Source: Dehalococcoidia bacterium (GTDB lineage: Bacteria > Chloroflexota > Dehalococcoidia > SZUA-161 > SpSt-899). From it: DNA of 64,000 nt. Below the pieces are notes generated by a model, which did not search any database, was not told the DNA's origin, and saw nothing but the letters and a program-made list of their open reading frames with translations. A program made the position numbers and the translations under genes. The stretch is taken from contig JAWOBB010000044.1 in the NCBI GenBank assembly GCA_046498265.1, positions 32,664 to 96,663 of the forward strand, in the 5' to 3' direction. Positions 1-64,000 of this stretch are shown here, in pieces (positions within the stretch are counted from its first letter, which is position 1; the number at the start of each line of letters is the position of its first letter).

Positions 1-2
1 CT

Positions 3-266
3 TTCCACCTTGGGATTCTAACTAAGCTGGTCTCCTCCGAAAACCTGGCTGCCGAAACCAATGCAATGGCCGCAAAAATCGCAGCGAGCCCCCCGATTGT
101 CACCCGTTATGTCAAGCAATTGGTATACAAAGGACTGGACAGCGATCTGCCAACAGCTCTCGAAATGACGGCTGCTATGACCGCCATGACCATGTTCAGC
201 CGAGATCACGAAGAAGGGGTGGCTGCATGGAAGGAAAAACGCGAACCTGATTACCATGGCAGGTAA
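3..266 (+). CDS. enoyl-CoA hydratase/isomerase (crotonase) family protein, C-terminal fragment; 5' end lies outside the window
   Basis: Frame is open from position 3. The C-terminus ...FSRDHEEGVAAWKEKREPDYHGR is typical of crotonase-fold enzymes. Confidence 0.6.
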   Translation, partial: FHLGILTKLVSSENLAAETNAMAAKIAASPPIVTRYVKQLVYKGLDSDLPTALEMTAAMTAMTMFSRDHEEGVAAWKEKREPDYHGR

Positions 267-302
267 TAAACGTTGCCTCAAACATATCACAGGAGGAACG
301 AA

Positions 303-1244
303 TTGGCTGAAGAATTAAGGATTTTCACCGGCAATACGCATCCGGAACTGGCGCACGCGGTCTGTAATTACCTGGAAATTACGCCCGGGCAGATAGACGT
401 TTTCCAGTTCAGCAACGAAAATATCTTTGTTCGAATCCTGGAGAATGTGCGGGGGCGTGATGTTTTCATTATTCAGCCAATCAGCAGCCCGGTAAACCGC
501 AGCCTGATGGAACTCCTTATAATGATCGACGCCGCCAAACGAGCCTCAGCTGAAAGGATTACCGCCGCTATTCCCTATTATGGATACTCCAGAACCGACA
601 AGAAGGATCAACCCCGTGTACCGGTTACCGCACGCCTGGTGGCCGACCTCATAACCGTAGCCGGAGCCAGCCGCGTTCTCACCCTCGATTTGCATGCCGG
701 GCAGATTCAAGGATTCTTCAACATTCCGGTGGACGAATTAACCGCCCTCTATATCCTGAGTTCGCATTTCGAAAAGAAGCAATTGAATAATTTTGTAGTG
801 GTGGCTACCGATATAGGCATCTCCAAGCGAGCCAGGGATATGGCTGCCAGGCTGAATTGTCCCCTGGCCATCATCGAAAAAAGGCGTATCGGCAACAACG
901 ATCAGACGGAAACTCATCATGTCATTGGCGATGTGCAAAATTGCAATGCCATCCTCTTTGACGACGAAATCGATACCGGCGGTTCCATTGCTTCAGCTTC
1001 AAGAACGCTGATCGAGCACGGAGCAAATGAAGTATGTGCCTGCTGTACCCATCCCATCCTCTCCGGCCATGCAATTGAGAGATTAGCCGAAAGTCCCCTG
1101 AAAGAAATAGTTGTTACCGATAGCGTGCCGGTGTCCCCTGAAAAGAAGATAGATAAACTGACCGTGCTCTCCCTGGCCCCCCTGATCGGGGAGGCGATTC
1201 ACCGAATACATGCCAATCTCTCAATAGGGGCCATGTTCCATTAG
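303..1244 (+). CDS. prs: ribose-phosphate pyrophosphokinase (PRPP synthetase)
   Basis: The ORF spans 273..1244. TTG at 303 lies 6 nt after AGGAGG and gives an N-terminus MAEELRIFTGNTHPELA like Prs. PRPP-binding DDEIDTGGS motif is present. Confidence 0.85.
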   Translation: MAEELRIFTGNTHPELAHAVCNYLEITPGQIDVFQFSNENIFVRILENVRGRDVFIIQPISSPVNRSLMELLIMIDAAKRASAERITAAIPYYGYSRTDKKDQPRVPVTARLVADLITVAGASRVLTLDLHAGQIQGFFNIPVDELTALYILSSHFEKKQLNNFVVVATDIGISKRARDMAARLNCPLAIIEKRRIGNNDQTETHHVIGDVQNCNAILFDDEIDTGGSIASASRTLIEHGANEVCACCTHPILSGHAIERLAESPLKEIVVTDSVPVSPEKKIDKLTVLSLAPLIGEAIHRIHANLSIGAMFH

Positions 1245-1258
1245 ACCCGAGGTAAACC

Positions 1259-3979
1259 ATGTTCAAAAAGTTCCTCAGTGCTCTTGGCGGTGATTCCAAT
1301 GAAAAGGAACTCAAGAGACTCCAGCCAATAGTTGAGGAAATCAATGCGCTGGAAGCAGAGTTCGACAAACTCAGCAATGAAGACCTCCCTGTTAAAACAA
1401 ATGAATTCAAGGACCGCTTGAATTCAGGAGAAGACCTCGACGACCTCCTGCCCGAAGCATTCGCCACCGTCCGCAGAGCCGCGTATTTGAACGTCGGCAT
1501 GCGGCACTTCGATGTCCAGCTCATCGGGGGAATCGTTCTCTATGAAGGCAGGATCGCCGAGATGAAAACCGGCGAAGGCAAAACCCTCGTTGCCACTTTG
1601 CCAGCCTACCTCAATGCGCTCACCAGCGAAGGCGTGCACGTAATTACGGTCAACGATTACCTCTCCAAACGTGATACCCAGTGGATGGGTGCTGTCTACC
1701 ACGCCTTAGGCCTGAGCGTGGGCTGCATCCAGCACGAATCGGCCTTTCTCTTCGATCCGGACTATGATTCGGAGGATGAGTCCTGGCCACATCTGAGGCC
1801 GGTACGCCGCAAGGAAGCCTATGATGCCGATATCACCTACGGTACCAATAATGAATTCGGATTCGATTATCTGCGGGACAACATGGTTGCCGACTTTTCG
1901 CAAAAGGTACAGAGAGAATTCAATTACGCTATAGTGGACGAGGTCGACAACATCCTCATCGACGAAGCTCGTACCCCTCTAATCATCAGCGGCCAGGCCG
2001 AGGAGTCCCAGGCAGCCTATATCCAGGCCGAGAGGGCTGTCCGAAAGCTGGAAAGAGGCCTCAGCACAGTCGAACTCGACCAGATGAAAAAGGAACTCGG
2101 CGAGAACCTGTCCATGGAAAAGGCCGAAAGCGAATATGACTATATTTTCGATGAAAGAACCCGGCATATACATCCCACCTCTCGGGGGCAGCAGAAAATC
2201 TCTGCAGCATATGATGATCCCGATATGTACGGTGAACACGGCCGCGAGGAGGTGGCTTCCGTCGAGGAAGTCCACGAGAGGATGAAGAACATCCACCATG
2301 TCGAAACCGCGCTCCGAGCCAAACACTTCTACCGGGAAGGTCGGGAATACGTAATCGAGCCCACCGGCGAAAACGTGCTCGGTGTTACCATCGTGGATGA
2401 GTTTACTGGCCGGAAAATGCCGGGACGCCGCTTCTCCGAAGGCCTCCATCAGGCAATCGAAGCCAAGGAAGCGTCCCGTTATGGCCTGAAGCGTCTGCCA
2501 ATTAAAGCCGAAAGCATCACACTGGCCACCATAACTTTTCAGAACTTTTTCCGCATGTACCCGATCCTGGCCGGGATGACGGGAACGGCCGTGACCGAAG
2601 CGGAGGAATTTCATAAGATTTATGATCTTGACGTGGTGGTCATACCTACCAATAAACCACTTATCCGAAAAGAGTATCCTGATCAAATATATAGAACTGA
2701 AGATGCCAAATTCCGGGCTGTAGTCAGGGAAATCAAGGAACTCCAAGCTACGGCAAGACCGGTACTGGTAGGCACGTGCTCTGTTGAAAAATCGGAGATT
2801 TTAAGTGACATGCTTACCAAAAATGGTATCAAGCATAATGTCCTCAATGCCAAGAACCACGAAAAAGAGGCTCACGTCATCGAGCGGGCCGGCAGGCCGG
2901 GAGCCGTAACCATAGCTACCAACATGGCCGGGCGCGGTGTCGATATCATCCTGGGCGGAAATCCGGATTCTCTTGACCACGAAACCTGGCAGGCCGAGCA
3001 CGATAAGGTGGTTGAAGCCGGAGGCCTGCACATCATCGGTACGGAGCGCCATGAAGCCAGGCGAATCGACAACCAGCTTCGGGGGCGTGCCGGCAGGCAG
3101 GGCGATCCGGGCAGTTCGCGCTTCTATGTATCGGTGGAAGATGACATCATGCGGCGATTCGGAGGAGATCGAATCGGCGGAATCATGGAACGTTTCGGAT
3201 TCGACGAAGATACACCTATCGAACACTCGATCGTCTCCAAGGCAATCGAGAACACCCAGGTCAAGGTGGAAGCTCATCACTTCGATATCCGCAAGCACCT
3301 GCTGGATTACGACGATGTATTGAATACGCAACGGGAAGTCATTTACGGAGAAAGGGGAAAGCTCCTCAGCGGGGCTGATCTCAAAGCGAACATAACAGGG
3401 ATGGTAACCAGCGCAATAAACGGCTATATCGATAAAAACCTCCCCGGGGAAGAGCCCGATGCCTGGGACCTCAATACCCTGCTTAAAGAGGTGGAAGGTA
3501 TTCTTCCGCTGCCTCAGGATGCCACGGCGCAGAGCCTCTCCATGATGAGTCGAGCGGAGATCGAAGAAAAGCTTCTCGACCATGCTACCTCGCTGTATGA
3601 ACAGCGCGAAGAGGAAATGGGAACCGATACCATGCGCCTCCTGGAGCGGCTGGTAATGTTGCGGTCCATCGATACCCACTGGCGAGAGCATTTAACCGTG
3701 CTGGAAAACATGCGTCAGGAAATCGGCCTTTATGCATATGGCCATCGCGATCCGCTCGTAACCTACAAAACGGAAGCTCATTCGCGATTTCAGGAAATGC
3801 AGGAAATGATCCAGTATGACATAGTTCACAGCATTTATAGAGTCAGCCTCGTCAACCAGGAGCCCCCTAAGAAGGAGCAAAAAACAGCCGTCCCTGTCGG
3901 GAAAAAGGTGGGACGCAACGATCCCTGTCCCTGCGGCAGCGGAAAGAAATATAAGAAATGCTGCGGCAGAACAATATAA
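1259..3979 (+). CDS. secA: preprotein translocase ATPase SecA
   Basis: 906 aa with DEAD-like motor motifs (GEGKT, DEVD) and the C-terminal zinc motif [14 protein letters not shown]. Confidence 0.95.
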
Positions 3980-3994
3980 TAAAAGAGAATATCC

Positions 3995-4258
3995 ATGCCC
4001 ATCTACGAATATAAAGCGAGAGGGCCTTCATCCTGCGATTTATGTAAAGCCAAATTCGAGATCAGGCAGAGCATAGATGAGGCACCTCTGGTTGAATGTC
4101 CTCGCTGTAAAGCCCCAATCAAGCGCCTTTTTTCCCGAAATTTTATTACCACCACCGACTCACTCCCGCTCGAAGACACTTTTCATACCCACACCCCCGA
4201 AGAAGCTGACAGTTTGGGCCTCGAAGGGGGATTTGCCGAGGACCAGGTCTGGGAGTGA
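3995..4258 (+). CDS. FmdB-family zinc-ribbon protein
   Basis: 87 aa with an MPIYEY...C..C...C..C pattern (CxxC-CxxC zinc ribbon). Confidence 0.7.
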   Translation: MPIYEYKARGPSSCDLCKAKFEIRQSIDEAPLVECPRCKAPIKRLFSRNFITTTDSLPLEDTFHTHTPEEADSLGLEGGFAEDQVWE

Positions 4259-4313
4259 TTCAAGGCAGAATAAATGCTATAATTAAGGACAAGTTCGATA
4301 TGGAGAAGAAAAG

Positions 4314-4739
4314 ATGAACAGTAAAGGCATTCTTCTAGGAATTTTGGTTCTGCTTTTATTCTGCCTGCCAGCCTGCGTCGGTGACGATAATGAGAAAACC
4401 CCTGCCGAAAGTCCGGGGGCCACTGTTTCGCCCACTCCTACTCCCGCACCATCTCCCACCCCTTTTATCTCCATACCACAGCAGGTTATTCTGGAAAAAG
4501 GCCAATACTGGAAATTCAATTATTTTATTGGGGAAGAGGAGTTTGGCTCCAATGAATATGTAGTAACCGCAGTTCCCCAAGCAGCCGGGACCATGACCTA
4601 TATTATTGAATCCAACCTCACCATGCTAAAAACCGAGCCCTGGTGGGGGAAAGGATTCACATCGGATGCCACCCTGAAAATAAACTCGTTTGGTAATCCG
4701 ATAAACTATAACTCAGCGGAGCAGATAGGCTCCGGCTGA
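4314..4739 (+). CDS. secreted lipoprotein (N-terminal part), Pro/Thr-rich linker; ends at an in-frame TGA
   Basis: Signal peptide with lipobox (LFCLPAC), then a TPTPAPSPTP linker. The frame continues open after the TGA at 4737-4739. Confidence 0.55.
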   Translation: MNSKGILLGILVLLLFCLPACVGDDNEKTPAESPGATVSPTPTPAPSPTPFISIPQQVILEKGQYWKFNYFIGEEEFGSNEYVVTAVPQAAGTMTYIIESNLTMLKTEPWWGKGFTSDATLKINSFGNPINYNSAEQIGSG

Positions 4740-5159
4740 GGGGCCGTCAAGCAGTCGGTCGGCTGCAATGTCAGTGACCACGTAGCCTCAGCCTGGGTCA
4801 ATGTTCGGGGCAAAAGCACTGAAAAAGAAATCAATCTGGATCCCGATATAATCCTGCTCACAGATAAAACTGTAGCCTGGCTTGACCTGATGTACACCAT
4901 CTGGCCTTTGAAGGAGGATGAACAAGTTACCGTGCCTGTATTCAATCCGGATAAACTGGAAGCATCGGAACTGGAGATAAATATCCGCTCACCAAAAGCG
5001 CAAATCGACATGGGAGGGAGAATCTACGATGCCTTCGTATGTGATGCGGGCTCACCGGCTCAGGTTCATTATGTAACCGAAGAGGGGCAGCTTCTTAAGG
5101 TAGAACAGCCCGATTTGAATTTGACCATACGCCTTACAGAGACTGGCTCCCATTACTAA
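4740..5159 (+). pseudogene. in-frame continuation of the 4314 lipoprotein ORF after a single TGA (first ATG at 4890); disrupted gene, sequencing error or recoding
   Basis: No stop codon in the same frame between 4740 and 5159. No own signal peptide. A terminator follows. Confidence 0.4.
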
Positions 5160-5167
5160 GGAATGAA

Positions 5168-5196
5168 AGGGCGAGTCTTTAAACTCGCCCTTTTTT
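5168..5196. terminator. bidirectional rho-independent terminator between convergent lipoprotein and pgk
   Basis: GGGCGAGTCTTTAAACTCGCCC hairpin followed by TTTTTTG. Confidence 0.6.
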
Positions 5197-5198
5197 GA

Positions 5199-6386
5199 TT
5201 ATTTATCCAGGAGTGCAGCCACCCCGGGCAGGATTTTGCCCTCCAGGAATTCCAGCGAGGCCCCTCCTCCGGTCGAGACATGGGTCATCTTCGACTCAAC
5301 GCCCATCTCTTTGACAGCAGCGGCGGTATCACCCCCACCGATAATTGTAGTGGCATCCAGTTCCGCAACGAACGAAGCTATATTCTTTGTACCTGAGGAA
5401 AAAGCGGGGAATTCAAAGACTCCCATCGGCCCGTTCCAGACAATCGTCTTGCACTCCTTAAGTTCCTGCTTAAACTTTTCTATGCTCTCAGGCCCGATAT
5501 CCAGCAACATCCAGCCATCCGGAACAGCGATTATGGGAACAATTCTGTGGGCGGCATCGGCTTCGAATTTCTCGGCAGCCACACCGTCAGCCGGCAATAC
5601 CAGATTGACTCTCTTCGACTTTGCCTTTCTGATCAGACCGCGACTGAATTCCAGTTGATCTTCCTCGACCTCGGAACTGCCTACCTCATATCCCTGAGCT
5701 TTAATGAAGGTATTCGCCATTCCTCCGCCTATAACCAGCACGTCAACCTTTTCGATAATATTTTCCAGCAGGGCAATCTTATCGGCCACCTTTGCTCCAC
5801 CTACGATCATGGCAAAAGGACGGGCAGGTTTGGTCAGGGCTTTACCCAGGAATTCGAGCTCCTTTTCCATCAGGAATCCGGAGACCGCCGGCAGGTAATC
5901 GGCCACGCCGGCAGTTGAGGCATGCGCCCGGTGAGCCGTGCCGAAGGCGTCATTCACATAGACTTCGGCCAGACTGGCCAGGGATTTGGCAAACGACGAA
6001 TCATTCTTTGTCTCTTCATCGTGGAAGCGCAAATTCTCCAGCAGGATCACCTCCGCCGCTTTCATCTCGCCAATTTCCTTTTCCACCTCCGGCCCAACAC
6101 AATCTGCCAAACACTTCACCGGTTTTTCCAGAAATTGTGAAAGCCGCTCTCCCACCCTGGACAGACGCAGTTCTTCCTTGACCTCCCCTTTCGGGCGCCC
6201 CAGGTGAGAGCACAGAATTATCTTTGCACCCTGCTCGATAAGGTAACGAATGGTAGGAAGCGCCGCCTGAACCCGGGAATCATCGGTAATCTCACCAGTG
6301 GATTTGTCCCTGGGCACATTGAAATCGACCCGCACCAGTACCCGTTTGCCATGAACATCGATGTCCCTAGCCGTTTTCTTGGCCAT
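5199..6386 (-). CDS. pgk: phosphoglycerate kinase
   Basis: The ORF runs to 6401. The likely start MAKKTARDIDVHGKRVLVRVDFNVP is at 6386. PGK motifs are present. Confidence 0.9.
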   Translation of the reverse strand: MAKKTARDIDVHGKRVLVRVDFNVPRDKSTGEITDDSRVQAALPTIRYLIEQGAKIILCSHLGRPKGEVKEELRLSRVGERLSQFLEKPVKCLADCVGPEVEKEIGEMKAAEVILLENLRFHDEETKNDSSFAKSLASLAEVYVNDAFGTAHRAHASTAGVADYLPAVSGFLMEKELEFLGKALTKPARPFAMIVGGAKVADKIALLENIIEKVDVLVIGGGMANTFIKAQGYEVGSSEVEEDQLEFSRGLIRKAKSKRVNLVLPADGVAAEKFEADAAHRIVPIIAVPDGWMLLDIGPESIEKFKQELKECKTIVWNGPMGVFEFPAFSSGTKNIASFVAELDATTIIGGGDTAAAVKEMGVESKMTHVSTGGGASLEFLEGKILPGVAALLDK

Positions 6387-7173
6387 TGGTACCTCCCCCA
6401 TGGATTTCTTCCAGACGATCCACTATTTTCTCAGCTTCGGCTACCGAATCAGGAGCTACATCATAAGGACTGACTCCCTGGAAATCGGAGTCTCGAATAG
6501 CCGGGGCCATGTTTAAAAACCCAAGCACTTCAAAATCGGGCAGGTTCGTACGGACAAATTCCTCATCCTCAGGCCCGGTGATTTTATTCCCCACTACATA
6601 GGTTTTCATTACTCCCAGATCGGCCGCCAGCTTTCTAACCGATTTGGCCGTCTGAATACTTCGCTGCCCCGGTTCCACAACCACAATAAAGGCATCAACC
6701 CCCTTGACAGTTCCTCTGGCCAGGTGTTCTATCCCGGCATCCATATCCAATAGAACCGTCTCATCTCTGCCTAAAATCAGGTGGCCGATCAAGGCCGTCA
6801 GCAACACACTTTCCGGGCAAATGCATCCCATGCCACCGGTATCCACACTCCCCAGCATGAGCAATTTAACCCCATTTTTTTCAACCGAAAGCCTGTCAGG
6901 AATATCATCCACCTTGGGATTCAGCTTAAAATACGGAGCCTGGGTGCCGGGTTTAGCGCCCGTCCTCTCCTCTATCAATTCACTCATCTGTGATATCGGT
7001 GTTATCTTTTCAATCTCTTCGTCCGAGAAACCCAGCGCCGTCCCGAAGTTGGCATCAACATTGGCATCAATTGCCAGCACTTTGTGACCCTTTGATACAT
7101 AAATCCGCGCCATCAAACTTGACAACGTCGTTTTCCCCACCCCTCCCTTACCGGAAAAAGCCAGTTTTAACAT
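6367..7173 (-). CDS. CooC/MinD-family P-loop ATPase (CO-dehydrogenase maturation factor-like)
   Basis: Deviant Walker A GKGGVGKTT near the N-terminus (start taken at MLKLAFSGKGG). The 3' end overlaps the pgk start by 20 nt. Confidence 0.65.
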   Translation of the reverse strand: MLKLAFSGKGGVGKTTLSSLMARIYVSKGHKVLAIDANVDANFGTALGFSDEEIEKITPISQMSELIEERTGAKPGTQAPYFKLNPKVDDIPDRLSVEKNGVKLLMLGSVDTGGMGCICPESVLLTALIGHLILGRDETVLLDMDAGIEHLARGTVKGVDAFIVVVEPGQRSIQTAKSVRKLAADLGVMKTYVVGNKITGPEDEEFVRTNLPDFEVLGFLNMAPAIRDSDFQGVSPYDVAPDSVAEAEKIVDRLEEIHGGGTNGQENG

Positions 7174-7272
7174 GTCATCCCTCTCTACATTCATTATAAG
7201 CTTGGTAAGAGCAAAGGTCTACCGCATTCAAAACAAAAGCTTTATACTACTTGTAACTAAGGGAAGTCTCCC

Positions 7273-7530
7273 ATGTCTTTACCTGAATCAGAAGTCATGC
7301 TGCGTCATCTTCCTGTTGATGAAGCGCTCATCAAGATGGATAAGTTCCTGAACCAGAGTTATGATATGGGGCTTTATACAGTGCGTGTTATTCACGGAAA
7401 AGGTTCCGGCACCCTTCGTCTGGAGACTCGACGCGAGTTGGCCCATCATCCTCTGGTGGAATCATTCAGACCTGCCGAATCCTGGGAAGGTGGAACAGGC
7501 GCTACCATCGTCAGGCTTATCTCCCGGTGA
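7273..7530 (+). CDS. Smr-domain protein
   Basis: 85-aa protein with Smr-like hallmark segments (VRVIHGKGSGTLR). Confidence 0.6.
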   Translation: MSLPESEVMLRHLPVDEALIKMDKFLNQSYDMGLYTVRVIHGKGSGTLRLETRRELAHHPLVESFRPAESWEGGTGATIVRLISR

Positions 7531-7532
7531 GC

Positions 7533-8636
7533 CTAAGCAATTCCAAATCTTTCTTTCAGCATCCAGGATATTTCCTGTAAGTATAAAAACGCCCGTTCCA
7601 CCAGATTCTCCTCCATTTTAGCATCCGCCGAATCAACTCGCGCCTGTAACTGCTGAGAATTGTCCCCCTCTAAATCAGCCATAACTGCGTTCTTGATGCA
7701 GCATTTCGAAGGAGCAATTAAGGATTGCCGGGCAATCTTTTCCAGCGAGATATCGGCGTTATCGGCAATTACCTTCCAGTAACCGGTCAAGCGATCAAAC
7801 AGGGTGTCCGACGTCCGGGGGTCCAGCGTACCAGATTCCGTGGGAACGATTCCCCATGACAGGATGCCGTTGTTGTTCAGAAAATCCGCAACAGGCTGAG
7901 CATAGGCCCTGGGCATTATCTCAAGCTGGAAAGCATCTATGGAAAGCAAATCCAACCCGAGGTCAAGCAAATACGGCAAATCCACATTCAGACACAGGTG
8001 TAAGGCTCTTGGCCCGTCAAATCCTTCCAGAAAATTACGGTAGTCTTGACTTGCTTGAAGTTCGTTATATCCAGCAAAGGAACTGAAAACCCAGCCCAAC
8101 CCTGGTTCATCCATCCACACAAAGGTATTTGGATGCTTTTCAGCCAGTTGATGATACTGAAAATTCACCTTTCTCAATGCAAAATCGAACAGCAACACTC
8201 GGATATCGTCATCATAGATTAAGGGTCGCCTTTCTTCGTCTGTAACCCTGAAACCAAAGTTAACCGGCCCGCAAACCTGGCCCCGTATCGCCGGGTAGCT
8301 GCTCAAATCGCGCTCAAGAAATCGAGAGTAGGTCACTGAATTCCAATCGTGAAGAGCCAGAATCTGCGGATCATCCATGCTGGCCGAGAAATTATCCAGC
8401 TCTTCCGAGAAGCGTAACGAATCAAATTCAACCCTTTTTTCATCAAGATTGATACTTGTTCCAGGGAATCCATCGGCAAACTGGGCAAACATATCCTCGC
8501 TAAAAGATAGGCGCGGCAACTGAGGCCAGAAAGGCACATCCAGGCCCAGGGCCAGTTTGAGCGCTCTTTCCGGATCAACATGAGGCATGGCTGCCATAGC
8601 GGTTGTCTGGCAGTTCGGTTCAAAATCCATTTTCAC
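7533..8636 (-). CDS. hypothetical protein, possibly MetE C-terminal-domain/URO-D-fold zinc methyltransferase-like
   Basis: 367 aa. WMDEPGLG resembles the MetE IQIDEPA motif. Zn-ligand-like H-x-C (LHLCL) and a C-terminal KCC pair are present. Weak, by-eye similarity only. Confidence 0.35.
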   Translation of the reverse strand: MKMDFEPNCQTTAMAAMPHVDPERALKLALGLDVPFWPQLPRLSFSEDMFAQFADGFPGTSINLDEKRVEFDSLRFSEELDNFSASMDDPQILALHDWNSVTYSRFLERDLSSYPAIRGQVCGPVNFGFRVTDEERRPLIYDDDIRVLLFDFALRKVNFQYHQLAEKHPNTFVWMDEPGLGWVFSSFAGYNELQASQDYRNFLEGFDGPRALHLCLNVDLPYLLDLGLDLLSIDAFQLEIMPRAYAQPVADFLNNNGILSWGIVPTESGTLDPRTSDTLFDRLTGYWKVIADNADISLEKIARQSLIAPSKCCIKNAVMADLEGDNSQQLQARVDSADAKMEENLVERAFLYLQEISWMLKERFGIA

Positions 8637-8780
8637 TTTCTGATTTGCATTCTATCATATCTCATGATTTTGACGGGCCAGACACGGTCTCTGATTTCAT
8701 TCGCTATATTTCGCTAACTGTTAAGCAAAGCTCCTGATAAGATGATAAACTGAAAATAAAGGAACTCTGCTGCGCGCGCC

Positions 8781-9569
8781 ATGAACATCAAAGGCTTGAT
8801 AATTCCAGCGGCTACCCCGTTTAATGACGGCCATGTGGACCTTCCCGCACTGAGTAATCTACTGGAATTCCTGATTAAAGGCGGGGCAGATTCAATTTTT
8901 ATCATCGGCACCACCGGGGAATTCCAGTATCTGTCCTTTACCCAGAAGCAAAAAATCATCAAACAGGCAAATTCGATCATCGGGCATCGACTTCCATTGC
9001 TTGTGGGGATTTCCGCAGAAGACCCCGCGGAAATTAAGGCTCTGGCTGGCGAAGCTGCAGAAAACGAAGCAGAGGGGGTGGTACTGGCCCCTATCTTCGG
9101 CGGGGGAAACCCCTGTGAGAAGATGGATTCAATGATTCAAAACTCTTCACTGCCGCTTCTGCTTTACAACAATCCTGAAATCCACCCAGGTAAGCAACTG
9201 CCGCTTAAAATTGTGGGTGAATACGCACCACATCCAAAGGTAATCGGTATTAAAGACAGCTCAGGAGACCGTGACTATTTCAACAAGTTGCTTCAGATAC
9301 AATCAAAAAGTTTTTCAGTATTGGAAGGTAAGGAATCGTCGATCCTGTCGGCAATTGTGGCAGGGGCGGACGGAATCGTCCCCGGCACAGCCAATGTCGA
9401 CCCCGGCCTTTTTGCCAGAATCCTGGTACTGCGAGATGAGGAAACCATGGGACAAATCTTGTTCCTAAAGAGCGAACTGAAAGAACTTACTGGGGAACCG
9501 ATCCCGGCAATCAAACAAAAACTGGTTCAGCTTGGAATTATCAGTTCTGCTGAGACAGTCAAATTATAA
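8781..9569 (+). CDS. dihydrodipicolinate synthase/N-acetylneuraminate lyase family protein
   Basis: N-terminus IIPAATPFNDG...GGADSIFIIGTTGEF is typical of the DapA family. At 262 aa it is short for DapA. Confidence 0.65.
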   Translation: MNIKGLIIPAATPFNDGHVDLPALSNLLEFLIKGGADSIFIIGTTGEFQYLSFTQKQKIIKQANSIIGHRLPLLVGISAEDPAEIKALAGEAAENEAEGVVLAPIFGGGNPCEKMDSMIQNSSLPLLLYNNPEIHPGKQLPLKIVGEYAPHPKVIGIKDSSGDRDYFNKLLQIQSKSFSVLEGKESSILSAIVAGADGIVPGTANVDPGLFARILVLRDEETMGQILFLKSELKELTGEPIPAIKQKLVQLGIISSAETVKL

Positions 9570-10859
9570 GCTTTGAAAGACGATTTTCCCTGACACGATT
9601 GTGGCAACCACCTTTCCCTGAAGTGTTTCACCGTCCCATGGGGTATTCTTACCTTTGGAAGCGAACCTGTCCGGCTCTACAACCCACCTGGCATGGGGAT
9701 CGAAAATGGTGATATCAGCTGGCGAATCCGGGGTTAGATTACCGGCCCCGGTAAGTGCCAGTATTTTTGCCGGTTCAGCGGTCAGCTTGGAAATCAAGGT
9801 GGGCAGCTCGACTTCTCCCCTGTCAACCAGTCGCATCAGGCTCCCCAGCGCGGTCTCGAATCCGCTGATCCCAAAGGCCGCCTCCTCAAAATAGGCCGCC
9901 TTATCCGCTCGTGTATGCGGGGCATGGTCTGTAGCTATGATATCGATGGTTCCATCGTTAAGCCCTCCGATTAACGCTTCTCTATCCTGCTCTGTACGCA
10001 ATGGAGGCTTAACCTTGGCAGCGGTACCGGCAATAGCCACCCTGTCCTCAGTCAGTGTAAGGTGATGAGGGGTAGCCTCGGCGGTGACCATCACCCCCTC
10101 CCGCTTGCCCTGCCGGATCAGATCCACCGAACCGGCGGTGCTGACATGGGCAATGTGAATCCATCCACCGGTCTCCCGGGCCAGTTCGATATCTCTTTCC
10201 ACCATGCTTTCCTCAGCGACAGGAGTTATTCCTTTGAAACCCAGCCAGGAAGCTACAGTACCTTCATTCATCGAGCCCTCACCGGAAAGTTCTTTATCTT
10301 CACAATGGTCGATAATGGGAATGTTCAACAGCCTGCTCTGCTCCAGGGCCTGACGCATAATTTCGGCCCTGGCAACTGGATCACCGTCGTCGCTGAAGGC
10401 CACAACCCCGACTTTATGTAAAGTTGCCAGGTCGGCAAGTTTCAGTCCCTTTCGACCCTCCGTTATTGTGCCAATCGGCAAAACATGAACTGCACCTTCC
10501 CTTTCCACAATATTCAGGATTCGATATACCAGTTCGGGAGTTGCAATTGGAGGCTCAGTATTGGGCATGCAGCAAACTGTGGTAAAGCCTCCCCTGGCCG
10601 CCGCTGCCGTTCCAGTAGCAATAGTTTCCTTCTCCTCATATCCAGGTTGCCGGAGGTGGCAATGGAGGTCAATAAAGCCGGGAGTCACAACCATCCCTGA
10701 AGCATCCAGCATAGTGCAGTTTTCAGCCGAAAAGGATGCCAAATCCCCGAATTGAACAATTTTTTCTCCAATAACTAAAATGTCGCCAACCTGGTCAAGG
10801 CCATTCGAAGGGTCGATTGTCCTTCCATTTCGAATTAGCAGATTTGTTTTTGTACTCAT
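9564..10859 (-). CDS. pyrC: dihydroorotase (amidohydrolase superfamily)
   Basis: DLHCHLRQPG metal-binding motif. Start taken at MSTKTNLLIRNGR (the ORF extends to 10889). Confidence 0.8.
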   Translation of the reverse strand: MSTKTNLLIRNGRTIDPSNGLDQVGDILVIGEKIVQFGDLASFSAENCTMLDASGMVVTPGFIDLHCHLRQPGYEEKETIATGTAAAARGGFTTVCCMPNTEPPIATPELVYRILNIVEREGAVHVLPIGTITEGRKGLKLADLATLHKVGVVAFSDDGDPVARAEIMRQALEQSRLLNIPIIDHCEDKELSGEGSMNEGTVASWLGFKGITPVAEESMVERDIELARETGGWIHIAHVSTAGSVDLIRQGKREGVMVTAEATPHHLTLTEDRVAIAGTAAKVKPPLRTEQDREALIGGLNDGTIDIIATDHAPHTRADKAAYFEEAAFGISGFETALGSLMRLVDRGEVELPTLISKLTAEPAKILALTGAGNLTPDSPADITIFDPHARWVVEPDRFASKGKNTPWDGETLQGKVVATIVSGKIVFQSL

Positions 10860-10946
10860 CCGGTTTCGGTGATTATAACATGTCGCCACTTGTTCCGAAA
10901 GTTGGACAAAGTGCCCTCTGTTATTATATTATTAAATGTTGCCTGC

Positions 10947-10975
10947 TTGACATTATCCTCCGGGAATGATTAAAT
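10947..10975 (+). promoter_or_regulatory. sigma70-like promoter for the str operon (TTGACA-17-TTAAAT)
   Basis: Read directly, about 55 nt upstream of rpsL. Confidence 0.45.
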
Positions 10976-11027
10976 CTGATATTGTTGAGTTAATCACCAT
11001 AGGGAAATAAGGAAAAGGACAAAAGTA

Positions 11028-11447
11028 TTGCCAACAGTTAATCAACTGGTAAAGAAAGGCCGAAAAAGCACCGGCAAGCGTGCCAAAAGCCCGGCGTTAC
11101 AATACTCTTACAGTTCACTAACCGGAAGAACCAGACGCAACAGGATAGGGGCACCTCAGCGGCGCGGGGTATGTTTGCAGGTTAAAACGATACCACCCAA
11201 AAAACCCAATTCAGCGTTGCGCAAGGTGGCCAGAGTCAGGCTGACAAACGGGATAGAGATTACGGCCTATATTCCGGGTGAGGGTCATAACCTTCAGGAA
11301 CACTCGGTTGTCCTGGTACGTGGTGGCCGAGTTCCCGATCTGCCGGGAGTTCGCTATCACATAGTCCGTGGTGCTCTGGATACTGAAGGGGTAACGGGAC
11401 GTCAGAGCAGCCGCAGCAAATACGGTGCCAAACGCCCTAAAAAGTAG
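11028..11447 (+). CDS. rpsL: 30S ribosomal protein S12
   Basis: [12 protein letters not shown]...; TTG start. Confidence 0.95.
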
Positions 11448-11539
11448 GTTTTCTCCGATACGGAAGAGGAATCTTTTAATGAGGAGCTTCCGTCATTCAA
11501 TAAGTGATGGAAGCTTTTTCGATGCAATAAGGGGTACAC

Positions 11540-12010
11540 ATGCCAAGAAGAGGAAAAGTTACCAAGCGAGTAATACTTCCCGACGTGAAGTACAACAGCG
11601 AAAAGCTGGCCAGATTTATCAACAAAGTCATGTTTGATGGCAAAAAGAGCAAGGCTGAGCGCATCGTTTACGACATGATGGACATAGTGCAGGAGCAGAC
11701 CAAACGCGATCCACTTGAGGTCTTCGAAGAAGCCTTGCAAAACGTCACCCCTATTATGGAAGTAAAACCTCGCCGAATAGGAGGAGCCACTTATCAAGTC
11801 CCTATCGAAGTGACCCCGGCCCGCGGTTTATCCCTGTCAATGAGATGGCTCGTGAGCACTGCCAGGTCGCGCAAAGGAAAGCCCATGGCGGAAAAGCTGG
11901 CAGCGGAAATAATCGATGCATCTCAAAACGAGGGGGCCACTGTCAAGAAGCGAACCGATACGCACAAGATGGCCGAAGCAAACCGGGCATTTGCCCATTA
12001 CAGATGGTAA
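11540..12010 (+). CDS. rpsG: 30S ribosomal protein S7
   Basis: [15 protein letters not shown]... Confidence 0.95.
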
Positions 12011-12017
12011 TTCAGAG

Positions 12018-14099
12018 ATGGTGAAAGCACAAACTGAGGCAAGACCGATGTCTCGCGATGTCCAGCTGGAACGCATACGCAATATCGGAGTCATAGCCCA
12101 TATCGATGCGGGGAAAACCACCGCCACCGAGATGATCTTGCATTATAGCGGGCGCACTTATAAGATTGGTCGGGTTGATGACGGAACCGCCGAAATGGAC
12201 TGGATGGATCAGGAACGAGAACGCGGGATCACCATCGTCTCAGCTGCAACCAGTTGTCAGTGGAAGGGATATCACATCAACTTGATTGACACTCCCGGAC
12301 ACGTGGATTTTACCGCTGAAGTGGAACGCAGTCTCCGTGTACTCGATGGAGGAGTAGTTGTTTTCGACGGCGTGGCAGGTGTTGAATCCCAATCTGAAAT
12401 GGTCTGGCGTCAAGCCGATAGATATAACGTGCCGCGAATTTGTTTCGTGAACAAAATGGACCGTACGGGGGCCGATTTCTGGCGAACCATCGAGACAATG
12501 AAACAGCGGCTGAAAACCAATCCGGTACCGATTCAAATGCCAATTGGTGCTGAAGACAATTTCCAGGGAATTATCGATCTGCTCGAGGAAAAGGCATGGT
12601 ATTTTTCTGCAGGAAGTAATGTCGAACAGGGGGGAATTCCGGACGAGTATAGAAAAACAGCTTCGGATTACCGACAGAACCTGATCGAGAAGGTCGCCGA
12701 AGTCGATGATGAGGTAATGAACGCTTATATCAGCGATAGTGAAATAGACATCCCTATGTTGAAAGCGGGTCTGCGACGCGGAACAATTTCCACCAGACTC
12801 GTTCCCATTCTCTGTGGCAGCGCACTTAGAGACAGGGGCATCCAACCGGTCCTCGATGCTATAGTCGATTTTCTGCCCTCCCCCCTGGATATACCCCCTA
12901 TCAATGGCCTGGACCCCAAAACCGGACAGGAGAAAGTAAGACCGCCAGAAGATTCTGCGCCCTTTTCCGCACTGGCATTCAAAATAGTAACCGATCCCTT
13001 CGTAGGCCGTCTGGTTTATCTCAGAGTATACTCGGGGAGTGTTAAATCCGGGGAACAGGTCTACAACGCAGCAACGGGAAAGAAAGAAAGAATCGGGCGA
13101 TTGTATCAGATGCATGCTAATGATCGTGAAGAGATTCCGGCTGCTTATACCGGGGGAATTGTGGCCGCAGTAGGGTTGAAGGAGACGTCCACCGGGGACA
13201 CCATCTGCGATTCCAAACAACCCGTTCTACTGGAATCGATTGCTTTCCCGGAACCGGTAATCTCTATAGCCATTGAGCCCAAATCCAAAGTTGATCAGGA
13301 TAGAATCGTTGATTCTCTTGCCAAGCTCGCGGAAGAAGACCCTACTTTTAAGGTCCAGTACAATGAACAGACGGGTCAAACGCTGATTTCCGGTATGGGA
13401 GAATTGCAGCTGGAAGTTATTGTAACTCGCCTGCTGCGTGAGTTCCAGGTAAAGGCAAGGGTCAGTAAGCCGCGGGTTGCATATAAGGAAACCATTACTG
13501 ATTCCAGCCAGGCGGAGGGAAGGTTCATACGCCAGAGTGGGGGGCGCGGCCAATACGGGGTTGTCCGGCTGGAAATTGAACCTCTGGAACGTGGGCAAGG
13601 GGTTGAGTTCGCCAATAAAATCGTCGGCGGTAACGTGCCTAAGGAATATATTCCCGCAATAAAAGTCGGCGTGGAAGAAGCCCTGGGCGAAGGGCCTGTC
13701 GCTGGCTATCCGGTAACAGACGTTCGGATATCAGCAGTAGATGGCAGCTATCACGAGGTGGATTCCTCCGAAATTGCTTTCCGGATGGCGGGGTCTATTG
13801 GAACCAGAGCCTGCCTCGAAAAAGCCAAACCTGTCTTGCTCGAACCAGTGATGAAAATGGAAGTTACCACACCGGAGGAATTCCTGAGTGAAGTGATCGG
13901 TGGGCTTAATGCCCGCCGGGCTAATATTGAAAGTATCGATACGCATCAAGGATTCGGGGTTATTATCTGTTACCTTCCGCTCGGAGAAAGCTTCGGTTAT
14001 GCTACCAACTTAAGGTCGATAAGCCAGGGAAGGGCAAGTTTCTTTATGGGATTTGACCATTATGAAATAGTCCCTAAAGAACAAGCCAGTAAAATATAA
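12018..14099 (+). CDS. fusA: elongation factor G
   Basis: The ORF runs from 11916. ATG at 12018 lies just after the rpsG stop. [15 protein letters not shown]-domain; 693 aa. Confidence 0.93.
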
Positions 14100-14130
14100 C
14101 TAAGGACATGTTTCAAGGATAGCCACTATA

Positions 14131-14439
14131 ATGGCCAAGCAGAAAGTCAGAATCAAGCTCAAATCATATGACCACAAGATACTGGATCAATCGGCTGCCT
14201 ATATAGTTGAGTCGGCAGAGAGCACGGGAGCGGCGGTAGTAGGTCCGATTCCGCTTCCCACCCATATCAGGAAGTATTGTGTAACTCGCTCTCCTTTCAT
14301 AAACAAGGACTCCCGGGAAGAGTTCGAGATACGGACCCATAAAAGATTGATCGATATCATGGAACCCACTCCCAAAACGGTGGATGCGCTGACACAGCTC
14401 AATCTGCCCAGCGGTGTGAGTATCGAGATCAAGATTTAG
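14131..14439 (+). CDS. rpsJ: 30S ribosomal protein S10
   Basis: [21 protein letters not shown]... Confidence 0.95.
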
Positions 14440-14525
14440 CTTAACACGAGAGCACACTCAAGATGGATTGGCCTGCTGCAGAATCCAGAGAGCGGGTTAA
14501 ATCTGAGAGGCGGAATTCGAGAGTT

Positions 14526-15143
14526 ATGGTTACGGGAATAATAGGAAAAAAAGTCGGGATGACCCGGATATTTGCCGAAGACGGTTCGGTAGTGCCGATT
14601 ACTGCCATCGAAGCAGGTCCCTGCACGATTACCCAGATAAAAACGGAGGAAAAGGCAGGTTATAACGCTATCCAGGTCGGATTCGGGGAATCCAAACGGC
14701 TGAATAAGCCGGAAAAGGGGCACCTTAAGAATACCGGAGCATTCAAATACCTCAGGGAATTTAAAATAGAGGACGTCTCCGAAATCGAAACGGGGCAGAA
14801 GATAACAGTAGATATATTTGAGCCTGGTGAAAGGGTGAACGTAGTAGGCACTTCCAAAGGGCGAGGTTTTACTGGTGTAGTAAAGCGCCACCATTTTGCC
14901 GGTGGCCCCAAAACACACGGCCAGAAGGATAGGCACAGAGCCCCAGGTTCAGTAGGGGGCGGAACTTATCCCGGCAAGACCTGGAAAGGGCAGCGAATGG
15001 CCGGTCATAAGGGCAACGCTAGAGTTACCGTGAAGAACTTGAAAGTAATACAAGCCAATCCGGAAAAGAATTTACTGCTCCTTAAAGGAGCAGTTCCCGG
15101 CCACAGGAATGGATTGATTCTTATCAAAAAAACCGAAACATAG
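14526..15143 (+). CDS. rplC: 50S ribosomal protein L3
   Basis: Start at [16 protein letters not shown] (the ORF begins at 14463); 205 aa. Confidence 0.9.
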
Positions 15144-15169
15144 AAAATTTTCTGTTTCAAAGATGAAAA

Positions 15170-15196
15170 GGGCCTCTTTCCGGGAGGCCCTTTTTG
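15170..15196. terminator. rho-independent terminator after rplC (also 3' of the antisense ABC permease)
   Basis: GGGCCTC-tttccgg-GAGGCCC followed by TTTTT. Confidence 0.7.
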
Positions 15197-15225
15197 TTTG
15201 CCTTACCGAACTCTCAAAGTTTAAT

Positions 15226-18200
15226 CTATTCGTATCTCAGCGCCTCGGCCGGATAGATTCTGGCTGCCCGGTAAGCGGGCACAAACGTGGTGAACAGCGA
15301 AGCAACATAGGCTATAACCACTATCAGCCCCACTCGCCCCCAGGGAACTATGGCTTTGATCCCCTCAACTTCAGCATCATCCATAAAAAGCAACGCCGTA
15401 CCGGCTCCTAAACCTACCCCAATGCCAATCCCAAGCAGCGCCACAAAAGATGACTCCAGCAGAAACGTAAACTGGATCATCCACTGCCGGAAACCGATGG
15501 CCCGAAGCATGCCGACCTGATGGCGGCGCTCGACGACCGAGCGTGCCGCAATCACCCCCAGCGCCGCGATGCCCACGATCAACCCCAACGCCATGAAGGC
15601 CATCATCAGGTTAAAGACCATCTCCTGCAGATCCATGATTGATTTGACCTCTTCCTCCATCACCTCGGTGTTCATTCCGTTTTCGGCGAAGCTTTTCTCC
15701 AGAGTCCTGGCAATCTCCGGAATCCTGTCAGTATTCTCAGGAGTTACCTTGAATCTATAGGCAGTCGGGGCAGCCGGCCTTCCCCAGATCCTGTCCACGG
15801 TATCCTGTGATGTGGTAATCAACCCTGCATATAAGCTGGACATTGCATCGATAACCCCGATCACCTGCAATTTGTCTGTTTCCCCTGTGAATGAATTCTT
15901 CACTTCAATGAAAATATCATCCGGGATGAATTCATCCACGATCACAAATTCCCCTTCGCCAACAACAAGACCTATCCCATTGTCACCCATCTGTGTGTAC
16001 TGGGTAGGGACTATGGCACTGCTGACTATCGCCAGCGAGGGGTCATTGTTCAATGCCTGCCATACCTCTTCCCCTGATGAATATTCGGCGACAGTAATCT
16101 CGAAATCATAGTTTACATTTTCGGTATATTCGGCATTCGCCCCCATGAGAATTAAGTCAACCCATTCTTCTTCTGGCGCTTTTCCATCCCCGTAAACTTC
16201 GAGGTCTTTTCCCAAATTTAAAGCTCCATCACCGGGCAATCCACTTGCATCACGCATCTTTGCCGGAATGATGCTGAAAGCGCCGATAGCCTCAAAATCA
16301 TCCGGAGCCACTCCATCGGCATTGACGAGAGCCGCTTCCATATCAGGTATCGGGTTGTTGTAGTTTATCTCAGCACGGATGTCGAAACCTCCGGTCAATC
16401 GGTCGGTATCCTCCAGCATGCCCTGAATTGAGGCTACCGCCGCAGACATAAATACCAGCGTGAAAATAATGAGAGCGAACATGGCCATCGCCATGCCGGT
16501 CCGAAAACGGCTGGCCATAGGGTAGGATACCGCAGTTTTGATCATGGGAGTGAATGAACTCAGCCTGCCAAACGCCGCCATAAGCGCTTTCAGCAACAGG
16601 TCCGAGTTGTACATGACAACCCAGACCGCAGCCATCACCAGCATCACTCCGGTCAGGATAAACATCTCGAAACCGGCACCCATCTCTTCCCCTTTGGGGT
16701 GCCATTCAGTCGGAGAAAGCCAGAAAATCAAAAGGCCAATTCCCGCCAGCGTGAAAGCGGGCCGATCCGGCAAATGAACAGGCCATTTCCGCGCCAGCAG
16801 GCACAATCCGATAATTATAAGCGAACTCCCCAGGGAATAGGATGCCCACTGCTCTTGCTGAATCCCGATAATCACCAATAACAATCCGAAAATCGGGGAA
16901 ATAAAGGGGATAAGTCGAACCAGAAGTTTCAACCTCAGCCCCGTTATCTGAATGAGTCTTCCCGGATTGATTGTAAATACCCGGAAAGCTCTTTTGAACA
17001 GAGTCCAGGAGCTTTCTTCATGAAAGTCCGGTGGCTCCGGTATGTCCCTGATGGCACAAATTATGTTCAACCGGCTCACCCGCCGAGCCGAGACAACCAC
17101 CACCAGCAGCGTGAAAATAACCCCTGCCATGTAGGAAATGGCCACTCCGCTGCTCGTATAATCGAAGACTATTCTGAAGCCCATATCCTCGAAAGCAGCA
17201 TCGAGGATCGCCATTCCGCCCCAGGTAATCACTAGACCGAGGCCACTACCAACAGCGGAGGCCACCAATGCATAAAGAACACCTTCGAACGTAAACAGCC
17301 TGACTATGTGCCCCCGCTGGGTGCCGATAGCCCTGGCAATGCCCAGTTCCTGTTTGCGTTCGGCAGCCAGCATCACAAAGATGAGAAAAATAAGCAGGAT
17401 ACCGGCGATCATGGAAAAGCTGCCCATCACCAGGAACATCGTGGAAAAAGCGGCCCCCCTTTCATCCGCCTCGTCAAGCACTTCCTTCTTGATCGGCTCG
17501 GCCTTGAGCCCGGTTTCCTCCAATGCTGGCTCGAGCACCTCCATGACAGCATCGGTATGGGAGGCCCCGACAACAGCCCCTCCCTGATTAGTAATCAATA
17601 TGTAATTGATATCCTTGGAACCGCGCAAGTCCTGGAGTTGCACCAGCGTCATAACCGCGGTGGCATCGGAATCGAAGCTGAACATCGATGGTCGCCCGCC
17701 GGTTTCGTAAATACCGGCCACAGTCAGCGAGGCACCCTTAGCACTCAGGAAAATATCGATGGTGTCCCCAGCATCTGCTTCCAGGGCTTCCGCCAGTCCG
17801 GTATTGATATAGATATAATCGTCCCCACGCTCTGCCAGCTCGTCCAGAGATAGCATATCGCCCTTCTCATCCTGCAACGGGGTAAAGCCGGACATGTACC
17901 GGCTGTCGAACCCCAGCAGGGTAACCGAAGGCTCATTCAGTTTGCTTGGCGCCACCGCCGGAACGGTTTCGATGATTGCCGGAGCCACCCCTGCGACAAT
18001 ACCCTCTCCTTTCAATTCAGCAAGGGCATCATCCACAGTTTTGAGTTGACCGAGATCGAAATAACTGGTACTCTCACCACTCTCCAGAGAATGGCCTCCT
18101 ATCCCGCCAAAATCGGCCCCCTCACGCATCACCATGATGTCCGTTTCCCCAAGGTAATCCACGGCCAGGTTCCGGATGGAGTATGTCAGCGTATCCCCGG

Positions 18201-18399
18201 TAGCAAAGGAAGCGGAAAAAATCATCGCCGCCAGCATCAAACCAAGAAGTATGAGGACTGTGTTGGCAGGGCGCCGGGGGATATTCCTGGCCCCCATTTT
18301 GAACAGCACCCTGTTACCAAGAGCGCTTATAATCAGGACAGCCCCGCTAATGCCAAAGATGAATATCAGCGGAACTAAAAGAGATTTCAGGCTTTCCAT
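15226..18399 (-). CDS. ABC transporter permease, FtsX/MacB-like, double FtsX domain (1057 aa)
   Basis: Large membrane protein with two FtsX-like 4-TM bundles and big extracytoplasmic domains. It pairs with the adjacent ATPase. Confidence 0.8.
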   Translation of the reverse strand: MESLKSLLVPLIFIFGISGAVLIISALGNRVLFKMGARNIPRRPANTVLILLGLMLAAMIFSASFATGDTLTYSIRNLAVDYLGETDIMVMREGADFGGIGGHSLESGESTSYFDLGQLKTVDDALAELKGEGIVAGVAPAIIETVPAVAPSKLNEPSVTLLGFDSRYMSGFTPLQDEKGDMLSLDELAERGDDYIYINTGLAEALEADAGDTIDIFLSAKGASLTVAGIYETGGRPSMFSFDSDATAVMTLVQLQDLRGSKDINYILITNQGGAVVGASHTDAVMEVLEPALEETGLKAEPIKKEVLDEADERGAAFSTMFLVMGSFSMIAGILLIFLIFVMLAAERKQELGIARAIGTQRGHIVRLFTFEGVLYALVASAVGSGLGLVITWGGMAILDAAFEDMGFRIVFDYTSSGVAISYMAGVIFTLLVVVVSARRVSRLNIICAIRDIPEPPDFHEESSWTLFKRAFRVFTINPGRLIQITGLRLKLLVRLIPFISPIFGLLLVIIGIQQEQWASYSLGSSLIIIGLCLLARKWPVHLPDRPAFTLAGIGLLIFWLSPTEWHPKGEEMGAGFEMFILTGVMLVMAAVWVVMYNSDLLLKALMAAFGRLSSFTPMIKTAVSYPMASRFRTGMAMAMFALIIFTLVFMSAAVASIQGMLEDTDRLTGGFDIRAEINYNNPIPDMEAALVNADGVAPDDFEAIGAFSIIPAKMRDASGLPGDGALNLGKDLEVYGDGKAPEEEWVDLILMGANAEYTENVNYDFEITVAEYSSGEEVWQALNNDPSLAIVSSAIVPTQYTQMGDNGIGLVVGEGEFVIVDEFIPDDIFIEVKNSFTGETDKLQVIGVIDAMSSLYAGLITTSQDTVDRIWGRPAAPTAYRFKVTPENTDRIPEIARTLEKSFAENGMNTEVMEEEVKSIMDLQEMVFNLMMAFMALGLIVGIAALGVIAARSVVERRHQVGMLRAIGFRQWMIQFTFLLESSFVALLGIGIGVGLGAGTALLFMDDAEVEGIKAIVPWGRVGLIVVIAYVASLFTTFVPAYRAARIYPAEALRYE

Positions 18400-18428
18400 G
18401 AATTGTTTACTCTATGACAAATTATCAT

Positions 18429-19100
18429 TTAACCATCGATGATCCCATCGCGCATGCGTATAATCCGGTCGGTGACCCGGCCCACCTCGTCAGAGTGGGT
18501 CACCAGAACGAATGTCTGCCCTTTCTGTTTATTAAGGTTACGCAGGACTTCCATGATCTCCATCGAGGTTTCACTATCAAGGTTGCCGGTGGGTTCATCC
18601 CCCCAGACGATAGCCGGGCTGTTGACCAGCGCCCGGGCCACCGCCACGCGCTGCTGCTGCCCGCCGGAAAGCTCCATGGGGCGTTTGTTTGTCTGGTCTC
18701 CAAGGTTTACCAGTTCCAGGATTTCCCCGGCCTGCCTGCGGGCCTGGCTCTGTTTTACTCCCGATACCAGCAAGGGAAGCTCGACATTTTCAACCACACT
18801 GAGGACCGGCAAAAGGTTGAAAGCCTGAAAAACAAATCCCATCTCTTCTGCCCGGAATTGAGTCCTTTGTTTATCACTCATTTTAGGGATTCGATTCCCC
18901 TTGACCACAATCTCGCCCTCATCTATATTGTCAATTCCGGAAAGGCAATTCAGGAGGGTGGTCTTGCCGCAACCGCTGGGACCCATCACAGCGACCATCT
19001 CCCCTTCCTCGATGCTAAGGTTCACACCTCGCAACGCATGAACCTTGACTTTACCCGTGTCATAGGTTTTGTGGACTCCTTTAACATTGATGATATCCAT
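18429..19100 (-). CDS. ABC transporter ATP-binding protein (MacB/LolD-type)
   Basis: Walker [10 protein letters not shown], signature [15 protein letters not shown] and Walker [12 protein letters not shown]. Confidence 0.9.
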
Positions 19101-19259
19101 AAAAGAACCCCTTCTTCCGCATTAGAGCTTCTTCTTAAAATCCCTGACAATAACAGCTAACACTATACCGCATCTTACTGCATTACACTATAGTTCGTTT
19201 ACATTAAAGGTGGATCAAAAAGCCAAAGCGAAAACAGCAAATTCTATTTCTGCCCCCTC

Positions 19260-19287
19260 TTGACATTCTCGATAATTCAGGTATGAT
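19260..19287 (+). promoter_or_regulatory. sigma70-like promoter restarting the S10 operon at rplD (TTGACA-16-TATGAT)
   Basis: Read directly in the 337-bp AT-rich spacer between the ABC ATPase start and rplD. Confidence 0.5.
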
Positions 19288-19437
19288 ACTTAAGTTGGGC
19301 AAATTTGCGCTCCTGTTGCGCTAAGGCGCAATTTTAAAGCAGATTTATATACAGCCCACAGCTACAGAAAATATGGATTTCCTTCTGGAAGCTGTTGGCT
19401 GTTTTTATGGAAAAGTTAAGGTATAAGACCGGGAAAG

Positions 19438-20085
19438 ATGGAAGTAGTCGTATACGATAGCAAAGGGTCAGAGCTGGAAAGGCTCGATCTGGACGAAAGC
19501 GTGTTTGGCGTGCCGATGAACGAGGTGATTGTACATCAAGCCCTGGTACGTCAACGGGCCAACGGGCGCGTCGGCACCGCCAAAGCCAAGACCAGAGCTG
19601 AAGTTGCGGGAAGTTCTCATAAACTCTACCGCCAGAAACACACTGGCAGGGCTAGGGCAGGGAATCGGGCCTCACCTTTACGCCGGCACGGAGGGACCAT
19701 TTTTGGCCCTAAACCAAGGAATTACCGGCAGGCATTGCCCAAAAAGATGCGCCGAAAGGCAATCAGGTGCCTGCTTTCCGCCAAGGTATCCGAGGGTTAT
19801 TTGAAGGTCGTTAACAAACTGGAAATGGAACAACCCCGAACCAGCGAAATGAACAGGCTTTTGAAGGTGCTTAAAATTGAGCATTCCGCCCTTATCGCCC
19901 TCCCCAATCCAGAGCAGAACACAATCAAATCAGTCAATAACCTACCGGGAGTAAAAACTATCCAGGCGCGGCAATTGAATGTTGTCGATTTACTCTCCTA
20001 CAAAAATCTGATTATCACCTCCGAGGCAATCAAACAGGTGGAAAATTTATGGGGGAGCAGGCAGGCTACCGAGGTGGCAGGATAA
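19438..20085 (+). CDS. rplD: 50S ribosomal protein L4
   Basis: L4 family sequence. Confidence 0.9.
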   Translation: MEVVVYDSKGSELERLDLDESVFGVPMNEVIVHQALVRQRANGRVGTAKAKTRAEVAGSSHKLYRQKHTGRARAGNRASPLRRHGGTIFGPKPRNYRQALPKKMRRKAIRCLLSAKVSEGYLKVVNKLEMEQPRTSEMNRLLKVLKIEHSALIALPNPEQNTIKSVNNLPGVKTIQARQLNVVDLLSYKNLIITSEAIKQVENLWGSRQATEVAG

Positions 20086-20090
20086 AGAAA

Positions 20091-20375
20091 ATGCACACTT
20101 ATGAAGTTCTCCGACGGCCGATAATTACCGAAAAAAACTCCCTTATGATGGATATGAACAAGTATGCTTTTGAGGTAGCAGCAGATGCTACAAAAACCCA
20201 GATAAAACAGGCCGTCGAAAAGATTTTTAACGTAAAGGTCACTGCCGTAAATATGATAACGGTACCGTCAAAACCAAGGGGTTTCGGCAGGATGAAAGGG
20301 CAAAGATCTTCCTGGAGAAAGGCAATTGTGACTCTCAAAGCAGGGTATAAAATCGAGATTTTCGAAGGTGTTTAA
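20091..20375 (+). CDS. rplW: 50S ribosomal protein L23
   Basis: Start at MHTYEVLRRPIITEK. Confidence 0.9.
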   Translation: MHTYEVLRRPIITEKNSLMMDMNKYAFEVAADATKTQIKQAVEKIFNVKVTAVNMITVPSKPRGFGRMKGQRSSWRKAIVTLKAGYKIEIFEGV

Positions 20376-20387
20376 GGAAAGTTCACC

Positions 20388-21212
20388 ATGTCTTTGAAAA
20401 TTTATAAACCCACTTCACCCGGCAGGCGGGGGATGACCGGCCTCAAATTCGAAGACCTAACCAAAAAGAAGCCGGAAAAATCGCTTACCGTCCCTATCCG
20501 CAAAAAAGGGGGAAGGAATAATACGGGGAAACTGACGGTACGCCATCGCGGTGGTGGGGCCAAACGCAGGTACAGGATAATCGACTTCAAACGAAATAAA
20601 ACCGGTATCCCCGGGAAAGTAGCCTCTATAGAATATGATCCCAACCGTTCGGCTAACATCGCTTTGATCCATTACGCTGATGGAGAAAAAAGATACATAC
20701 TGGCGCCTGTCGGGCTTAAAGTCGGCTCGCCGGTAATGGCAGGAAGCAATGCTGAGATTAAACCGGGAAATGCTATGCCTCTCAAATCAATCCCGATGGG
20801 AACCTCGATTCATAACATCGAGCTGAACCCGGGGCAGGGGGGTAAGCTCGTCCGCAGCGCTGGTAATGCAGCCACCCTCTATGGTATCGATGAAGGATTT
20901 GCCCTGATTCGGCTTCCCTCTAAAGAAGTTCGGCGAGTCCGGGAAGAGTGCATGGCTACTATAGGGCAGGTAGGCAACGTCGATTACGATGCTGTTACTA
21001 TAGGCAAAGCCGGTCGCAAGAGAAATATGGGGTGGAGGCCTACGGTACGCGGTTCGGCGATGAATCCGGTAGATCATCCACACGGTGGCGGTGAAGGGCG
21101 AGCTCCAATAGGATTGCCAGGCCCCAAAACGCCTTGGGGCAAGCCGGCCCGGGGGGTCAAGACTAGAAAGAACAAGAAGACCGAGAAATTGATCGTGAGA
21201 AGGCGTAAATAA
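20388..21212 (+). CDS. rplB: 50S ribosomal protein L2
   Basis: 274 aa; [16 protein letters not shown] motif. Confidence 0.95.
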
Positions 21213-21224
21213 CCGGAGGTTCAA

Positions 21225-21485
21225 GTGGGAAGATCAACAAAGAAGGGCCCATACGTAGACGCCAAATTGATTAAAAAGGTCAATGCTCTTAAAGCAAGCG
21301 GCAAGAAGACCGTCATCAAAACATGGGCTCGCAGTTCGATGATCACCCCCGAGATGCTGGGTCTGACACTGGCAGTTCATGATGGGAGAAGACATGTTCC
21401 CGTCTTTGTTACTGAAAATATGGTCGGGCACAGGCTGGGGGAATTTGCTCCTACACGAACTTACCGCGGACATACTAAGAAGTAA
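21225..21485 (+). CDS. rpsS: 30S ribosomal protein S19
   Basis: [12 protein letters not shown]... Confidence 0.95.
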
Positions 21486-21507
21486 ATCGGCATTATCAAG
21501 GTTAGTG

Positions 21508-21840
21508 ATGGAAGTAAAAGCAACCGCCAAAGGAATCAGGGTATCACCAAAGAAAGCTCGCCAAATCATCGATACAATACGTGGCAAAGGAGCAGATGAA
21601 GCTCTGGCAATGCTCAAGTATACTCCCACTCCAACGGCCGGGAAAGTAGCCAGGGTTATAAAATCGGCTGTAGCTAATGCAGAGAATAATTATCAAATGG
21701 TACCCTCAGAATTAAAAATTACCCAGGCTCATGTTGATGAGGGTTTAAGAATGAGGCGCATGCGCTTTGCAGGCCGCGGTAGAATCCATCCGTATTACAG
21801 ACGTTCAAGCCATATCACCGTTGTAGTTGAGGAGATGTAG
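21508..21840 (+). CDS. rplV: 50S ribosomal protein L22
   Basis: Start at MEVKATAKGIRVSPKKARQ (the ORF begins at 21379, overlapping rpsS). Confidence 0.9.
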   Translation: MEVKATAKGIRVSPKKARQIIDTIRGKGADEALAMLKYTPTPTAGKVARVIKSAVANAENNYQMVPSELKITQAHVDEGLRMRRMRFAGRGRIHPYYRRSSHITVVVEEM

Positions 21841-22530
21841 ATGGGACAAAAAGTCCATCCCATAGGTTTCAGGCTAGGTTCGTACAAAACATGGCTATCG
21901 AAATGGCATGATGATTTGAATTATGCCGAATTTTTGCATGAGGACCTGAGTATCAGGAGAACCATTAATAAGAACTATGTTAATGCCGGCATTTCCAAGA
22001 TTGAAGTGGAGCGCGGCATTGGCGAACTTACAGTGACTATACATACTTCTCGCCCGGGCGTAGTAATCGGGAGAGGGGGGCAAAGAGTCGAGGAAATCAA
22101 AAAACTTCTTCAGAATTTGACACAAAAGAAAATCCAATTGAACATTCAGGAAATCAGGGTACCCGACCTCGATGCTTACCTGGTGGCCCGGAACGTTGCC
22201 GACCAGATTGAGAGAAGGATATCCTTCCGCAGGGCTATAAAACGTGCCATTTCCCAGACGATGGATGCCGGGGCTAAAGGGATTAAGATTAAGGTATCGG
22301 GGCGTCTTGGCGGGCAGGAAATTGCCCGCTGCACTACGGAGCATGCAGGGAGCGTCCCGCTTCATACCCTCAGGGCAGATATTGATTACGGCCTTGCTGA
22401 GGCGCACACTTCCACCGGCAAAATCGGAGTTAAAACCTGGATCTACATGGGCGACATCGTCCCTGAAAGCCATCAGCAGCTTCCAACAGGCGAAATAGAA
22501 CCTTTAGGCAAACAGGTGGAGCCAACATAA
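21841..22530 (+). CDS. rpsC: 30S ribosomal protein S3
   Basis: [13 protein letters not shown]... Confidence 0.95.
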
Positions 22531-22531
22531 T

Positions 22532-22957
22532 ATGCTGCAACCCAAAAAAGTAAAGTATCGAAAAATCCAGAGGGGTCGGCGCAGAGGCAAAGCAACGCGT
22601 GGCAACAGCGTCCACTTTGGAGAATTCGGCCTGCAGGCCGAAGAGGCAGGATGGATCACCAGTCGCCAGATTGAGGCCGGGCGACGTGCCATTGTGCGGC
22701 ACCTGAAAAGGGGAGGGCAGGTCTGGATTCGCATTTTCCCTGACAAACCGGTAACTTCCAGGCCTCCCGAAACCAGGATGGGCAAAGGGAAAGGAGCTGT
22801 CGATCACTGGGTAGCTGTAGTAAAACCAGGGCGAATAATTTTTGAAATCGGGGGAGTGCGAGAAGATTTGGCACGCGAAGCACTCAAGCTGGCTGCCCAG
22901 AAGCTTCCTATCAAGGCAAAAATCACCACCAGGGCAATGCTGGGCATAACTTCCTGA
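22532..22957 (+). CDS. rplP: 50S ribosomal protein L16
   Basis: [11 protein letters not shown]... Confidence 0.95.
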
Positions 22958-22973
22958 AAACGAGGTTGGAAAA

Positions 22974-23174
22974 GTGCATATCAGCGAACTACGCAAATTG
23001 AGTTACGCAGATTTAGTCAGAGAGCTCGAAAGTTCCCGCCAGGAACTGTTCAATCTGCGTTTTCGATTGAGCACAAAACAGATGACTAATTATCGAGAAA
23101 TCACAACAGTCAAGAAAAAAATAGCTAAAATAAAGACCCTGATGCGGGAAATCGAACTCATCGGGAGCCGATAA
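22974..23174 (+). CDS. rpmC: 50S ribosomal protein L29
   Basis: 66 aa; position in operon. Confidence 0.9.
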   Translation: MHISELRKLSYADLVRELESSRQELFNLRFRLSTKQMTNYREITTVKKKIAKIKTLMREIELIGSR

Positions 23175-23177
23175 AAT

Positions 23178-23426
23178 ATGGGGAACAGACGCACACTAAT
23201 TGGTAACGTCACCAGTAATAAGATGGACAAAACCGTGGTAGTGGTGGTGAAAACACGGCGACGGCACCCGCGCTACAAGAAATACATGAGTCACTTCAAT
23301 AAGTACAAGGCTCACGATGAGCATAACGAAAGTAACATAGGCGATCGAGTAAAGCTCATCGAAACACGGCCGCTTTCTAAAGACAAGCGCTGGCGAATCG
23401 GAGAAATACTTGAGAGAGCAGATTAA
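23178..23426 (+). CDS. rpsQ: 30S ribosomal protein S17
   Basis: 82 aa; position in operon. Confidence 0.9.
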
Positions 23427-23444
23427 AGGTACGCAAGAGGCACC

Positions 23445-23813
23445 ATGATTCAGATATATACTAAGCTCAATGTTGCTGATAACTCTGGCGCCAAGGAGCT
23501 TATGTGCTTTGGCATACCGGGGGGAACGCGAAAGAGGTATGCCGGAATAGGTGATATTATCGTCTGTTCGGTTAAACAGGCAATGCCCCATTCTTCTGTC
23601 AAGAAAGGCGATGTTGTTCGAGCGGTCGTAGCCCGTGTATCTAAAACGTACGGCCGCAAAGATGGCTCTTATATAAGATTCGACGAGAACGCGGCGGTAG
23701 TCCTCGATGAGAGGGGCAATCCCAAAGGAAGCCGCATTTTTGGTCCTGTAGGGAGGGAGCTTCGCGAAAAGAATTATATGAAGATCGTTTCGCTGGCTCC
23801 TGAGGTGCTGTGA
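23445..23813 (+). CDS. rplN: 50S ribosomal protein L14
   Basis: [17 protein letters not shown]... Confidence 0.95.
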
Positions 23814-24127
23814 TGAATAGAATCCGTAAGAATGACGAAGTGCTGGTAATTCTGGGTAGGGATAGGGGAAGGAAAGGAAAAGTGTTGAGATCAATGCCCC
23901 AGAAAAACAGTCTGATTGTCGAGGGGATCAATATGATCAAGCGGCACATGAAACCTACTGGTACGATGCGGCAGGCGGGCATTATTGAAAAGGAGGCCCC
24001 TATTAATACCTCTGATGTAATGCTTATCTGTAAAAAATGCGGACAACCGGCACGGGTGGGATTCAGCTTCCTTGAGGATGGCAGCAAAGTAAGAATCTGT
24101 AAAAAATGCCACGAGGTAATCGACTAA
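23810..24127 (+). CDS. rplX: 50S ribosomal protein L24
   Basis: KOW motif; position in operon. Confidence 0.9.
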
Positions 24128-24681
24128 TGAAGGCAGCTTCCCCGCTCAAAAAGCGCTACTTTGAAGAAATAGTCCCTCAGATGATGAAGGAACATGGATT
24201 CAAGAGCCCTATGCGAGTACCACGCATGGAAAGAATTGTAGTAAATATAGGACTGGGTGAAGCAATTCAGAATCCCAAGGCGCTGGAAACGGCGACAGCC
24301 GATCTGGCTACTATTACGGGACAGAAACCACTTCTTACAAAGGCCAAAAAGTCGATAGCTGCTTTCAAGTTGCGCCAAGGGATGACAATCGGGGCCAAGG
24401 TGACCATCAGAGGCGAAAGGATGTACGATTTCCTTGACAGGCTGATCAATGTGGCTCTTCCCCGAATTAAGGATTTCCACGGCGTCCCCCGGGAATCTTT
24501 TGACGGGCGAGGCAACTATGCGCTGGGTATCAAGGAACAAATCATTTTTCCGGAAATCAATTATGATAAAATCGATAAGATACGAGGGCTGCAGGTGACG
24601 ATTGTGACCACAGCTCCCACCGATGAAGAAGGGGGAAGGTTGCTGGAAATGATGGGCATGCCTTTCGCCAGGGAGAATTAA
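24127..24681 (+). CDS. rplE: 50S ribosomal protein L5
   Basis: Start at [14 protein letters not shown], overlapping the rplX stop (taATG). Confidence 0.9.
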
Positions 24682-24867
24682 ATGGCAAAAACTTCACAAA
24701 TAGCAAAATGGCGTAAACCTCCGAAGTTTAAAGTAAGACGGCGAAATCGATGCCGTCTCTGTGGCCGTCCGCGCGCCTTTATGCGGGATTTTGAACTATG
24801 CCGTATTTGCTTTCGTGAACTTGCTAATAAGGGCGAAATCATCGGCGTGAGTAAATCAAGCTGGTGA
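24682..24867 (+). CDS. rpsN: 30S ribosomal protein S14 type Z (zinc-binding, 61 aa)
   Basis: [10 protein letters not shown]...CRIC motif. Confidence 0.9.
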
Positions 24868-24881
24868 TTTGGAGAACAACC

Positions 24882-25283
24882 ATGAGTACAACAGATCCTA
24901 TAGCGGACATGCTCACCAGAATAAGAAATGCCAATATGGTCGGTGCTAATTTCGCACTCATACCTTCCTCAAAGGTAAAGATATCTATCGCTAAAATACT
25001 CAAAGACGAAGGTTTCATCAAGGATTACGAGGTGGTTAAAGGGGATATGCCACAAATGGTCATAAAAACCTATCTAAAATACGCCGATGACAGATCCCCT
25101 GTACTGAAAAGCCTCAAAAGGGTAAGTAAACCCGGGCTGAGAGTATATGTTAGCAACGGGGAAATTCCCCGGATACATGGGGGTTTGGGAATTGCCATAA
25201 TCTCCACTCCCAAAGGAATAATGACTGGCAAACAGGCATGGCAAAAAGGTGTTGGTGGCGAGGTCCTGTGCTATGCATGGTAA
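24882..25283 (+). CDS. rpsH: 30S ribosomal protein S8
   Basis: Start at [17 protein letters not shown]. Confidence 0.9.
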
Positions 25284-25299
25284 TTGCGGGGTTTAATCG

Positions 25300-25848
25300 A
25301 TGTCGAGAATTGGAAAGAAACCAATCCCCGTACCCGAGGGGGTTGAAGTAACAATAAACGGGAACGAAGTCAGTATCAAGGGGCCAAAGGGCACGTTGAG
25401 CCGGAGCTTGCCACATGATATGAAAATCGAACTCAATGAGGGGATAATCACTGTAGGCAGACCGACTGACAGTAAGCCTCATCGTTCCTTGCATGGCCTG
25501 ACCCGGACGCTGGTTGCCAACATGGTCCATGGGGTAAGTGAAGGATTCCAGAAAAACCTGGAAATAGTCGGGGTCGGATATCGTGCCCAGGTGGCAGGAG
25601 ATAAGTTAACGCTGCAGGCAGGGCATTCCCATCCGGTAGTGATAACTGCTCCCGAAGGAATATCCATTTCCATGGAAAGTAACACCAAGCTCACTGTTGC
25701 CGGGATTGACAAAGAGCTGGTAGGCGAAATATCTGCGAAAATAAGGTCGATGAGGCCGCCGGACCATTACAAGGGGAAAGGCGTTAGATATGCAGGCGAG
25801 TATGTCCGGCTTAAGGCCGGCAAGGCCGGCAAGGCCGGGAGTAAGTAA
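25300..25848 (+). CDS. rplF: 50S ribosomal protein L6
   Basis: MSRIGKKPIPVPEGV...; C-terminal KAGKAGKAGSK tail. Confidence 0.93.
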   Translation: MSRIGKKPIPVPEGVEVTINGNEVSIKGPKGTLSRSLPHDMKIELNEGIITVGRPTDSKPHRSLHGLTRTLVANMVHGVSEGFQKNLEIVGVGYRAQVAGDKLTLQAGHSHPVVITAPEGISISMESNTKLTVAGIDKELVGEISAKIRSMRPPDHYKGKGVRYAGEYVRLKAGKAGKAGSK

Positions 25849-25886
25849 AAATAGCCTTGTATTCTAAATAAATAGAGCGGATAACA

Positions 25887-26249
25887 ATGGATAAAACTGC
25901 TGCAAAAAGGATCAGTCGAAATATTCGTCATGCAAGAATACGCAAACAAGTTGCGGGTACGAAGTCTAAGCCCAGGCTATGCGTGTTCCGCAGCCTAAAT
26001 AACATCTATGCCCAGTTAATCGACGATTCGGAGGATAAAACCCTGCTTTCCATCTCATCACTCAACTCAGATTTGAAGTCGGGAACCAGTTCAAAAACGG
26101 AAAAAGCCAAAATGGTTGGAGAAAGGTTAGCCAAACGGGCCACGGAACTGGGCATCACCGAAATTGTATTTGACAGGGCTGGTTATAAATACCATGGTCG
26201 GGTTAAAGCTCTGGCTGACGCATCTCGAGAAGCGGGAATAAAATTCTGA
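25887..26249 (+). CDS. rplR: 50S ribosomal protein L18
   Basis: Position and sequence. Confidence 0.9.
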
Positions 26250-26256
26250 GGCATTT

Positions 26257-26748
26257 ATGAACCAAATGACCAACGCAGAAGAACTCGATTTAACCGAAAC
26301 TCTTGTCCACATCAGACGGGTGGCTAAAACGGTCACTGGAGGTCGTAAGTTATCGTTCAGTGCTCTTATGGTAGTAGGAGATAACGAGGGGCATGTTGGT
26401 TTTGGCCTCGGTAAGGGGAACGAAATACCAATAGCTATCCAAAAAGGCGTATCCAGGGCTAAGAAAAATCTTCTTCAAGTTCCCATGCACGGCAGTACAA
26501 TTACCCATGAAATAACCGCCAAAAGCGGGGCAGCCAAGGTCCTTCTAAAACCAGCAGCACCCGGCACAGGGGTAATCGCTGGGAAAACGATACGGGCGGT
26601 GCTTGAGGCTGCCGGAATTCGAGACATTCTGACCAAATCGCTGGGAAGTTCCAATCCTATCAATGTGATCCAGGCAACCATTCTGGCTTTAAGCGAACTA
26701 AAAGACCCTCAAGAGGAACTGGCTAAAAGAGGCAAATCGTCAAGATAG
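26257..26748 (+). CDS. rpsE: 30S ribosomal protein S5
   Basis: Position and sequence. Confidence 0.93.
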
Positions 26749-26764
26749 AAAAGGTACTGAGCAG

Positions 26765-26947
26765 ATGTCCAAATTACGCATTACGTGGAAAAAGAGTGCT
26801 ATAGGTTACAATAAGAACCAGCAAAGGGTGATAAAAGCTCTGGGTTTACGCTCATTGAATCATGTAGTCGAACATGATAATTCGCCGCAAATCAAGGGAA
26901 TGGTCAAAAAAGTAGAGCATCTGCTGGAAGTCGAAGAAGTCAGTTAG
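26765..26947 (+). CDS. rpmD: 50S ribosomal protein L30
   Basis: 60 aa; position. Confidence 0.88.
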   Translation: MSKLRITWKKSAIGYNKNQQRVIKALGLRSLNHVVEHDNSPQIKGMVKKVEHLLEVEEVS

Positions 26948-26958
26948 GAGAATAAGGT

Positions 26959-27405
26959 TTGAAACAAAACGAACTGCGCCCTCCGAAAGGAGCCAGACAT
27001 AGCCGTAAGAAAGTCGGTCGAGGGGTAGGCAGCGGACATGGCACCTATTCCTGCCGTGGCCTGAAAGGGCAGAATTCTCGCTCTGGCGGAGGGGTTCATC
27101 CTCTTTTTGAAGGCGGCCAGAATCCGCTGGTAAAACGGCTGCCCTATAAGCGAGGTTTCAACAACATTTTCCGCGTTGAATACAACGTTGTAAATGTAGA
27201 GAGACTTAACGCCTTCCCGGAAGGCACTGAGATTACCCCAGAACAACTGATATCAGCAGGTCTCATTAAGAACCTTAATAAACCATTGAAAATTCTCGGG
27301 GAAGGTGAACTTACTCATACCGTTAACGTCAAGGCCCACAAATTCTCCCGATCCGCAAAGTCCAAGATTGAAGCTGCAGGTGGCATGGCGGAGGTGATCG
27401 CCTGA
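26959..27405 (+). CDS. rplO: 50S ribosomal protein L15
   Basis: TTG start; Gly/Arg-rich N-terminus. Confidence 0.9.
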
Positions 27406-28751
27406 TGCAAAGCCCGGTGAGACAGGGCGGGCTGCCCAAGCTAGTACAAGCCGCATTAGATTCCCTTTCGCATCCTGATTTAAGGCGGAAACTGCTCTTC
27501 ACGTTTTTTATCCTGGTCATATTCCGCTTCATGGCAGTAATTCCCGTCCCCGGAGTCGATACGGAGGCTCTCAATGCCACATTTGACCAAAGTCCCCTCC
27601 TGGGAATGCTGGATATGTTCAGTGGGGGCTCTTTGCGTAATCTGGGGATAGTGGCTCTGGGTGTTTACCCATACATCACTGCTTCGATCATCATGCAGCT
27701 ACTCGTGCCCGTAATTCCACGTCTGCAAATGCTGGCAAGAGAAGGTGACGAAGGCCGCAATAAAATCAATCAATACACTCATTACCTCGTAGTACCGCTG
27801 GCCATGTTCCAGGGATACGGGCAATTGATGCTTCTCAGCAGAAGCCAGGGGGGCTTACCTCCGGCCATCTCTAATGTGGGATTGTCCGGGGATGCCCTGC
27901 TCCCGACCATTTCGATAATTTTCACGCTTACCGCAGGGACGGTTTTCCTCGTCTGGCTGGGAGAACTCATCACCGAACGGGGAATCGGCAATGGAATATC
28001 TATCATTATTTTCGCAGGAATTGTATCAGGAGTCCCGGCAGCCCTTTATCGAAACGAAAAGATTTTCGGCCTGGACAGTATTGTTATTCTGGTACTTCTA
28101 ACCATCGCAATTACTTATTTCATCGTATACGTCACTGAAGCTTATCGCAATATACCGGTTCAATATTCACGCAGCATATTCCGGGGAGGAAGGGTTTACA
28201 GGCAAAGTGGTGGAACCCACATTCCCCTGAGGGTAAATTCCACCGGCATGATTCCGCTCATCTTTGCCATGGCTATCATGGTATTTCCGGGGACGGTGGC
28301 CAGCTATTTCGATAATTCTTTTGCCGAATCCGTCCAGGAGTGGTTCAACCCTGGCGGAGATTACTGGTGGTTCTACTGGGGAGTCTATTTCCTGTGTGTC
28401 GTAGGATTTACCCTGTTCTACGGAATGATAACCTTTCAGCAGCAAAACATACCTGAAAACCTGCAACGGCAGGGAGGGTTTATTCCTGGCATTCGGCCTG
28501 GCAGACCAACATCCGTTTATCTCGATGGCGTGCAAAGCAGGCTGGCATGGGGAGGGGCTATTTTCCTTGGGCTCGTAGCCATCATGCCGCTGATTGGGAT
28601 GGGCCTGGTAGGCACGTCGGTAGCCAATGCGCAAACACTGATGATCATCAGCAGTGCCGGGTTGCTAATCGTGGTTGGAGTAGTGCTGGATACCATGAGG
28701 CAAATGGAGGCACAGCTGCTCATGCGCCATTACGAAGGTTTCATTAAATAG
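27405..28751 (+). CDS. secY: preprotein translocase subunit SecY
   Basis: 448 aa, 10-TM protein. The start overlaps the rplO stop. Confidence 0.95.
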
Positions 28752-28769
28752 AAAACGGGGAAATTCCTT

Positions 28770-29411
28770 ATGAATATTATTCTGTTAGGCCCGCCCGGAG
28801 CAGGTAAAGGGACCCAGGCAGTGGTTCTGGCCAACGAAAAGAAGCTGGCCCACATTGCATCAGGGGATCTCTTTCGAGCTGCCCAGAACAGTGGCACGGA
28901 ACTGGGCAACCTTGTTAAATTATATATGGAAAAAGGGGAGCTTGTCCCCGATGAAGTTACCGTTAAAATGATACTGGAACGCATCGCTCAACCGGATTGC
29001 GCCAATGGCTTTCTGCTTGATGGTTTCCCTCGGACACTGCCGCAGGCAGAAGCGCTGGATGAAGCACTGAGTAAAGAAGGTAAAACCATCGATAAAGTGC
29101 TTTACATCAAGGTGCCCAACGAAGAACTGGTGAAGCGATTATCAGGACGCTGGATTTGTCGCAATTGTCAGGCACCATTCCATATGATAGAGGCTCCTCC
29201 TAAAGTGCCTGGTAAATGCGATTATTGCGGCGGCGAACTTTATCAGCGCGCCGACGATAATGAAGAAACAGTGCGCAACAGGTTGAAGGTCTTCATGGAA
29301 CAGACTTCGCCCTTGATTGACTATTACAACAAGTCAGGAAAACTACTGGAAATCAATGGGCACCAAAGCGTTGATGCGGTTAGCCATGAAATGATCGCAG
29401 CCATCGCTTAA
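28770..29411 (+). CDS. adk: adenylate kinase (zinc-lid type)
   Basis: GPPGAGKGTQA P-loop and a CRNC...CDYC lid. Confidence 0.95.
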   Translation: MNIILLGPPGAGKGTQAVVLANEKKLAHIASGDLFRAAQNSGTELGNLVKLYMEKGELVPDEVTVKMILERIAQPDCANGFLLDGFPRTLPQAEALDEALSKEGKTIDKVLYIKVPNEELVKRLSGRWICRNCQAPFHMIEAPPKVPGKCDYCGGELYQRADDNEETVRNRLKVFMEQTSPLIDYYNKSGKLLEINGHQSVDAVSHEMIAAIA

Positions 29412-29416
29412 AGCCA

Positions 29417-30166
29417 ATGAGTATAATTATAAAATCGCCGAGCGAAATAGATATAATGCGCCAGGCAGGGCGTATAGTGGCCATAATTCATGAAGCCTTG
29501 AGGAAAGAAGTGAAACCAGGTATTAAGACAGGGGAACTCGACAAAATTGCAGTTGAGCTTTTTAAAGAATACGGCGCCACTGCTGCTTCGAAGGGATATC
29601 GGGGCTATCCGGCATCTATTTGCACTTCAGTAAATGAAGAGGTAGTGCATGGTATCCCCGGAGAAAAAATGCTCAAAGAAGGAGATATTGTTGCGATTGA
29701 CATAGTTTCCGCATATAATGGATTCCATGGCGATGCCGCCAGAACAGTGGAAGTTGGTACAGTAAACGAACAAGCACACAAGCTTACGGAAACAACTGAA
29801 GGGGCGCTGGAAGCCGGGACTATTGCAGCCACAGCTGGTGCACATCTGGGAGATGTTTCAGCGGCAATTCAACAATACGTAGAAAGTCGAAATTTCTCAG
29901 TGGTCAGAGAATATGTGGGACACGGTATTGGCCGAGACATGCATGAAGACCCGCAAATACCTAATTACGGAACTCCCGGCCAGGGACCTGTCCTGAAAAA
30001 AGGTATGGTCCTGGCATTGGAACCAATGGTTAATGCGGGAACATGGCGAACAAAAGTATTAGGTGATAACTGGACAGTAGTCACAGTCGACGGCAGTCTC
30101 TCAGCTCATTTTGAGAATACCATCGCCATCACGGATGGCGAAGCCGAGATTTTGACACAACTTTGA
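29417..30166 (+). CDS. map: methionine aminopeptidase type I
   Basis: 249 aa with metal-ligand motifs. Confidence 0.93.
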   Translation: MSIIIKSPSEIDIMRQAGRIVAIIHEALRKEVKPGIKTGELDKIAVELFKEYGATAASKGYRGYPASICTSVNEEVVHGIPGEKMLKEGDIVAIDIVSAYNGFHGDAARTVEVGTVNEQAHKLTETTEGALEAGTIAATAGAHLGDVSAAIQQYVESRNFSVVREYVGHGIGRDMHEDPQIPNYGTPGQGPVLKKGMVLALEPMVNAGTWRTKVLGDNWTVVTVDGSLSAHFENTIAITDGEAEILTQL

Positions 30167-30230
30167 GAGTAGAGACGAAGGATTTGATTATACAATACCG
30201 GTCAAATAGGAGTACAAATTAAGCTAACAG

Positions 30231-30449
30231 ATGGGTAAAAAGGAAGCCATTGAAGTTGAGGGGGTTGTCTCGGAACCCTTGACCAATGGGCAGTTTCGAG
30301 TGGAGCTGGCCAACGGGCATGATGTTCTGGCTCATGCTTCCGGTAAGATGAGGCGATACTTTATAAAGATAGTGCGCGGAGATCGCGTCTTGGTTGAGCT
30401 CTCACCTTACGATCTTTCCCGGGGGCGCATTACCTATCGATTTAAATAG
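30231..30449 (+). CDS. infA: translation initiation factor IF-1
   Basis: [13 protein letters not shown]... Confidence 0.95.
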
Positions 30450-30465
30450 GTTCAGAGGTAAAATA

Positions 30466-30579
30466 ATGAAGGTCAAAGCATCAGTAAAGCCACGCTGCAA
30501 GAGCTGCAAGGTTATCAGGCGCAAGGGAGTAGTTCGAATAATCTGCTCGAACCCAAAGCATAAACAAAGGCAGGGATGA
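30466..30579 (+). CDS. rpmJ: 50S ribosomal protein L36
   Basis: [27 protein letters not shown]; sub-region of ORF 30394..30579. Confidence 0.9.
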
Positions 30580-30608
30580 TCAGCTGAGTTTGAGCAAGGA
30601 GTAATTAC

Positions 30609-30998
30609 ATGGCACGTGTCGCGAGTGTGGATATTCCGGATAACAAACGGGTGGAAGTCTCCCTCCGTTACATCTATGGAATCGGAACCACCCTGAGCAG
30701 GAAAATTCTGAAGGAAACCAATGTCAATCCGGACACCCGCGTCAAAAACCTCTCCGATGAGGAACTCAATCGTATCCGGGAAACCATTGACAGGGAATAC
30801 AAAGTTGAGGCAGACCTCAGACGAGAAATTATGTTCAATATAAAGCGGCTCGGCGAGATCGGCAGCTACCGCGGTCTAAGGCACAGGCGCGGTCTCCCGG
30901 TACATGGGCAAAGGACCAAAACAAATGCCAGAACCAAACGCGGGCCCAAGAAAACGGTCGCCGGAAGGGGTCGACGCCGGGGTATGTCCAAGAAATAG
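30609..30998 (+). CDS. rpsM: 30S ribosomal protein S13
   Basis: [15 protein letters not shown]... Confidence 0.95.
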
Positions 30999-31031
30999 AT
31001 TCCCAAACTTATCTATATTTTTGAGGGTGAA

Positions 31032-31427
31032 ATGGCAATAAGAAAGGGCAGAACAGGTGTCAGAAAACGGGAACGTAAAGGTATATTAAGAGGAAAAGCC
31101 TACATTCAGTCCACGTTCAATAACACAATTATTACCTTAACTGACATGGCAGGCAACACCATTACCTGGGGCAGTGCGGGAACAATCGGTTTCAAAGGTT
31201 CTCGTAAGGGAACCGCTTTTGCAGCACAACGGGCATCTACAGAAGTAGCTAAAAAGGGAATCGAACATGGACTGCAATACGTAGAGGTCAATATCAAAGG
31301 TCCTGGTAGTGGACGAGAAGCTGCCATACGTGCGCTCCAGGCAACAGGGCTGTATATAACAAGTATTAAAGATGTTACCCCGGCACCACACAACGGATGC
31401 CGCCCACGAAAGAAAAGACGGATATAA
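31032..31427 (+). CDS. rpsK: 30S ribosomal protein S11
   Basis: Position and sequence. Confidence 0.93.
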
Positions 31428-31444
31428 ATTCCAAAGGAGGGAAT

Positions 31445-32077
31445 ATGGCCCGTTATACTGGGCCTGTTTGTCGGCTTTGTCGACGCCAGGATGAAAAGTT
31501 AATGCTTAAGGGAGAAAGGTGCCTTTCGCCTAAATGTGCTCTTGAACGAAAGCAAGAGGTAAGCAGCAAGCGACGTCGAGGCCAACGCCCGAAAAAGTTA
31601 TCAGAATATGGAATTCGCTTGAAAGAGAAGCAAAAAGCCAAGCATATTTACGGCATACTTGAGCGCCAGATGCGCAAATACTTCGCCGAGGCAGAAAGGG
31701 CATCTGGTCTCACTGGAGAAAATCTTCTCCAAATTCTGGAAACAAGGCTGGATAACACACTTTATCGTGCCGGCCTGGCAGATAGCCTGCGGCAGGCAAG
31801 ACAACTGGTAAGGCACGGACATTTTAGTCTCAACGGGCGTAAAACCGACATTCCTTCCTGTCGCGTTAAACCTGGCGATATTATAGAATGGAAAGCAGGT
31901 AAAGAAAAGCTCTTTCCTTATGAAAAAGCCGCACAGGACATCGCTAACAGGCAAATTCCAGCCTGGCTTAGTGTCGATGAAGCAAATCTAGCCGTAAAGG
32001 TATTATCTCGCCCATCACGCGAGGATATAGGGACCACTATTAACGAAAGGCTTATCGTAGAATATTATTCAAAATAA
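31445..32077 (+). CDS. rpsD: 30S ribosomal protein S4
   Basis: Start at MARYTGPVCRLCRR (the ORF begins at 31397). Confidence 0.92.
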   Translation: MARYTGPVCRLCRRQDEKLMLKGERCLSPKCALERKQEVSSKRRRGQRPKKLSEYGIRLKEKQKAKHIYGILERQMRKYFAEAERASGLTGENLLQILETRLDNTLYRAGLADSLRQARQLVRHGHFSLNGRKTDIPSCRVKPGDIIEWKAGKEKLFPYEKAAQDIANRQIPAWLSVDEANLAVKVLSRPSREDIGTTINERLIVEYYSK

Positions 32078-32101
32078 CTGCATACCTCGGGAGGTAAATA
32101 G

Positions 32102-33148
32102 TTGCTTGCGACTGTAATCCCTAAAACAGAATATCAAAGCGTTTCTGAAACTCAAGGCCGCTTCATTATCGAGCCACTGGAACCGGGATACGGACTAACC
32201 GTGGGTAATGCCGTACGTCGCGTGCTTTTGAGCTCGTTGCCCGGCGCAGCTATCACCACAGCTAAAATAGAGGGTGTTCAACACGAGTTTTCCACAATAT
32301 CGGATATGAAGGAAGATATCCTGGAATTTTTGTTGAACGTAAAAGGAATTCGTTTCCGCTACCATACGAATCGTTCGGATACCCTCAAACTCGAAGCTTC
32401 AGGGGAAGGCGAAGTTAAAGCTGGAGACATTGAGAAATCGGCCTCCTTTGAAATTGTAAATCCAGAACATCATCTGGCCACCCTTGATAAACCAGAGGCA
32501 AAATTGAATGTAGAATTCACGGTGGAAATCGGCAAAGGATATACAACCGCCGGCTCTGCGGAAGGATATCCTATAGGAGTCCTCCCAACCGATGCAGTGT
32601 TCACTCCCATCCGGCGCGTAAATTATGATGTAGAGAAAACGAGGGTGGAAGATCGCAGTGATTATGATCGATTGACACTGGATATCTGGACCGATGGAAC
32701 CATTTCTCCTGAGAGTGCCTTGTCCGAAAGTGCTCGAATTCTGAGCCAGCAATTCACTCTCTTTACCAATCTGGGACAACCCGGTGAAGGTCCAGCAGCT
32801 CTGGCTGAAGAGGAAGCACAAGCAGCCCAGACGCAAAAAGGAATTCCCCTGGAACAATTAGGTCTCTCTTCCCGAACAATCAATGCTCTTCGTCGCGGCG
32901 GGATCTCTACCACCGACGCTTTACTTTCAAAAACTCGCGACGAATTGCTTGGCCTGAAAAACTTCGGAATCAAGTCGTGGAACGAAGTCCAGGAACAATT
33001 GATCAAGTCAGGAATGGTGGAGGGTGAAGTGCTGCCGGAGGAAACCGAAGGCGAAGAAACCACGCCAGAGACATCTGATAAAGACTTTGAACGGGGAGAA
33101 ATGCTCAAGAAGTTGGGGGAGCGATTCACTGTACGAGGCGAAAAATGA
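32102..33148 (+). CDS. rpoA: DNA-directed RNA polymerase subunit alpha (with acidic C-terminal extension)
   Basis: TTG start; 348 aa. Alpha N-terminal and C-terminal domains, then an EE-rich tail. Confidence 0.93.
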
Positions 33149-33495
33149 GACATCGAGTAAGCGGAAGGAAGCTTTCCAGGACGGTTGACCATCGCATGGC
33201 TTTATATCGCAACCAGGTAACCGACCTGCTCAAACATGGCAAAATCGTAACTACTGAGGCCAAAGCCAAGGAAGTCAGTTCTCTTGCTGAAAAGATGATT
33301 ACTCTGGGAAAGGCAGGCGATTTGAATTCGCGTCGAAACGCCCTTGGTTTCATAACCAGCAAAAGAGTCGTTAAAAAGGTTTTTGACGAGCTTGCTCCCA
33401 AATATAATGAGAGGAACGGCGGCTATACCAGAATCCTGAAGTTGGGCCCGCGGCCAGGTGACAGTGCCCCGATGGTTCAACTGGAGTTAGTATAA
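33145..33495 (+). CDS. rplQ: 50S ribosomal protein L17
   Basis: Position and sequence. Confidence 0.92.
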
Positions 33496-33521
33496 GGAGA
33501 TGTGATATTGCCAGAGTAGCC

Positions 33522-34271
33522 TTGTTAATTGAGTATGAGGGAAGCCGATACCATGGATTTCAAGTTCAAAACGACGTCCCCACGATTCAGGGCGAATTGG
33601 AGAAAGCTATAACGAGTGTCAGCGGAGAATCACGGCGAATCCAGGGAGCAGGTCGTACCGACGCAGGGGTACATGCCCGAGGACAGGTAGCAGCCTTTGA
33701 TACGGATTCGGCATTGAGTCCGCTGGAGTGGGAAAAGGCACTTAACTTTTACCTGGAGAGTGACATAGCAGTCAGAGAGGCATGCCTGATGGAACCAAAT
33801 TTCGATCCCAGGCGAGATGCCCAGAATCGAAAGTATGAATATACCATCCTCAATCGCACGGCACGCTCGCCGTTAAATGACAAGTACAGTTATCATGTAG
33901 AGAGAAAACTTGACGTAGCCAGGATGAACGAAGCGGCGAAAACCATGGAAGGAGAACATGATTTTATCTCCTTTACCAACCAGGAAGGAAGTACCAAAAA
34001 TACGATTCGGAATGTCTACAGGGCCGGGGTAAGGAGAGAAGACGAATTTGTCAGGTTCGATATAAAGGCAAATGCCTTTTTGCCCCAACAGGTCAGGCGC
34101 ATTGTGGGCAGTTTGATAAAGATAGGGGCAGGAGATATTGATATAACAGAATTAAAGCAAATAATGGCATCAGGAATACCGGGAAGAGCTCGCGAAGTTG
34201 CACCGGCACATGGACTTTGCTTGATGAAGGTAAATTATCCTGAAATTGGATTTAGTCATGAAAACTTATAG
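33522..34271 (+). CDS. truA: tRNA pseudouridine(38-40) synthase
   Basis: [15 protein letters not shown]...RTDAGVHA. The ORF is called from TTG 33522. A non-canonical ATT at 33507, 6 nt after AAGGAG, would give the consensus-like N-terminus [12 protein letters not shown]. Confidence 0.85.
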
Positions 34272-34695
34272 CACCACGAAATCTGAAATCAAACGAGAAT
34301 GGCACGTAATTGATGCTTCAGGGAAGACGCTTGGTCGGCTTGCCACGGAGATTGCACACCTGCTCAAAGGGAAGCATAAACCCATCTACTCTCGCCATCT
34401 CGATACAGGAGACTTCGTCATTGTGGTAAACGCTGCCAAAGTCAGAGTGACCGGGAACAAATCAAGACAGAAGATGTACTACCGTCACTCAGGATATCCC
34501 GGCGGATTAAAGCAGCGAAATTACGAACAGGTTATGGCAAAACATCCCACCAGAATCATTGAACACGCAGTGAAAGGCATGCTTCCCAAGAACGCGCTGG
34601 GCCGAGCCATGTTTCGCAAATTAAAAGTTTATGCCGGCCCAACTCATATCCACCAGGCCCAGATCAAAGAGCGGAGCATTGTTGAGGAGGGTTAG
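34258..34695 (+). CDS. rplM: 50S ribosomal protein L13
   Basis: Start at [20 protein letters not shown] (the ORF begins at 34246). It overlaps the truA end. Confidence 0.92.
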
Positions 34696-34696
34696 T

Positions 34697-35092
34697 TTGG
34701 ACGGACAGGCATATCATTATGGAACGGGACGCAGGAAAACTGCTATTGCAAGGGTGAGGCTCTATCCCGGAAACGGCGCTTTTACCATAAATTCAAAACC
34801 CTTTGAAAAAACCTACGGAACGGAAAGTCTCAAACGCATCGTCCTGCAGCCATTCAAGGTTACCGATACCGTCGACAAATTCGACGTTGTAGCCAAAGTG
34901 CATGGCGGTGGGACTTCAGGACAGGTAGGCGCTATCAAGCACGGGATAAGTCGTGCCCTCCTGTCAGCAGATGAAAGTCTGAAACCCATACTCCGCAAAA
35001 ACGGGTTCCTTACCCGCGATTCCCGAATTAAAGAACGACAGAAATATGGCTTCCGTCGTGCACGTAAAAGGAAACAGTACCGCAAACGCTAG
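34697..35092 (+). CDS. rpsI: 30S ribosomal protein S9
   Basis: TTG at 34697, 6 nt after GGAGG, gives the S9-like N-terminus (M)DGQAYHYGTGRRK. The ORF track start ATG 34631 would overlap rplM by 65 nt and lacks an RBS. Confidence 0.8.
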   Translation: MDGQAYHYGTGRRKTAIARVRLYPGNGAFTINSKPFEKTYGTESLKRIVLQPFKVTDTVDKFDVVAKVHGGGTSGQVGAIKHGISRALLSADESLKPILRKNGFLTRDSRIKERQKYGFRRARKRKQYRKR

Positions 35093-35100
35093 TTTTTAAA

Positions 35101-35132
35101 GGCTCCCTATCAGCATGAAAGGGAGCCTTTTT
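35101..35132 (+). terminator. rho-independent terminator ending the alpha/L13-S9 operon
   Basis: GGCTCCCT...AGGGAGCC followed by TTTTT. Confidence 0.7.
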
Positions 35133-35215
35133 CAAAAACCGGTATCACACAAAAATATTTGCAACGAAGAACAGTTTCTTGGTAAAATCAAACGGTTTGG
35201 GGAATTAAAGCGAAC

Positions 35216-35734
35216 ATGTTAAACCATCCTGTTCTAGTCCTCAATCAAAATTGGGAGCCGCTTAATATTTGTCGGGTGAGGCGAGCCATTGTCTTGATTC
35301 TCAATGGTAAGGCAGAGGTCCTGCAAAATAACTCAAACCAAATTCGGAGCGCTACCCTTTCGATGATATCACCTTCAGTCGTACGTCTGGCTCATATGGT
35401 CAAACGCCCAAGGCCACATGTCAAACTCACTCGCCACCGAGTCTTCTCGCGCGACAATTATACCTGCCAATATTGCGGTAAACAAAGCAATGATTTGACC
35501 CTGGATCACGTTGTCCCTCGTTACCGAGGGGGAGAACATAGCTGGCACAATGTGGTAAGTGCCTGTAAAAACTGCAACCAACGCAAAGCAGGGCGAACAC
35601 CTGCTGAAGCTGGCATGAAGCTTATGAGGAAACCCTGTGAGCCCTCCGGCGGCACTTCTCATCTCATTTATCCGTTTAATACTCCACCGGAATGGCAGAG
35701 TTATCTGAGTTTCAATAAACTAACCGGGAGGTGA
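35216..35734 (+). CDS. HNH endonuclease (McrA-like)
   Basis: CQYCGK...LDHVVPRYRGGEHSWHNVVSACKNCNQRK HNH motif. Confidence 0.75.
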   Translation: MLNHPVLVLNQNWEPLNICRVRRAIVLILNGKAEVLQNNSNQIRSATLSMISPSVVRLAHMVKRPRPHVKLTRHRVFSRDNYTCQYCGKQSNDLTLDHVVPRYRGGEHSWHNVVSACKNCNQRKAGRTPAEAGMKLMRKPCEPSGGTSHLIYPFNTPPEWQSYLSFNKLTGR

Positions 35735-35810
35735 AATTTAAGGATATTTTTTTCTTTTTTTCATTTCCGTTGTCTTATGAGGAACTTTTTGTTAATATGA
35801 TGGCAAAAGA

Positions 35811-35886
35811 GGGGCTGTAGCTCAGCTGGGAGAGCGTCTGACTGGCAGTCAGAAGGTCGGGGGTTCGAGTCCCCCCAGCTCCACCA
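35811..35886 (+). tRNA. tRNA-Ala (anticodon GGC), CCA encoded
   Basis: Cloverleaf folded by hand. Acceptor stem GGGGCTG/CAGCTCC carries the G3:U70 Ala identity pair. Anticodon loop is CTGGCAG and the T-loop TTCGAGT. Confidence 0.9.
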
Positions 35887-35952
35887 GAAAAAGGCTTTCG
35901 CAAATCCGGTTGCAAAGCCAATCAAGATACAAAAGAAAGGAGGAGACAAAAT

Positions 35953-36600
35953 ATGAAAAAGCTGTTCCCGCTAGTGATAATGCTGGTAGCCATGCTTTTA
36001 GTAGTTGGTTGTGGTTGCGGGGATGATTCCACAGAGGAAGAAACTCCTGCACCGACCCCAACCATGACAGAGGAGCCAACACCCACAAGCTCACCGGAGC
36101 CCACTCCGGAAGTTACTCCTACAACTACGCCCACACAAGAAGCAACTCCTACGGCAACCCCGGAAGGGGATTCCGTTGAAGCGGTTCTGGCTCCCGTTTC
36201 AAGCTTAATCCTGGCCTATGCCGAGGTTAACGGGGAATGGCAAGGCTACCGCAATCCTGATGCTGGTAGTATTGCTACACTGGAAAGCGGCAGTGCGTAC
36301 TGGATCTATGCTGCCGAAGAGGTCATGCCCGAAGCGCCCGGCTTTGTGATGGCCTTGAACAAAGGATGGCAGGAAGCAGGCCCAATTGCCTGGATGGCAG
36401 AGGATTCCGCCGCTGCCACTGCTTTACAGGCAGATAAAGACAAGATTTTATTCGTGGTCGGGTTTGACAACCAGTCTAAAAAGTTTACCGCCTATATGAG
36501 CCCTTCCGTTTCCCCTATGACGGAAATTCTTCCCGGCCAGGAATACTGCGTCTTTGCCGGAAATCCCCCTGCTCCTCAAGAAACCTGCCAGACAAGATAA
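35953..36600 (+). CDS. secreted lipoprotein with Thr/Pro-rich linker
   Basis: Signal peptide with lipobox (LLVVGCGC), then a TPAPTPTMTEEPTPTSSPEPTPEVTPTTTPTQEATPTATP linker. Confidence 0.7.
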   Translation: MKKLFPLVIMLVAMLLVVGCGCGDDSTEEETPAPTPTMTEEPTPTSSPEPTPEVTPTTTPTQEATPTATPEGDSVEAVLAPVSSLILAYAEVNGEWQGYRNPDAGSIATLESGSAYWIYAAEEVMPEAPGFVMALNKGWQEAGPIAWMAEDSAAATALQADKDKILFVVGFDNQSKKFTAYMSPSVSPMTEILPGQEYCVFAGNPPAPQETCQTR

Positions 36601-36633
36601 AGCGGGATTTAAAAAGCAGATATTACCAAACAA

Positions 36634-36664
36634 GGACGCCGCCCTGTGGCACAGGGCGGCGTCC
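36634..36664. terminator. bidirectional terminator between lipoprotein and convergent CBS gene
   Basis: 13-bp GC-rich stem GGACGCCGCCCTG/CAGGGCGGCGTCC followed by TTTAT. Confidence 0.65.
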
Positions 36665-36691
36665 TTTATCTCAATAAGCTACCGGCCTCGC

Positions 36692-37342
36692 TTAGCAGGG
36701 TTCATATTCGCGCTCATTTGCATGGAATCCAATTTCCTTGAGCTTAACCAGGAGATCGATAGCACTTTCGGTATCCAGGTGAACGATCAAATCCCGACTC
36801 CCATCCTCATGAACCGCCACGGTATGCATTGCCTTTATCACTACATTAGTTTCCTTTAATACATCCATTACATTGATAACCTGCTCCGCCGAGTCCGCTC
36901 CGTAAATAATTATCCGCTTTCCTCTCTCACCGATACCAAGTAAAGGATTCAATATCTTATAAAAGAAATCGTTAGTGGTTAATATGCCTACCACCAGTTT
37001 ATCCTCAACTACAGGTAAGGCTCCTACGCCATGCTTTTGAGCAGTTGCCGCAGCGCATTCCACCGTAATGCCGGGGGTAACTGTGATCGGATCTTTCTGC
37101 ATTATATCTTTCACTGTCATCTTGGCCATCAGATAGTTGATTTCCCATATACTCAGAGAGGTAGCCTCGGTAGGCGCTGCTCGCTGAGTCTGGTTCTTTG
37201 ATACCATGCCAACCAACTTTCCTTTATCCACCACCGGCAGCCGCCTTACGTTATGTGTTTCCATGACTCTTCTCGCGTCCAGTATCGGCTTGTTGCTTGA
37301 TACGGTCACTACATTAGTAGTCATTATATCCCTTACCAGCAT
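36692..37342 (-). CDS. CBS-domain protein (tandem CBS pairs)
   Basis: Repeated CBS-like segments (VVTVSSNKPILDARRVMETHNVRRLPVV...). Confidence 0.7.
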   Translation of the reverse strand: MLVRDIMTTNVVTVSSNKPILDARRVMETHNVRRLPVVDKGKLVGMVSKNQTQRAAPTEATSLSIWEINYLMAKMTVKDIMQKDPITVTPGITVECAAATAQKHGVGALPVVEDKLVVGILTTNDFFYKILNPLLGIGERGKRIIIYGADSAEQVINVMDVLKETNVVIKAMHTVAVHEDGSRDLIVHLDTESAIDLLVKLKEIGFHANEREYEPC

Positions 37343-37590
37343 TCTTTCCTCCTTTTTAAAATTCCCCTACCTTGAAGATATGGGAGCAGCCTGACATGTT
37401 ATGTCAACTCAATCAGCGCTCGGTATCTATATCGATTCAAATGTTTATTCACATTGTACTACGGGGGGGCTTCTTTGTATACCATCAGGGTCACTGATTA
37501 GAAATCTCTTCGAATTGAAATAATGTATTCCAATCGGATCTCAAAAATTTTCCGACAACCAAGATGCAGCAGAACCTAAGTTTTCAAATA

Positions 37591-37619
37591 TTGCAGTTAA
37601 TTTGACAGGGCATTATAAT
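37591..37619 (+). promoter_or_regulatory. sigma70-like promoter (TTGCAG-17-TATAAT) for the usp-trkA-pheA genes
   Basis: Read directly. A small hairpin AGCACtaacGTGCT lies in the leader. Confidence 0.45.
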
Positions 37620-37667
37620 AGGCAAGGTAATTTAGCACTAACGTGCTGAGCAGGGAGTGAAAACCTT

Positions 37668-38117
37668 ATGGAATTCAAGAAAATCCTTGTTGCCATTAAC
37701 GGAACCAGGACTGATGAGGAAATTATCCCCATTGCCTGTGACCTGGCCAAAAAACATAAAGGCACAGTATTGGTTTCGTATGTAATACATATGGAGAGGA
37801 CCTTACCGCTGGATGCAGAGGTTAAAGAGGCAGTCGATAAAGCTGAGGAAGCTCTGAGTACAGCCGAATGTTGCGCCGAGAATTGCAACTACGAAATCAG
37901 CACTGACCTGCTTCAGGCCCGAGCTATAGGGCCCGCATTGATTGATGAAGCCGTTGAGAGGAACGTGGACCTTATCATTATAGCTATGGAATATGAAACC
38001 CGCTTTGGCGAATTCACTCTGGGAGAGATAGCCCCCTACGTATTGAAAAACGCTCCTTGCCATGTCCTTCTCTGGAGAGAAAGACTTCCCCAGCAGAAAC
38101 CGTCAGATGAACATTGA
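37668..38117 (+). CDS. universal stress protein (UspA family)
   Basis: ILVAINGTRTDEE...ATP-binding G-rich motif near the C-terminus. Confidence 0.8.
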   Translation: MEFKKILVAINGTRTDEEIIPIACDLAKKHKGTVLVSYVIHMERTLPLDAEVKEAVDKAEEALSTAECCAENCNYEISTDLLQARAIGPALIDEAVERNVDLIIIAMEYETRFGEFTLGEIAPYVLKNAPCHVLLWRERLPQQKPSDEH

Positions 38118-38129
38118 TGGAGGCCTAAG

Positions 38130-38528
38130 ATGAAAGTGGTGATAATGGGATGCAGCCGCGTTGGTGCTCACCTGGCCGGAATACTCGATTCCGAGGGGCA
38201 TAATGTCTCAATTCTAGATATTGACACTTACAGCTTCCGAAGGTTGCCCCCCGCTTACGGAGGGGAAGCATATACGGGCAGTGGTACCGATGAAGATGCC
38301 CTCATTCAAGCAGGAATCAGAGAAGCCAATCTGTTCGTAGCTGCAACCCAGGGAGACAATCGCAACATCATGGCTGCTCAGATAGCCAAACATATCTTCC
38401 ATGTTCCCAGAGCCGTCTGCCGAATCTATGATCCAATCCGGCAGGAGATGTATCAAGAACTGGGGCTGGAGTCCGTAAGCCCTACCATACTTGTGGCTGA
38501 CGCCATGCGCAAGGTAATCGGAGGCTAA
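38130..38528 (+). CDS. TrkA-N (NAD-binding) K+ transport regulatory protein
   Basis: MKVVIMGCSRVGAHLA Rossmann motif. Confidence 0.8.
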   Translation: MKVVIMGCSRVGAHLAGILDSEGHNVSILDIDTYSFRRLPPAYGGEAYTGSGTDEDALIQAGIREANLFVAATQGDNRNIMAAQIAKHIFHVPRAVCRIYDPIRQEMYQELGLESVSPTILVADAMRKVIGG

Positions 38529-38531
38529 AAA

Positions 38532-39194
38532 ATGTACATAATTGTCGCTGGGGGCGGTGAAGTAGGATACTATCTGGCCCGAATACTCCTCAAAGATGGG
38601 CATGAAATTCTGGTTATAGAAAGTGACGCAAAAAAGTGCGACTTGATTTCTGAAGATATGGGAGATGTGGTAGTGCGAGGCGATAGCTGTGAAGCCCGAA
38701 CCCTCGAAGAAGTAGGGGCCGGGCGGGCTGACATGCTCATCGCGGTAACCGGTGATGACGACGATAATCTGGTAACATGCCAGGTGGCCAAACACAAATT
38801 CAGCGTGCCCCAAACAATTGCCCGAATCAAAAACCCGCGTCGCAAGGAGTTATTCGAAAAACTCGGCATTGATCTCACTGTCTCCAGTACGGAACTGATT
38901 CTGGCACATATAGAACAGGAGCTTCCTTCACATCCTTTGGTACCACTGTTGAAGATGAAGCGTGGAAACCTTGAGGTGGTAGAAGTCAAGGTTGCTCCCG
39001 ATTCCAAAATGGTCGGCAAAAAACTGGGCGATTTCAAAATGCTGCCAAACAGCATGGTTTTCCTGGTAGTCGGGAACGAAAAAGGCCCCCAAATCCCTAC
39101 AATGGACACAGTACTGGAACCCGAAGATGAAATAATCGCCGTAACCGAGAGCGGCTCAGAAGAGAAGCTCCGCAACATTTTATCCGGTTTGTAG
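38532..39194 (+). CDS. TrkA family K+ transport regulatory protein (TrkA-N + TrkA-C)
   Basis: MYIIVAGGGEVGYYLA Rossmann motif plus a C-terminal RCK_C domain. Confidence 0.8.
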   Translation: MYIIVAGGGEVGYYLARILLKDGHEILVIESDAKKCDLISEDMGDVVVRGDSCEARTLEEVGAGRADMLIAVTGDDDDNLVTCQVAKHKFSVPQTIARIKNPRRKELFEKLGIDLTVSSTELILAHIEQELPSHPLVPLLKMKRGNLEVVEVKVAPDSKMVGKKLGDFKMLPNSMVFLVVGNEKGPQIPTMDTVLEPEDEIIAVTESGSEEKLRNILSGL

Positions 39195-39218
39195 AAAAAC
39201 CACCCCAAGGAGGAAGGT

Positions 39219-40052
39219 TTGTCCACGCTCAAGGTAGGATTTCAGGGCGAAAAAGGTTCCTTCAGCGAAGAGGCGGTACTACGCTATTTCGACCAGGCTG
39301 AACCTGTACCATTTCAGTTCCTGCCCCTGGTTTTTGCGGCAGTTGCTAATGCTGATGTCGACCACGGCGTGGTTCCGGTTGAAAACTCACAGGCAGGCAG
39401 TATCAATGATACCTACGACCTTCTACTCCAGCACAACCTGAACATTACCGGCGAGGTCCACCTGAGAATAAAACACTGCCTGCTTGCACTTCCAGGGGAA
39501 AAAATCGAGAATATTCAAACGATCTATTCCCATCCTCAGGCACTTTCCCAATGCGAGGAATTTCTGAGTTCCCTGAAAGCAAAACTCATCCCCACTTACG
39601 ATACCGCCGGCAGCGCTAAAATGATTAAGGAAGAAAACCTCGGAAACGCCGCAGCTATCGCCAGCAAGCGGGTCTCCGAAATCTACGGGATGGAACTGCT
39701 GGCTGAAGGCATCGAAACTAATCCCCAGAATTTTACTCGCTTTTTCGTTGTTTCACAAGATAAAGCCGAATACTCAACCGTCAGCAAAACTTCCATAATT
39801 TTTAGAACAAAAAATGTACCCGGAGCCCTTTATCAAAGTCTGGGGGCCTTTGCCAACCGGGGAATCAATTTAAGCAAACTGGAATCAAGGCCTGCCAGAG
39901 ATACCCTGTGGGAATACATTTTCTATGTGGATTTTGAGGGGCATGCCGAAGATGCCAGGTGCAAAGAGGCCCTGAAAGATCTGAGAACCGTCTGCAGTTT
40001 TATGAAATTATTGGGTTCTTATCCTCGTATGACACTTCCTGAGGACAATTAA
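39219..40052 (+). CDS. pheA: prephenate dehydratase
   Basis: TTG start after AAGGAGGAAGG. PDT domain plus a C-terminal ACT domain (ESRP motif). Confidence 0.85.
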   Translation: MSTLKVGFQGEKGSFSEEAVLRYFDQAEPVPFQFLPLVFAAVANADVDHGVVPVENSQAGSINDTYDLLLQHNLNITGEVHLRIKHCLLALPGEKIENIQTIYSHPQALSQCEEFLSSLKAKLIPTYDTAGSAKMIKEENLGNAAAIASKRVSEIYGMELLAEGIETNPQNFTRFFVVSQDKAEYSTVSKTSIIFRTKNVPGALYQSLGAFANRGINLSKLESRPARDTLWEYIFYVDFEGHAEDARCKEALKDLRTVCSFMKLLGSYPRMTLPEDN

Positions 40053-40088
40053 TCCAGTCTCGAAAAGCGCCCCACCCTCAAGTGCAGA

Positions 40089-40334
40089 TCAGAACTCCGT
40101 GTCTTCATGATTGGACTGAAGCTCAGATTCATGCTGCACCGCCCTCTCTTTCCCCTCCCGAATGGCCTCCCTGACAGAATCCCGGCTCTTTACTATAATG
40201 TCCCCTAATTTGCCCCCCAAAGTGTCTTTATCGCTTTTCTGTGAAATGAAAAAGGCCGCAATGGCACCAAGCACTCCACCAACAACCAGCCCGCTGAAGA
40301 AACCGGATTTTTTATTATCGCTCTTTTCACTCAT
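40089..40334 (-). CDS. YtxH-like small protein (DUF948 family)
   Basis: N-terminal TM GLVVGGVLGAIAAFF, then a charged helical tail. Confidence 0.6.
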   Translation of the reverse strand: MSEKSDNKKSGFFSGLVVGGVLGAIAAFFISQKSDKDTLGGKLGDIIVKSRDSVREAIREGKERAVQHESELQSNHEDTEF

Positions 40335-40647
40335 ACTTCTTTTCCTCTTTGCCGGTTAGTGAAGAAACAATCTCTATTATCTTGTGGATACCGGAAATCA
40401 GGCCCTGAGCTTTAGCCAGCGGTTGAACCACAGTACGCGAAATGAAAGAGGAAGTATCGCGCACGTTATCCACAGTTTCTCTGGTAGCATCCAGCACCCC
40501 TATCAATTTCATGGCAAGGATGACAGAAAAAGCAAGAATGACACAAACTACCACTGACCCTATACCCAGATAAACAATGAGTATCCAGTCTCTTATCAGT
40601 TCAACATCCATTTTGCTGTCTCCTTTCTCCCGGGGGGAATGAATCAC
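40327..40647 (-). CDS. DUF948-like small membrane protein
   Basis: GTG start; a single TM, then ...DATRETVDNVRDTS... Confidence 0.6.
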   Translation of the reverse strand: MIHSPREKGDSKMDVELIRDWILIVYLGIGSVVVCVILAFSVILAMKLIGVLDATRETVDNVRDTSSFISRTVVQPLAKAQGLISGIHKIIEIVSSLTGKEEKKYE

Positions 40648-40817
40648 TCACCACGAACGTTCTTCATTGTTTCCCTGGCGGCATCCATGATTTTCGTAAT
40701 CCGTAAGGCTATAATTATGGCAAAGGCAATAGTAACACACGAGGCTACAGAAGTTACCGCCAGGAAAATCACAATCAGCAAGTTGCGTAAAAATTCAACA
40801 TCCGTTGACTCCACCAT
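40644..40817 (-). CDS. unannotated 57-aa DUF948-like paralog (below the ORF-track cutoff)
   Basis: Hand-translated as MVESTDVEFLRNLLIVIFLAVTSVASCVTIAFAIIIALRITKIMDAARETMKNVRGE. It is clearly similar to the TM and DATRETV segments of the adjacent 106-aa protein. Confidence 0.5.
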   Translation of the reverse strand: MVESTDVEFLRNLLIVIFLAVTSVASCVTIAFAIIIALRITKIMDAARETMKNVRGE

Positions 40818-40896
40818 CGTCCTGCTCCTTCCTTTTCACCCTATAATATCACGGCGTTAAACCAACAGCAAATTCATTGTGAAGCGATAATCAACT

Positions 40897-42048
40897 TCAA
40901 GCCTTGTGCTGAAGATACTCACAAGCCCGATCAAGTTGAGGATCGACATCATTTTCGACATCCTCCGCGGTAACCTCAACCTCAATATCAGGGGTAATTC
41001 CCTTCTTATCTATCTGCCGTCCCTTCGGTGTATACCAGCGCGCAAACGTAACATACAGAGAACCTCCGTTGCTTAAATTATTTACCAGGCTCATACTTCC
41101 CTTTCCATAAGTAGTCGTACCTACAATCAAGCCACGATCGTGGTCCTGCAACGCCCCGGCTACCACCTCGCTTGCACTTGCACTGTATCCATTCACCAGT
41201 ACCGCCATCGGAATATCCAGGGCCAGGCCACCGGACTTAGCCCCCCACTCTTCCTTTTCCGATTCGTTATCCAGCGCATAAACCACCAGTCCCTCATCAA
41301 CAAACTGACTGACTACATCAACCGCAGCACTAACCAGGCCTCCTGGATTATCCCGCAAATCAAGCACTATACCTTCAACCCCCTGAGCACCAGCTTCTTC
41401 TAAAGCAGTTACTAACTCTTCATTTGTCCGGCTGGAAAAATTGGTTATGGTAATATGAGCGATACTTTCCGGCAGTATTTCCCAATTGACGCTCGGTACC
41501 TCTATTTCGGCACGGGTAATTACTACCTCTTCCGACTTATCGGCATCAGCATGCATCACCCTCAAAACAACTTCTGTTCCCTGTTCTCCACGTATCTTAA
41601 GCACCGCTTCCATCAGATTCATCTTGGAGGTCGGTTCTCCATCGACTTCCAGAATAACATCCCCGGCCTCAATGCCGGCTTTCTCCGCAGGAGAATCAGC
41701 TACGGGGGCCACAACCGTCAGCTTCTCATCTTCCATTGTAAGGGTTGCCCCGATACCGCTGAAGTCCCCTTCCAGTTCACTCGACGAGATCGCGGTTTCA
41801 TCAGGGCCCAGATAGGAAGTGTAGGGATCTTCTATCACCCCTATCATCCCCTCAATAGCACCTTCTATTAACAACTGATCATCAAGGTGCTCACTGTCGA
41901 CATATTCCTCATGTATAATCTCCCATGCCTGCTCTACAACATCGATTTCCTGCGAAGAATCCTCCACAGAAAAATTGATATCGCAAGCAGGGATTACCAG
42001 TAAAACCATTACTCCCAGTACCGCTGCCAGTTTGATGTAATTCTTCAT
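40897..42048 (-). CDS. ctpA: carboxyl-terminal processing protease (S41, PDZ domain)
   Basis: Start at MKNYIKLAAVLGVMVLLVIPAC, a signal peptide (the ORF extends to 42183). PDZ domain and S41 catalytic core are present. Confidence 0.85.
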   Translation of the reverse strand: MKNYIKLAAVLGVMVLLVIPACDINFSVEDSSQEIDVVEQAWEIIHEEYVDSEHLDDQLLIEGAIEGMIGVIEDPYTSYLGPDETAISSSELEGDFSGIGATLTMEDEKLTVVAPVADSPAEKAGIEAGDVILEVDGEPTSKMNLMEAVLKIRGEQGTEVVLRVMHADADKSEEVVITRAEIEVPSVNWEILPESIAHITITNFSSRTNEELVTALEEAGAQGVEGIVLDLRDNPGGLVSAAVDVVSQFVDEGLVVYALDNESEKEEWGAKSGGLALDIPMAVLVNGYSASASEVVAGALQDHDRGLIVGTTTYGKGSMSLVNNLSNGGSLYVTFARWYTPKGRQIDKKGITPDIEVEVTAEDVENDVDPQLDRACEYLQHKA

Positions 42049-42268
42049 AATGTGCAGCCCCCCTTCATATTTCCAGTCGAAAGTATGGTAGCACTCAGCA
42101 ACTGTCTTGACAACGTTACTCAATGAATCTATCCTAGAAATGTTGCCTTTTGGGATAATCAATAATCTGCCAGCAATTCCCAATTAATTTAGCTTCAGCT
42201 AAAGAAGGCCCAACCGAAGTCAGGGACTTTCCCTGAACTGTTTCTACGGAGTTGTTTTGGAGGACCCT

Positions 42269-44308
42269 ATGCAGGATTTTAAAACTGAGGACATACGCAA
42301 TGTGATCTTGCTTTCCCACACAGGCGCAGGGAAAACTCAGCTTGCAGAAGCTATGTTGTATAACGCCAAAGTCATTACACGGCTTGGAAAAGTGGAGGAG
42401 GGAAATACTGTCACCGATTTTGAGCCCGAGGAAGTAAAACGGCAAAGCAGTACAAGCACAGCTCTGGCCCCTCTGGAGTGGAAGAACACCAAAATCAATA
42501 TTATAGATACACCCGGCTATTTTGATTTCGTGGGCGAGGTTAAATCGGCAATGAGAGCAGCTGACGGGGCCATTATCCCGATCTGTGCTGCTGCCGGAAT
42601 CGAAGTGGGTACGGAATTTTCCTGGCAATATGCTGAAGAAAACAACTTGCCGCGAATCATCTTTATTAACAAGATCGATCGCGAAAATGCTGATTTCGAT
42701 AAAGTAATGGGGGAAATCGAGGAAAAATTCGGGAACAAATGCGCCCCGATACAACTCCCGATCGGTTCGCAGGACGACTTCCGCGGAGTCATCGACCTGG
42801 TCACCGGCAAGCCCGTAGGTGATGCACCCGGCGATGCTATCTCGCAGGATGAAATCAAAAGCTACCGGGAAAAACTTATCGAAAGTGTGGCCGAAAGCGA
42901 TGACGACCTGGCCACAAAATACCTGGAGGGGGAAGAGATTGCCGAGGAAGAGATTAACAGGGCGCTTCTTGCCGGGACAAGCAACAACACGATTGTTCCT
43001 GTAATGGTAGGGAGTGCCCTCAAAAATAAAAACATCTCCGAATTGCTCGATGCTGTCTGCTATTACCTTCCTTCCCCAAAGGGTAAAGGTGAAGTTAAAG
43101 CGGGAGATAAATCCCTGCCCCCTGATGAAAACGCTCCAACTGCTGCGTTCGTGTTCAAGACTACTACCGATCCATATGTCGGGAAAATGACCTATCTGAG
43201 AGCGTTCAGTGGAAGCGTGGACAGCAACTCGACAATCTGGAACACAAACAAAGGTAAAGCAGAGAAGGTTGCCCAGCTTTTTACGGTGAGAGGGAAGACT
43301 CAGGAGCCAGCTTCCAGAATCATCGCCGGAGACATCGGCGTATTGACCAAGCTATCGGATACCAGCACAGGCGACACCCTTTCTTCCCAGGATAACCCCA
43401 TCCAGTTCGAGGGAATTGATTTTCCCGTTCCCACTCTGAGTTGTTCCGTAAATCCGAAGACCAAGGCAGATGTCGACAAAATGGGAACAGCCTTGAACAA
43501 GATTATTGAAGAAGACGCTTCACTTTTGTTTCACCGAGATCCCACCACCGCCGAGACCATACTTACCGGCTACGGGGAGGCACAACTGGACGTTACCGCT
43601 GAAAAGATGAAACGCAAATTCGGTCTTGAAACCGACCTTGCAACACCCAAAATTCCCTACAAAGAGACTATAACCGTCCCAACTAAGGCAGAATATAAAC
43701 ACAAAAAACAGACCGGGGGGCATGGGCAGTACGGACATGTACTCATAGACCTCCAGCCTCTTGAAAGGGGCCAGGGATACGAATTTGAACAAAGTATTGT
43801 CGGCGGGGCGATACCTAAAAATTATATACCGGCTGTTGAAAAGGGCATCGCAGAAGCGCTTAATGAAGGATTACTGGCCGGCTATCCTGTCACGGACCTG
43901 AAAGTTATCCTCTATGATGGAAGTTATCACGACGTAGACTCTTCGGATATGTCCTTCAAAATGGCCGGTTTACATGCGCTCAAAAAGGGGGTGAACGACG
44001 CTAACCCTGTCCTACTGGAACCCATCATGAATGTAACCATAACCATTCCCGACGCTTTTACCGGAGACGTCATGGGTGATTTAAACAGCAGGCGGGCCCG
44101 CATTTCAGGTATGAATCCTGCAAATGGCATCACCGTCATTACGGCTCAGGCTCCGCTTTCAGAAATGCAACGCTACAGCATCGATCTACGTTCAATGACC
44201 CAGGGGCGCGGCAGTTATGTAAACGAGTTCAGCCATTATGAAGAAGTCCCCCAGCACCTTGCCCAGAACATAATCGATAAAGCTGCCACGGAAAAGGGGA
44301 AAACTTAA
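42269..44308 (+). CDS. elongation factor G paralog (EF-G2-like translational GTPase)
   Basis: LLSHTGAGKTQL and DTPGYFDF G-motifs with full EF-G domain architecture. It is divergent from the fusA copy at 12018. Confidence 0.85.
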   Translation: MQDFKTEDIRNVILLSHTGAGKTQLAEAMLYNAKVITRLGKVEEGNTVTDFEPEEVKRQSSTSTALAPLEWKNTKINIIDTPGYFDFVGEVKSAMRAADGAIIPICAAAGIEVGTEFSWQYAEENNLPRIIFINKIDRENADFDKVMGEIEEKFGNKCAPIQLPIGSQDDFRGVIDLVTGKPVGDAPGDAISQDEIKSYREKLIESVAESDDDLATKYLEGEEIAEEEINRALLAGTSNNTIVPVMVGSALKNKNISELLDAVCYYLPSPKGKGEVKAGDKSLPPDENAPTAAFVFKTTTDPYVGKMTYLRAFSGSVDSNSTIWNTNKGKAEKVAQLFTVRGKTQEPASRIIAGDIGVLTKLSDTSTGDTLSSQDNPIQFEGIDFPVPTLSCSVNPKTKADVDKMGTALNKIIEEDASLLFHRDPTTAETILTGYGEAQLDVTAEKMKRKFGLETDLATPKIPYKETITVPTKAEYKHKKQTGGHGQYGHVLIDLQPLERGQGYEFEQSIVGGAIPKNYIPAVEKGIAEALNEGLLAGYPVTDLKVILYDGSYHDVDSSDMSFKMAGLHALKKGVNDANPVLLEPIMNVTITIPDAFTGDVMGDLNSRRARISGMNPANGITVITAQAPLSEMQRYSIDLRSMTQGRGSYVNEFSHYEEVPQHLAQNIIDKAATEKGKT

Positions 44309-44362
44309 GCCCAAAAACCTGGCAACAGACAATAAGAATTTAATTCAACAGGATGAGGTAAA

Positions 44363-45049
44363 ATGGAAACTATTATTCAGGAAATCGAAGACAGAGCCGT
44401 CAGGGGTAAAAAGGTTAAAGCATTGCGGCGTGCCGGGATTACTCCGGCCAATATATATGGCCATGGCATTGAATCACGAGCAGTGCAGGCTAACACAGAC
44501 GCCCTCGAAAAAACGCTGGCTAAGGCAGGATACACTCAATTGATAACCTTAAAGAACCCCGCTGACAAAGATCGACGGGTTCTTCTGAAAGACCTGCAGA
44601 GAGATATTTTGTCAAGCCAGTTGCTGCACGTTGACTTCCATCAGGTAAAGCTTACCGATAAAGTCAAAGTGTCAATTCCCATCATCTTTGAAGGTGAAGC
44701 CAAGGCATCCCGCCGAAATGACCTGAATGTGCTTGAGTATCTCAATTCCATAGATGTGGAATGCCTGCCCACGGAGATACCGGAGAATATCACTGTCAAT
44801 ATAAGCGAACTGGCAGAAGCGGGAGACCGCTTACTCGTCAGTGACCTGACACTGGATGACAGAATATCCGTGTCGACGCATCAAGATGACATACTTATTG
44901 CAGTATCACAGGCCAAGATGGAAGCTGAAGTTGAAGAAATTGAGGAAGTCGAAGCGGAAGAAGCTGTCGAGGAAGAGGCAGTAGCCGAAACAGAAGCCGA
45001 AGCCGAAAAACCAGCCGAAGCTGAAGCCGAGGAGCAAAGCGAGGAATAG
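44363..45049 (+). CDS. ctc: 50S ribosomal protein L25/general stress protein Ctc with acidic EA-rich C-terminal tail
   Basis: L25 N-terminal domain, then EAEVEEIEEVEAEEAVEEEAVAETEAEAEK... Confidence 0.8.
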   Translation: METIIQEIEDRAVRGKKVKALRRAGITPANIYGHGIESRAVQANTDALEKTLAKAGYTQLITLKNPADKDRRVLLKDLQRDILSSQLLHVDFHQVKLTDKVKVSIPIIFEGEAKASRRNDLNVLEYLNSIDVECLPTEIPENITVNISELAEAGDRLLVSDLTLDDRISVSTHQDDILIAVSQAKMEAEVEEIEEVEAEEAVEEEAVAETEAEAEKPAEAEAEEQSEE

Positions 45050-45081
45050 CAGGCACAAAGTAACCTTTCAGCAATATGGCA

Positions 45082-45114
45082 AAGGGGGAAATCTTGTTCC
45101 AAGATTTCCCCCTT
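45082..45114. terminator. bidirectional terminator between convergent ctc and the biotin-carrier gene
   Basis: 14-bp stem AAGGGGGAAATCTT/AAGATTTCCCCCTT with loop GTTCC. Confidence 0.65.
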
Positions 45115-45151
45115 TGAATTCCATTTTGATTGAATGCTGTCAATATCGCAT

Positions 45152-45379
45152 TTAAAATTCAATTACCGCCAGGGTCTCTCCTGTCTTGACTACCTGATCC
45201 GGTGCGAGATTTATCTCCGTCACAGTTCCGGAAACCGGTGCCAGGATGGGATTTTCCATCTTCATCGATTCAATCTCGCAAATACTGTCCCCTTCGTTAA
45301 TCTGACTTCCTGCACTCACATTAACCCTGACTACTTTGCCCGGTATCGGAGCAGGTACAATCTCTGTTGCCATTTTCAA
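45152..45379 (-). CDS. biotin/lipoyl-attachment domain protein (small biotin carboxyl carrier-like, 75 aa)
   Basis: EIESMKMENPI biotinyl-lysine motif; a single hybrid-barrel domain. Confidence 0.75.
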   Translation of the reverse strand: MKMATEIVPAPIPGKVVRVNVSAGSQINEGDSICEIESMKMENPILAPVSGTVTEINLAPDQVVKTGETLAVIEF

Positions 45380-45762
45380 ACTCCTTTCTCTATTAATGGC
45401 CCCTCAACCTCTGCCTACACAAATTTCCATTATATACTATCGGCTATACTTATTTCCAGCATTGCTATTGAATTCCGAAACGATCCTCGAGATATGGCAG
45501 GTTTTCCTGCTGTCGCATGGCTCCATATTTCTTACCCATTATCTCGAATACAAATAACGGGAAAGATCATCGCGGGGAGAATGCTAATGCGAAAATACCA
45601 TTTCATGCCAGACAACATGTCATACTTTTGGCACTAGCCAGGGACAAGTTGCGCACTTCCCGGCTTTCTATGTATAATCATGTAATGGTTATGACATGTA
45701 AAATCAGCAATCTGAAAAGGGTTTGAGCATAATTGCAACAATCTCTACAAAAAGGGAAAAAC

Positions 45763-46236
45763 ATGAACGAAAAGAAACGACCACACCTGGATGAAATCGA
45801 CCTTAAAATCATCAAGGAAATGGGAATTGACGGCAGACAATCGGTTTCAGAGCTTGCCAAAAAACTCGGCACCAGCAGAGCTACGGTGGGCAAGAAACTG
45901 CAGCGTCTTCTTGACGACCACATCCTCAGAGTGGCCGGAATCGTCCTCCCGGGAACGCTGGGATATCAAACCAACGCTATTATTGGAATCAATATTATCC
46001 CGAGCGAAATAGACAACGTGGCAGACACCCTTGTTTCAAATGAAAACGTGCACATGATGTTTATTTCAGCAGGCCGCCACGATATTATCATCTGGGCCCT
46101 GTTCCAAAAGCCGGAAGACCTGTCAAACTTCCTGCGGCACGAATTGGGCAAGATACCCGGTATTACTCATTCCGAAACCATGATCAATCTGGGGATCAAA
46201 AAACTCTCCATGTCCTATCTGGGAACTGAACCTTAA
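45763..46236 (+). CDS. Lrp/AsnC-family transcriptional regulator
   Basis: N-terminal HTH (LDEIDLKIIKEM...SVSELAKKLGTSRATV) plus a C-terminal RAM domain. The ORF is called from TTG 45733. Confidence 0.8.
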   Translation: MNEKKRPHLDEIDLKIIKEMGIDGRQSVSELAKKLGTSRATVGKKLQRLLDDHILRVAGIVLPGTLGYQTNAIIGINIIPSEIDNVADTLVSNENVHMMFISAGRHDIIIWALFQKPEDLSNFLRHELGKIPGITHSETMINLGIKKLSMSYLGTEP

Positions 46237-46306
46237 GATATCTTCCGGGCAGGCTTACCTGCTTAGCAAGCCAGAACGCCTTTAACCAGCGAACGGAGTG
46301 CCGGCA

Positions 46307-46657
46307 TCAAACCTGATGGGACTGATAGACAGTAATATCTTTGATGGGAAATCGATATGGATTGCCCTCCTGGTCAAAAACGGTAAGATACCGGTATTGT
46401 TCCCACACTTGCGGATCCAGCGAACAGTAAAAAGCAGCTCCGTCACCCGGTTGAATTGTCTGTTCACGTGGCGGGAAAAGATGACGGCATTCTAAAATAT
46501 CGTCCTCGTTTTCCAGTTTGAAATATCCGGGCACCGTAACCGGGCGATTTCCGTTGTTCAAAACATGCATCTCCAGGTTTTGATTATGCAAACTGGAACA
46601 TTTAAAAGACAGCACTTCCTCCATGTACGAGTTCATGATGATTTTCACGTTAAGCAT
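46307..46657 (-). CDS. hypothetical protein (116 aa)
   Basis: ORF only; no recognisable motif. Confidence 0.35.
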   Translation of the reverse strand: MLNVKIIMNSYMEEVLSFKCSSLHNQNLEMHVLNNGNRPVTVPGYFKLENEDDILECRHLFPPREQTIQPGDGAAFYCSLDPQVWEQYRYLTVFDQEGNPYRFPIKDITVYQSHQV

Positions 46658-46825
46658 TTGTCGGCCTCATCATCGAGCATCTCAAAACCTAACGATTAAA
46701 ACATAAATTATCAACTGCAATCCAAACTTACTGGAATCCTCTGGGACTCTGACCACATCAATTATACACTTTTGTAATACCAATCATGTGAAAGTAATAC
46801 CAGGAAGATCGCTTCAAAAAAGGGG

Positions 46826-46860
46826 GCAAAAAACAGGGACGCGTCGGCGACGCGTCCCTG
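46826..46860 (-). terminator. rho-independent terminator 3' of the thiolase operon
   Basis: On the minus strand, CAGGGACGCGTCgccGACGCGTCCCTG followed by TTTTTTG. Confidence 0.7.
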
Positions 46861-46881
46861 TTCGTTCAGATTAGCTTAGAA

Positions 46882-48084
46882 TCAGTCTATTCCTACGATT
46901 CCCACCGACACAACACCTTTGGCAGGCTCACCGCCGAGGTTGTGGGTCAATCCCAGACGGGCATTTTTCACCTGTCTTTCCTCAGGAACTCTCCCCAGAA
47001 GCTGCTCATATACAGCGTACATCATCCTGAGTCCGGATGCGCCGATGGGATGGCCAAAGCATTTCAGCCCGCCATCCACCTGGCAGGGAATCGTTCCATT
47101 CAAATCATAGAACCCACTCATTATATCGTCATAAGCACCTCCGGGCGGCGATATCTTGAGGTCCTCCATAAGGATCAATTCCGTGATGGAAAAACAATCA
47201 TGGACTTCCATAAGATTTATCTCTTCTCGCGGATTCTTTATCGCGGCTTCCTCATAAGCCCTGGCAGCAGCCGTCTGGGTGGTGAAAAGCCCGGAACCAT
47301 CCCAGGTGCTGTATAGTGTTTCCTCGCCACTGGCTACGGAAATTTGCAGGGCCTTGATCTTGACTAAGTCCTGGTTGGGCTTTAATGATTTGGCAATCTC
47401 GGGAGTTGTGACGATGGCCGCAGCAGCACCGTCGCTGACGCCACAGCAATCGAACAAGCCGAGAGGATAAGAGATGATCGGCGCATTTTTCACCTGCTCT
47501 TCCGTTATGGGGAATCGCAGGTGCGCCCTGGGGTTCATGACCCCGTTGGCATGGCTTTTGACGGAAATATGGGCCATGGCCTCCTTGACCTTATCCATCT
47601 CAACCCCGTATCTTTTGCAATAAGCGGTGGCCAGTTGCGCAAAGGTGGACGGCCCCGACCCGGTGTAACCGCCGATAGTTGTATAGACCCCACCTCCACC
47701 GGTGGGTAAACCGGCAAAACCGGTGTCTTTCAATTTCTCCACCCCCACGGCCAGCGCGATATCGCAGGCGCCCGCGGCTACAGCGTAAGAAGCAAACCTG
47801 AGCGCTTCCGTGGCGGTGGCACAGAAGTTCTCCGTCCTGGTAACCGGGATATGTTGAAGTTTCAGGACTTCGCTGTGGCCAACGGCGGCCTTGCCGATAT
47901 TCACCTCATCATAGCAGGTACCCACAAATGCTGAACCTATATCTTTCTTCTCGATGCCGGCATCTTCCAGGCACTCTACAAAGGCCTCGACCATCAGGTC
48001 CTCGGCGCCCTTGCCCCAGAGCTCACCGAATTGCGTACAGCCCATGCCTATTATGACTACTTTGTCCCTGATTCCGTCAGCCAT
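46882..48084 (-). CDS. thiolase-like protein (SCP-x/archaeal-type thiolase family)
   Basis: Start at MADGIRDKVVIIGMGCTQFGE (the ORF extends to 48135). The start codon lies 1 nt from the upstream gene stop. Confidence 0.8.
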   Translation of the reverse strand: MADGIRDKVVIIGMGCTQFGELWGKGAEDLMVEAFVECLEDAGIEKKDIGSAFVGTCYDEVNIGKAAVGHSEVLKLQHIPVTRTENFCATATEALRFASYAVAAGACDIALAVGVEKLKDTGFAGLPTGGGGVYTTIGGYTGSGPSTFAQLATAYCKRYGVEMDKVKEAMAHISVKSHANGVMNPRAHLRFPITEEQVKNAPIISYPLGLFDCCGVSDGAAAAIVTTPEIAKSLKPNQDLVKIKALQISVASGEETLYSTWDGSGLFTTQTAAARAYEEAAIKNPREEINLMEVHDCFSITELILMEDLKISPPGGAYDDIMSGFYDLNGTIPCQVDGGLKCFGHPIGASGLRMMYAVYEQLLGRVPEERQVKNARLGLTHNLGGEPAKGVVSVGIVGID

Positions 48085-48085
48085 C

Positions 48086-49543
48086 TTATTTTCCCTCCCA
48101 TGCAGGCGTTGCTTTCCAGAAGTACCCGATGACATTTCTTGCCCTGTCGTTATATTTTACCCGGAAAGTCATCGTCATAGCCTTCCCGACAGAAAGGTCC
48201 TCCAAGGCACAATCCGTGATTTCAAACATATTCCGTCCCCCACCTTCAAACTCGATCCTCCCGGTCAACATGGGAGGGTCAAGCGCAGCGGTAAGGTTAT
48301 CGCCAGTGAAGCTGATAATATGACCGGTCTTGTCAGCGAAGGGATACGGCTCCATCTGGTCCACAGCCCCGCATTCAGGATTGGCGCAGATTCTCTGGGG
48401 AGGCCACTGCGGAGCTCCACAAACCAGACACCGGCTACCCCACAGCCCGAGAATCTCCTTCCTCCTTCGCCAGAGAGCTGAAAGTGCGGTATAGTCGACT
48501 ATCTCGTTGCGCAGGCCGACATCGGCAGGCAGCAGGTTACGCCAGACCGCATACTTGGTATAGTTGCCCAGGTCCGCTTTTTTAGCCAGGTAACCCGAAA
48601 TACCCATACACTCTCTCTTCGTGTTGATGTTCTCCGTCACTTCGAAATAAAGGGCATCGGACCCGCTGCCATAACTCGCCAAGAGTATCTTGTCTCCCGG
48701 CCTGGCGCTTTCCAGCGCCTGAGCCAGCATAACCAGAGGTAAAGAGGTTCCCGAATCCCCTATTTCAGCCTGCAAATTGCTCTGCTCAACTTCAGGCTGG
48801 ATGCCCAGCTTTTTGTTTATGTCCCTCCGGGCTCCCCTGTTGTTACAGGGATAAATCACTCTGGCAAAATCAGAAATCTTCAACTGGCACTTATCCAGCA
48901 ATCCGTTAATGGCCTCAGGAATAAACTGGGAATATCCCTCATCTCGAATCCAGCGTTCTTCCCACTGGCGATCCAGAGTGGCATCATTGGCCCGCATATG
49001 GTCGGCAAAATCATAGGTAACCGAATAGGAATCCTTGAATTCGGCAATGACGTTATCATCCCCGACCAGAAAGGCGGCAGCAGCATCGCCGAAAATCATT
49101 TCCTGATTGGTGGCAGCCATTGCCAGCCGGCAGTCAGCCGAGGTAACCAGGATATTATTCACCTTTCTGGATTCCACACTTTCCAGGGCGGAAAGCAAAG
49201 CAGTGGTCCCCGCTTTAAGCCCTCCCCCGAAATCGGCGGCCCTCACCTGGTCCGGCACATTCAGCGCCGGGATTATGAGCCCGGCATTTAATCGCTCTTT
49301 GTGAGGCATGGTGGTCGAAGCGAAATACACCCCTTCCACCTTCGACTTATCCTCTCCTCTCAGCGCATCAATGCCGGCTGCCGCACCCATGGTAATGGAG
49401 TCTTCATCATAATTGGCCACCGCCTTTTCCCCCTGGGCATGAGCCATAATGGCCATATTCATCCAGGCCATAGCCTGAACGATAGCGCCCCGGTTCAGCC
49501 GGTATCGCGGAACATATCCCCCATATGAACATATTCCAGCCAT
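48086..49543 (-). CDS. HMG-CoA-synthase-like condensing enzyme fused to a C-terminal DUF35 (Zn-ribbon + OB-fold) domain
   Basis: ATG 49543 is preceded by AAGGAGG. The N-terminus MAGICSYGGYVPRYR is like archaeal HMGCS. The C-terminal 130 aa carry CLVCG...CANPECG zinc-ribbon Cys pairs typical of DUF35. The ORF track calls the start at TTG 49573. Confidence 0.75.
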   Translation of the reverse strand: MAGICSYGGYVPRYRLNRGAIVQAMAWMNMAIMAHAQGEKAVANYDEDSITMGAAAGIDALRGEDKSKVEGVYFASTTMPHKERLNAGLIIPALNVPDQVRAADFGGGLKAGTTALLSALESVESRKVNNILVTSADCRLAMAATNQEMIFGDAAAAFLVGDDNVIAEFKDSYSVTYDFADHMRANDATLDRQWEERWIRDEGYSQFIPEAINGLLDKCQLKISDFARVIYPCNNRGARRDINKKLGIQPEVEQSNLQAEIGDSGTSLPLVMLAQALESARPGDKILLASYGSGSDALYFEVTENINTKRECMGISGYLAKKADLGNYTKYAVWRNLLPADVGLRNEIVDYTALSALWRRRKEILGLWGSRCLVCGAPQWPPQRICANPECGAVDQMEPYPFADKTGHIISFTGDNLTAALDPPMLTGRIEFEGGGRNMFEITDCALEDLSVGKAMTMTFRVKYNDRARNVIGYFWKATPAWEGK

Positions 49544-49781
49544 AAATCCTCCTTTCAAATTAATGTCTGCCAATCGGCCGGTTTCATTCTCACAAGCTAA
49601 GATTTCATCTAATATATCCGCTTTTGCACAGCAGTGTTTTTGCCTGCCGCAGTGATTATATCACAATCCGACCTCAATGGACATATGCGCCATGACTCTG
49701 CGCATTTCAAGTTCAAATGGTTCATTTTTTCGGCTGCAACGTCTCACTTTTTAACCTTATCACGGGGACATTGTATTATTA

Positions 49782-49810
49782 TTGACATTCACACTCCGGC
49801 AAGGTAAAAT
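49782..49810 (+). promoter_or_regulatory. near-consensus sigma70 promoter (TTGACA-17-TAAAAT) driving the acyl-CoA dehydrogenase operon
   Basis: Read directly in the 414-bp divergent intergenic region. Confidence 0.5.
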
Positions 49811-49987
49811 TGCAACTGTTTGTGGCGAAGGTGGTTTTTATCCGTTTGCATCCCCGAATCGCCTATCATAATATAGGATTTGCCTGCACTAACAAGAAGG
49901 GATATCTTAAAAAAGCAGGCTCAATCAGGTGAATGGATTCCTTAACAGATTGGTCGAGCGATTACAAATTACCCTCGGAGGAAAAAT

Positions 49988-51121
49988 ATGGATCTTGAGC
50001 TAACCGAAGAACAGCAACTCCTGAAAAACTCGGCACGCGATTTTTTCGAAAGGGAACTCCCTAAGGAAAAAGTCAAGGAAATCGAATTCGACCCTCTCGG
50101 GTACAGTCCTGAGCTATGGAAAAAGATGGCCGAGCTGGGCTGGTGCGGTCTAACCATTCCGGAAAAATATGGCGGGGCCGAATTCGGCCTGATGGAACTG
50201 GTGATGCTCCTGGACGAAATGGGCAAAGCGGCATTGCCAAGCCCGTATTTTTCGAGCACCGTCCTTTGCGCCCCACTCATCAACATGGCAGGCAGCGAAG
50301 AACAGAAATCGGAATTACTGCCCAGAATTGCCAGCGGAGAATCGATTTTCGCCTTCGCCCTCACTGAAACCACGGCCACCTATGAGCCCGATGGAATTGA
50401 AACCAGAGCCACCGTGGAGAATGATTCATATATTCTGAACGGCACCAAGTTATTTATTCACGACGCCCATTGCGCCGATTACATCATTTGCGCAGCCAGA
50501 ACCAGAGTCTGGACCACCCCGGAAGAAGGAATCAGCATTTTCCTGGTTGACCCGAAGAGCCCGGGAATTACCATCACCCCGCTTCAAACCATCGCCAACG
50601 ACCACCAGAACGAAATCACATTCGATAATGTTTCCGTTCCCGCCGCTAACCTGATCGGTGAGCTTGATCAGGGCTGGCCGACCATCAAGAAAGTCCTCGA
50701 CCAGGCTATTGTAGCAAAGTGCGCCGAGATGATAGGCGGCTGCGACTGGGCAGTTGAGGCATCAGTCGAATATGCCAAAGAGAGGGTTCAATACGGACAC
50801 CCAATTGGCGCTTACGGAATTATTCAGCATTACCTGGCTGATATGTGGATGGAATGCAGCATGGGCCGAAGGCTGACCTATTATGCAGCATGGGCACTAC
50901 AGGAAGGAGAAAACCCGGACCTGATATTACCTGCCACCAAGAGATGGGTAAACGAGTCCTTCAAGCATTGTACCCGAATGGGAGTGCAAATACACGGCGG
51001 CATAGCCACTACCATGGATCATGACATGGGGATTTACTACAGGAGAGCCAGGCAGGCAGCCCTCCTTTTTGGAGACACCGAAATCAGCCTCCAGAAAGTG
51101 GCCGGGCAACTGGGGCTCTAA
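49988..51121 (+). CDS. acyl-CoA dehydrogenase family protein (subunit 1 of probable two-gene pair)
   Basis: ACAD three-domain fold, 377 aa. The C-terminal motif LFGDTEIS has Gly where MCAD has catalytic Glu (YEG). Confidence 0.8.
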   Translation: MDLELTEEQQLLKNSARDFFERELPKEKVKEIEFDPLGYSPELWKKMAELGWCGLTIPEKYGGAEFGLMELVMLLDEMGKAALPSPYFSSTVLCAPLINMAGSEEQKSELLPRIASGESIFAFALTETTATYEPDGIETRATVENDSYILNGTKLFIHDAHCADYIICAARTRVWTTPEEGISIFLVDPKSPGITITPLQTIANDHQNEITFDNVSVPAANLIGELDQGWPTIKKVLDQAIVAKCAEMIGGCDWAVEASVEYAKERVQYGHPIGAYGIIQHYLADMWMECSMGRRLTYYAAWALQEGENPDLILPATKRWVNESFKHCTRMGVQIHGGIATTMDHDMGIYYRRARQAALLFGDTEISLQKVAGQLGL

Positions 51122-51154
51122 TATACTGGCATTACAGCTGATGGAGGCACTACA

Positions 51155-52345
51155 ATGGATTTCAGATTAACGCCGGAACAGGAGAAACTGAAAGCGGAAT
51201 TCGATTCCCACTTCGCTGAGGAAGCAAAGCGGGCTCCCGAGGGTTGGTTCGGGGGGTTCGAGACCCGTTTCGAAACGGACGAGAACTGGGCTTATTACCG
51301 TTCGGTTATAGATAAAGTTGCCGAGAAAGGCTGGCTTTCCCTTCCCTGGCCCAAGAAATACGGCGGCCAGGAACTGGGGTACCTCGAACAGGCCCTGTTC
51401 GCCCAATCTGCGGAGTATCACCGGGTCCCCGCAATCGACGTTCACCTCTCCATAGTCTCAGCGGGGATGCTGGAATATGCCAGCGAGGAGATGAAGCAGG
51501 AATGGCTGCCCCGCATGGCCAGGGGGGAAATCGACTTCGCCCAGTGCTGGAGCGAGCCCGACGCAGGCTCCGACCTTGCCGCTCTAACCACCCGGGCAGT
51601 CGAAGACGGCGACGAATACGTAATCAATGGCCAGAAGGTCTGGACCACCGGGGCTCACCGGGCAAATCACCTGTTCATACTGGCACGTACGGACACCACT
51701 GTTAAGCCGAACAAAGGCCTTACCTATTTCCTCTGCGAGATAGACAAGCCCGGCATAACCATCAGGCCTGTCTATTACATGAACGGCGGACACGTTTGCA
51801 ACGAGACCTTTTTCGACGATCTCAGAGTACCCAAGAAAAACATCGTCGGCGAGGTAAACCAGGGCTGGAAAGTCACCATGGCCGGGGCCAACTTCGAGCG
51901 ATCCGGGGCAGGAGGTGTCGCCGCCATGCAAAGGGATATGGAGGACCTGGTGGATTTCTGTAAACATACCTATCACCGAGGTCAGGCTTTAAGCAAAGAC
52001 CCTATTGTTCAGCGCAAACTCGCCGACCTGGCGGTGAAAATCGAGACCATGCGGCAATGGGCCTATTTCTGTGCCTGGCAGCAGACAAGAAATCCGATGT
52101 CCTACATGGAACCCTCGGCAAGCAAGTACTATATGACCGAGCTTATGGTGGAGCTGGCCAATACGGGGCTCGAGATTATGGGACTGTACGGACCCCTCAA
52201 GCAGGGCTCCAAGTGGGCTCCCCTTAAAGGCAAGTTTGAAGAGCAATCCCAGATCACCCTGGGCTTCACTATTGCCGGCGGCACATCGGAAACGCAAAAG
52301 AACATTATCGCCTGGTATGGACTTTGGCTGCCCAGAATGAAATAA
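51155..52345 (+). CDS. acyl-CoA dehydrogenase family protein (subunit 2; IVD/LCAD-like)
   Basis: 396 aa. The C-terminus IAGGTSETQKNII resembles IVD, and FER in the helix-G region sits at the IVD-type catalytic Glu position. Confidence 0.8.
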   Translation: MDFRLTPEQEKLKAEFDSHFAEEAKRAPEGWFGGFETRFETDENWAYYRSVIDKVAEKGWLSLPWPKKYGGQELGYLEQALFAQSAEYHRVPAIDVHLSIVSAGMLEYASEEMKQEWLPRMARGEIDFAQCWSEPDAGSDLAALTTRAVEDGDEYVINGQKVWTTGAHRANHLFILARTDTTVKPNKGLTYFLCEIDKPGITIRPVYYMNGGHVCNETFFDDLRVPKKNIVGEVNQGWKVTMAGANFERSGAGGVAAMQRDMEDLVDFCKHTYHRGQALSKDPIVQRKLADLAVKIETMRQWAYFCAWQQTRNPMSYMEPSASKYYMTELMVELANTGLEIMGLYGPLKQGSKWAPLKGKFEEQSQITLGFTIAGGTSETQKNIIAWYGLWLPRMK

Positions 52346-52378
52346 TGGGTAAAGCGAACAAAAAAAGGGGGAATTGGA

Positions 52379-53479
52379 ATGAAAGCAGCAGTATTGTATG
52401 AAGCCGGTAAACCTCTGGTAATCGAGGACGTGGAACTGGACGATCCCAAAGAAAATGAGATAATGATTAAACTCGAGGCCGTCGGGGTGTGCCACACCGA
52501 CCTGAGTTTCATGAAAGGTGAGATGCCCTGCCCCGTGCCCGTTGTGGTGGGACACGAAGGATGCGGCATCGTGGAGAAGGTGGGCCCGGGAGTGACCTCC
52601 GTCCAGCCGGGAGACAAGGTAATTACCATGGTATCGTTTTCCTGCGGCAAGTGCAAATTCTGTGCCCAGGGCATGCCCACCCGCTGCGTTGAGAACATCA
52701 ATATCATGATGATGGCCGAGCTTCCCTTCTTTGCCGGCAAACGAATTCACAAAGGCGATCAGTACATAGCCCAGCTTTTCGGGCTTGGCTCATTTGCCGA
52801 GTACTGCGTCGTGCACGAGCGCTCCGCCGTCAAGGTGAGGGATGATGCCCCCTCCGACGTGGTCTGCCTGATGGGCTGCGGGATAACCACCGGCATCGGC
52901 TCCGCGGTAAACACGGGCAAAGTGAAGGTCGGAGACAGCGTGGTCGTATACGGTGTCGGCGGGGTCGGGCTGGCGGCAGTCATGGGAGCCAAACTGGCCG
53001 GGGCCAGCAATCTCATCGCCGTAGCCCGCTCGCAGAACAAGCTGGACATGGCCAAAGAGCTGGGGGCCGACCATGTGGTCAATCCCAACGAGGTCGAAGA
53101 CCCGGTAGCCAAGGTCCTGGAACTCAGCGGCGGGACCGGATGCGATGTGGCCATCGAAGCCTCCGGCGTGGCATCGGTGATGATGCAGGCCTTCGGGTCG
53201 ATTCACAGCGGCGGCGTCTGCGTTATCGCCGGCATGGCCCCTATGGCCGATACCCTCACTTTCATGCCCTTCGAGTTCCTTCTTGGTAAGACAGTAAAGG
53301 GCACGGTTCAGGGCGATATCATCGGTTCCGTCGACGTTCCCAAGTACGTCGATATGTTTATGGACGGCAAGCTCCCTATCGACAAACTTATCACCAGAAC
53401 GTTCAGCCTGGACCAGGTCAACGAAGCCTTCGAGGCAATGGAGAACAAGCAGGTCCTCAGAAGCGTGGTCAAACTCTAG
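52379..53479 (+). CDS. zinc-dependent alcohol dehydrogenase (MDR family, benzyl/aryl/allylic alcohol dehydrogenase-like)
   Basis: GHEGCGIV catalytic-zinc motif, CGKCKFC structural-zinc motif and a GxGxxG NAD fold. Confidence 0.85.
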   Translation: MKAAVLYEAGKPLVIEDVELDDPKENEIMIKLEAVGVCHTDLSFMKGEMPCPVPVVVGHEGCGIVEKVGPGVTSVQPGDKVITMVSFSCGKCKFCAQGMPTRCVENINIMMMAELPFFAGKRIHKGDQYIAQLFGLGSFAEYCVVHERSAVKVRDDAPSDVVCLMGCGITTGIGSAVNTGKVKVGDSVVVYGVGGVGLAAVMGAKLAGASNLIAVARSQNKLDMAKELGADHVVNPNEVEDPVAKVLELSGGTGCDVAIEASGVASVMMQAFGSIHSGGVCVIAGMAPMADTLTFMPFEFLLGKTVKGTVQGDIIGSVDVPKYVDMFMDGKLPIDKLITRTFSLDQVNEAFEAMENKQVLRSVVKL

Positions 53480-53590
53480 CTATATTTGTCGGTAAACACC
53501 CGAACAAATACGAGGCGGATGTTGCTATTCGCCTCGTATTCTTGTATATTAAGGTTTACCATAAATCAGGAACACATTCCCCTAATCGTA

Positions 53591-54814
53591 ATGTCAGGTA
53601 CAAAAAAGACGAAAGCCCGGCTCCTCGAAGAACTGGCGGCGCTTCGCGAGCAGCTTACTCAAATCGAAGCCGCGGCCAGCCAGCGCAAGCAAGCCGAAAA
53701 GGCCCTGCGAAGAAAAGGGGAACAGTTACAGGCCCTGATCGAGAACTCGCTCGAGGATGTGGCCGTCCTTAACAGCGACGGAACCGTGCGCTATCAGAGC
53801 CCCTCCATGGGCCGGGTGCTGGGATATGAACCGGCCGACCAGACAGGATCGAACGCTTTCGATTACATCCACCCCGAAGACAGGCAAACTGCGGAACAGG
53901 CACTTAAACAGGTAAAGGAGAATCCCGGTTCTCCCCTGCATGTAGAGCTTCGTGCCCCTCACAGCGACGGCACATGGCACACCGTGGAAGTGGTGCTCCG
54001 CAACCTCCTTGACGACCCGAGCACAAGCGGCATCCTGGCCAATTTCAGGGATATCACGGAGCGCAAGCTTGCGGAAGAGGCCAGGATAAGACATGCAGCG
54101 GCCCTGGCCCGGGCCCAGGAGCTGCAGCACTCCCGGCAGCGAATCGTTACGGTGCAGGAATCGCTCAGGAGGGATATCGCCCAGCAGCTTCACGGCACGG
54201 TGCAGAACAGGCTCATCATCATTCTGCACAAGCTGGCGGACCTGGAAAAGAAGACCTCGGCAACGGAAATTGCCGAAGAACTCGACGATACACGCCGAAA
54301 ACTGGCAGAGGTAATGGAAGACCAGGTACGACCTATCAGTCATCGTCTATACCCTTCAATCCTGCGCCGGGGACTGGCCGCCTCACTTCAGTCCCTGGGA
54401 GATCAGTTCGAGACAGCACTGGAGATCGAAACCGACCTCGATGAGGAAATCCAGAAAGAGGAAAGGATCGAGCCCAAACTCATCCCGGAACAGGTTCGCC
54501 TGTCAGCCTATCGAATTGCTGAAGAGGCCCTCACCAACGCCGTCAAATATGCCAGGGGAAGCAAGGTCAACATCACAATGAAAAAACTGCCGGAAGGCTG
54601 GTTCCGGCTTTCGATAAAGGACAGCGGCCCGGGATTCGACACCGCCGGGACTGACAGCGGGCTGGGGATGCTCATGATGCAGGATTACGCCGAAATGGCA
54701 GGGGGCAATTGTACCATACGGAGCATGCGCGGGGAGGGAACCGAAGTGACAGCTACTCTTCCCCTCGGAGAGCCAGACGGAGAGCCTCCAGAGAAAACGA
54801 CACCTTGGGAATGA
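53591..54814 (+). CDS. PAS-domain sensor histidine kinase (HisKA_3/NarX-type)
   Basis: Coiled-coil, a PAS domain, an H-box (ISHRLYPSIL) and a HATPase_c domain. The ORF track starts at 53486. Confidence 0.8.
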   Translation: MSGTKKTKARLLEELAALREQLTQIEAAASQRKQAEKALRRKGEQLQALIENSLEDVAVLNSDGTVRYQSPSMGRVLGYEPADQTGSNAFDYIHPEDRQTAEQALKQVKENPGSPLHVELRAPHSDGTWHTVEVVLRNLLDDPSTSGILANFRDITERKLAEEARIRHAAALARAQELQHSRQRIVTVQESLRRDIAQQLHGTVQNRLIIILHKLADLEKKTSATEIAEELDDTRRKLAEVMEDQVRPISHRLYPSILRRGLAASLQSLGDQFETALEIETDLDEEIQKEERIEPKLIPEQVRLSAYRIAEEALTNAVKYARGSKVNITMKKLPEGWFRLSIKDSGPGFDTAGTDSGLGMLMMQDYAEMAGGNCTIRSMRGEGTEVTATLPLGEPDGEPPEKTTPWE

Positions 54815-55136
54815 AAGTCAGCGCCCCCGCCTCTTTCGCCAGCCTCTCATACACCCGTTCAGCATAGGCACTGACCAGTACCGCTCTGGTCCCGGGGAAG
54901 CGTTCCTGAATACAGCGGGTCACTTCCAGGCCGTCGGGAGGCGGCATATACATATCCGCAATGACCAGATCGGGCTTTAGTGAAGGGATTATGTCAATGG
55001 CCTCGCTCCCGTTAGCAGCCTCCCCTACCACCCGGAAATCCACGCTGTTTCCAAACAGGGTTCGGAGCCAATGGCGGAATTCGGGCTCATCGTCCACGAC
55101 CACTACGCTGTAGGTGTAACTCTCCTCCATATACAT
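54753..55136 (-). CDS. single-domain response regulator (REC only)
   Basis: VVVVDDEPEF...ADMYMPPPDG receiver motifs. The 3' end overlaps the kinase 3' end by 62 nt on the opposite strand. Confidence 0.7.
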   Translation of the reverse strand: MYMEESYTYSVVVVDDEPEFRHWLRTLFGNSVDFRVVGEAANGSEAIDIIPSLKPDLVIADMYMPPPDGLEVTRCIQERFPGTRAVLVSAYAERVYERLAKEAGALTFIPKVSFSLEALRLALRGEE

Positions 55137-55162
55137 TCAGGTTAAACGTTTCGGGAGAGGGG

Positions 55163-55184
55163 CACCATAGTGCTAGCCTGATGT
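55163..55184. repeat. left arm of an imperfect ~22-bp inverted repeat (core GTGCTAGCCTGAT) flanking the LuxR-type regulator gene; partner at 55962-55984
   Basis: 13/13 core identity and about 19/23 extended identity. Both copies are intergenic. Confidence 0.4.
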
Positions 55185-55192
55185 TTGCTTTG

Positions 55193-55861
55193 TCATCGGG
55201 GGCGGCTGACGGAATCCTCTATATACATCAGGGTGGCCTTTACCCGGGCATGCATACCCGGCTCATTGGTAAGCTGAAGCTCCTGATAGATGGTATTGAT
55301 ATAGGTCTCAACCGATTTTTCGGAAAGTGACAAAAGCCTTGCTATGGAAGCGTTATTGTAACCTTGAGCCATGAGCTCCAGCACATCCTGGTGGCGACGT
55401 GTCAAGCGCGCTATCGGGGATCCTTCTCTGGGCTGCAGACTGGAAACCACAGCCGGATCAAGCACCACCATTCCCTCAATACTCCCCTGTATAGCCCTGG
55501 TCACTGTAGCTATATCCGGCACCGTCTGCTTGAGAAGATACGCCCAGCCCGGTACCTCATCAACGGGCAGGCTGGTAATATATCGACGCTCGCTGTGTGC
55601 GGAAAGGATAACTATGCCGGTCTCCGGCCGCCTGCTTTTAATCTTGAGGGCCGCCTCTATTCCGTCCATCTGGCCGGCAAGCTCGATATCCATAAGGATG
55701 GCATCCGGCGCTTCCTTCTCAGCAAGCCGAACCGCAGTTTCCCCATCAACGGCTGTGCCCACCACTTCCAGATCGGGCTGTGCCGAAAGGGTATGCCGCA
55801 ACAGCTCCCTTAAGAGATCTTCGTCATCGACTATGACTATTCTCTTTTTAGTTTTAGGCAT
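55193..55861 (-). CDS. NarL/LuxR-family response regulator (REC + HTH)
   Basis: IVIVDDEDLLRELL receiver plus a C-terminal LuxR HTH (LTRRHQDVLELMAQGYNNASIA). Confidence 0.85.
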   Translation of the reverse strand: MPKTKKRIVIVDDEDLLRELLRHTLSAQPDLEVVGTAVDGETAVRLAEKEAPDAILMDIELAGQMDGIEAALKIKSRRPETGIVILSAHSERRYITSLPVDEVPGWAYLLKQTVPDIATVTRAIQGSIEGMVVLDPAVVSSLQPREGSPIARLTRRHQDVLELMAQGYNNASIARLLSLSEKSVETYINTIYQELQLTNEPGMHARVKATLMYIEDSVSRPR

Positions 55862-56129
55862 AAAATTCCCTGTCGGTTGCCCCCGAAAATGATTGCTCAG
55901 AAAGAGACTTAGGAAAGATGGGGCCTCTGATTAATTATGTCAGTCACCAGCAGCATTGTCCATATATCAGGCTAGCACCATGTCATGCGACGCTGGCTTT
56001 ATGATATGCTGAAGCAAAAATAACGGGCTCTAAAAAACGATTGCACTTCACTAACTTTATGTCAAGCACTTAGCAGGGCTTAAAAGCTGAATCAAACCAG
56101 GAAAATATAATTTCAAAAAGGAGGAGTAT

Positions 56130-57881
56130 ATGCCCAACGAAGAAAGGTATGACTTTGTCATCGTGGGTGGTGGTCCCAACGGAACAGCGCTGGCTTCATA
56201 TTTAGGCAAATGCGGGGCCAGTGTTTGTGTTCTGGAAGAGAGAACCGAGGCCGGGGGCTCGTGCGAGAACACTGAGCCGTTCCCGGGCGTGCGCATTACC
56301 CCGCACGCCATGTACATGTATGGAGGTCCGGCACCCGGTTTCGATCAGCTGGAGCTCGGCAAATACGGTTTCCGCATGGACTGGAGCCCCATGGCCGAAA
56401 ACCTGATGGCCCAAAAGGAATCGGGGGTCAAGGTATCCGATGGAGTAGCATCCATCACCGATAAGGACATGATGGGCTGGGGCAAGCTGGCCGGGGTAAC
56501 CACCGAGCAGCCTTACATCAGGGAACTGCTCCGGTCGATTTTCTGGACCCCGCCGCACCCTCCTGAAATCGAGGTCACACCGGAAAACGTTCCCTACATG
56601 CAGGTATACAAGCAGCACGATCCTTCCATATGGACCGAGGAGCTGCTGGACATGACCATGTTCGATCTCATGGACGAATACTGTGAGACCGAGCCGTTCA
56701 AGGTGATGCAGGCAGCGGTTGCCTGGTATTCCGGCGCGGCTGGACACTGGGAAGGGGTGGCTATCCCCGCTATCGGGTGCGATATAACCCTGACCCTTTA
56801 CAGCGGCCTCAGCGTACCGCGCGGCGGCATGCATGACTACTTCCATGCCATCATCCGTTCGGCCATCGCCAACGGCGCTGTCATCCGAACCTGCTGTCCG
56901 GTGGAAGAGATCATTATCGAGAACGGCCGGGCGGCCGGCGTGCGCCTGCGGGAGACCGCCACCTGCGATGAAAAGAAGATATGGGCCAACAAAGCCGTCA
57001 TCAGCGGGGTTGATGTCCGGCAGACCTTCATCGATTTAATCGGCAAAAAGCACCTGGGAGACAGCTTCCTCAGGAAGGTTAAGGATATCAGCCTCAAGGG
57101 AGGCAGTATCTGGGTATCGCACCTTATCACCAAACAACCACTGCGCCCCAGAGAGAAATTCAAGACTCTGAACCAATCGGAGCCAGGGCAGGTCGGCGGA
57201 CCTTTCCCCTGCGATTCGCGGGATATTTACTACGAGCACGTCGCGGACGTGGACGGGCGGAAGGGAGCCCCGACTGTTCCACCGGAAAGGTTGATGTGGC
57301 TGGCTACACAAAGCGACAGGTTCTCCGGAACCGATCCGCAGTGTTCCGTCCCGGGATGGTATCTCGAATCACCGTATTATGTACTGGTCCCGCCGCCGGA
57401 GTATGAGCAGGAAGACCCCTGGAGCACCAGAAAAGAGGACTTCCAGCAGGGCCGTCCCGGCACCGTGGATGAAAAGAAAGAGGAAATCAATGCCTATATG
57501 CGCAAGGCTTTCAGCATAGTGCTGGAAAACCTTGACGACGACCTTATCATGCACCTGGCCAATACGCCTTACGAATCGGAATTCCGCAACACCGGTCTTA
57601 TCGGCGGTACCTGGTGCGGAACGCGGCACTGCGACGACCAGTGGGGTGAGACCCGCCCCATACCGGAACTGTCTCGATACCGGACTCCCATAGACGGTCT
57701 TTATGTATGCAACCAGACCTGCGGCCATCCGGGCGGGCTGGCCCTGATGGCCATTCCCTATAACCTGATGCATATCCTGATTGAGGACGGCATGGTAGAG
57801 CCCGGCAGCTGGTGGTATGCATCGCCATGGTACATACCCCAGGACGGCAAGATACCGGCCAACAAGAACGGAGTCAAATAA
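56130..57881 (+). CDS. FAD-dependent oxidoreductase, phytoene-desaturase/CrtI (COG1233) family, paralog 1
   Basis: N-terminal dinucleotide fold DFVIVGGGPNGTALASYL...LEERTEAGG; 583 aa. Confidence 0.75.
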   Translation: MPNEERYDFVIVGGGPNGTALASYLGKCGASVCVLEERTEAGGSCENTEPFPGVRITPHAMYMYGGPAPGFDQLELGKYGFRMDWSPMAENLMAQKESGVKVSDGVASITDKDMMGWGKLAGVTTEQPYIRELLRSIFWTPPHPPEIEVTPENVPYMQVYKQHDPSIWTEELLDMTMFDLMDEYCETEPFKVMQAAVAWYSGAAGHWEGVAIPAIGCDITLTLYSGLSVPRGGMHDYFHAIIRSAIANGAVIRTCCPVEEIIIENGRAAGVRLRETATCDEKKIWANKAVISGVDVRQTFIDLIGKKHLGDSFLRKVKDISLKGGSIWVSHLITKQPLRPREKFKTLNQSEPGQVGGPFPCDSRDIYYEHVADVDGRKGAPTVPPERLMWLATQSDRFSGTDPQCSVPGWYLESPYYVLVPPPEYEQEDPWSTRKEDFQQGRPGTVDEKKEEINAYMRKAFSIVLENLDDDLIMHLANTPYESEFRNTGLIGGTWCGTRHCDDQWGETRPIPELSRYRTPIDGLYVCNQTCGHPGGLALMAIPYNLMHILIEDGMVEPGSWWYASPWYIPQDGKIPANKNGVK

Positions 57882-57892
57882 GGAGGAATGCA

Positions 57893-59581
57893 ATGCCTAC
57901 AGTAAAGAAACCAAACCTGATATTCGGTATGCCGTTTGAGGAGTTTCCCGATGAAACCGAATGGGATGCCATAGTAGTAGGCGCCGGGCCTAATGGACTG
58001 ATCGCCGCAGCCTACCTGGCCAAGGCCGGCTTGAAAGTGGCACTGGTCGACCGCCGCTACGAGATCGGGGGCGGGCTGGCTACGGACGAGGTCCTCTTCC
58101 CCGGGTATTATTCCAACAATCACGCCATTTACCATATGATGGTCGATTATATGCCTGTTTTGCAGGATTTCGATTTCGGCAAATACGGCTTTCAGTGGAT
58201 CAAGCCCAATGCCCAGACAGGCGCCGTTTTCGACAGCGGGGAGTCACTGGTCCTGGCCCATATGATTGAGGACACCAAGGATTCCATCACCAAGTTCTCC
58301 TTTAAGGATGCCGTTACTTACGGGCGCCTCATGAGGCAATGGAAAAAGATCGTGGCCGATATTCTCGGCCCGGCCACTTATCTGCCTCCCATGCTCCCAA
58401 TCGAAATCACTATGACCATGCAGAAAACCCCTGTCGGCCAGCAGATGCTGGAGCTGGCTGAGGAGAGCGCTCTCAACATCATCAACAGCAATTTCGAGAA
58501 CGACAGGCTCCGGGCGGCAATGCTGTACAACTGCTGCATCTGGGGGCTCGACCCCAGGGAGACCGGCGTGGGAATGTTCGTGGCACTTTACAGCGATCGG
58601 ATGATCAATAAATGCTACTGCCAGGGCGGTTCCCATAAACTGGCCGGCGCACTGGCACGAGAAATCCTGAGTAACGGGGGGATCATCATCGATGCCTGCG
58701 AGGCAACCAAAATCATGATGGAGGGAGGCAAGGTAGCCGGCATCGAAACCAGAGAGGGACGCGTGCTGAAGAGCAAGGTGATCATGTCCACGCTGGACCC
58801 CCATACCACCTTCCTCGACCTGCTGGGGAAGGAGAATATGAGCCCCGATCTGGCCGAATCCATTGAGGGCTGGAAATATGACAAATGGAGCTATTTCACC
58901 GTACATGTGGCCACCAAAGAGCCCCCGCGTTACAATTGCGACGACCCCTGGGTCAACGAATCCTTCATGAATCTGGTGGGAGTCGAAGGTGAAGACCAGC
59001 TGCTGGCCCACTGGGACAACGTGGTCAGCGGGAAAATCGATTTGAACAATATCGCCGGTCACGCCACCTGCGAGAGCCAGCTGGATCCTCACCTGGTCCA
59101 CTCGCCATATGGGGGACACGTTTCCTTCTTCCAGATGCACGCCCCCTACGATATCGAAGGCGGATGGGACAAGATGGGGCCGGAGCTGCTGGAAGCGGTA
59201 CTGGCCAGATGGCAGAAGGTTGCTCCCAATATGACCAAGAACAACATCCTCAAGGTAACTTACGAAACGCCGGTAGGAATCGAGCTTCGCTTCCCCAACA
59301 TGCGCTACGGGGCCATTAAGCACGGCGACTACAAGCCCATCCAGCTCGGGTGTTTCCGGCCTAACCAGGAATGCTCGAGCTCGGCAACTCCCATACCGGG
59401 GCTTTATACCTGCGGCGCCTCCAATTATCCGGGAGGTGCGGTACTGGGCGGCCCCGGCTACATCGGCGCCAACAAGGTGGCCGAGGACCTGGGCGTTACC
59501 AAGTGGTGGAAGCCGACCCCTCAAATGGAAAAATACACCCAGGTCTACCTGGAATCACCCATGGGCGGTTTGCCGACCTAA
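57893..59581 (+). CDS. FAD-dependent oxidoreductase, CrtI/COG1233 family, paralog 2
   Basis: ATG after AAGGAGG. AIVVGAGPNGLIAAAYLAKAGLKVALVDRRYEIGGG. It lies 11 nt after paralog 1. Confidence 0.8.
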   Translation: MPTVKKPNLIFGMPFEEFPDETEWDAIVVGAGPNGLIAAAYLAKAGLKVALVDRRYEIGGGLATDEVLFPGYYSNNHAIYHMMVDYMPVLQDFDFGKYGFQWIKPNAQTGAVFDSGESLVLAHMIEDTKDSITKFSFKDAVTYGRLMRQWKKIVADILGPATYLPPMLPIEITMTMQKTPVGQQMLELAEESALNIINSNFENDRLRAAMLYNCCIWGLDPRETGVGMFVALYSDRMINKCYCQGGSHKLAGALAREILSNGGIIIDACEATKIMMEGGKVAGIETREGRVLKSKVIMSTLDPHTTFLDLLGKENMSPDLAESIEGWKYDKWSYFTVHVATKEPPRYNCDDPWVNESFMNLVGVEGEDQLLAHWDNVVSGKIDLNNIAGHATCESQLDPHLVHSPYGGHVSFFQMHAPYDIEGGWDKMGPELLEAVLARWQKVAPNMTKNNILKVTYETPVGIELRFPNMRYGAIKHGDYKPIQLGCFRPNQECSSSATPIPGLYTCGASNYPGGAVLGGPGYIGANKVAEDLGVTKWWKPTPQMEKYTQVYLESPMGGLPT

Positions 59582-59849
59582 TAGTTAATCGGTTGGATGG
59601 TTGATGGCCGGCTGGTTGAACCTCCATCTCAATCGAAAATGACAGGAGAAGTTCACTGGCTGCCGAACCATTCAACCAGAGAACTAATAAATCAATAAAG
59701 AAAGGAGGCTCAAGTAGCAAAAACTTGCTGCCAAAAAACTAACAGCAAGAAATATTTCGGTGTAGACAAATATTCGGCTGGAGCGTATAATAGCAGGCAG
59801 AAATTAATAGCTGACTCAAGTAAAATTATGGAGGGAGGAAGCAGTCTCT

Positions 59850-60647
59850 ATGGCCATAAATAAGATTGTAGATAGTTTTGACGAAGCCGTAGCGGATGTC
59901 TTTGACGGCGCTACCGTCATGGTCGGGGGTTTCGGCACAGTAGTCAGCATTCCAAGTTGCCTGTTGGAAGCCATCTATCGAAAAGGTGTCAAAAACCTCA
60001 CCACGGTATCCAATGCCAGCGGATTCGGGTCGGATGTATGGAAACTGCAGGGCGCGCCGTTCCCCGAGGATATGGACATCCTCATTCGAAACGAGCGAGT
60101 GAAAAAAGCAATCGTCTCAGCTCCCATCAGTGCACTCTATGTAAACAACTTCGAACAGCTCTGGCGAGACGGGAAAATCGAGCGGGAGATGGTGCCCCAG
60201 GGCACCCTGGCAGAGCGTATCCGCGCCGCCAAAGCAGGGTTAGGGGGTGTTTATATTCCCACCGGCGTCGGGACGGTAGTGGAAGAGGGAAAGGAGAAAA
60301 AGGTCATCAACGGACAGGAATACCTCCTGGAACTCCCTATTCATGCCGATTTCGCCATCATCCACGCCCACAAGGCCGACCGCTTTGGCAACCTGGTATA
60401 CCGGGGAACCTCCCGCACCTTCAACCCGGTGATGGCCGGGGCGGCTAAAGTGACCATCGCCGAAGTCGATGAGATCGTCGAGGCCGGCGAGCTTGACCCC
60501 GAGGTCATCGTCACGCCGGGCGTATATGTCCAGCGAGTGGTCAAGCGTCCCGAGCCCGAATCAGCCGAGGGCGAGATAACGGATGAGCAGGCAAAGGAAT
60601 CGCTCTCCAAATTCCAGGAAGATGTGAAACGGGCCACTGACAAGTAG
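59850..60647 (+). CDS. family I CoA-transferase subunit A (3-oxoacid/AtoD-like) with a C-terminal extension
   Basis: VMVGGFGTVV and glutamate-bearing active-site region; 265 aa. Confidence 0.8.
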   Translation: MAINKIVDSFDEAVADVFDGATVMVGGFGTVVSIPSCLLEAIYRKGVKNLTTVSNASGFGSDVWKLQGAPFPEDMDILIRNERVKKAIVSAPISALYVNNFEQLWRDGKIEREMVPQGTLAERIRAAKAGLGGVYIPTGVGTVVEEGKEKKVINGQEYLLELPIHADFAIIHAHKADRFGNLVYRGTSRTFNPVMAGAAKVTIAEVDEIVEAGELDPEVIVTPGVYVQRVVKRPEPESAEGEITDEQAKESLSKFQEDVKRATDK

Positions 60648-60654
60648 GGGGTGC

Positions 60655-61347
60655 ATGATGGCAATCAGAGAAGAGTTAATACAGAAAGACAAGCTCGACC
60701 GACAGGTAATGGCCCTGCGGGTGGCCAGGGAATTCCAGGATGGCGATATGGTTAATCTCGGGCAGGGCATACCCACCCTTTGTTCCAATTTCGTTCCAGC
60801 AGAGAGGGAGGTCATCTTCCAGAGCGAGAACGGCGTGATGGGATATGGGGAGATAACCCTCCCCGGAGAAGGGGACCTTGACATAGTGAACGCCAGCGGA
60901 CAAACCGTTCATCCCGCACCGGGGATGTGCTTCTTCGATAACTGCGAATCGTTCGTGATGATACGGGGCGGACACCTCGATATCACCGTCATGGGCGCTT
61001 ATCAGGTTTCCGAAAGAGGCGACCTGTGCAACTATATGGTGCCGGCCCGGCAGGTCGGGACCATCGGCGGGGCAATGGACCTTGCCTTCGGGGCCAAGAG
61101 GGTTATCATCGTAATGAACCACATCACCAAAGAAGGCGGCTATCGAATTAGAAAAGAGCCCGATTACGAAATAACCGCTCCGCGTTGCGTAAGCCTTCTG
61201 GTAACCGATATCGCGGTCATTGAGGTCACCGACAAAGGCATGGTGCTCAAAGAATACGCTCCCGGCTGGACCCCTGAGGAAGTACAGGAACTGACCGAGC
61301 CGACGCTCATCATCGCTCCCGATTGTGGTGAAATGACGCTGGCATAA
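60655..61347 (+). CDS. family I CoA-transferase subunit B (AtoA-like)
   Basis: 230 aa subunit B, directly downstream of subunit A. Confidence 0.8.
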   Translation: MMAIREELIQKDKLDRQVMALRVAREFQDGDMVNLGQGIPTLCSNFVPAEREVIFQSENGVMGYGEITLPGEGDLDIVNASGQTVHPAPGMCFFDNCESFVMIRGGHLDITVMGAYQVSERGDLCNYMVPARQVGTIGGAMDLAFGAKRVIIVMNHITKEGGYRIRKEPDYEITAPRCVSLLVTDIAVIEVTDKGMVLKEYAPGWTPEEVQELTEPTLIIAPDCGEMTLA

Positions 61348-61391
61348 TAAAGTCTACACCTCAGTATAAAGGCTACTGGGAAATTTAAATA

Positions 61392-63128
61392 ATGGCTGAT
61401 TTAACCTTTGATGCCGTAATTTGTGGCGGGGGGAATAAGGCCCTCATGCTCGCCATGTATCTGACCAGATATGCGGGAATGAGTGTGGGGATCTTTGAGA
61501 GAAGGCATGAAATCGGCGGCGGGCTGGCCACCGAGGAAATGTCCGCCCCGGGCTTCCGCGGCAACACCCACGCCAATATCATGCTGCCATGGTATTTTGC
61601 TCCCTTATGGAGAGATTTCCCCGAATTCTGGGATTACGGCGGGCAGTTCGACCAGTACCTGGTCAGCGATGGCGGAGCCTTCATGGACAACGAAACCTGC
61701 CTGGCCATCTACAGTTCAAAACACGACCCCACCCAGCAGAAAACAATCAAGGAAATAGCCCGGTTCTCGGAGAAAGATGCCGAAATGTGGGGCAGGGCCA
61801 CGGAAATCGTCAACTCGGACGATTATCTCTCAGTAATGCTGGACGGCCTGCTCCATCCCCATGAATGGCAAATGAAGCCGGAATTCCTGGACAGGCAGGT
61901 GAATTTCTTCACTAAATACCTGGCAGGCACCCCGCTGGAACCCACAGCAGAAGTCCTTGAAGCCGCTCCCATAGACGCAGTTAAACACTTCTTCGAAAGC
62001 AGTGAGGTACAATACTGCATACTTCGATTCATCATCTCCAGTGCCAGGAACGTTCTTGACCCCAATCAGGGCCAGGAAGTGCTCGGCATGCTGGGAACGC
62101 TGCCGACCATCGGCTTTGCCCGGGGAGGTACCCACCAGATCGCCCATGCCTGCCACCAGGTGCTGGTGCAGGATGGCTGCAAGTTCTTTACCCACGCCGA
62201 AGTGGAAAAAATCCTCCACGAAAATGGGAAAGCCACCGGCATCCGGCTTACCGACGGCTCCGAGATTGCGGCCAGGAAGGTCGTCATCAGCGCCGGCTTA
62301 AGCACCAGCCAGCTCGCCGATATGGTGGGAGACGATATCTTCGGCCAGGAACATGCCCATCGTATGAGGAATCTCTCCACGAACAATATCGGTAATCTCA
62401 TGTGGTACAGCTTCGCGCTGAACGAAGCCCCCAAATACAGGGCCGAGGCCTTCAATCCCGATATCCACGAGTGTATGTGGCTGGGGCTTTCCACCACTTC
62501 CAGCCCGGAACACATGGCCAATGAGTGCCGGTACGCCAATAAGGGCAAGCTTCCGCCGCTCGAGGACTTCAGCCCCGTAGTCGGGTGCCACAGCCTGGTC
62601 GACCATTCCTTTGCCCCTCCGGGCAAACATGTGGCCCAGAACGAGATGCAGGGCCCGCGGGCCACTGACCTCTCGGAGAAAGACTGGCTGGAACTCAAGA
62701 AAAAGTACACCGAGGATATGCTGAACGTCTGGCAGAAGTATGCCCCCAACATGAACTGGGACAATCTCATCGGATGCGATACCAACAGTCCCTGGGATTG
62801 TGTGCGCATGAAAAATCTGGCCCCTCACGGCAATTTCTCCGGTATCGATCAGACGATGTCCCAGCGGGGAGCCAATCGTCCCACGCCGGAACTGGCCAAC
62901 CATCGAACGCCGATCAGCAATCTCTACGCCACCGGCGGATTCTGGCATGTAGGCTCGAATGCCAGCGTGGATGCAAGTTATAATTGTTACAAGATTATGG
63001 CCGATGATATGGGCCTGCCTCGAGTCTGGGAGGAACAGGGTAAAGAAGAGCCCGATTCTCTGGTATACTGGACAAGGTGGGCTATCGATAAAGCCAGGGA
63101 AGCTTACCCCAGGGATCCCAAATATTAA
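61392..63128 (+). CDS. FAD-dependent oxidoreductase, CrtI/COG1233 family, paralog 3 (divergent; GGGNKA dinucleotide motif)
   Basis: AVICGGGNKALMLAMYL...FERRHEIGGG; 578 aa. Confidence 0.75.
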   Translation: MADLTFDAVICGGGNKALMLAMYLTRYAGMSVGIFERRHEIGGGLATEEMSAPGFRGNTHANIMLPWYFAPLWRDFPEFWDYGGQFDQYLVSDGGAFMDNETCLAIYSSKHDPTQQKTIKEIARFSEKDAEMWGRATEIVNSDDYLSVMLDGLLHPHEWQMKPEFLDRQVNFFTKYLAGTPLEPTAEVLEAAPIDAVKHFFESSEVQYCILRFIISSARNVLDPNQGQEVLGMLGTLPTIGFARGGTHQIAHACHQVLVQDGCKFFTHAEVEKILHENGKATGIRLTDGSEIAARKVVISAGLSTSQLADMVGDDIFGQEHAHRMRNLSTNNIGNLMWYSFALNEAPKYRAEAFNPDIHECMWLGLSTTSSPEHMANECRYANKGKLPPLEDFSPVVGCHSLVDHSFAPPGKHVAQNEMQGPRATDLSEKDWLELKKKYTEDMLNVWQKYAPNMNWDNLIGCDTNSPWDCVRMKNLAPHGNFSGIDQTMSQRGANRPTPELANHRTPISNLYATGGFWHVGSNASVDASYNCYKIMADDMGLPRVWEEQGKEEPDSLVYWTRWAIDKAREAYPRDPKY

Positions 63129-63149
63129 ATAGATGCGACCAAAGGAGGT

Positions 63150-64000
63150 TCAATGGCAACATACGAATACGACATAGTTATCATCGGGAGCGGGCCGAAC
63201 GGGCTGGAAATAGCCGCCTACCTGGCCAGGGCAGGCCAGAAGGTACTGCTGCTCGAGAAGAGATTCGAGGCGGGGGGCGGGCTGGCCACCGAGCAGATTA
63301 CCCTCCCGGAGTATTTCCATAACACTCATGCCATCTTCCATATGATGGTCGATTATGCCCCGCTATACCAGGATTTCGATATTGATGGAACCTATGGGGT
63401 CCATCACATCTACCCGGATTTGCAATGGTGCTTACCCACACCGGAGAATAAAGCCGTTTGCATTTACTCCGACCCGGAGAAGAGCGCCCAGTCCATCGCC
63501 CAGTTCTCCCAGAAGGACGCCGATTCCTTCCGGGACTGGTACGCCGAATGCAAGGAGTTAATGCACGAACTGGTGGGACCGCAGACTTTCGTCAAACCGG
63601 AACCGGCTCCCCTGATGGCCGCCCGTGCCGAGATGAGCGAACTCGGTAGAAAGCTGAGCGCCTATTCCGAGAGAACGCCGGAAGAGGTGGTCAAGGAACG
63701 CTTCGAGAACGAGTATGTCCGAACCCTTATCATGTACGGCGTCTGCCACTGGGGGCTGGACTACTCCCAGTCCGGCGTCGGATACCTGATACCCCTCTAC
63801 TTCGACAGGATGAGTAATTACCGGCTCACCGCCGGCGGGTCTCACCGGATGTCCAATGCTCTGCTTAAAAACGTGTTTGAGAACCAGGGACAGATCAGGA
63901 CCTCAGCCCAGATTAAGAGAATCATCATGGAGAACGGCGAGGCCAGGGGTGTGGAACTGGAGGACGGAACTCAGTACATGGCCAGCAAAGCGGTGGTTTC
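63150..64000 (+). CDS. FAD-dependent oxidoreductase, CrtI/COG1233 family, paralog 4 (3' end beyond the window)
   Basis: DIVIIGSGPNGLEIAAYLARAGQKVLLLEKRFEAGGG; closest to paralog 2. Confidence 0.8.

Follow-up and report, generated by a model that had tools for sequence, protein, structure and literature searches.

A thiolase coupled to a probable pseudo-HMG-CoA-synthase::DUF35 fusion: a candidate thiolytic enzyme of acyl-CoA catabolism in a Dehalococcoidia-like genome

Results

Gene structure

Two adjacent minus-strand genes form the subject of our analysis of a 64-kb stretch of DNA (hereafter the window). The upstream gene (48086..49543) encodes a pseudo-HMG-CoA-synthase::DUF35 fusion of 485 aa plus stop, an architecture that a sequence-only reading of the region had proposed, and which is borne out by matches to NF003274, zf-ChsH2 and 6esq_E. 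Its mechanical ORF covers 48086..49573 and gives 495 aa from a TTG, while the ATG at 49543 gives MAGICSYGGYVPRYR (485 aa), what lies upstream of this ATG being AAAGGAGGA. Of the 120 best homologs of the fusion, almost all are likewise 485 aa long, in agreement with the ATG start.

The N-terminal domain (residues 1 to ~340) has a thiolase fold and is HMGS/PhlA-like. The archaeal HMG-CoA synthase model NF003274 aligns with residues 1-337 at 212 bits (E 9e-63), short of its cut-off of 244 bits, and a second NCBIfam HMGCS model scores 155 bits, its cut-off being 353. PhlA (9skh_A, 124 bits; 5m3k_A, 113 bits) ranks above archaeal HMGCS (84 bits) in phmmer searches of the PDB, and Foldseek searches with an AF2 model of moderate confidence only (pLDDT 69) place PhlA first (E 5e-24), followed by 6et9_I and 6esq_I (E 8e-22) and then MucA. 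PhlA, a non-catalytic component of the PhlACB acyltransferase, is the nearest match to the N-domain by sequence as well as fold.

The C-terminal domain (residues ~357-481) comprises a DUF35 zinc ribbon (C372, C375, C386, C391) and an OB-fold. Among Pfam models, zf-ChsH2 exceeds its gathering score over residues 367-393 (23.7 against 23.2 bits) and OB_ChsH2_C falls below its own over residues 404-461 (24.7 bits, E 2e-5, against 27.1), and the archaeal DUF35 chain 6esq_E aligns end to end (residues 5-128 of 130) with the last 143 aa of the fusion (phmmer, E 3.7e-8; 33-37 bits in the PDB search), such that the earlier assignment of this part to DUF35 stands. The four zinc-ribbon cysteines are retained in 191 of 202 close homologs, and are conserved in the wider fusion family too, as seen in an alignment of 50%-identity cluster representatives.

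The downstream gene (46882..48084, minus strand) encodes an SCP2/archaeal-type thiolase of 400 aa plus stop, which starts MADGIRDK and has homologs 399-402 aa long. NF004810 matches it at 610 bits (cut-off 403), and Pfam reports Thiolase_N and Thiolase_C_1. Its best PDB matches in phmmer searches, 7yvy_A (191 bits) and the archaeal thiolase 6esq_A (186 bits), are both archaeal-type acetoacetyl-CoA thiolases; weaker matches are Ltp2 (6ok1_A, 72 bits), PhlC (57-64 bits) and MucB (55 bits), while the BbsB model NF053628, with a cut-off of 750 bits, gives 139.5. The thiolase has kept all its catalytic motifs (C88, H295-D-C-F and G344-H-P), and every one of the 61 partner thiolases compared from the fusion family carries C88, HDCF and GHP. 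The homology to the archaeal thiolase/HMGCS/DUF35 components that had been claimed for the pair is upheld by Foldseek (6et9_I, 6esq_I) and phmmer (6esq_E, 6esq_A).

The genes meet at a coupling junction (48085..48102, minus strand), where a GGGAGGG Shine-Dalgarno lies in the 3' end of the fusion gene, the fusion's TAA occupies 48088-48086, and one spacer base (48085) precedes the thiolase ATG at 48084, precisely the 1-nt spacing previously noted.

Active-site residues

In an alignment to 6ESQ chain I, whose tetrad numbering we verified against PMC12960953, the archaeal HMGCS tetrad E82/C114/H238/N270 is replaced by T77/L109/P232/D263 in the fusion. The same positions are occupied by T, by L, I or V, by P, and by D or E in 202 close homologs, and the catalytic Cys, Glu and His are missing in 133 distant representatives of 50%-identity clusters too, down to 31% identity, so that tetrad loss was assessed over ~335 members in total. 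Mutation of the tetrad in archaeal HMG-CoA synthase abolishes HMG-CoA formation (PMC12960953). Given the lack of E-C-H-N in the fusion, and of the catalytic Cys, Glu and His family-wide, the channelling of acetoacetyl-CoA to HMG-CoA and the feeding of a mevalonate route, the latter raised in the sequence-only reading, are excluded at the level of the active site. Judging from these residues, the HMGS-like half is most likely inactive as an HMG-CoA synthase, and the pair would consist of an intact thiolase and an inactive scaffold.

We also considered Cys233, which adjoins the former His position, as a relocated nucleophile, and rejected it: 183 of 202 close homologs share the residue, but the wider alignment has it in only 12 of 135 rows. 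Many charged residues of the HMGS-like domain are invariant (e.g. D104, R139, E148, D178, D181, R184, E195, R197 and R200). The domain is, as far as the alignment indicates, under strong purifying selection, and may have a catalytic or regulatory role other than that of an HMGS.

Genomic context

Upstream of the fusion gene lies a divergent intergenic region of 444 bp (49544..49987, both strands), with promoter-like hexamers on both strands (consensus matches only) and the fusion's AAGGAGG Shine-Dalgarno. Beyond it, two adjacent acyl-CoA dehydrogenase genes identified by Pfam (49988..52345, plus strand; 377 and 396 aa) are transcribed divergently from the fusion. They are weakly PimD/PimC-like in NCBIfam, with scores (pimD_small 223 bits, pimC_large 174 bits) far below both cut-offs, and their synteny with the pair is kept in three related loci (L001, L002, L083), from close relatives and Desulfatibacillum. 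Downstream of the thiolase, a gene on the minus strand (46307..46657) encodes a 116-aa protein with no family match in Pfam or NCBIfam. An ORF homologous to it also comes after the thiolase in L002, L026 and L083, a placement retained among close relatives, although it is uncertain whether this protein is part of the pair.

Neighbours of the pair in the window include an Lrp regulator, the acyl-CoA dehydrogenases, an MDR-type Zn dehydrogenase, two-component regulators, CrtI-like flavoproteins and a 3-oxoacid CoA-transferase; the catabolic setting described in the sequence-only reading is real. Neither an enoyl-CoA hydratase nor a clear 3-hydroxyacyl-CoA dehydrogenase is encoded in the 64 kb, no mevalonate-pathway genes were found among its ~35 scanned ORFs, there are no PKS or NRPS genes near the pair, and no RNA genes were found in the 680-bp gap at 45050-45730. 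The PimC/PimD, CrtO and Had-like matches of the neighbours were weighed as guides to substrate, and as all lie far below family cut-offs we claim no substrate from them.

The fusion family is found in at least 590 species genomes, forms 540 clusters at 50% identity with E <= 1e-30, and is common in anaerobic bacteria. Many database entries label its members 'hydroxymethylglutaryl-CoA synthase'. A thiolase lies downstream of the fusion on the same strand in 78 of the 78 related loci with room for it, and so the arrangement is not due to chance. Among the 53 related loci of at least 12 kb, in which we counted neighbours by tblastn of reference proteins, we found SDR (25 loci), MFE-2-type hydratase (22), acyl-CoA dehydrogenase (22), acyl-CoA ligase (12), family-III CoA-transferase (12), SCP2 (10) and crotonase (7), with at least one of these in 39 loci. 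Single-linkage clustering of neighbour ORFs proved unfit for this purpose, because 910-aa super-fusions, in which the fusion of some relatives is lengthened by SDR and SCP2 domains, pulled SDRs into the fusion cluster.

The close relatives L083 and L002 retain the synteny of the window, and Desulfatibacillum alkenivorans AK-01 has the order ACAD-ACAD-SDR-fusion-thiolase-MaoC-MaoC. A bbsABCD-like arrangement (a DUF35 protein, then thiolase, SDR and a further enzyme) recurs in several loci, and in L047 and nine other loci hydratase-2 (MaoC), SDR dehydrogenase and SCP2 domains occur together with an SCP2-type thiolase. A full-text literature search on the family in anaerobes (sulfate reducers, Desulfatibacillum, Dehalococcoidia) found nothing specific; N47_P16880 is a distant member, and the thn-operon paper on strain N47 is silent about any protein of this kind.

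Discussion

Proposed function

The two genes probably encode a single enzyme, a 3-oxoacyl-CoA thiolase with a non-catalytic HMGS-like::DUF35 partner, run thiolytically in a beta-oxidation-like route. The 400-aa thiolase would be the catalytic subunit and the dead fusion its obligatory partner, in which, if the homologous complexes of known structure (archaeal, PhlACB and MucABC) are a guide, DUF35 would clamp the thiolase onto the HMGS-like domain, and the latter would stabilise the thiolase and help to form a shared CoA-binding chamber. Cys88 would attack the 3-oxo group to give an acyl-enzyme, upon which CoA would release the shortened acyl-CoA and acetyl-CoA, this thiolysis being the predicted last step of the route. 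For this route the source genome would supply the heteromeric acyl-CoA dehydrogenase encoded divergently from the pair, and the Zn-dependent dehydrogenase and 3-oxoacid CoA-transferase located further on may take part as well. Thiolysis is offered as the best reading of an assay of a Pseudomonas fluorescens complex together with gene context. On the same grounds, the degradative direction suggested in the sequence-only reading is the best supported; of the two modes of cleavage it had envisaged, the thiolytic is favoured and the retro-aldol disfavoured, Cys88 and HDCF being kept. Against this reading, it may be observed that thiolases are reversible and that the pathway in the window is incomplete, lacking a hydratase and a clear 3-hydroxyacyl-CoA dehydrogenase.

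Comparison with characterised complexes

The fused type is not new, having been reported and assayed as PfACAT/HMGS-DUF35 of P. fluorescens (Nat Commun 2026, PMC12960953). In that complex a fused HMGS-DUF35 without the tetrad accompanies an ACAT with Cys, HDxF and GHx; it cleaves acetoacetyl-CoA and makes no HMG-CoA, and the H294Y mutation nearly abolishes cleavage. One of ~1,000 such bacterial loci (HMGS-ACAT-DUF35) that lie outside biosynthetic gene clusters, it is viewed by its authors as an evolutionary intermediate without a pathway (PMC12960953). The likeness of the window pair to it is one of architecture and motifs, not of sequence comparison: a fused HMGS-DUF35 adjoins an ACAT-type thiolase, the tetrad is lost, Cys, HDxF and GHx are kept (PfACAT H294 being H295 here), and PKS/NRPS genes are absent. 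However, the host is Chloroflexota/Dehalococcoidia-like rather than Pseudomonas, and, unlike the P. fluorescens complex as reported, the window pair and most of its relatives sit in acyl-CoA catabolic clusters.

All three modules are homologous to those of the archaeal thiolase/HMGCS/DUF35 complex (the thiolase at 186 bits with the same Cys/HDxF/GHx, DUF35 end to end, and HMGS by fold), whereas here two polypeptides are fused, E-C-H-N is destroyed and the 64 kb show no mevalonate context; the archaeal complex condenses acetyl-CoA to HMG-CoA, whereas thiolysis would be expected of the window pair. The earlier description of the pair as a single-gene version of the archaeal complex consequently fits its architecture and homology, but not a functional synthase, the tetrad being T77/L109/P232/D263. 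PhlACB of Pseudomonas protegens (5M3K/5MG5), CsATase (9SKH) and MucABC (9VBO/9VBT) offer a further parallel, with PhlA, the nearest solved relative of the N-domain, as a silent HMGS-like subunit (PhlA and MucA are both non-catalytic; PMC12960953), DUF35 as a clamp, and catalysis in the thiolase-fold partner. In contrast to PhlC and MucB, which have lost the His of HDxF and use aromatic or tetramic-acid acceptors, the window thiolase has an intact HDCF, and its DUF35 partner is fused and lies outside any secondary-metabolite cluster. The benzoylsuccinyl-CoA thiolase BbsAB of Geobacter metallireducens (7PXP), which catalyses the final reaction in a specialised form of anaerobic beta-oxidation, likewise joins a DUF35 zinc-finger subunit to an SCP2-type thiolase with HDxF, although BbsA stands alone without an HMGS-like domain, whereas DUF35 is fused to one here. 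Finally, the MaoC hydratase-2, SDR, SCP2 domains and SCP2-type thiolase of related loci recall eukaryotic peroxisomal MFE-2 and SCPx thiolase; the window has none of these hydratase-2, SDR and SCP2 domains, and the bacterial system adds the pseudo-HMGS::DUF35 scaffold. This resemblance may be taken as a lead to the substrate class, potentially bulky or branched acyl-CoAs.

Alternative explanations

It is scarcely credible that the pair is a functional, one-gene archaeal-type thiolase/HMG-CoA synthase machine, turning acetoacetyl-CoA into HMG-CoA for the mevalonate or another HMG-CoA-dependent route. Homology to all three archaeal components, an archaeal-HMGCS-like N-terminus and the name that homologs often bear in databases agree with such a role, but here other residues stand at all four catalytic positions and the family as a whole lacks the catalytic Cys, Glu and His, archaeal tetrad mutants and the fused P. 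fluorescens complex alike make no HMG-CoA (PMC12960953), both NCBIfam HMGCS models stay under their cut-offs (212 vs 244, 155 vs 353), and the ~35 scanned window ORFs include no mevalonate-pathway gene. The dead tetrad, including an N>D replacement common to PhlA and MucA (PMC12960953), and the closeness of PhlA to the N-domain in sequence and fold could also be signs of a PhlACB/MucABC-type CoA-independent C-acyltransferase (Friedel-Crafts acylase) of secondary metabolism, with a phenolic or tetramic-acid acceptor. We regard this as highly improbable, given that HDCF is kept where PhlC and MucB have lost it, that the thiolase is far nearer to the archaeal thiolase (186 bits) than to PhlC (57-64) or MucB (55), that DUF35 is a separate protein in PhlACB and MucABC, and that PKS/NRPS genes are absent nearby.

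DUF35-bound thiolase-fold aldolases are known in steroid side-chain catabolism (PMC12329534), and the usual 3-hydroxyacyl-CoA dehydrogenase or hydratase is lacking beside the window pair, as might suit a retro-aldolase like Ltp2-ChsH2(DUF35) or Sal-Shy that needs no oxidation step to cleave a 3-hydroxyacyl-CoA side chain. This too is very unlikely: such aldolases have YDHF or YDCY, with a catalytic Tyr, in place of HDCF (PMC12329534), whereas H295-D-C-F and C88 are invariant here, the likeness of the thiolase to Ltp2 (6ok1_A) amounts to only 72 bits, and many related loci have an SDR dehydrogenase either next to the pair or as part of the fusion protein, which fits a 3-oxo substrate. A small but real probability attaches to a condensing biosynthetic complex, engaged in reverse beta-oxidation or in ACP-independent fatty-acid synthesis on the model of an archaeal ketothiolase/DUF35 with SDR reductase, MaoC dehydratase and MDR enoyl reductase. 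Related thiolase/DUF35 pairs condense in archaeal fatty-acid synthesis, with ketothiolase/DUF35 pairs used in Sulfolobus (bioRxiv 10.1101/2024.07.05.601840), the SDR and MaoC of related loci and the MDR-type Zn dehydrogenase of the window make up a matching set, and many hosts are syntrophs, whose pathways run near equilibrium. However, the frequent acyl-CoA dehydrogenase, acyl-CoA ligase and CoA-transferase neighbours point to catabolism, the P. fluorescens complex made no acetoacetyl-CoA from acetyl-CoA (PMC12960953), and an unfavourable condensation would need an active HMGS or a strongly exergonic next step to pull it.

Implications

The synthase active site is missing throughout the fused family, and for this window the outcome is chiefly a corrected annotation; the label 'hydroxymethylglutaryl-CoA synthase' can falsely imply that Chloroflexota and sulfate reducers have a mevalonate pathway. 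The family is large, always paired with an intact thiolase and usually placed in acyl-CoA catabolic clusters, and the fusion would add an example of a pseudoenzyme kept for a structural role within a metabolic complex. While the one study so far published on this fused type gave no pathway, the beta-oxidation-like clusters suggest a concrete, testable physiological role.

Beyond thiolysis in a beta-oxidation-like route, our preferred reading, we tentatively raise a more specific and rather doubtful possibility: that the pair, instead of being an evolutionary leftover, is the dedicated thiolase of a widespread (R)-specific, MFE-2/SCPx-like beta-oxidation of anaerobes for bulky, branched or isoprenoid-like acyl-CoAs, in which the dead synthase domain would be kept within the CoA/substrate chamber, and which here might act with the heteromeric acyl-CoA dehydrogenase and the CrtI-like flavoproteins on a lipid-like acid. 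Hosts under such a reading would include Thermodesulfobacteriota, Dehalococcoidia, Actinomycetota and Syntrophomonadaceae, and in some lineages the fusion protein also carries SDR dehydrogenase and SCP2 lipid-binding domains.

Gene structure and domain architecture

The fusion of an HMG-CoA-synthase-like domain with DUF35 and the thiolase that accompanies it are both encoded on the minus strand. Read mechanically, the ORF of the fusion covers 48086..49573 and opens with TTG, yet an ATG at 49543, preceded by a Shine-Dalgarno sequence (AAAGGAGGA), gives a protein of 485 aa that begins MAGICSYGGYVPRYR, the same length as in nearly all of the best 120 homologs. The stop codon TAA (48088-48086) is separated by 1 base from the ATG of the thiolase at 48084 (MADGIRDK...), and a GGGAGGG motif precedes this start within the 3' end of the fusion gene; the two genes are coupled, and the coordinates, 1-nt spacing and peptide motifs of the sequence-only reading all held when the sequence was re-read. 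An in-frame upstream ATG at 48135 (417 aa) is disfavoured as the thiolase start, given that homologous thiolases have 399-402 aa.

Residues 1-337 of the fusion cover the full length of archaeal HMG-CoA synthase models in NCBIfam, with scores below cut-off (NF003274, 212 against 244; TIGR00748, 155 against 353), and Pfam places ACP_syn_III_C at residues 216-294. The C-terminus had been read as a DUF35 module, and this module is real: the C-terminal 143 residues match, from end to end, the DUF35 chain of the solved archaeal thiolase/HMGCS/DUF35 complex (6esq_E, residues 5-128 of 130, E 3.7e-8), while Pfam finds zf-ChsH2 at residues 367-393 (23.7 bits, gathering score 23.2) and OB_ChsH2_C at residues 404-461 (24.7 bits, E 2e-5, slightly below the gathering score of 27.1). 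All four zinc-ribbon cysteines are kept among homologs. With an AlphaFold2 model of the fusion (pLDDT 69, pTM 0.74) as query, Foldseek ranked PhlA chains (E 5e-24) ahead of the HMGCS chains of the archaeal complex (8e-22), followed by MucA of MucABC.

The second protein is, by sequence, an SCP2/archaeal-type thiolase. It matches NF004810 (610 bits, cut-off 403) together with Pfam Thiolase_N and Thiolase_C_1, and among proteins of solved structure it scores highest against 7yvy_A (191 bits) and an archaeal acetoacetyl-CoA thiolase, 6esq_A (186 bits), far ahead of BbsB (128 bits), Ltp2 (72), PhlC (57-64) and MucB (55). The nucleophile C88, HDCF (H295) and GHP are retained, and every one of the 61 partner thiolases of related loci has them unchanged.

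Loss of the synthase active site

Archaeal HMG-CoA synthase depends on a catalytic tetrad, E82/C114/H238/N270, replacement of which abolishes HMG-CoA formation (PMC12960953); this numbering was verified to fit chain 6esq_I. In a HMMER alignment to that chain, the corresponding positions of the fusion are T77, L109, P232 and D263. A set of 202 close homologs, made up of the window protein together with 120 database proteins and 81 ORFs from related loci, reads T, then L, I or V, then P, then D or E in the same columns. A wider set of 133 proteins of the full fused architecture, each representing a 50%-identity cluster and reaching down to 31% identity, contains no Cys, Glu or His at the tetrad positions; the tetrad Asn alone survives, in 38 of them. 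Judged from these alignments, tetrad loss is family-wide and no quirk of a single sequence. Other residues of the HMGS-like domain are invariant in the family, among them D104, R139, E148, D178, D181 and R184 as well as a WE.RW.R motif at 194-200. The N-terminal domain scores higher against PhlA (124 and 113 bits) than against archaeal HMGCS (84 bits); in the PhlACB acyltransferase, PhlA is the non-catalytic subunit (PMC12960953).

The active site of the fusion consequently excludes both a working HMGCS and a part in a mevalonate route. Of the sequence-only interpretation, the architecture and the catabolic leaning stand, whereas the working thiolase/HMGCS channel and the feed into a mevalonate route do not. 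No mevalonate enzymes were found among the approximately 35 window ORFs scanned.

Distribution and genomic context

In one scan of species-representative genomes, at least 590 of at least 599 matched stretches encode a fusion relative. Hosts among the matches listed are mostly Thermodesulfobacteriota, Dehalococcoidia and other Chloroflexota, Actinomycetota and Syntrophomonadaceae, and the closest relatives among them share 76-90% identity, those that are named being Chloroflexi or Dehalococcoidia MAGs. The gene pairing is obligate: each of the 78 loci with room for a thiolase has one downstream of the fusion and on its strand, the other 7 of the 85 fetched loci ending at a contig boundary. Several MAGs each carry two separate fusion loci, a pattern more in keeping with paralogs specialised by substrate than with one housekeeping enzyme.

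The surroundings are those of acyl-CoA catabolism. In 53 loci of at least 12 kb, searched by tblastn with reference proteins and with identities confirmed by Pfam, neighbours include an SDR dehydrogenase (25 loci), an MFE-2-type (MaoC) hydratase (22; together with SDR in 20), an acyl-CoA dehydrogenase (22), an acyl-CoA ligase and a family-III CoA-transferase (12 each), an SCP2 domain (10) and a crotonase (7). At least one neighbour class is present in 39 of the 53, a count that also takes in OYE-type flavoprotein and 3-oxoacid CoA-transferase subunit A references. Desulfatibacillum alkenivorans AK-01, for example, has at about 4.927 Mb of CP001322 the order acyl-CoA dehydrogenase (ACAD), ACAD, SDR, fusion, thiolase, MaoC-N, MaoC. 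Both this species and Desulfosarcina alkanivorans PL12 are cultivable and encode close homologs. Ten loci encode super-fusions of the form HMGS-like::DUF35::SDR::SCP2 (~910-923 aa), with a ~709-aa hydratase-2 (MaoC)::SDR::SCP2 protein upstream and the thiolase downstream (L047:6087-8858 for the super-fusion and L047:3824-5953 for the ~709-aa protein, in coordinates local to that locus; also L060, L065, L068, L069, L074, L076, L079, L080 and L081). We found no description of this arrangement in the literature searched. These loci resemble a bacterial equivalent of the peroxisomal system of MFE-2 and SCPx.

In the window, the pair is divergent from two ACADs, which show weak likeness to PimD and PimC far below family cut-offs, and then a Zn-dependent dehydrogenase. 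Beyond the latter, a PAS histidine kinase (+) and two response regulators (-; one LuxR-type) occupy 53486-55861, and may regulate the catabolic cluster. They are followed by four paralogous CrtI/amine-oxidase-like FAD flavoproteins on the plus strand (56130-57881, 57812-59581, 61392-63128 and 63138-64000, the fourth cut by the window end), for which the top family match is CrtO-like and far below cut-off, interleaved with a 3-oxoacid CoA-transferase A/B pair (59850-61347, +). Flavoprotein and CoA-transferase genes of these kinds also accompany the pair in two relatives (L002 and L083). The window contains no hydratase gene. The order Lrp, 116-aa protein, thiolase, fusion, divergent ACAD, ACAD onward is kept in relatives of 83% and 76% identity; the 116-aa protein (46307-46657, -), just downstream of the thiolase and in the same position in L002, L026 and L083, has no Pfam or NCBIfam match.

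Another small protein, distinct from the 116-aa one, has ~110 aa, carries a cysteine-rich motif (SSCCGTGGC) and matches no Pfam family. In seven loci, chiefly of Actinomycetota and Syntrophaceae, its gene is found upstream of the fusion gene, one or two genes away (L016:9233-9583, with the equivalent position in L019, L023, L027, L028, L030 and L036). In L066 it lies on the opposite strand, several genes downstream of the pair.

Proposed function and comparison with a described complex

The fused type has already been described, and the window pair belongs to this recently described kind. Mining has recovered 1,030 bacterial loci with HMGS, ACAT and DUF35 genes, 1,001 of them outside biosynthetic gene clusters, and a Pseudomonas fluorescens complex combines a tetrad-less fused HMGS-DUF35 with an ACAT bearing Cys, HDxF and GHx (PMC12960953). 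The window pair shares every sequence feature of this type, even to where the motif histidine falls (H295 here). Supplied with acetyl-CoA, the P. fluorescens complex formed neither HMG-CoA nor acetoacetyl-CoA; it cleaved acetoacetyl-CoA thiolytically, an activity nearly abolished by H294Y, and its authors regard it as an evolutionary intermediate without a pathway (PMC12960953). The beta-oxidation-like setting described here, including the SDR-SCP2 super-fusions, argues against that view. To the published account we add the family-wide pseudoenzyme state, the strict thiolase pairing and this cluster setting.

By analogy with solved homologous complexes (6ESQ, 5M3K and 9VBO), DUF35 would clamp the thiolase onto the HMGS-fold domain, which would add to a shared CoA chamber and not to catalysis. 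The P. fluorescens assay and the gene context suggest that the complex is thiolytic, carrying out the final step of a beta-oxidation-like route. Judging from the SCP2 and MFE-2-type partners found in relatives, its acyl-CoA substrates may be bulky or branched.

A PhlACB-like acyltransferase is unlikely despite the PhlA likeness of the fusion, since the thiolase keeps HDCF and resembles those of archaea, and the neighbourhood of the pair lacks PKS and NRPS genes. Retro-aldol cleavage is similarly unlikely: the Ltp2 and Sal aldolases have YDHF or YDCY where thiolases have HDCF (PMC12329534), the window thiolase has HDCF, and an SDR is at hand in many relatives. The main rival to thiolytic cleavage is a condensing role like that of the archaeal ketothiolase/DUF35 fatty-acid synthase (bioRxiv 10.1101/2024.07.05.601840), which we consider improbable.

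Other features of the window

G+C content rises from 0.46-0.50 at 36-50 kb, among housekeeping genes, to 0.54-0.56 at 50-64 kb, in the catabolic cluster, and the rise from about position 50000 may reflect acquisition of the cluster from another source. A 680-bp gap (45050-45732) between the gene for ribosomal protein L25 and the Lrp/AsnC regulator contains a single, implausible 167-aa ORF, and matches no Rfam family and no tRNA. The 64-kb window also holds two EF-G-like genes, one at 11916-14099 (+) near a ribosomal protein cluster and the other at 42257-44308 (+), adjoining the L25 gene.
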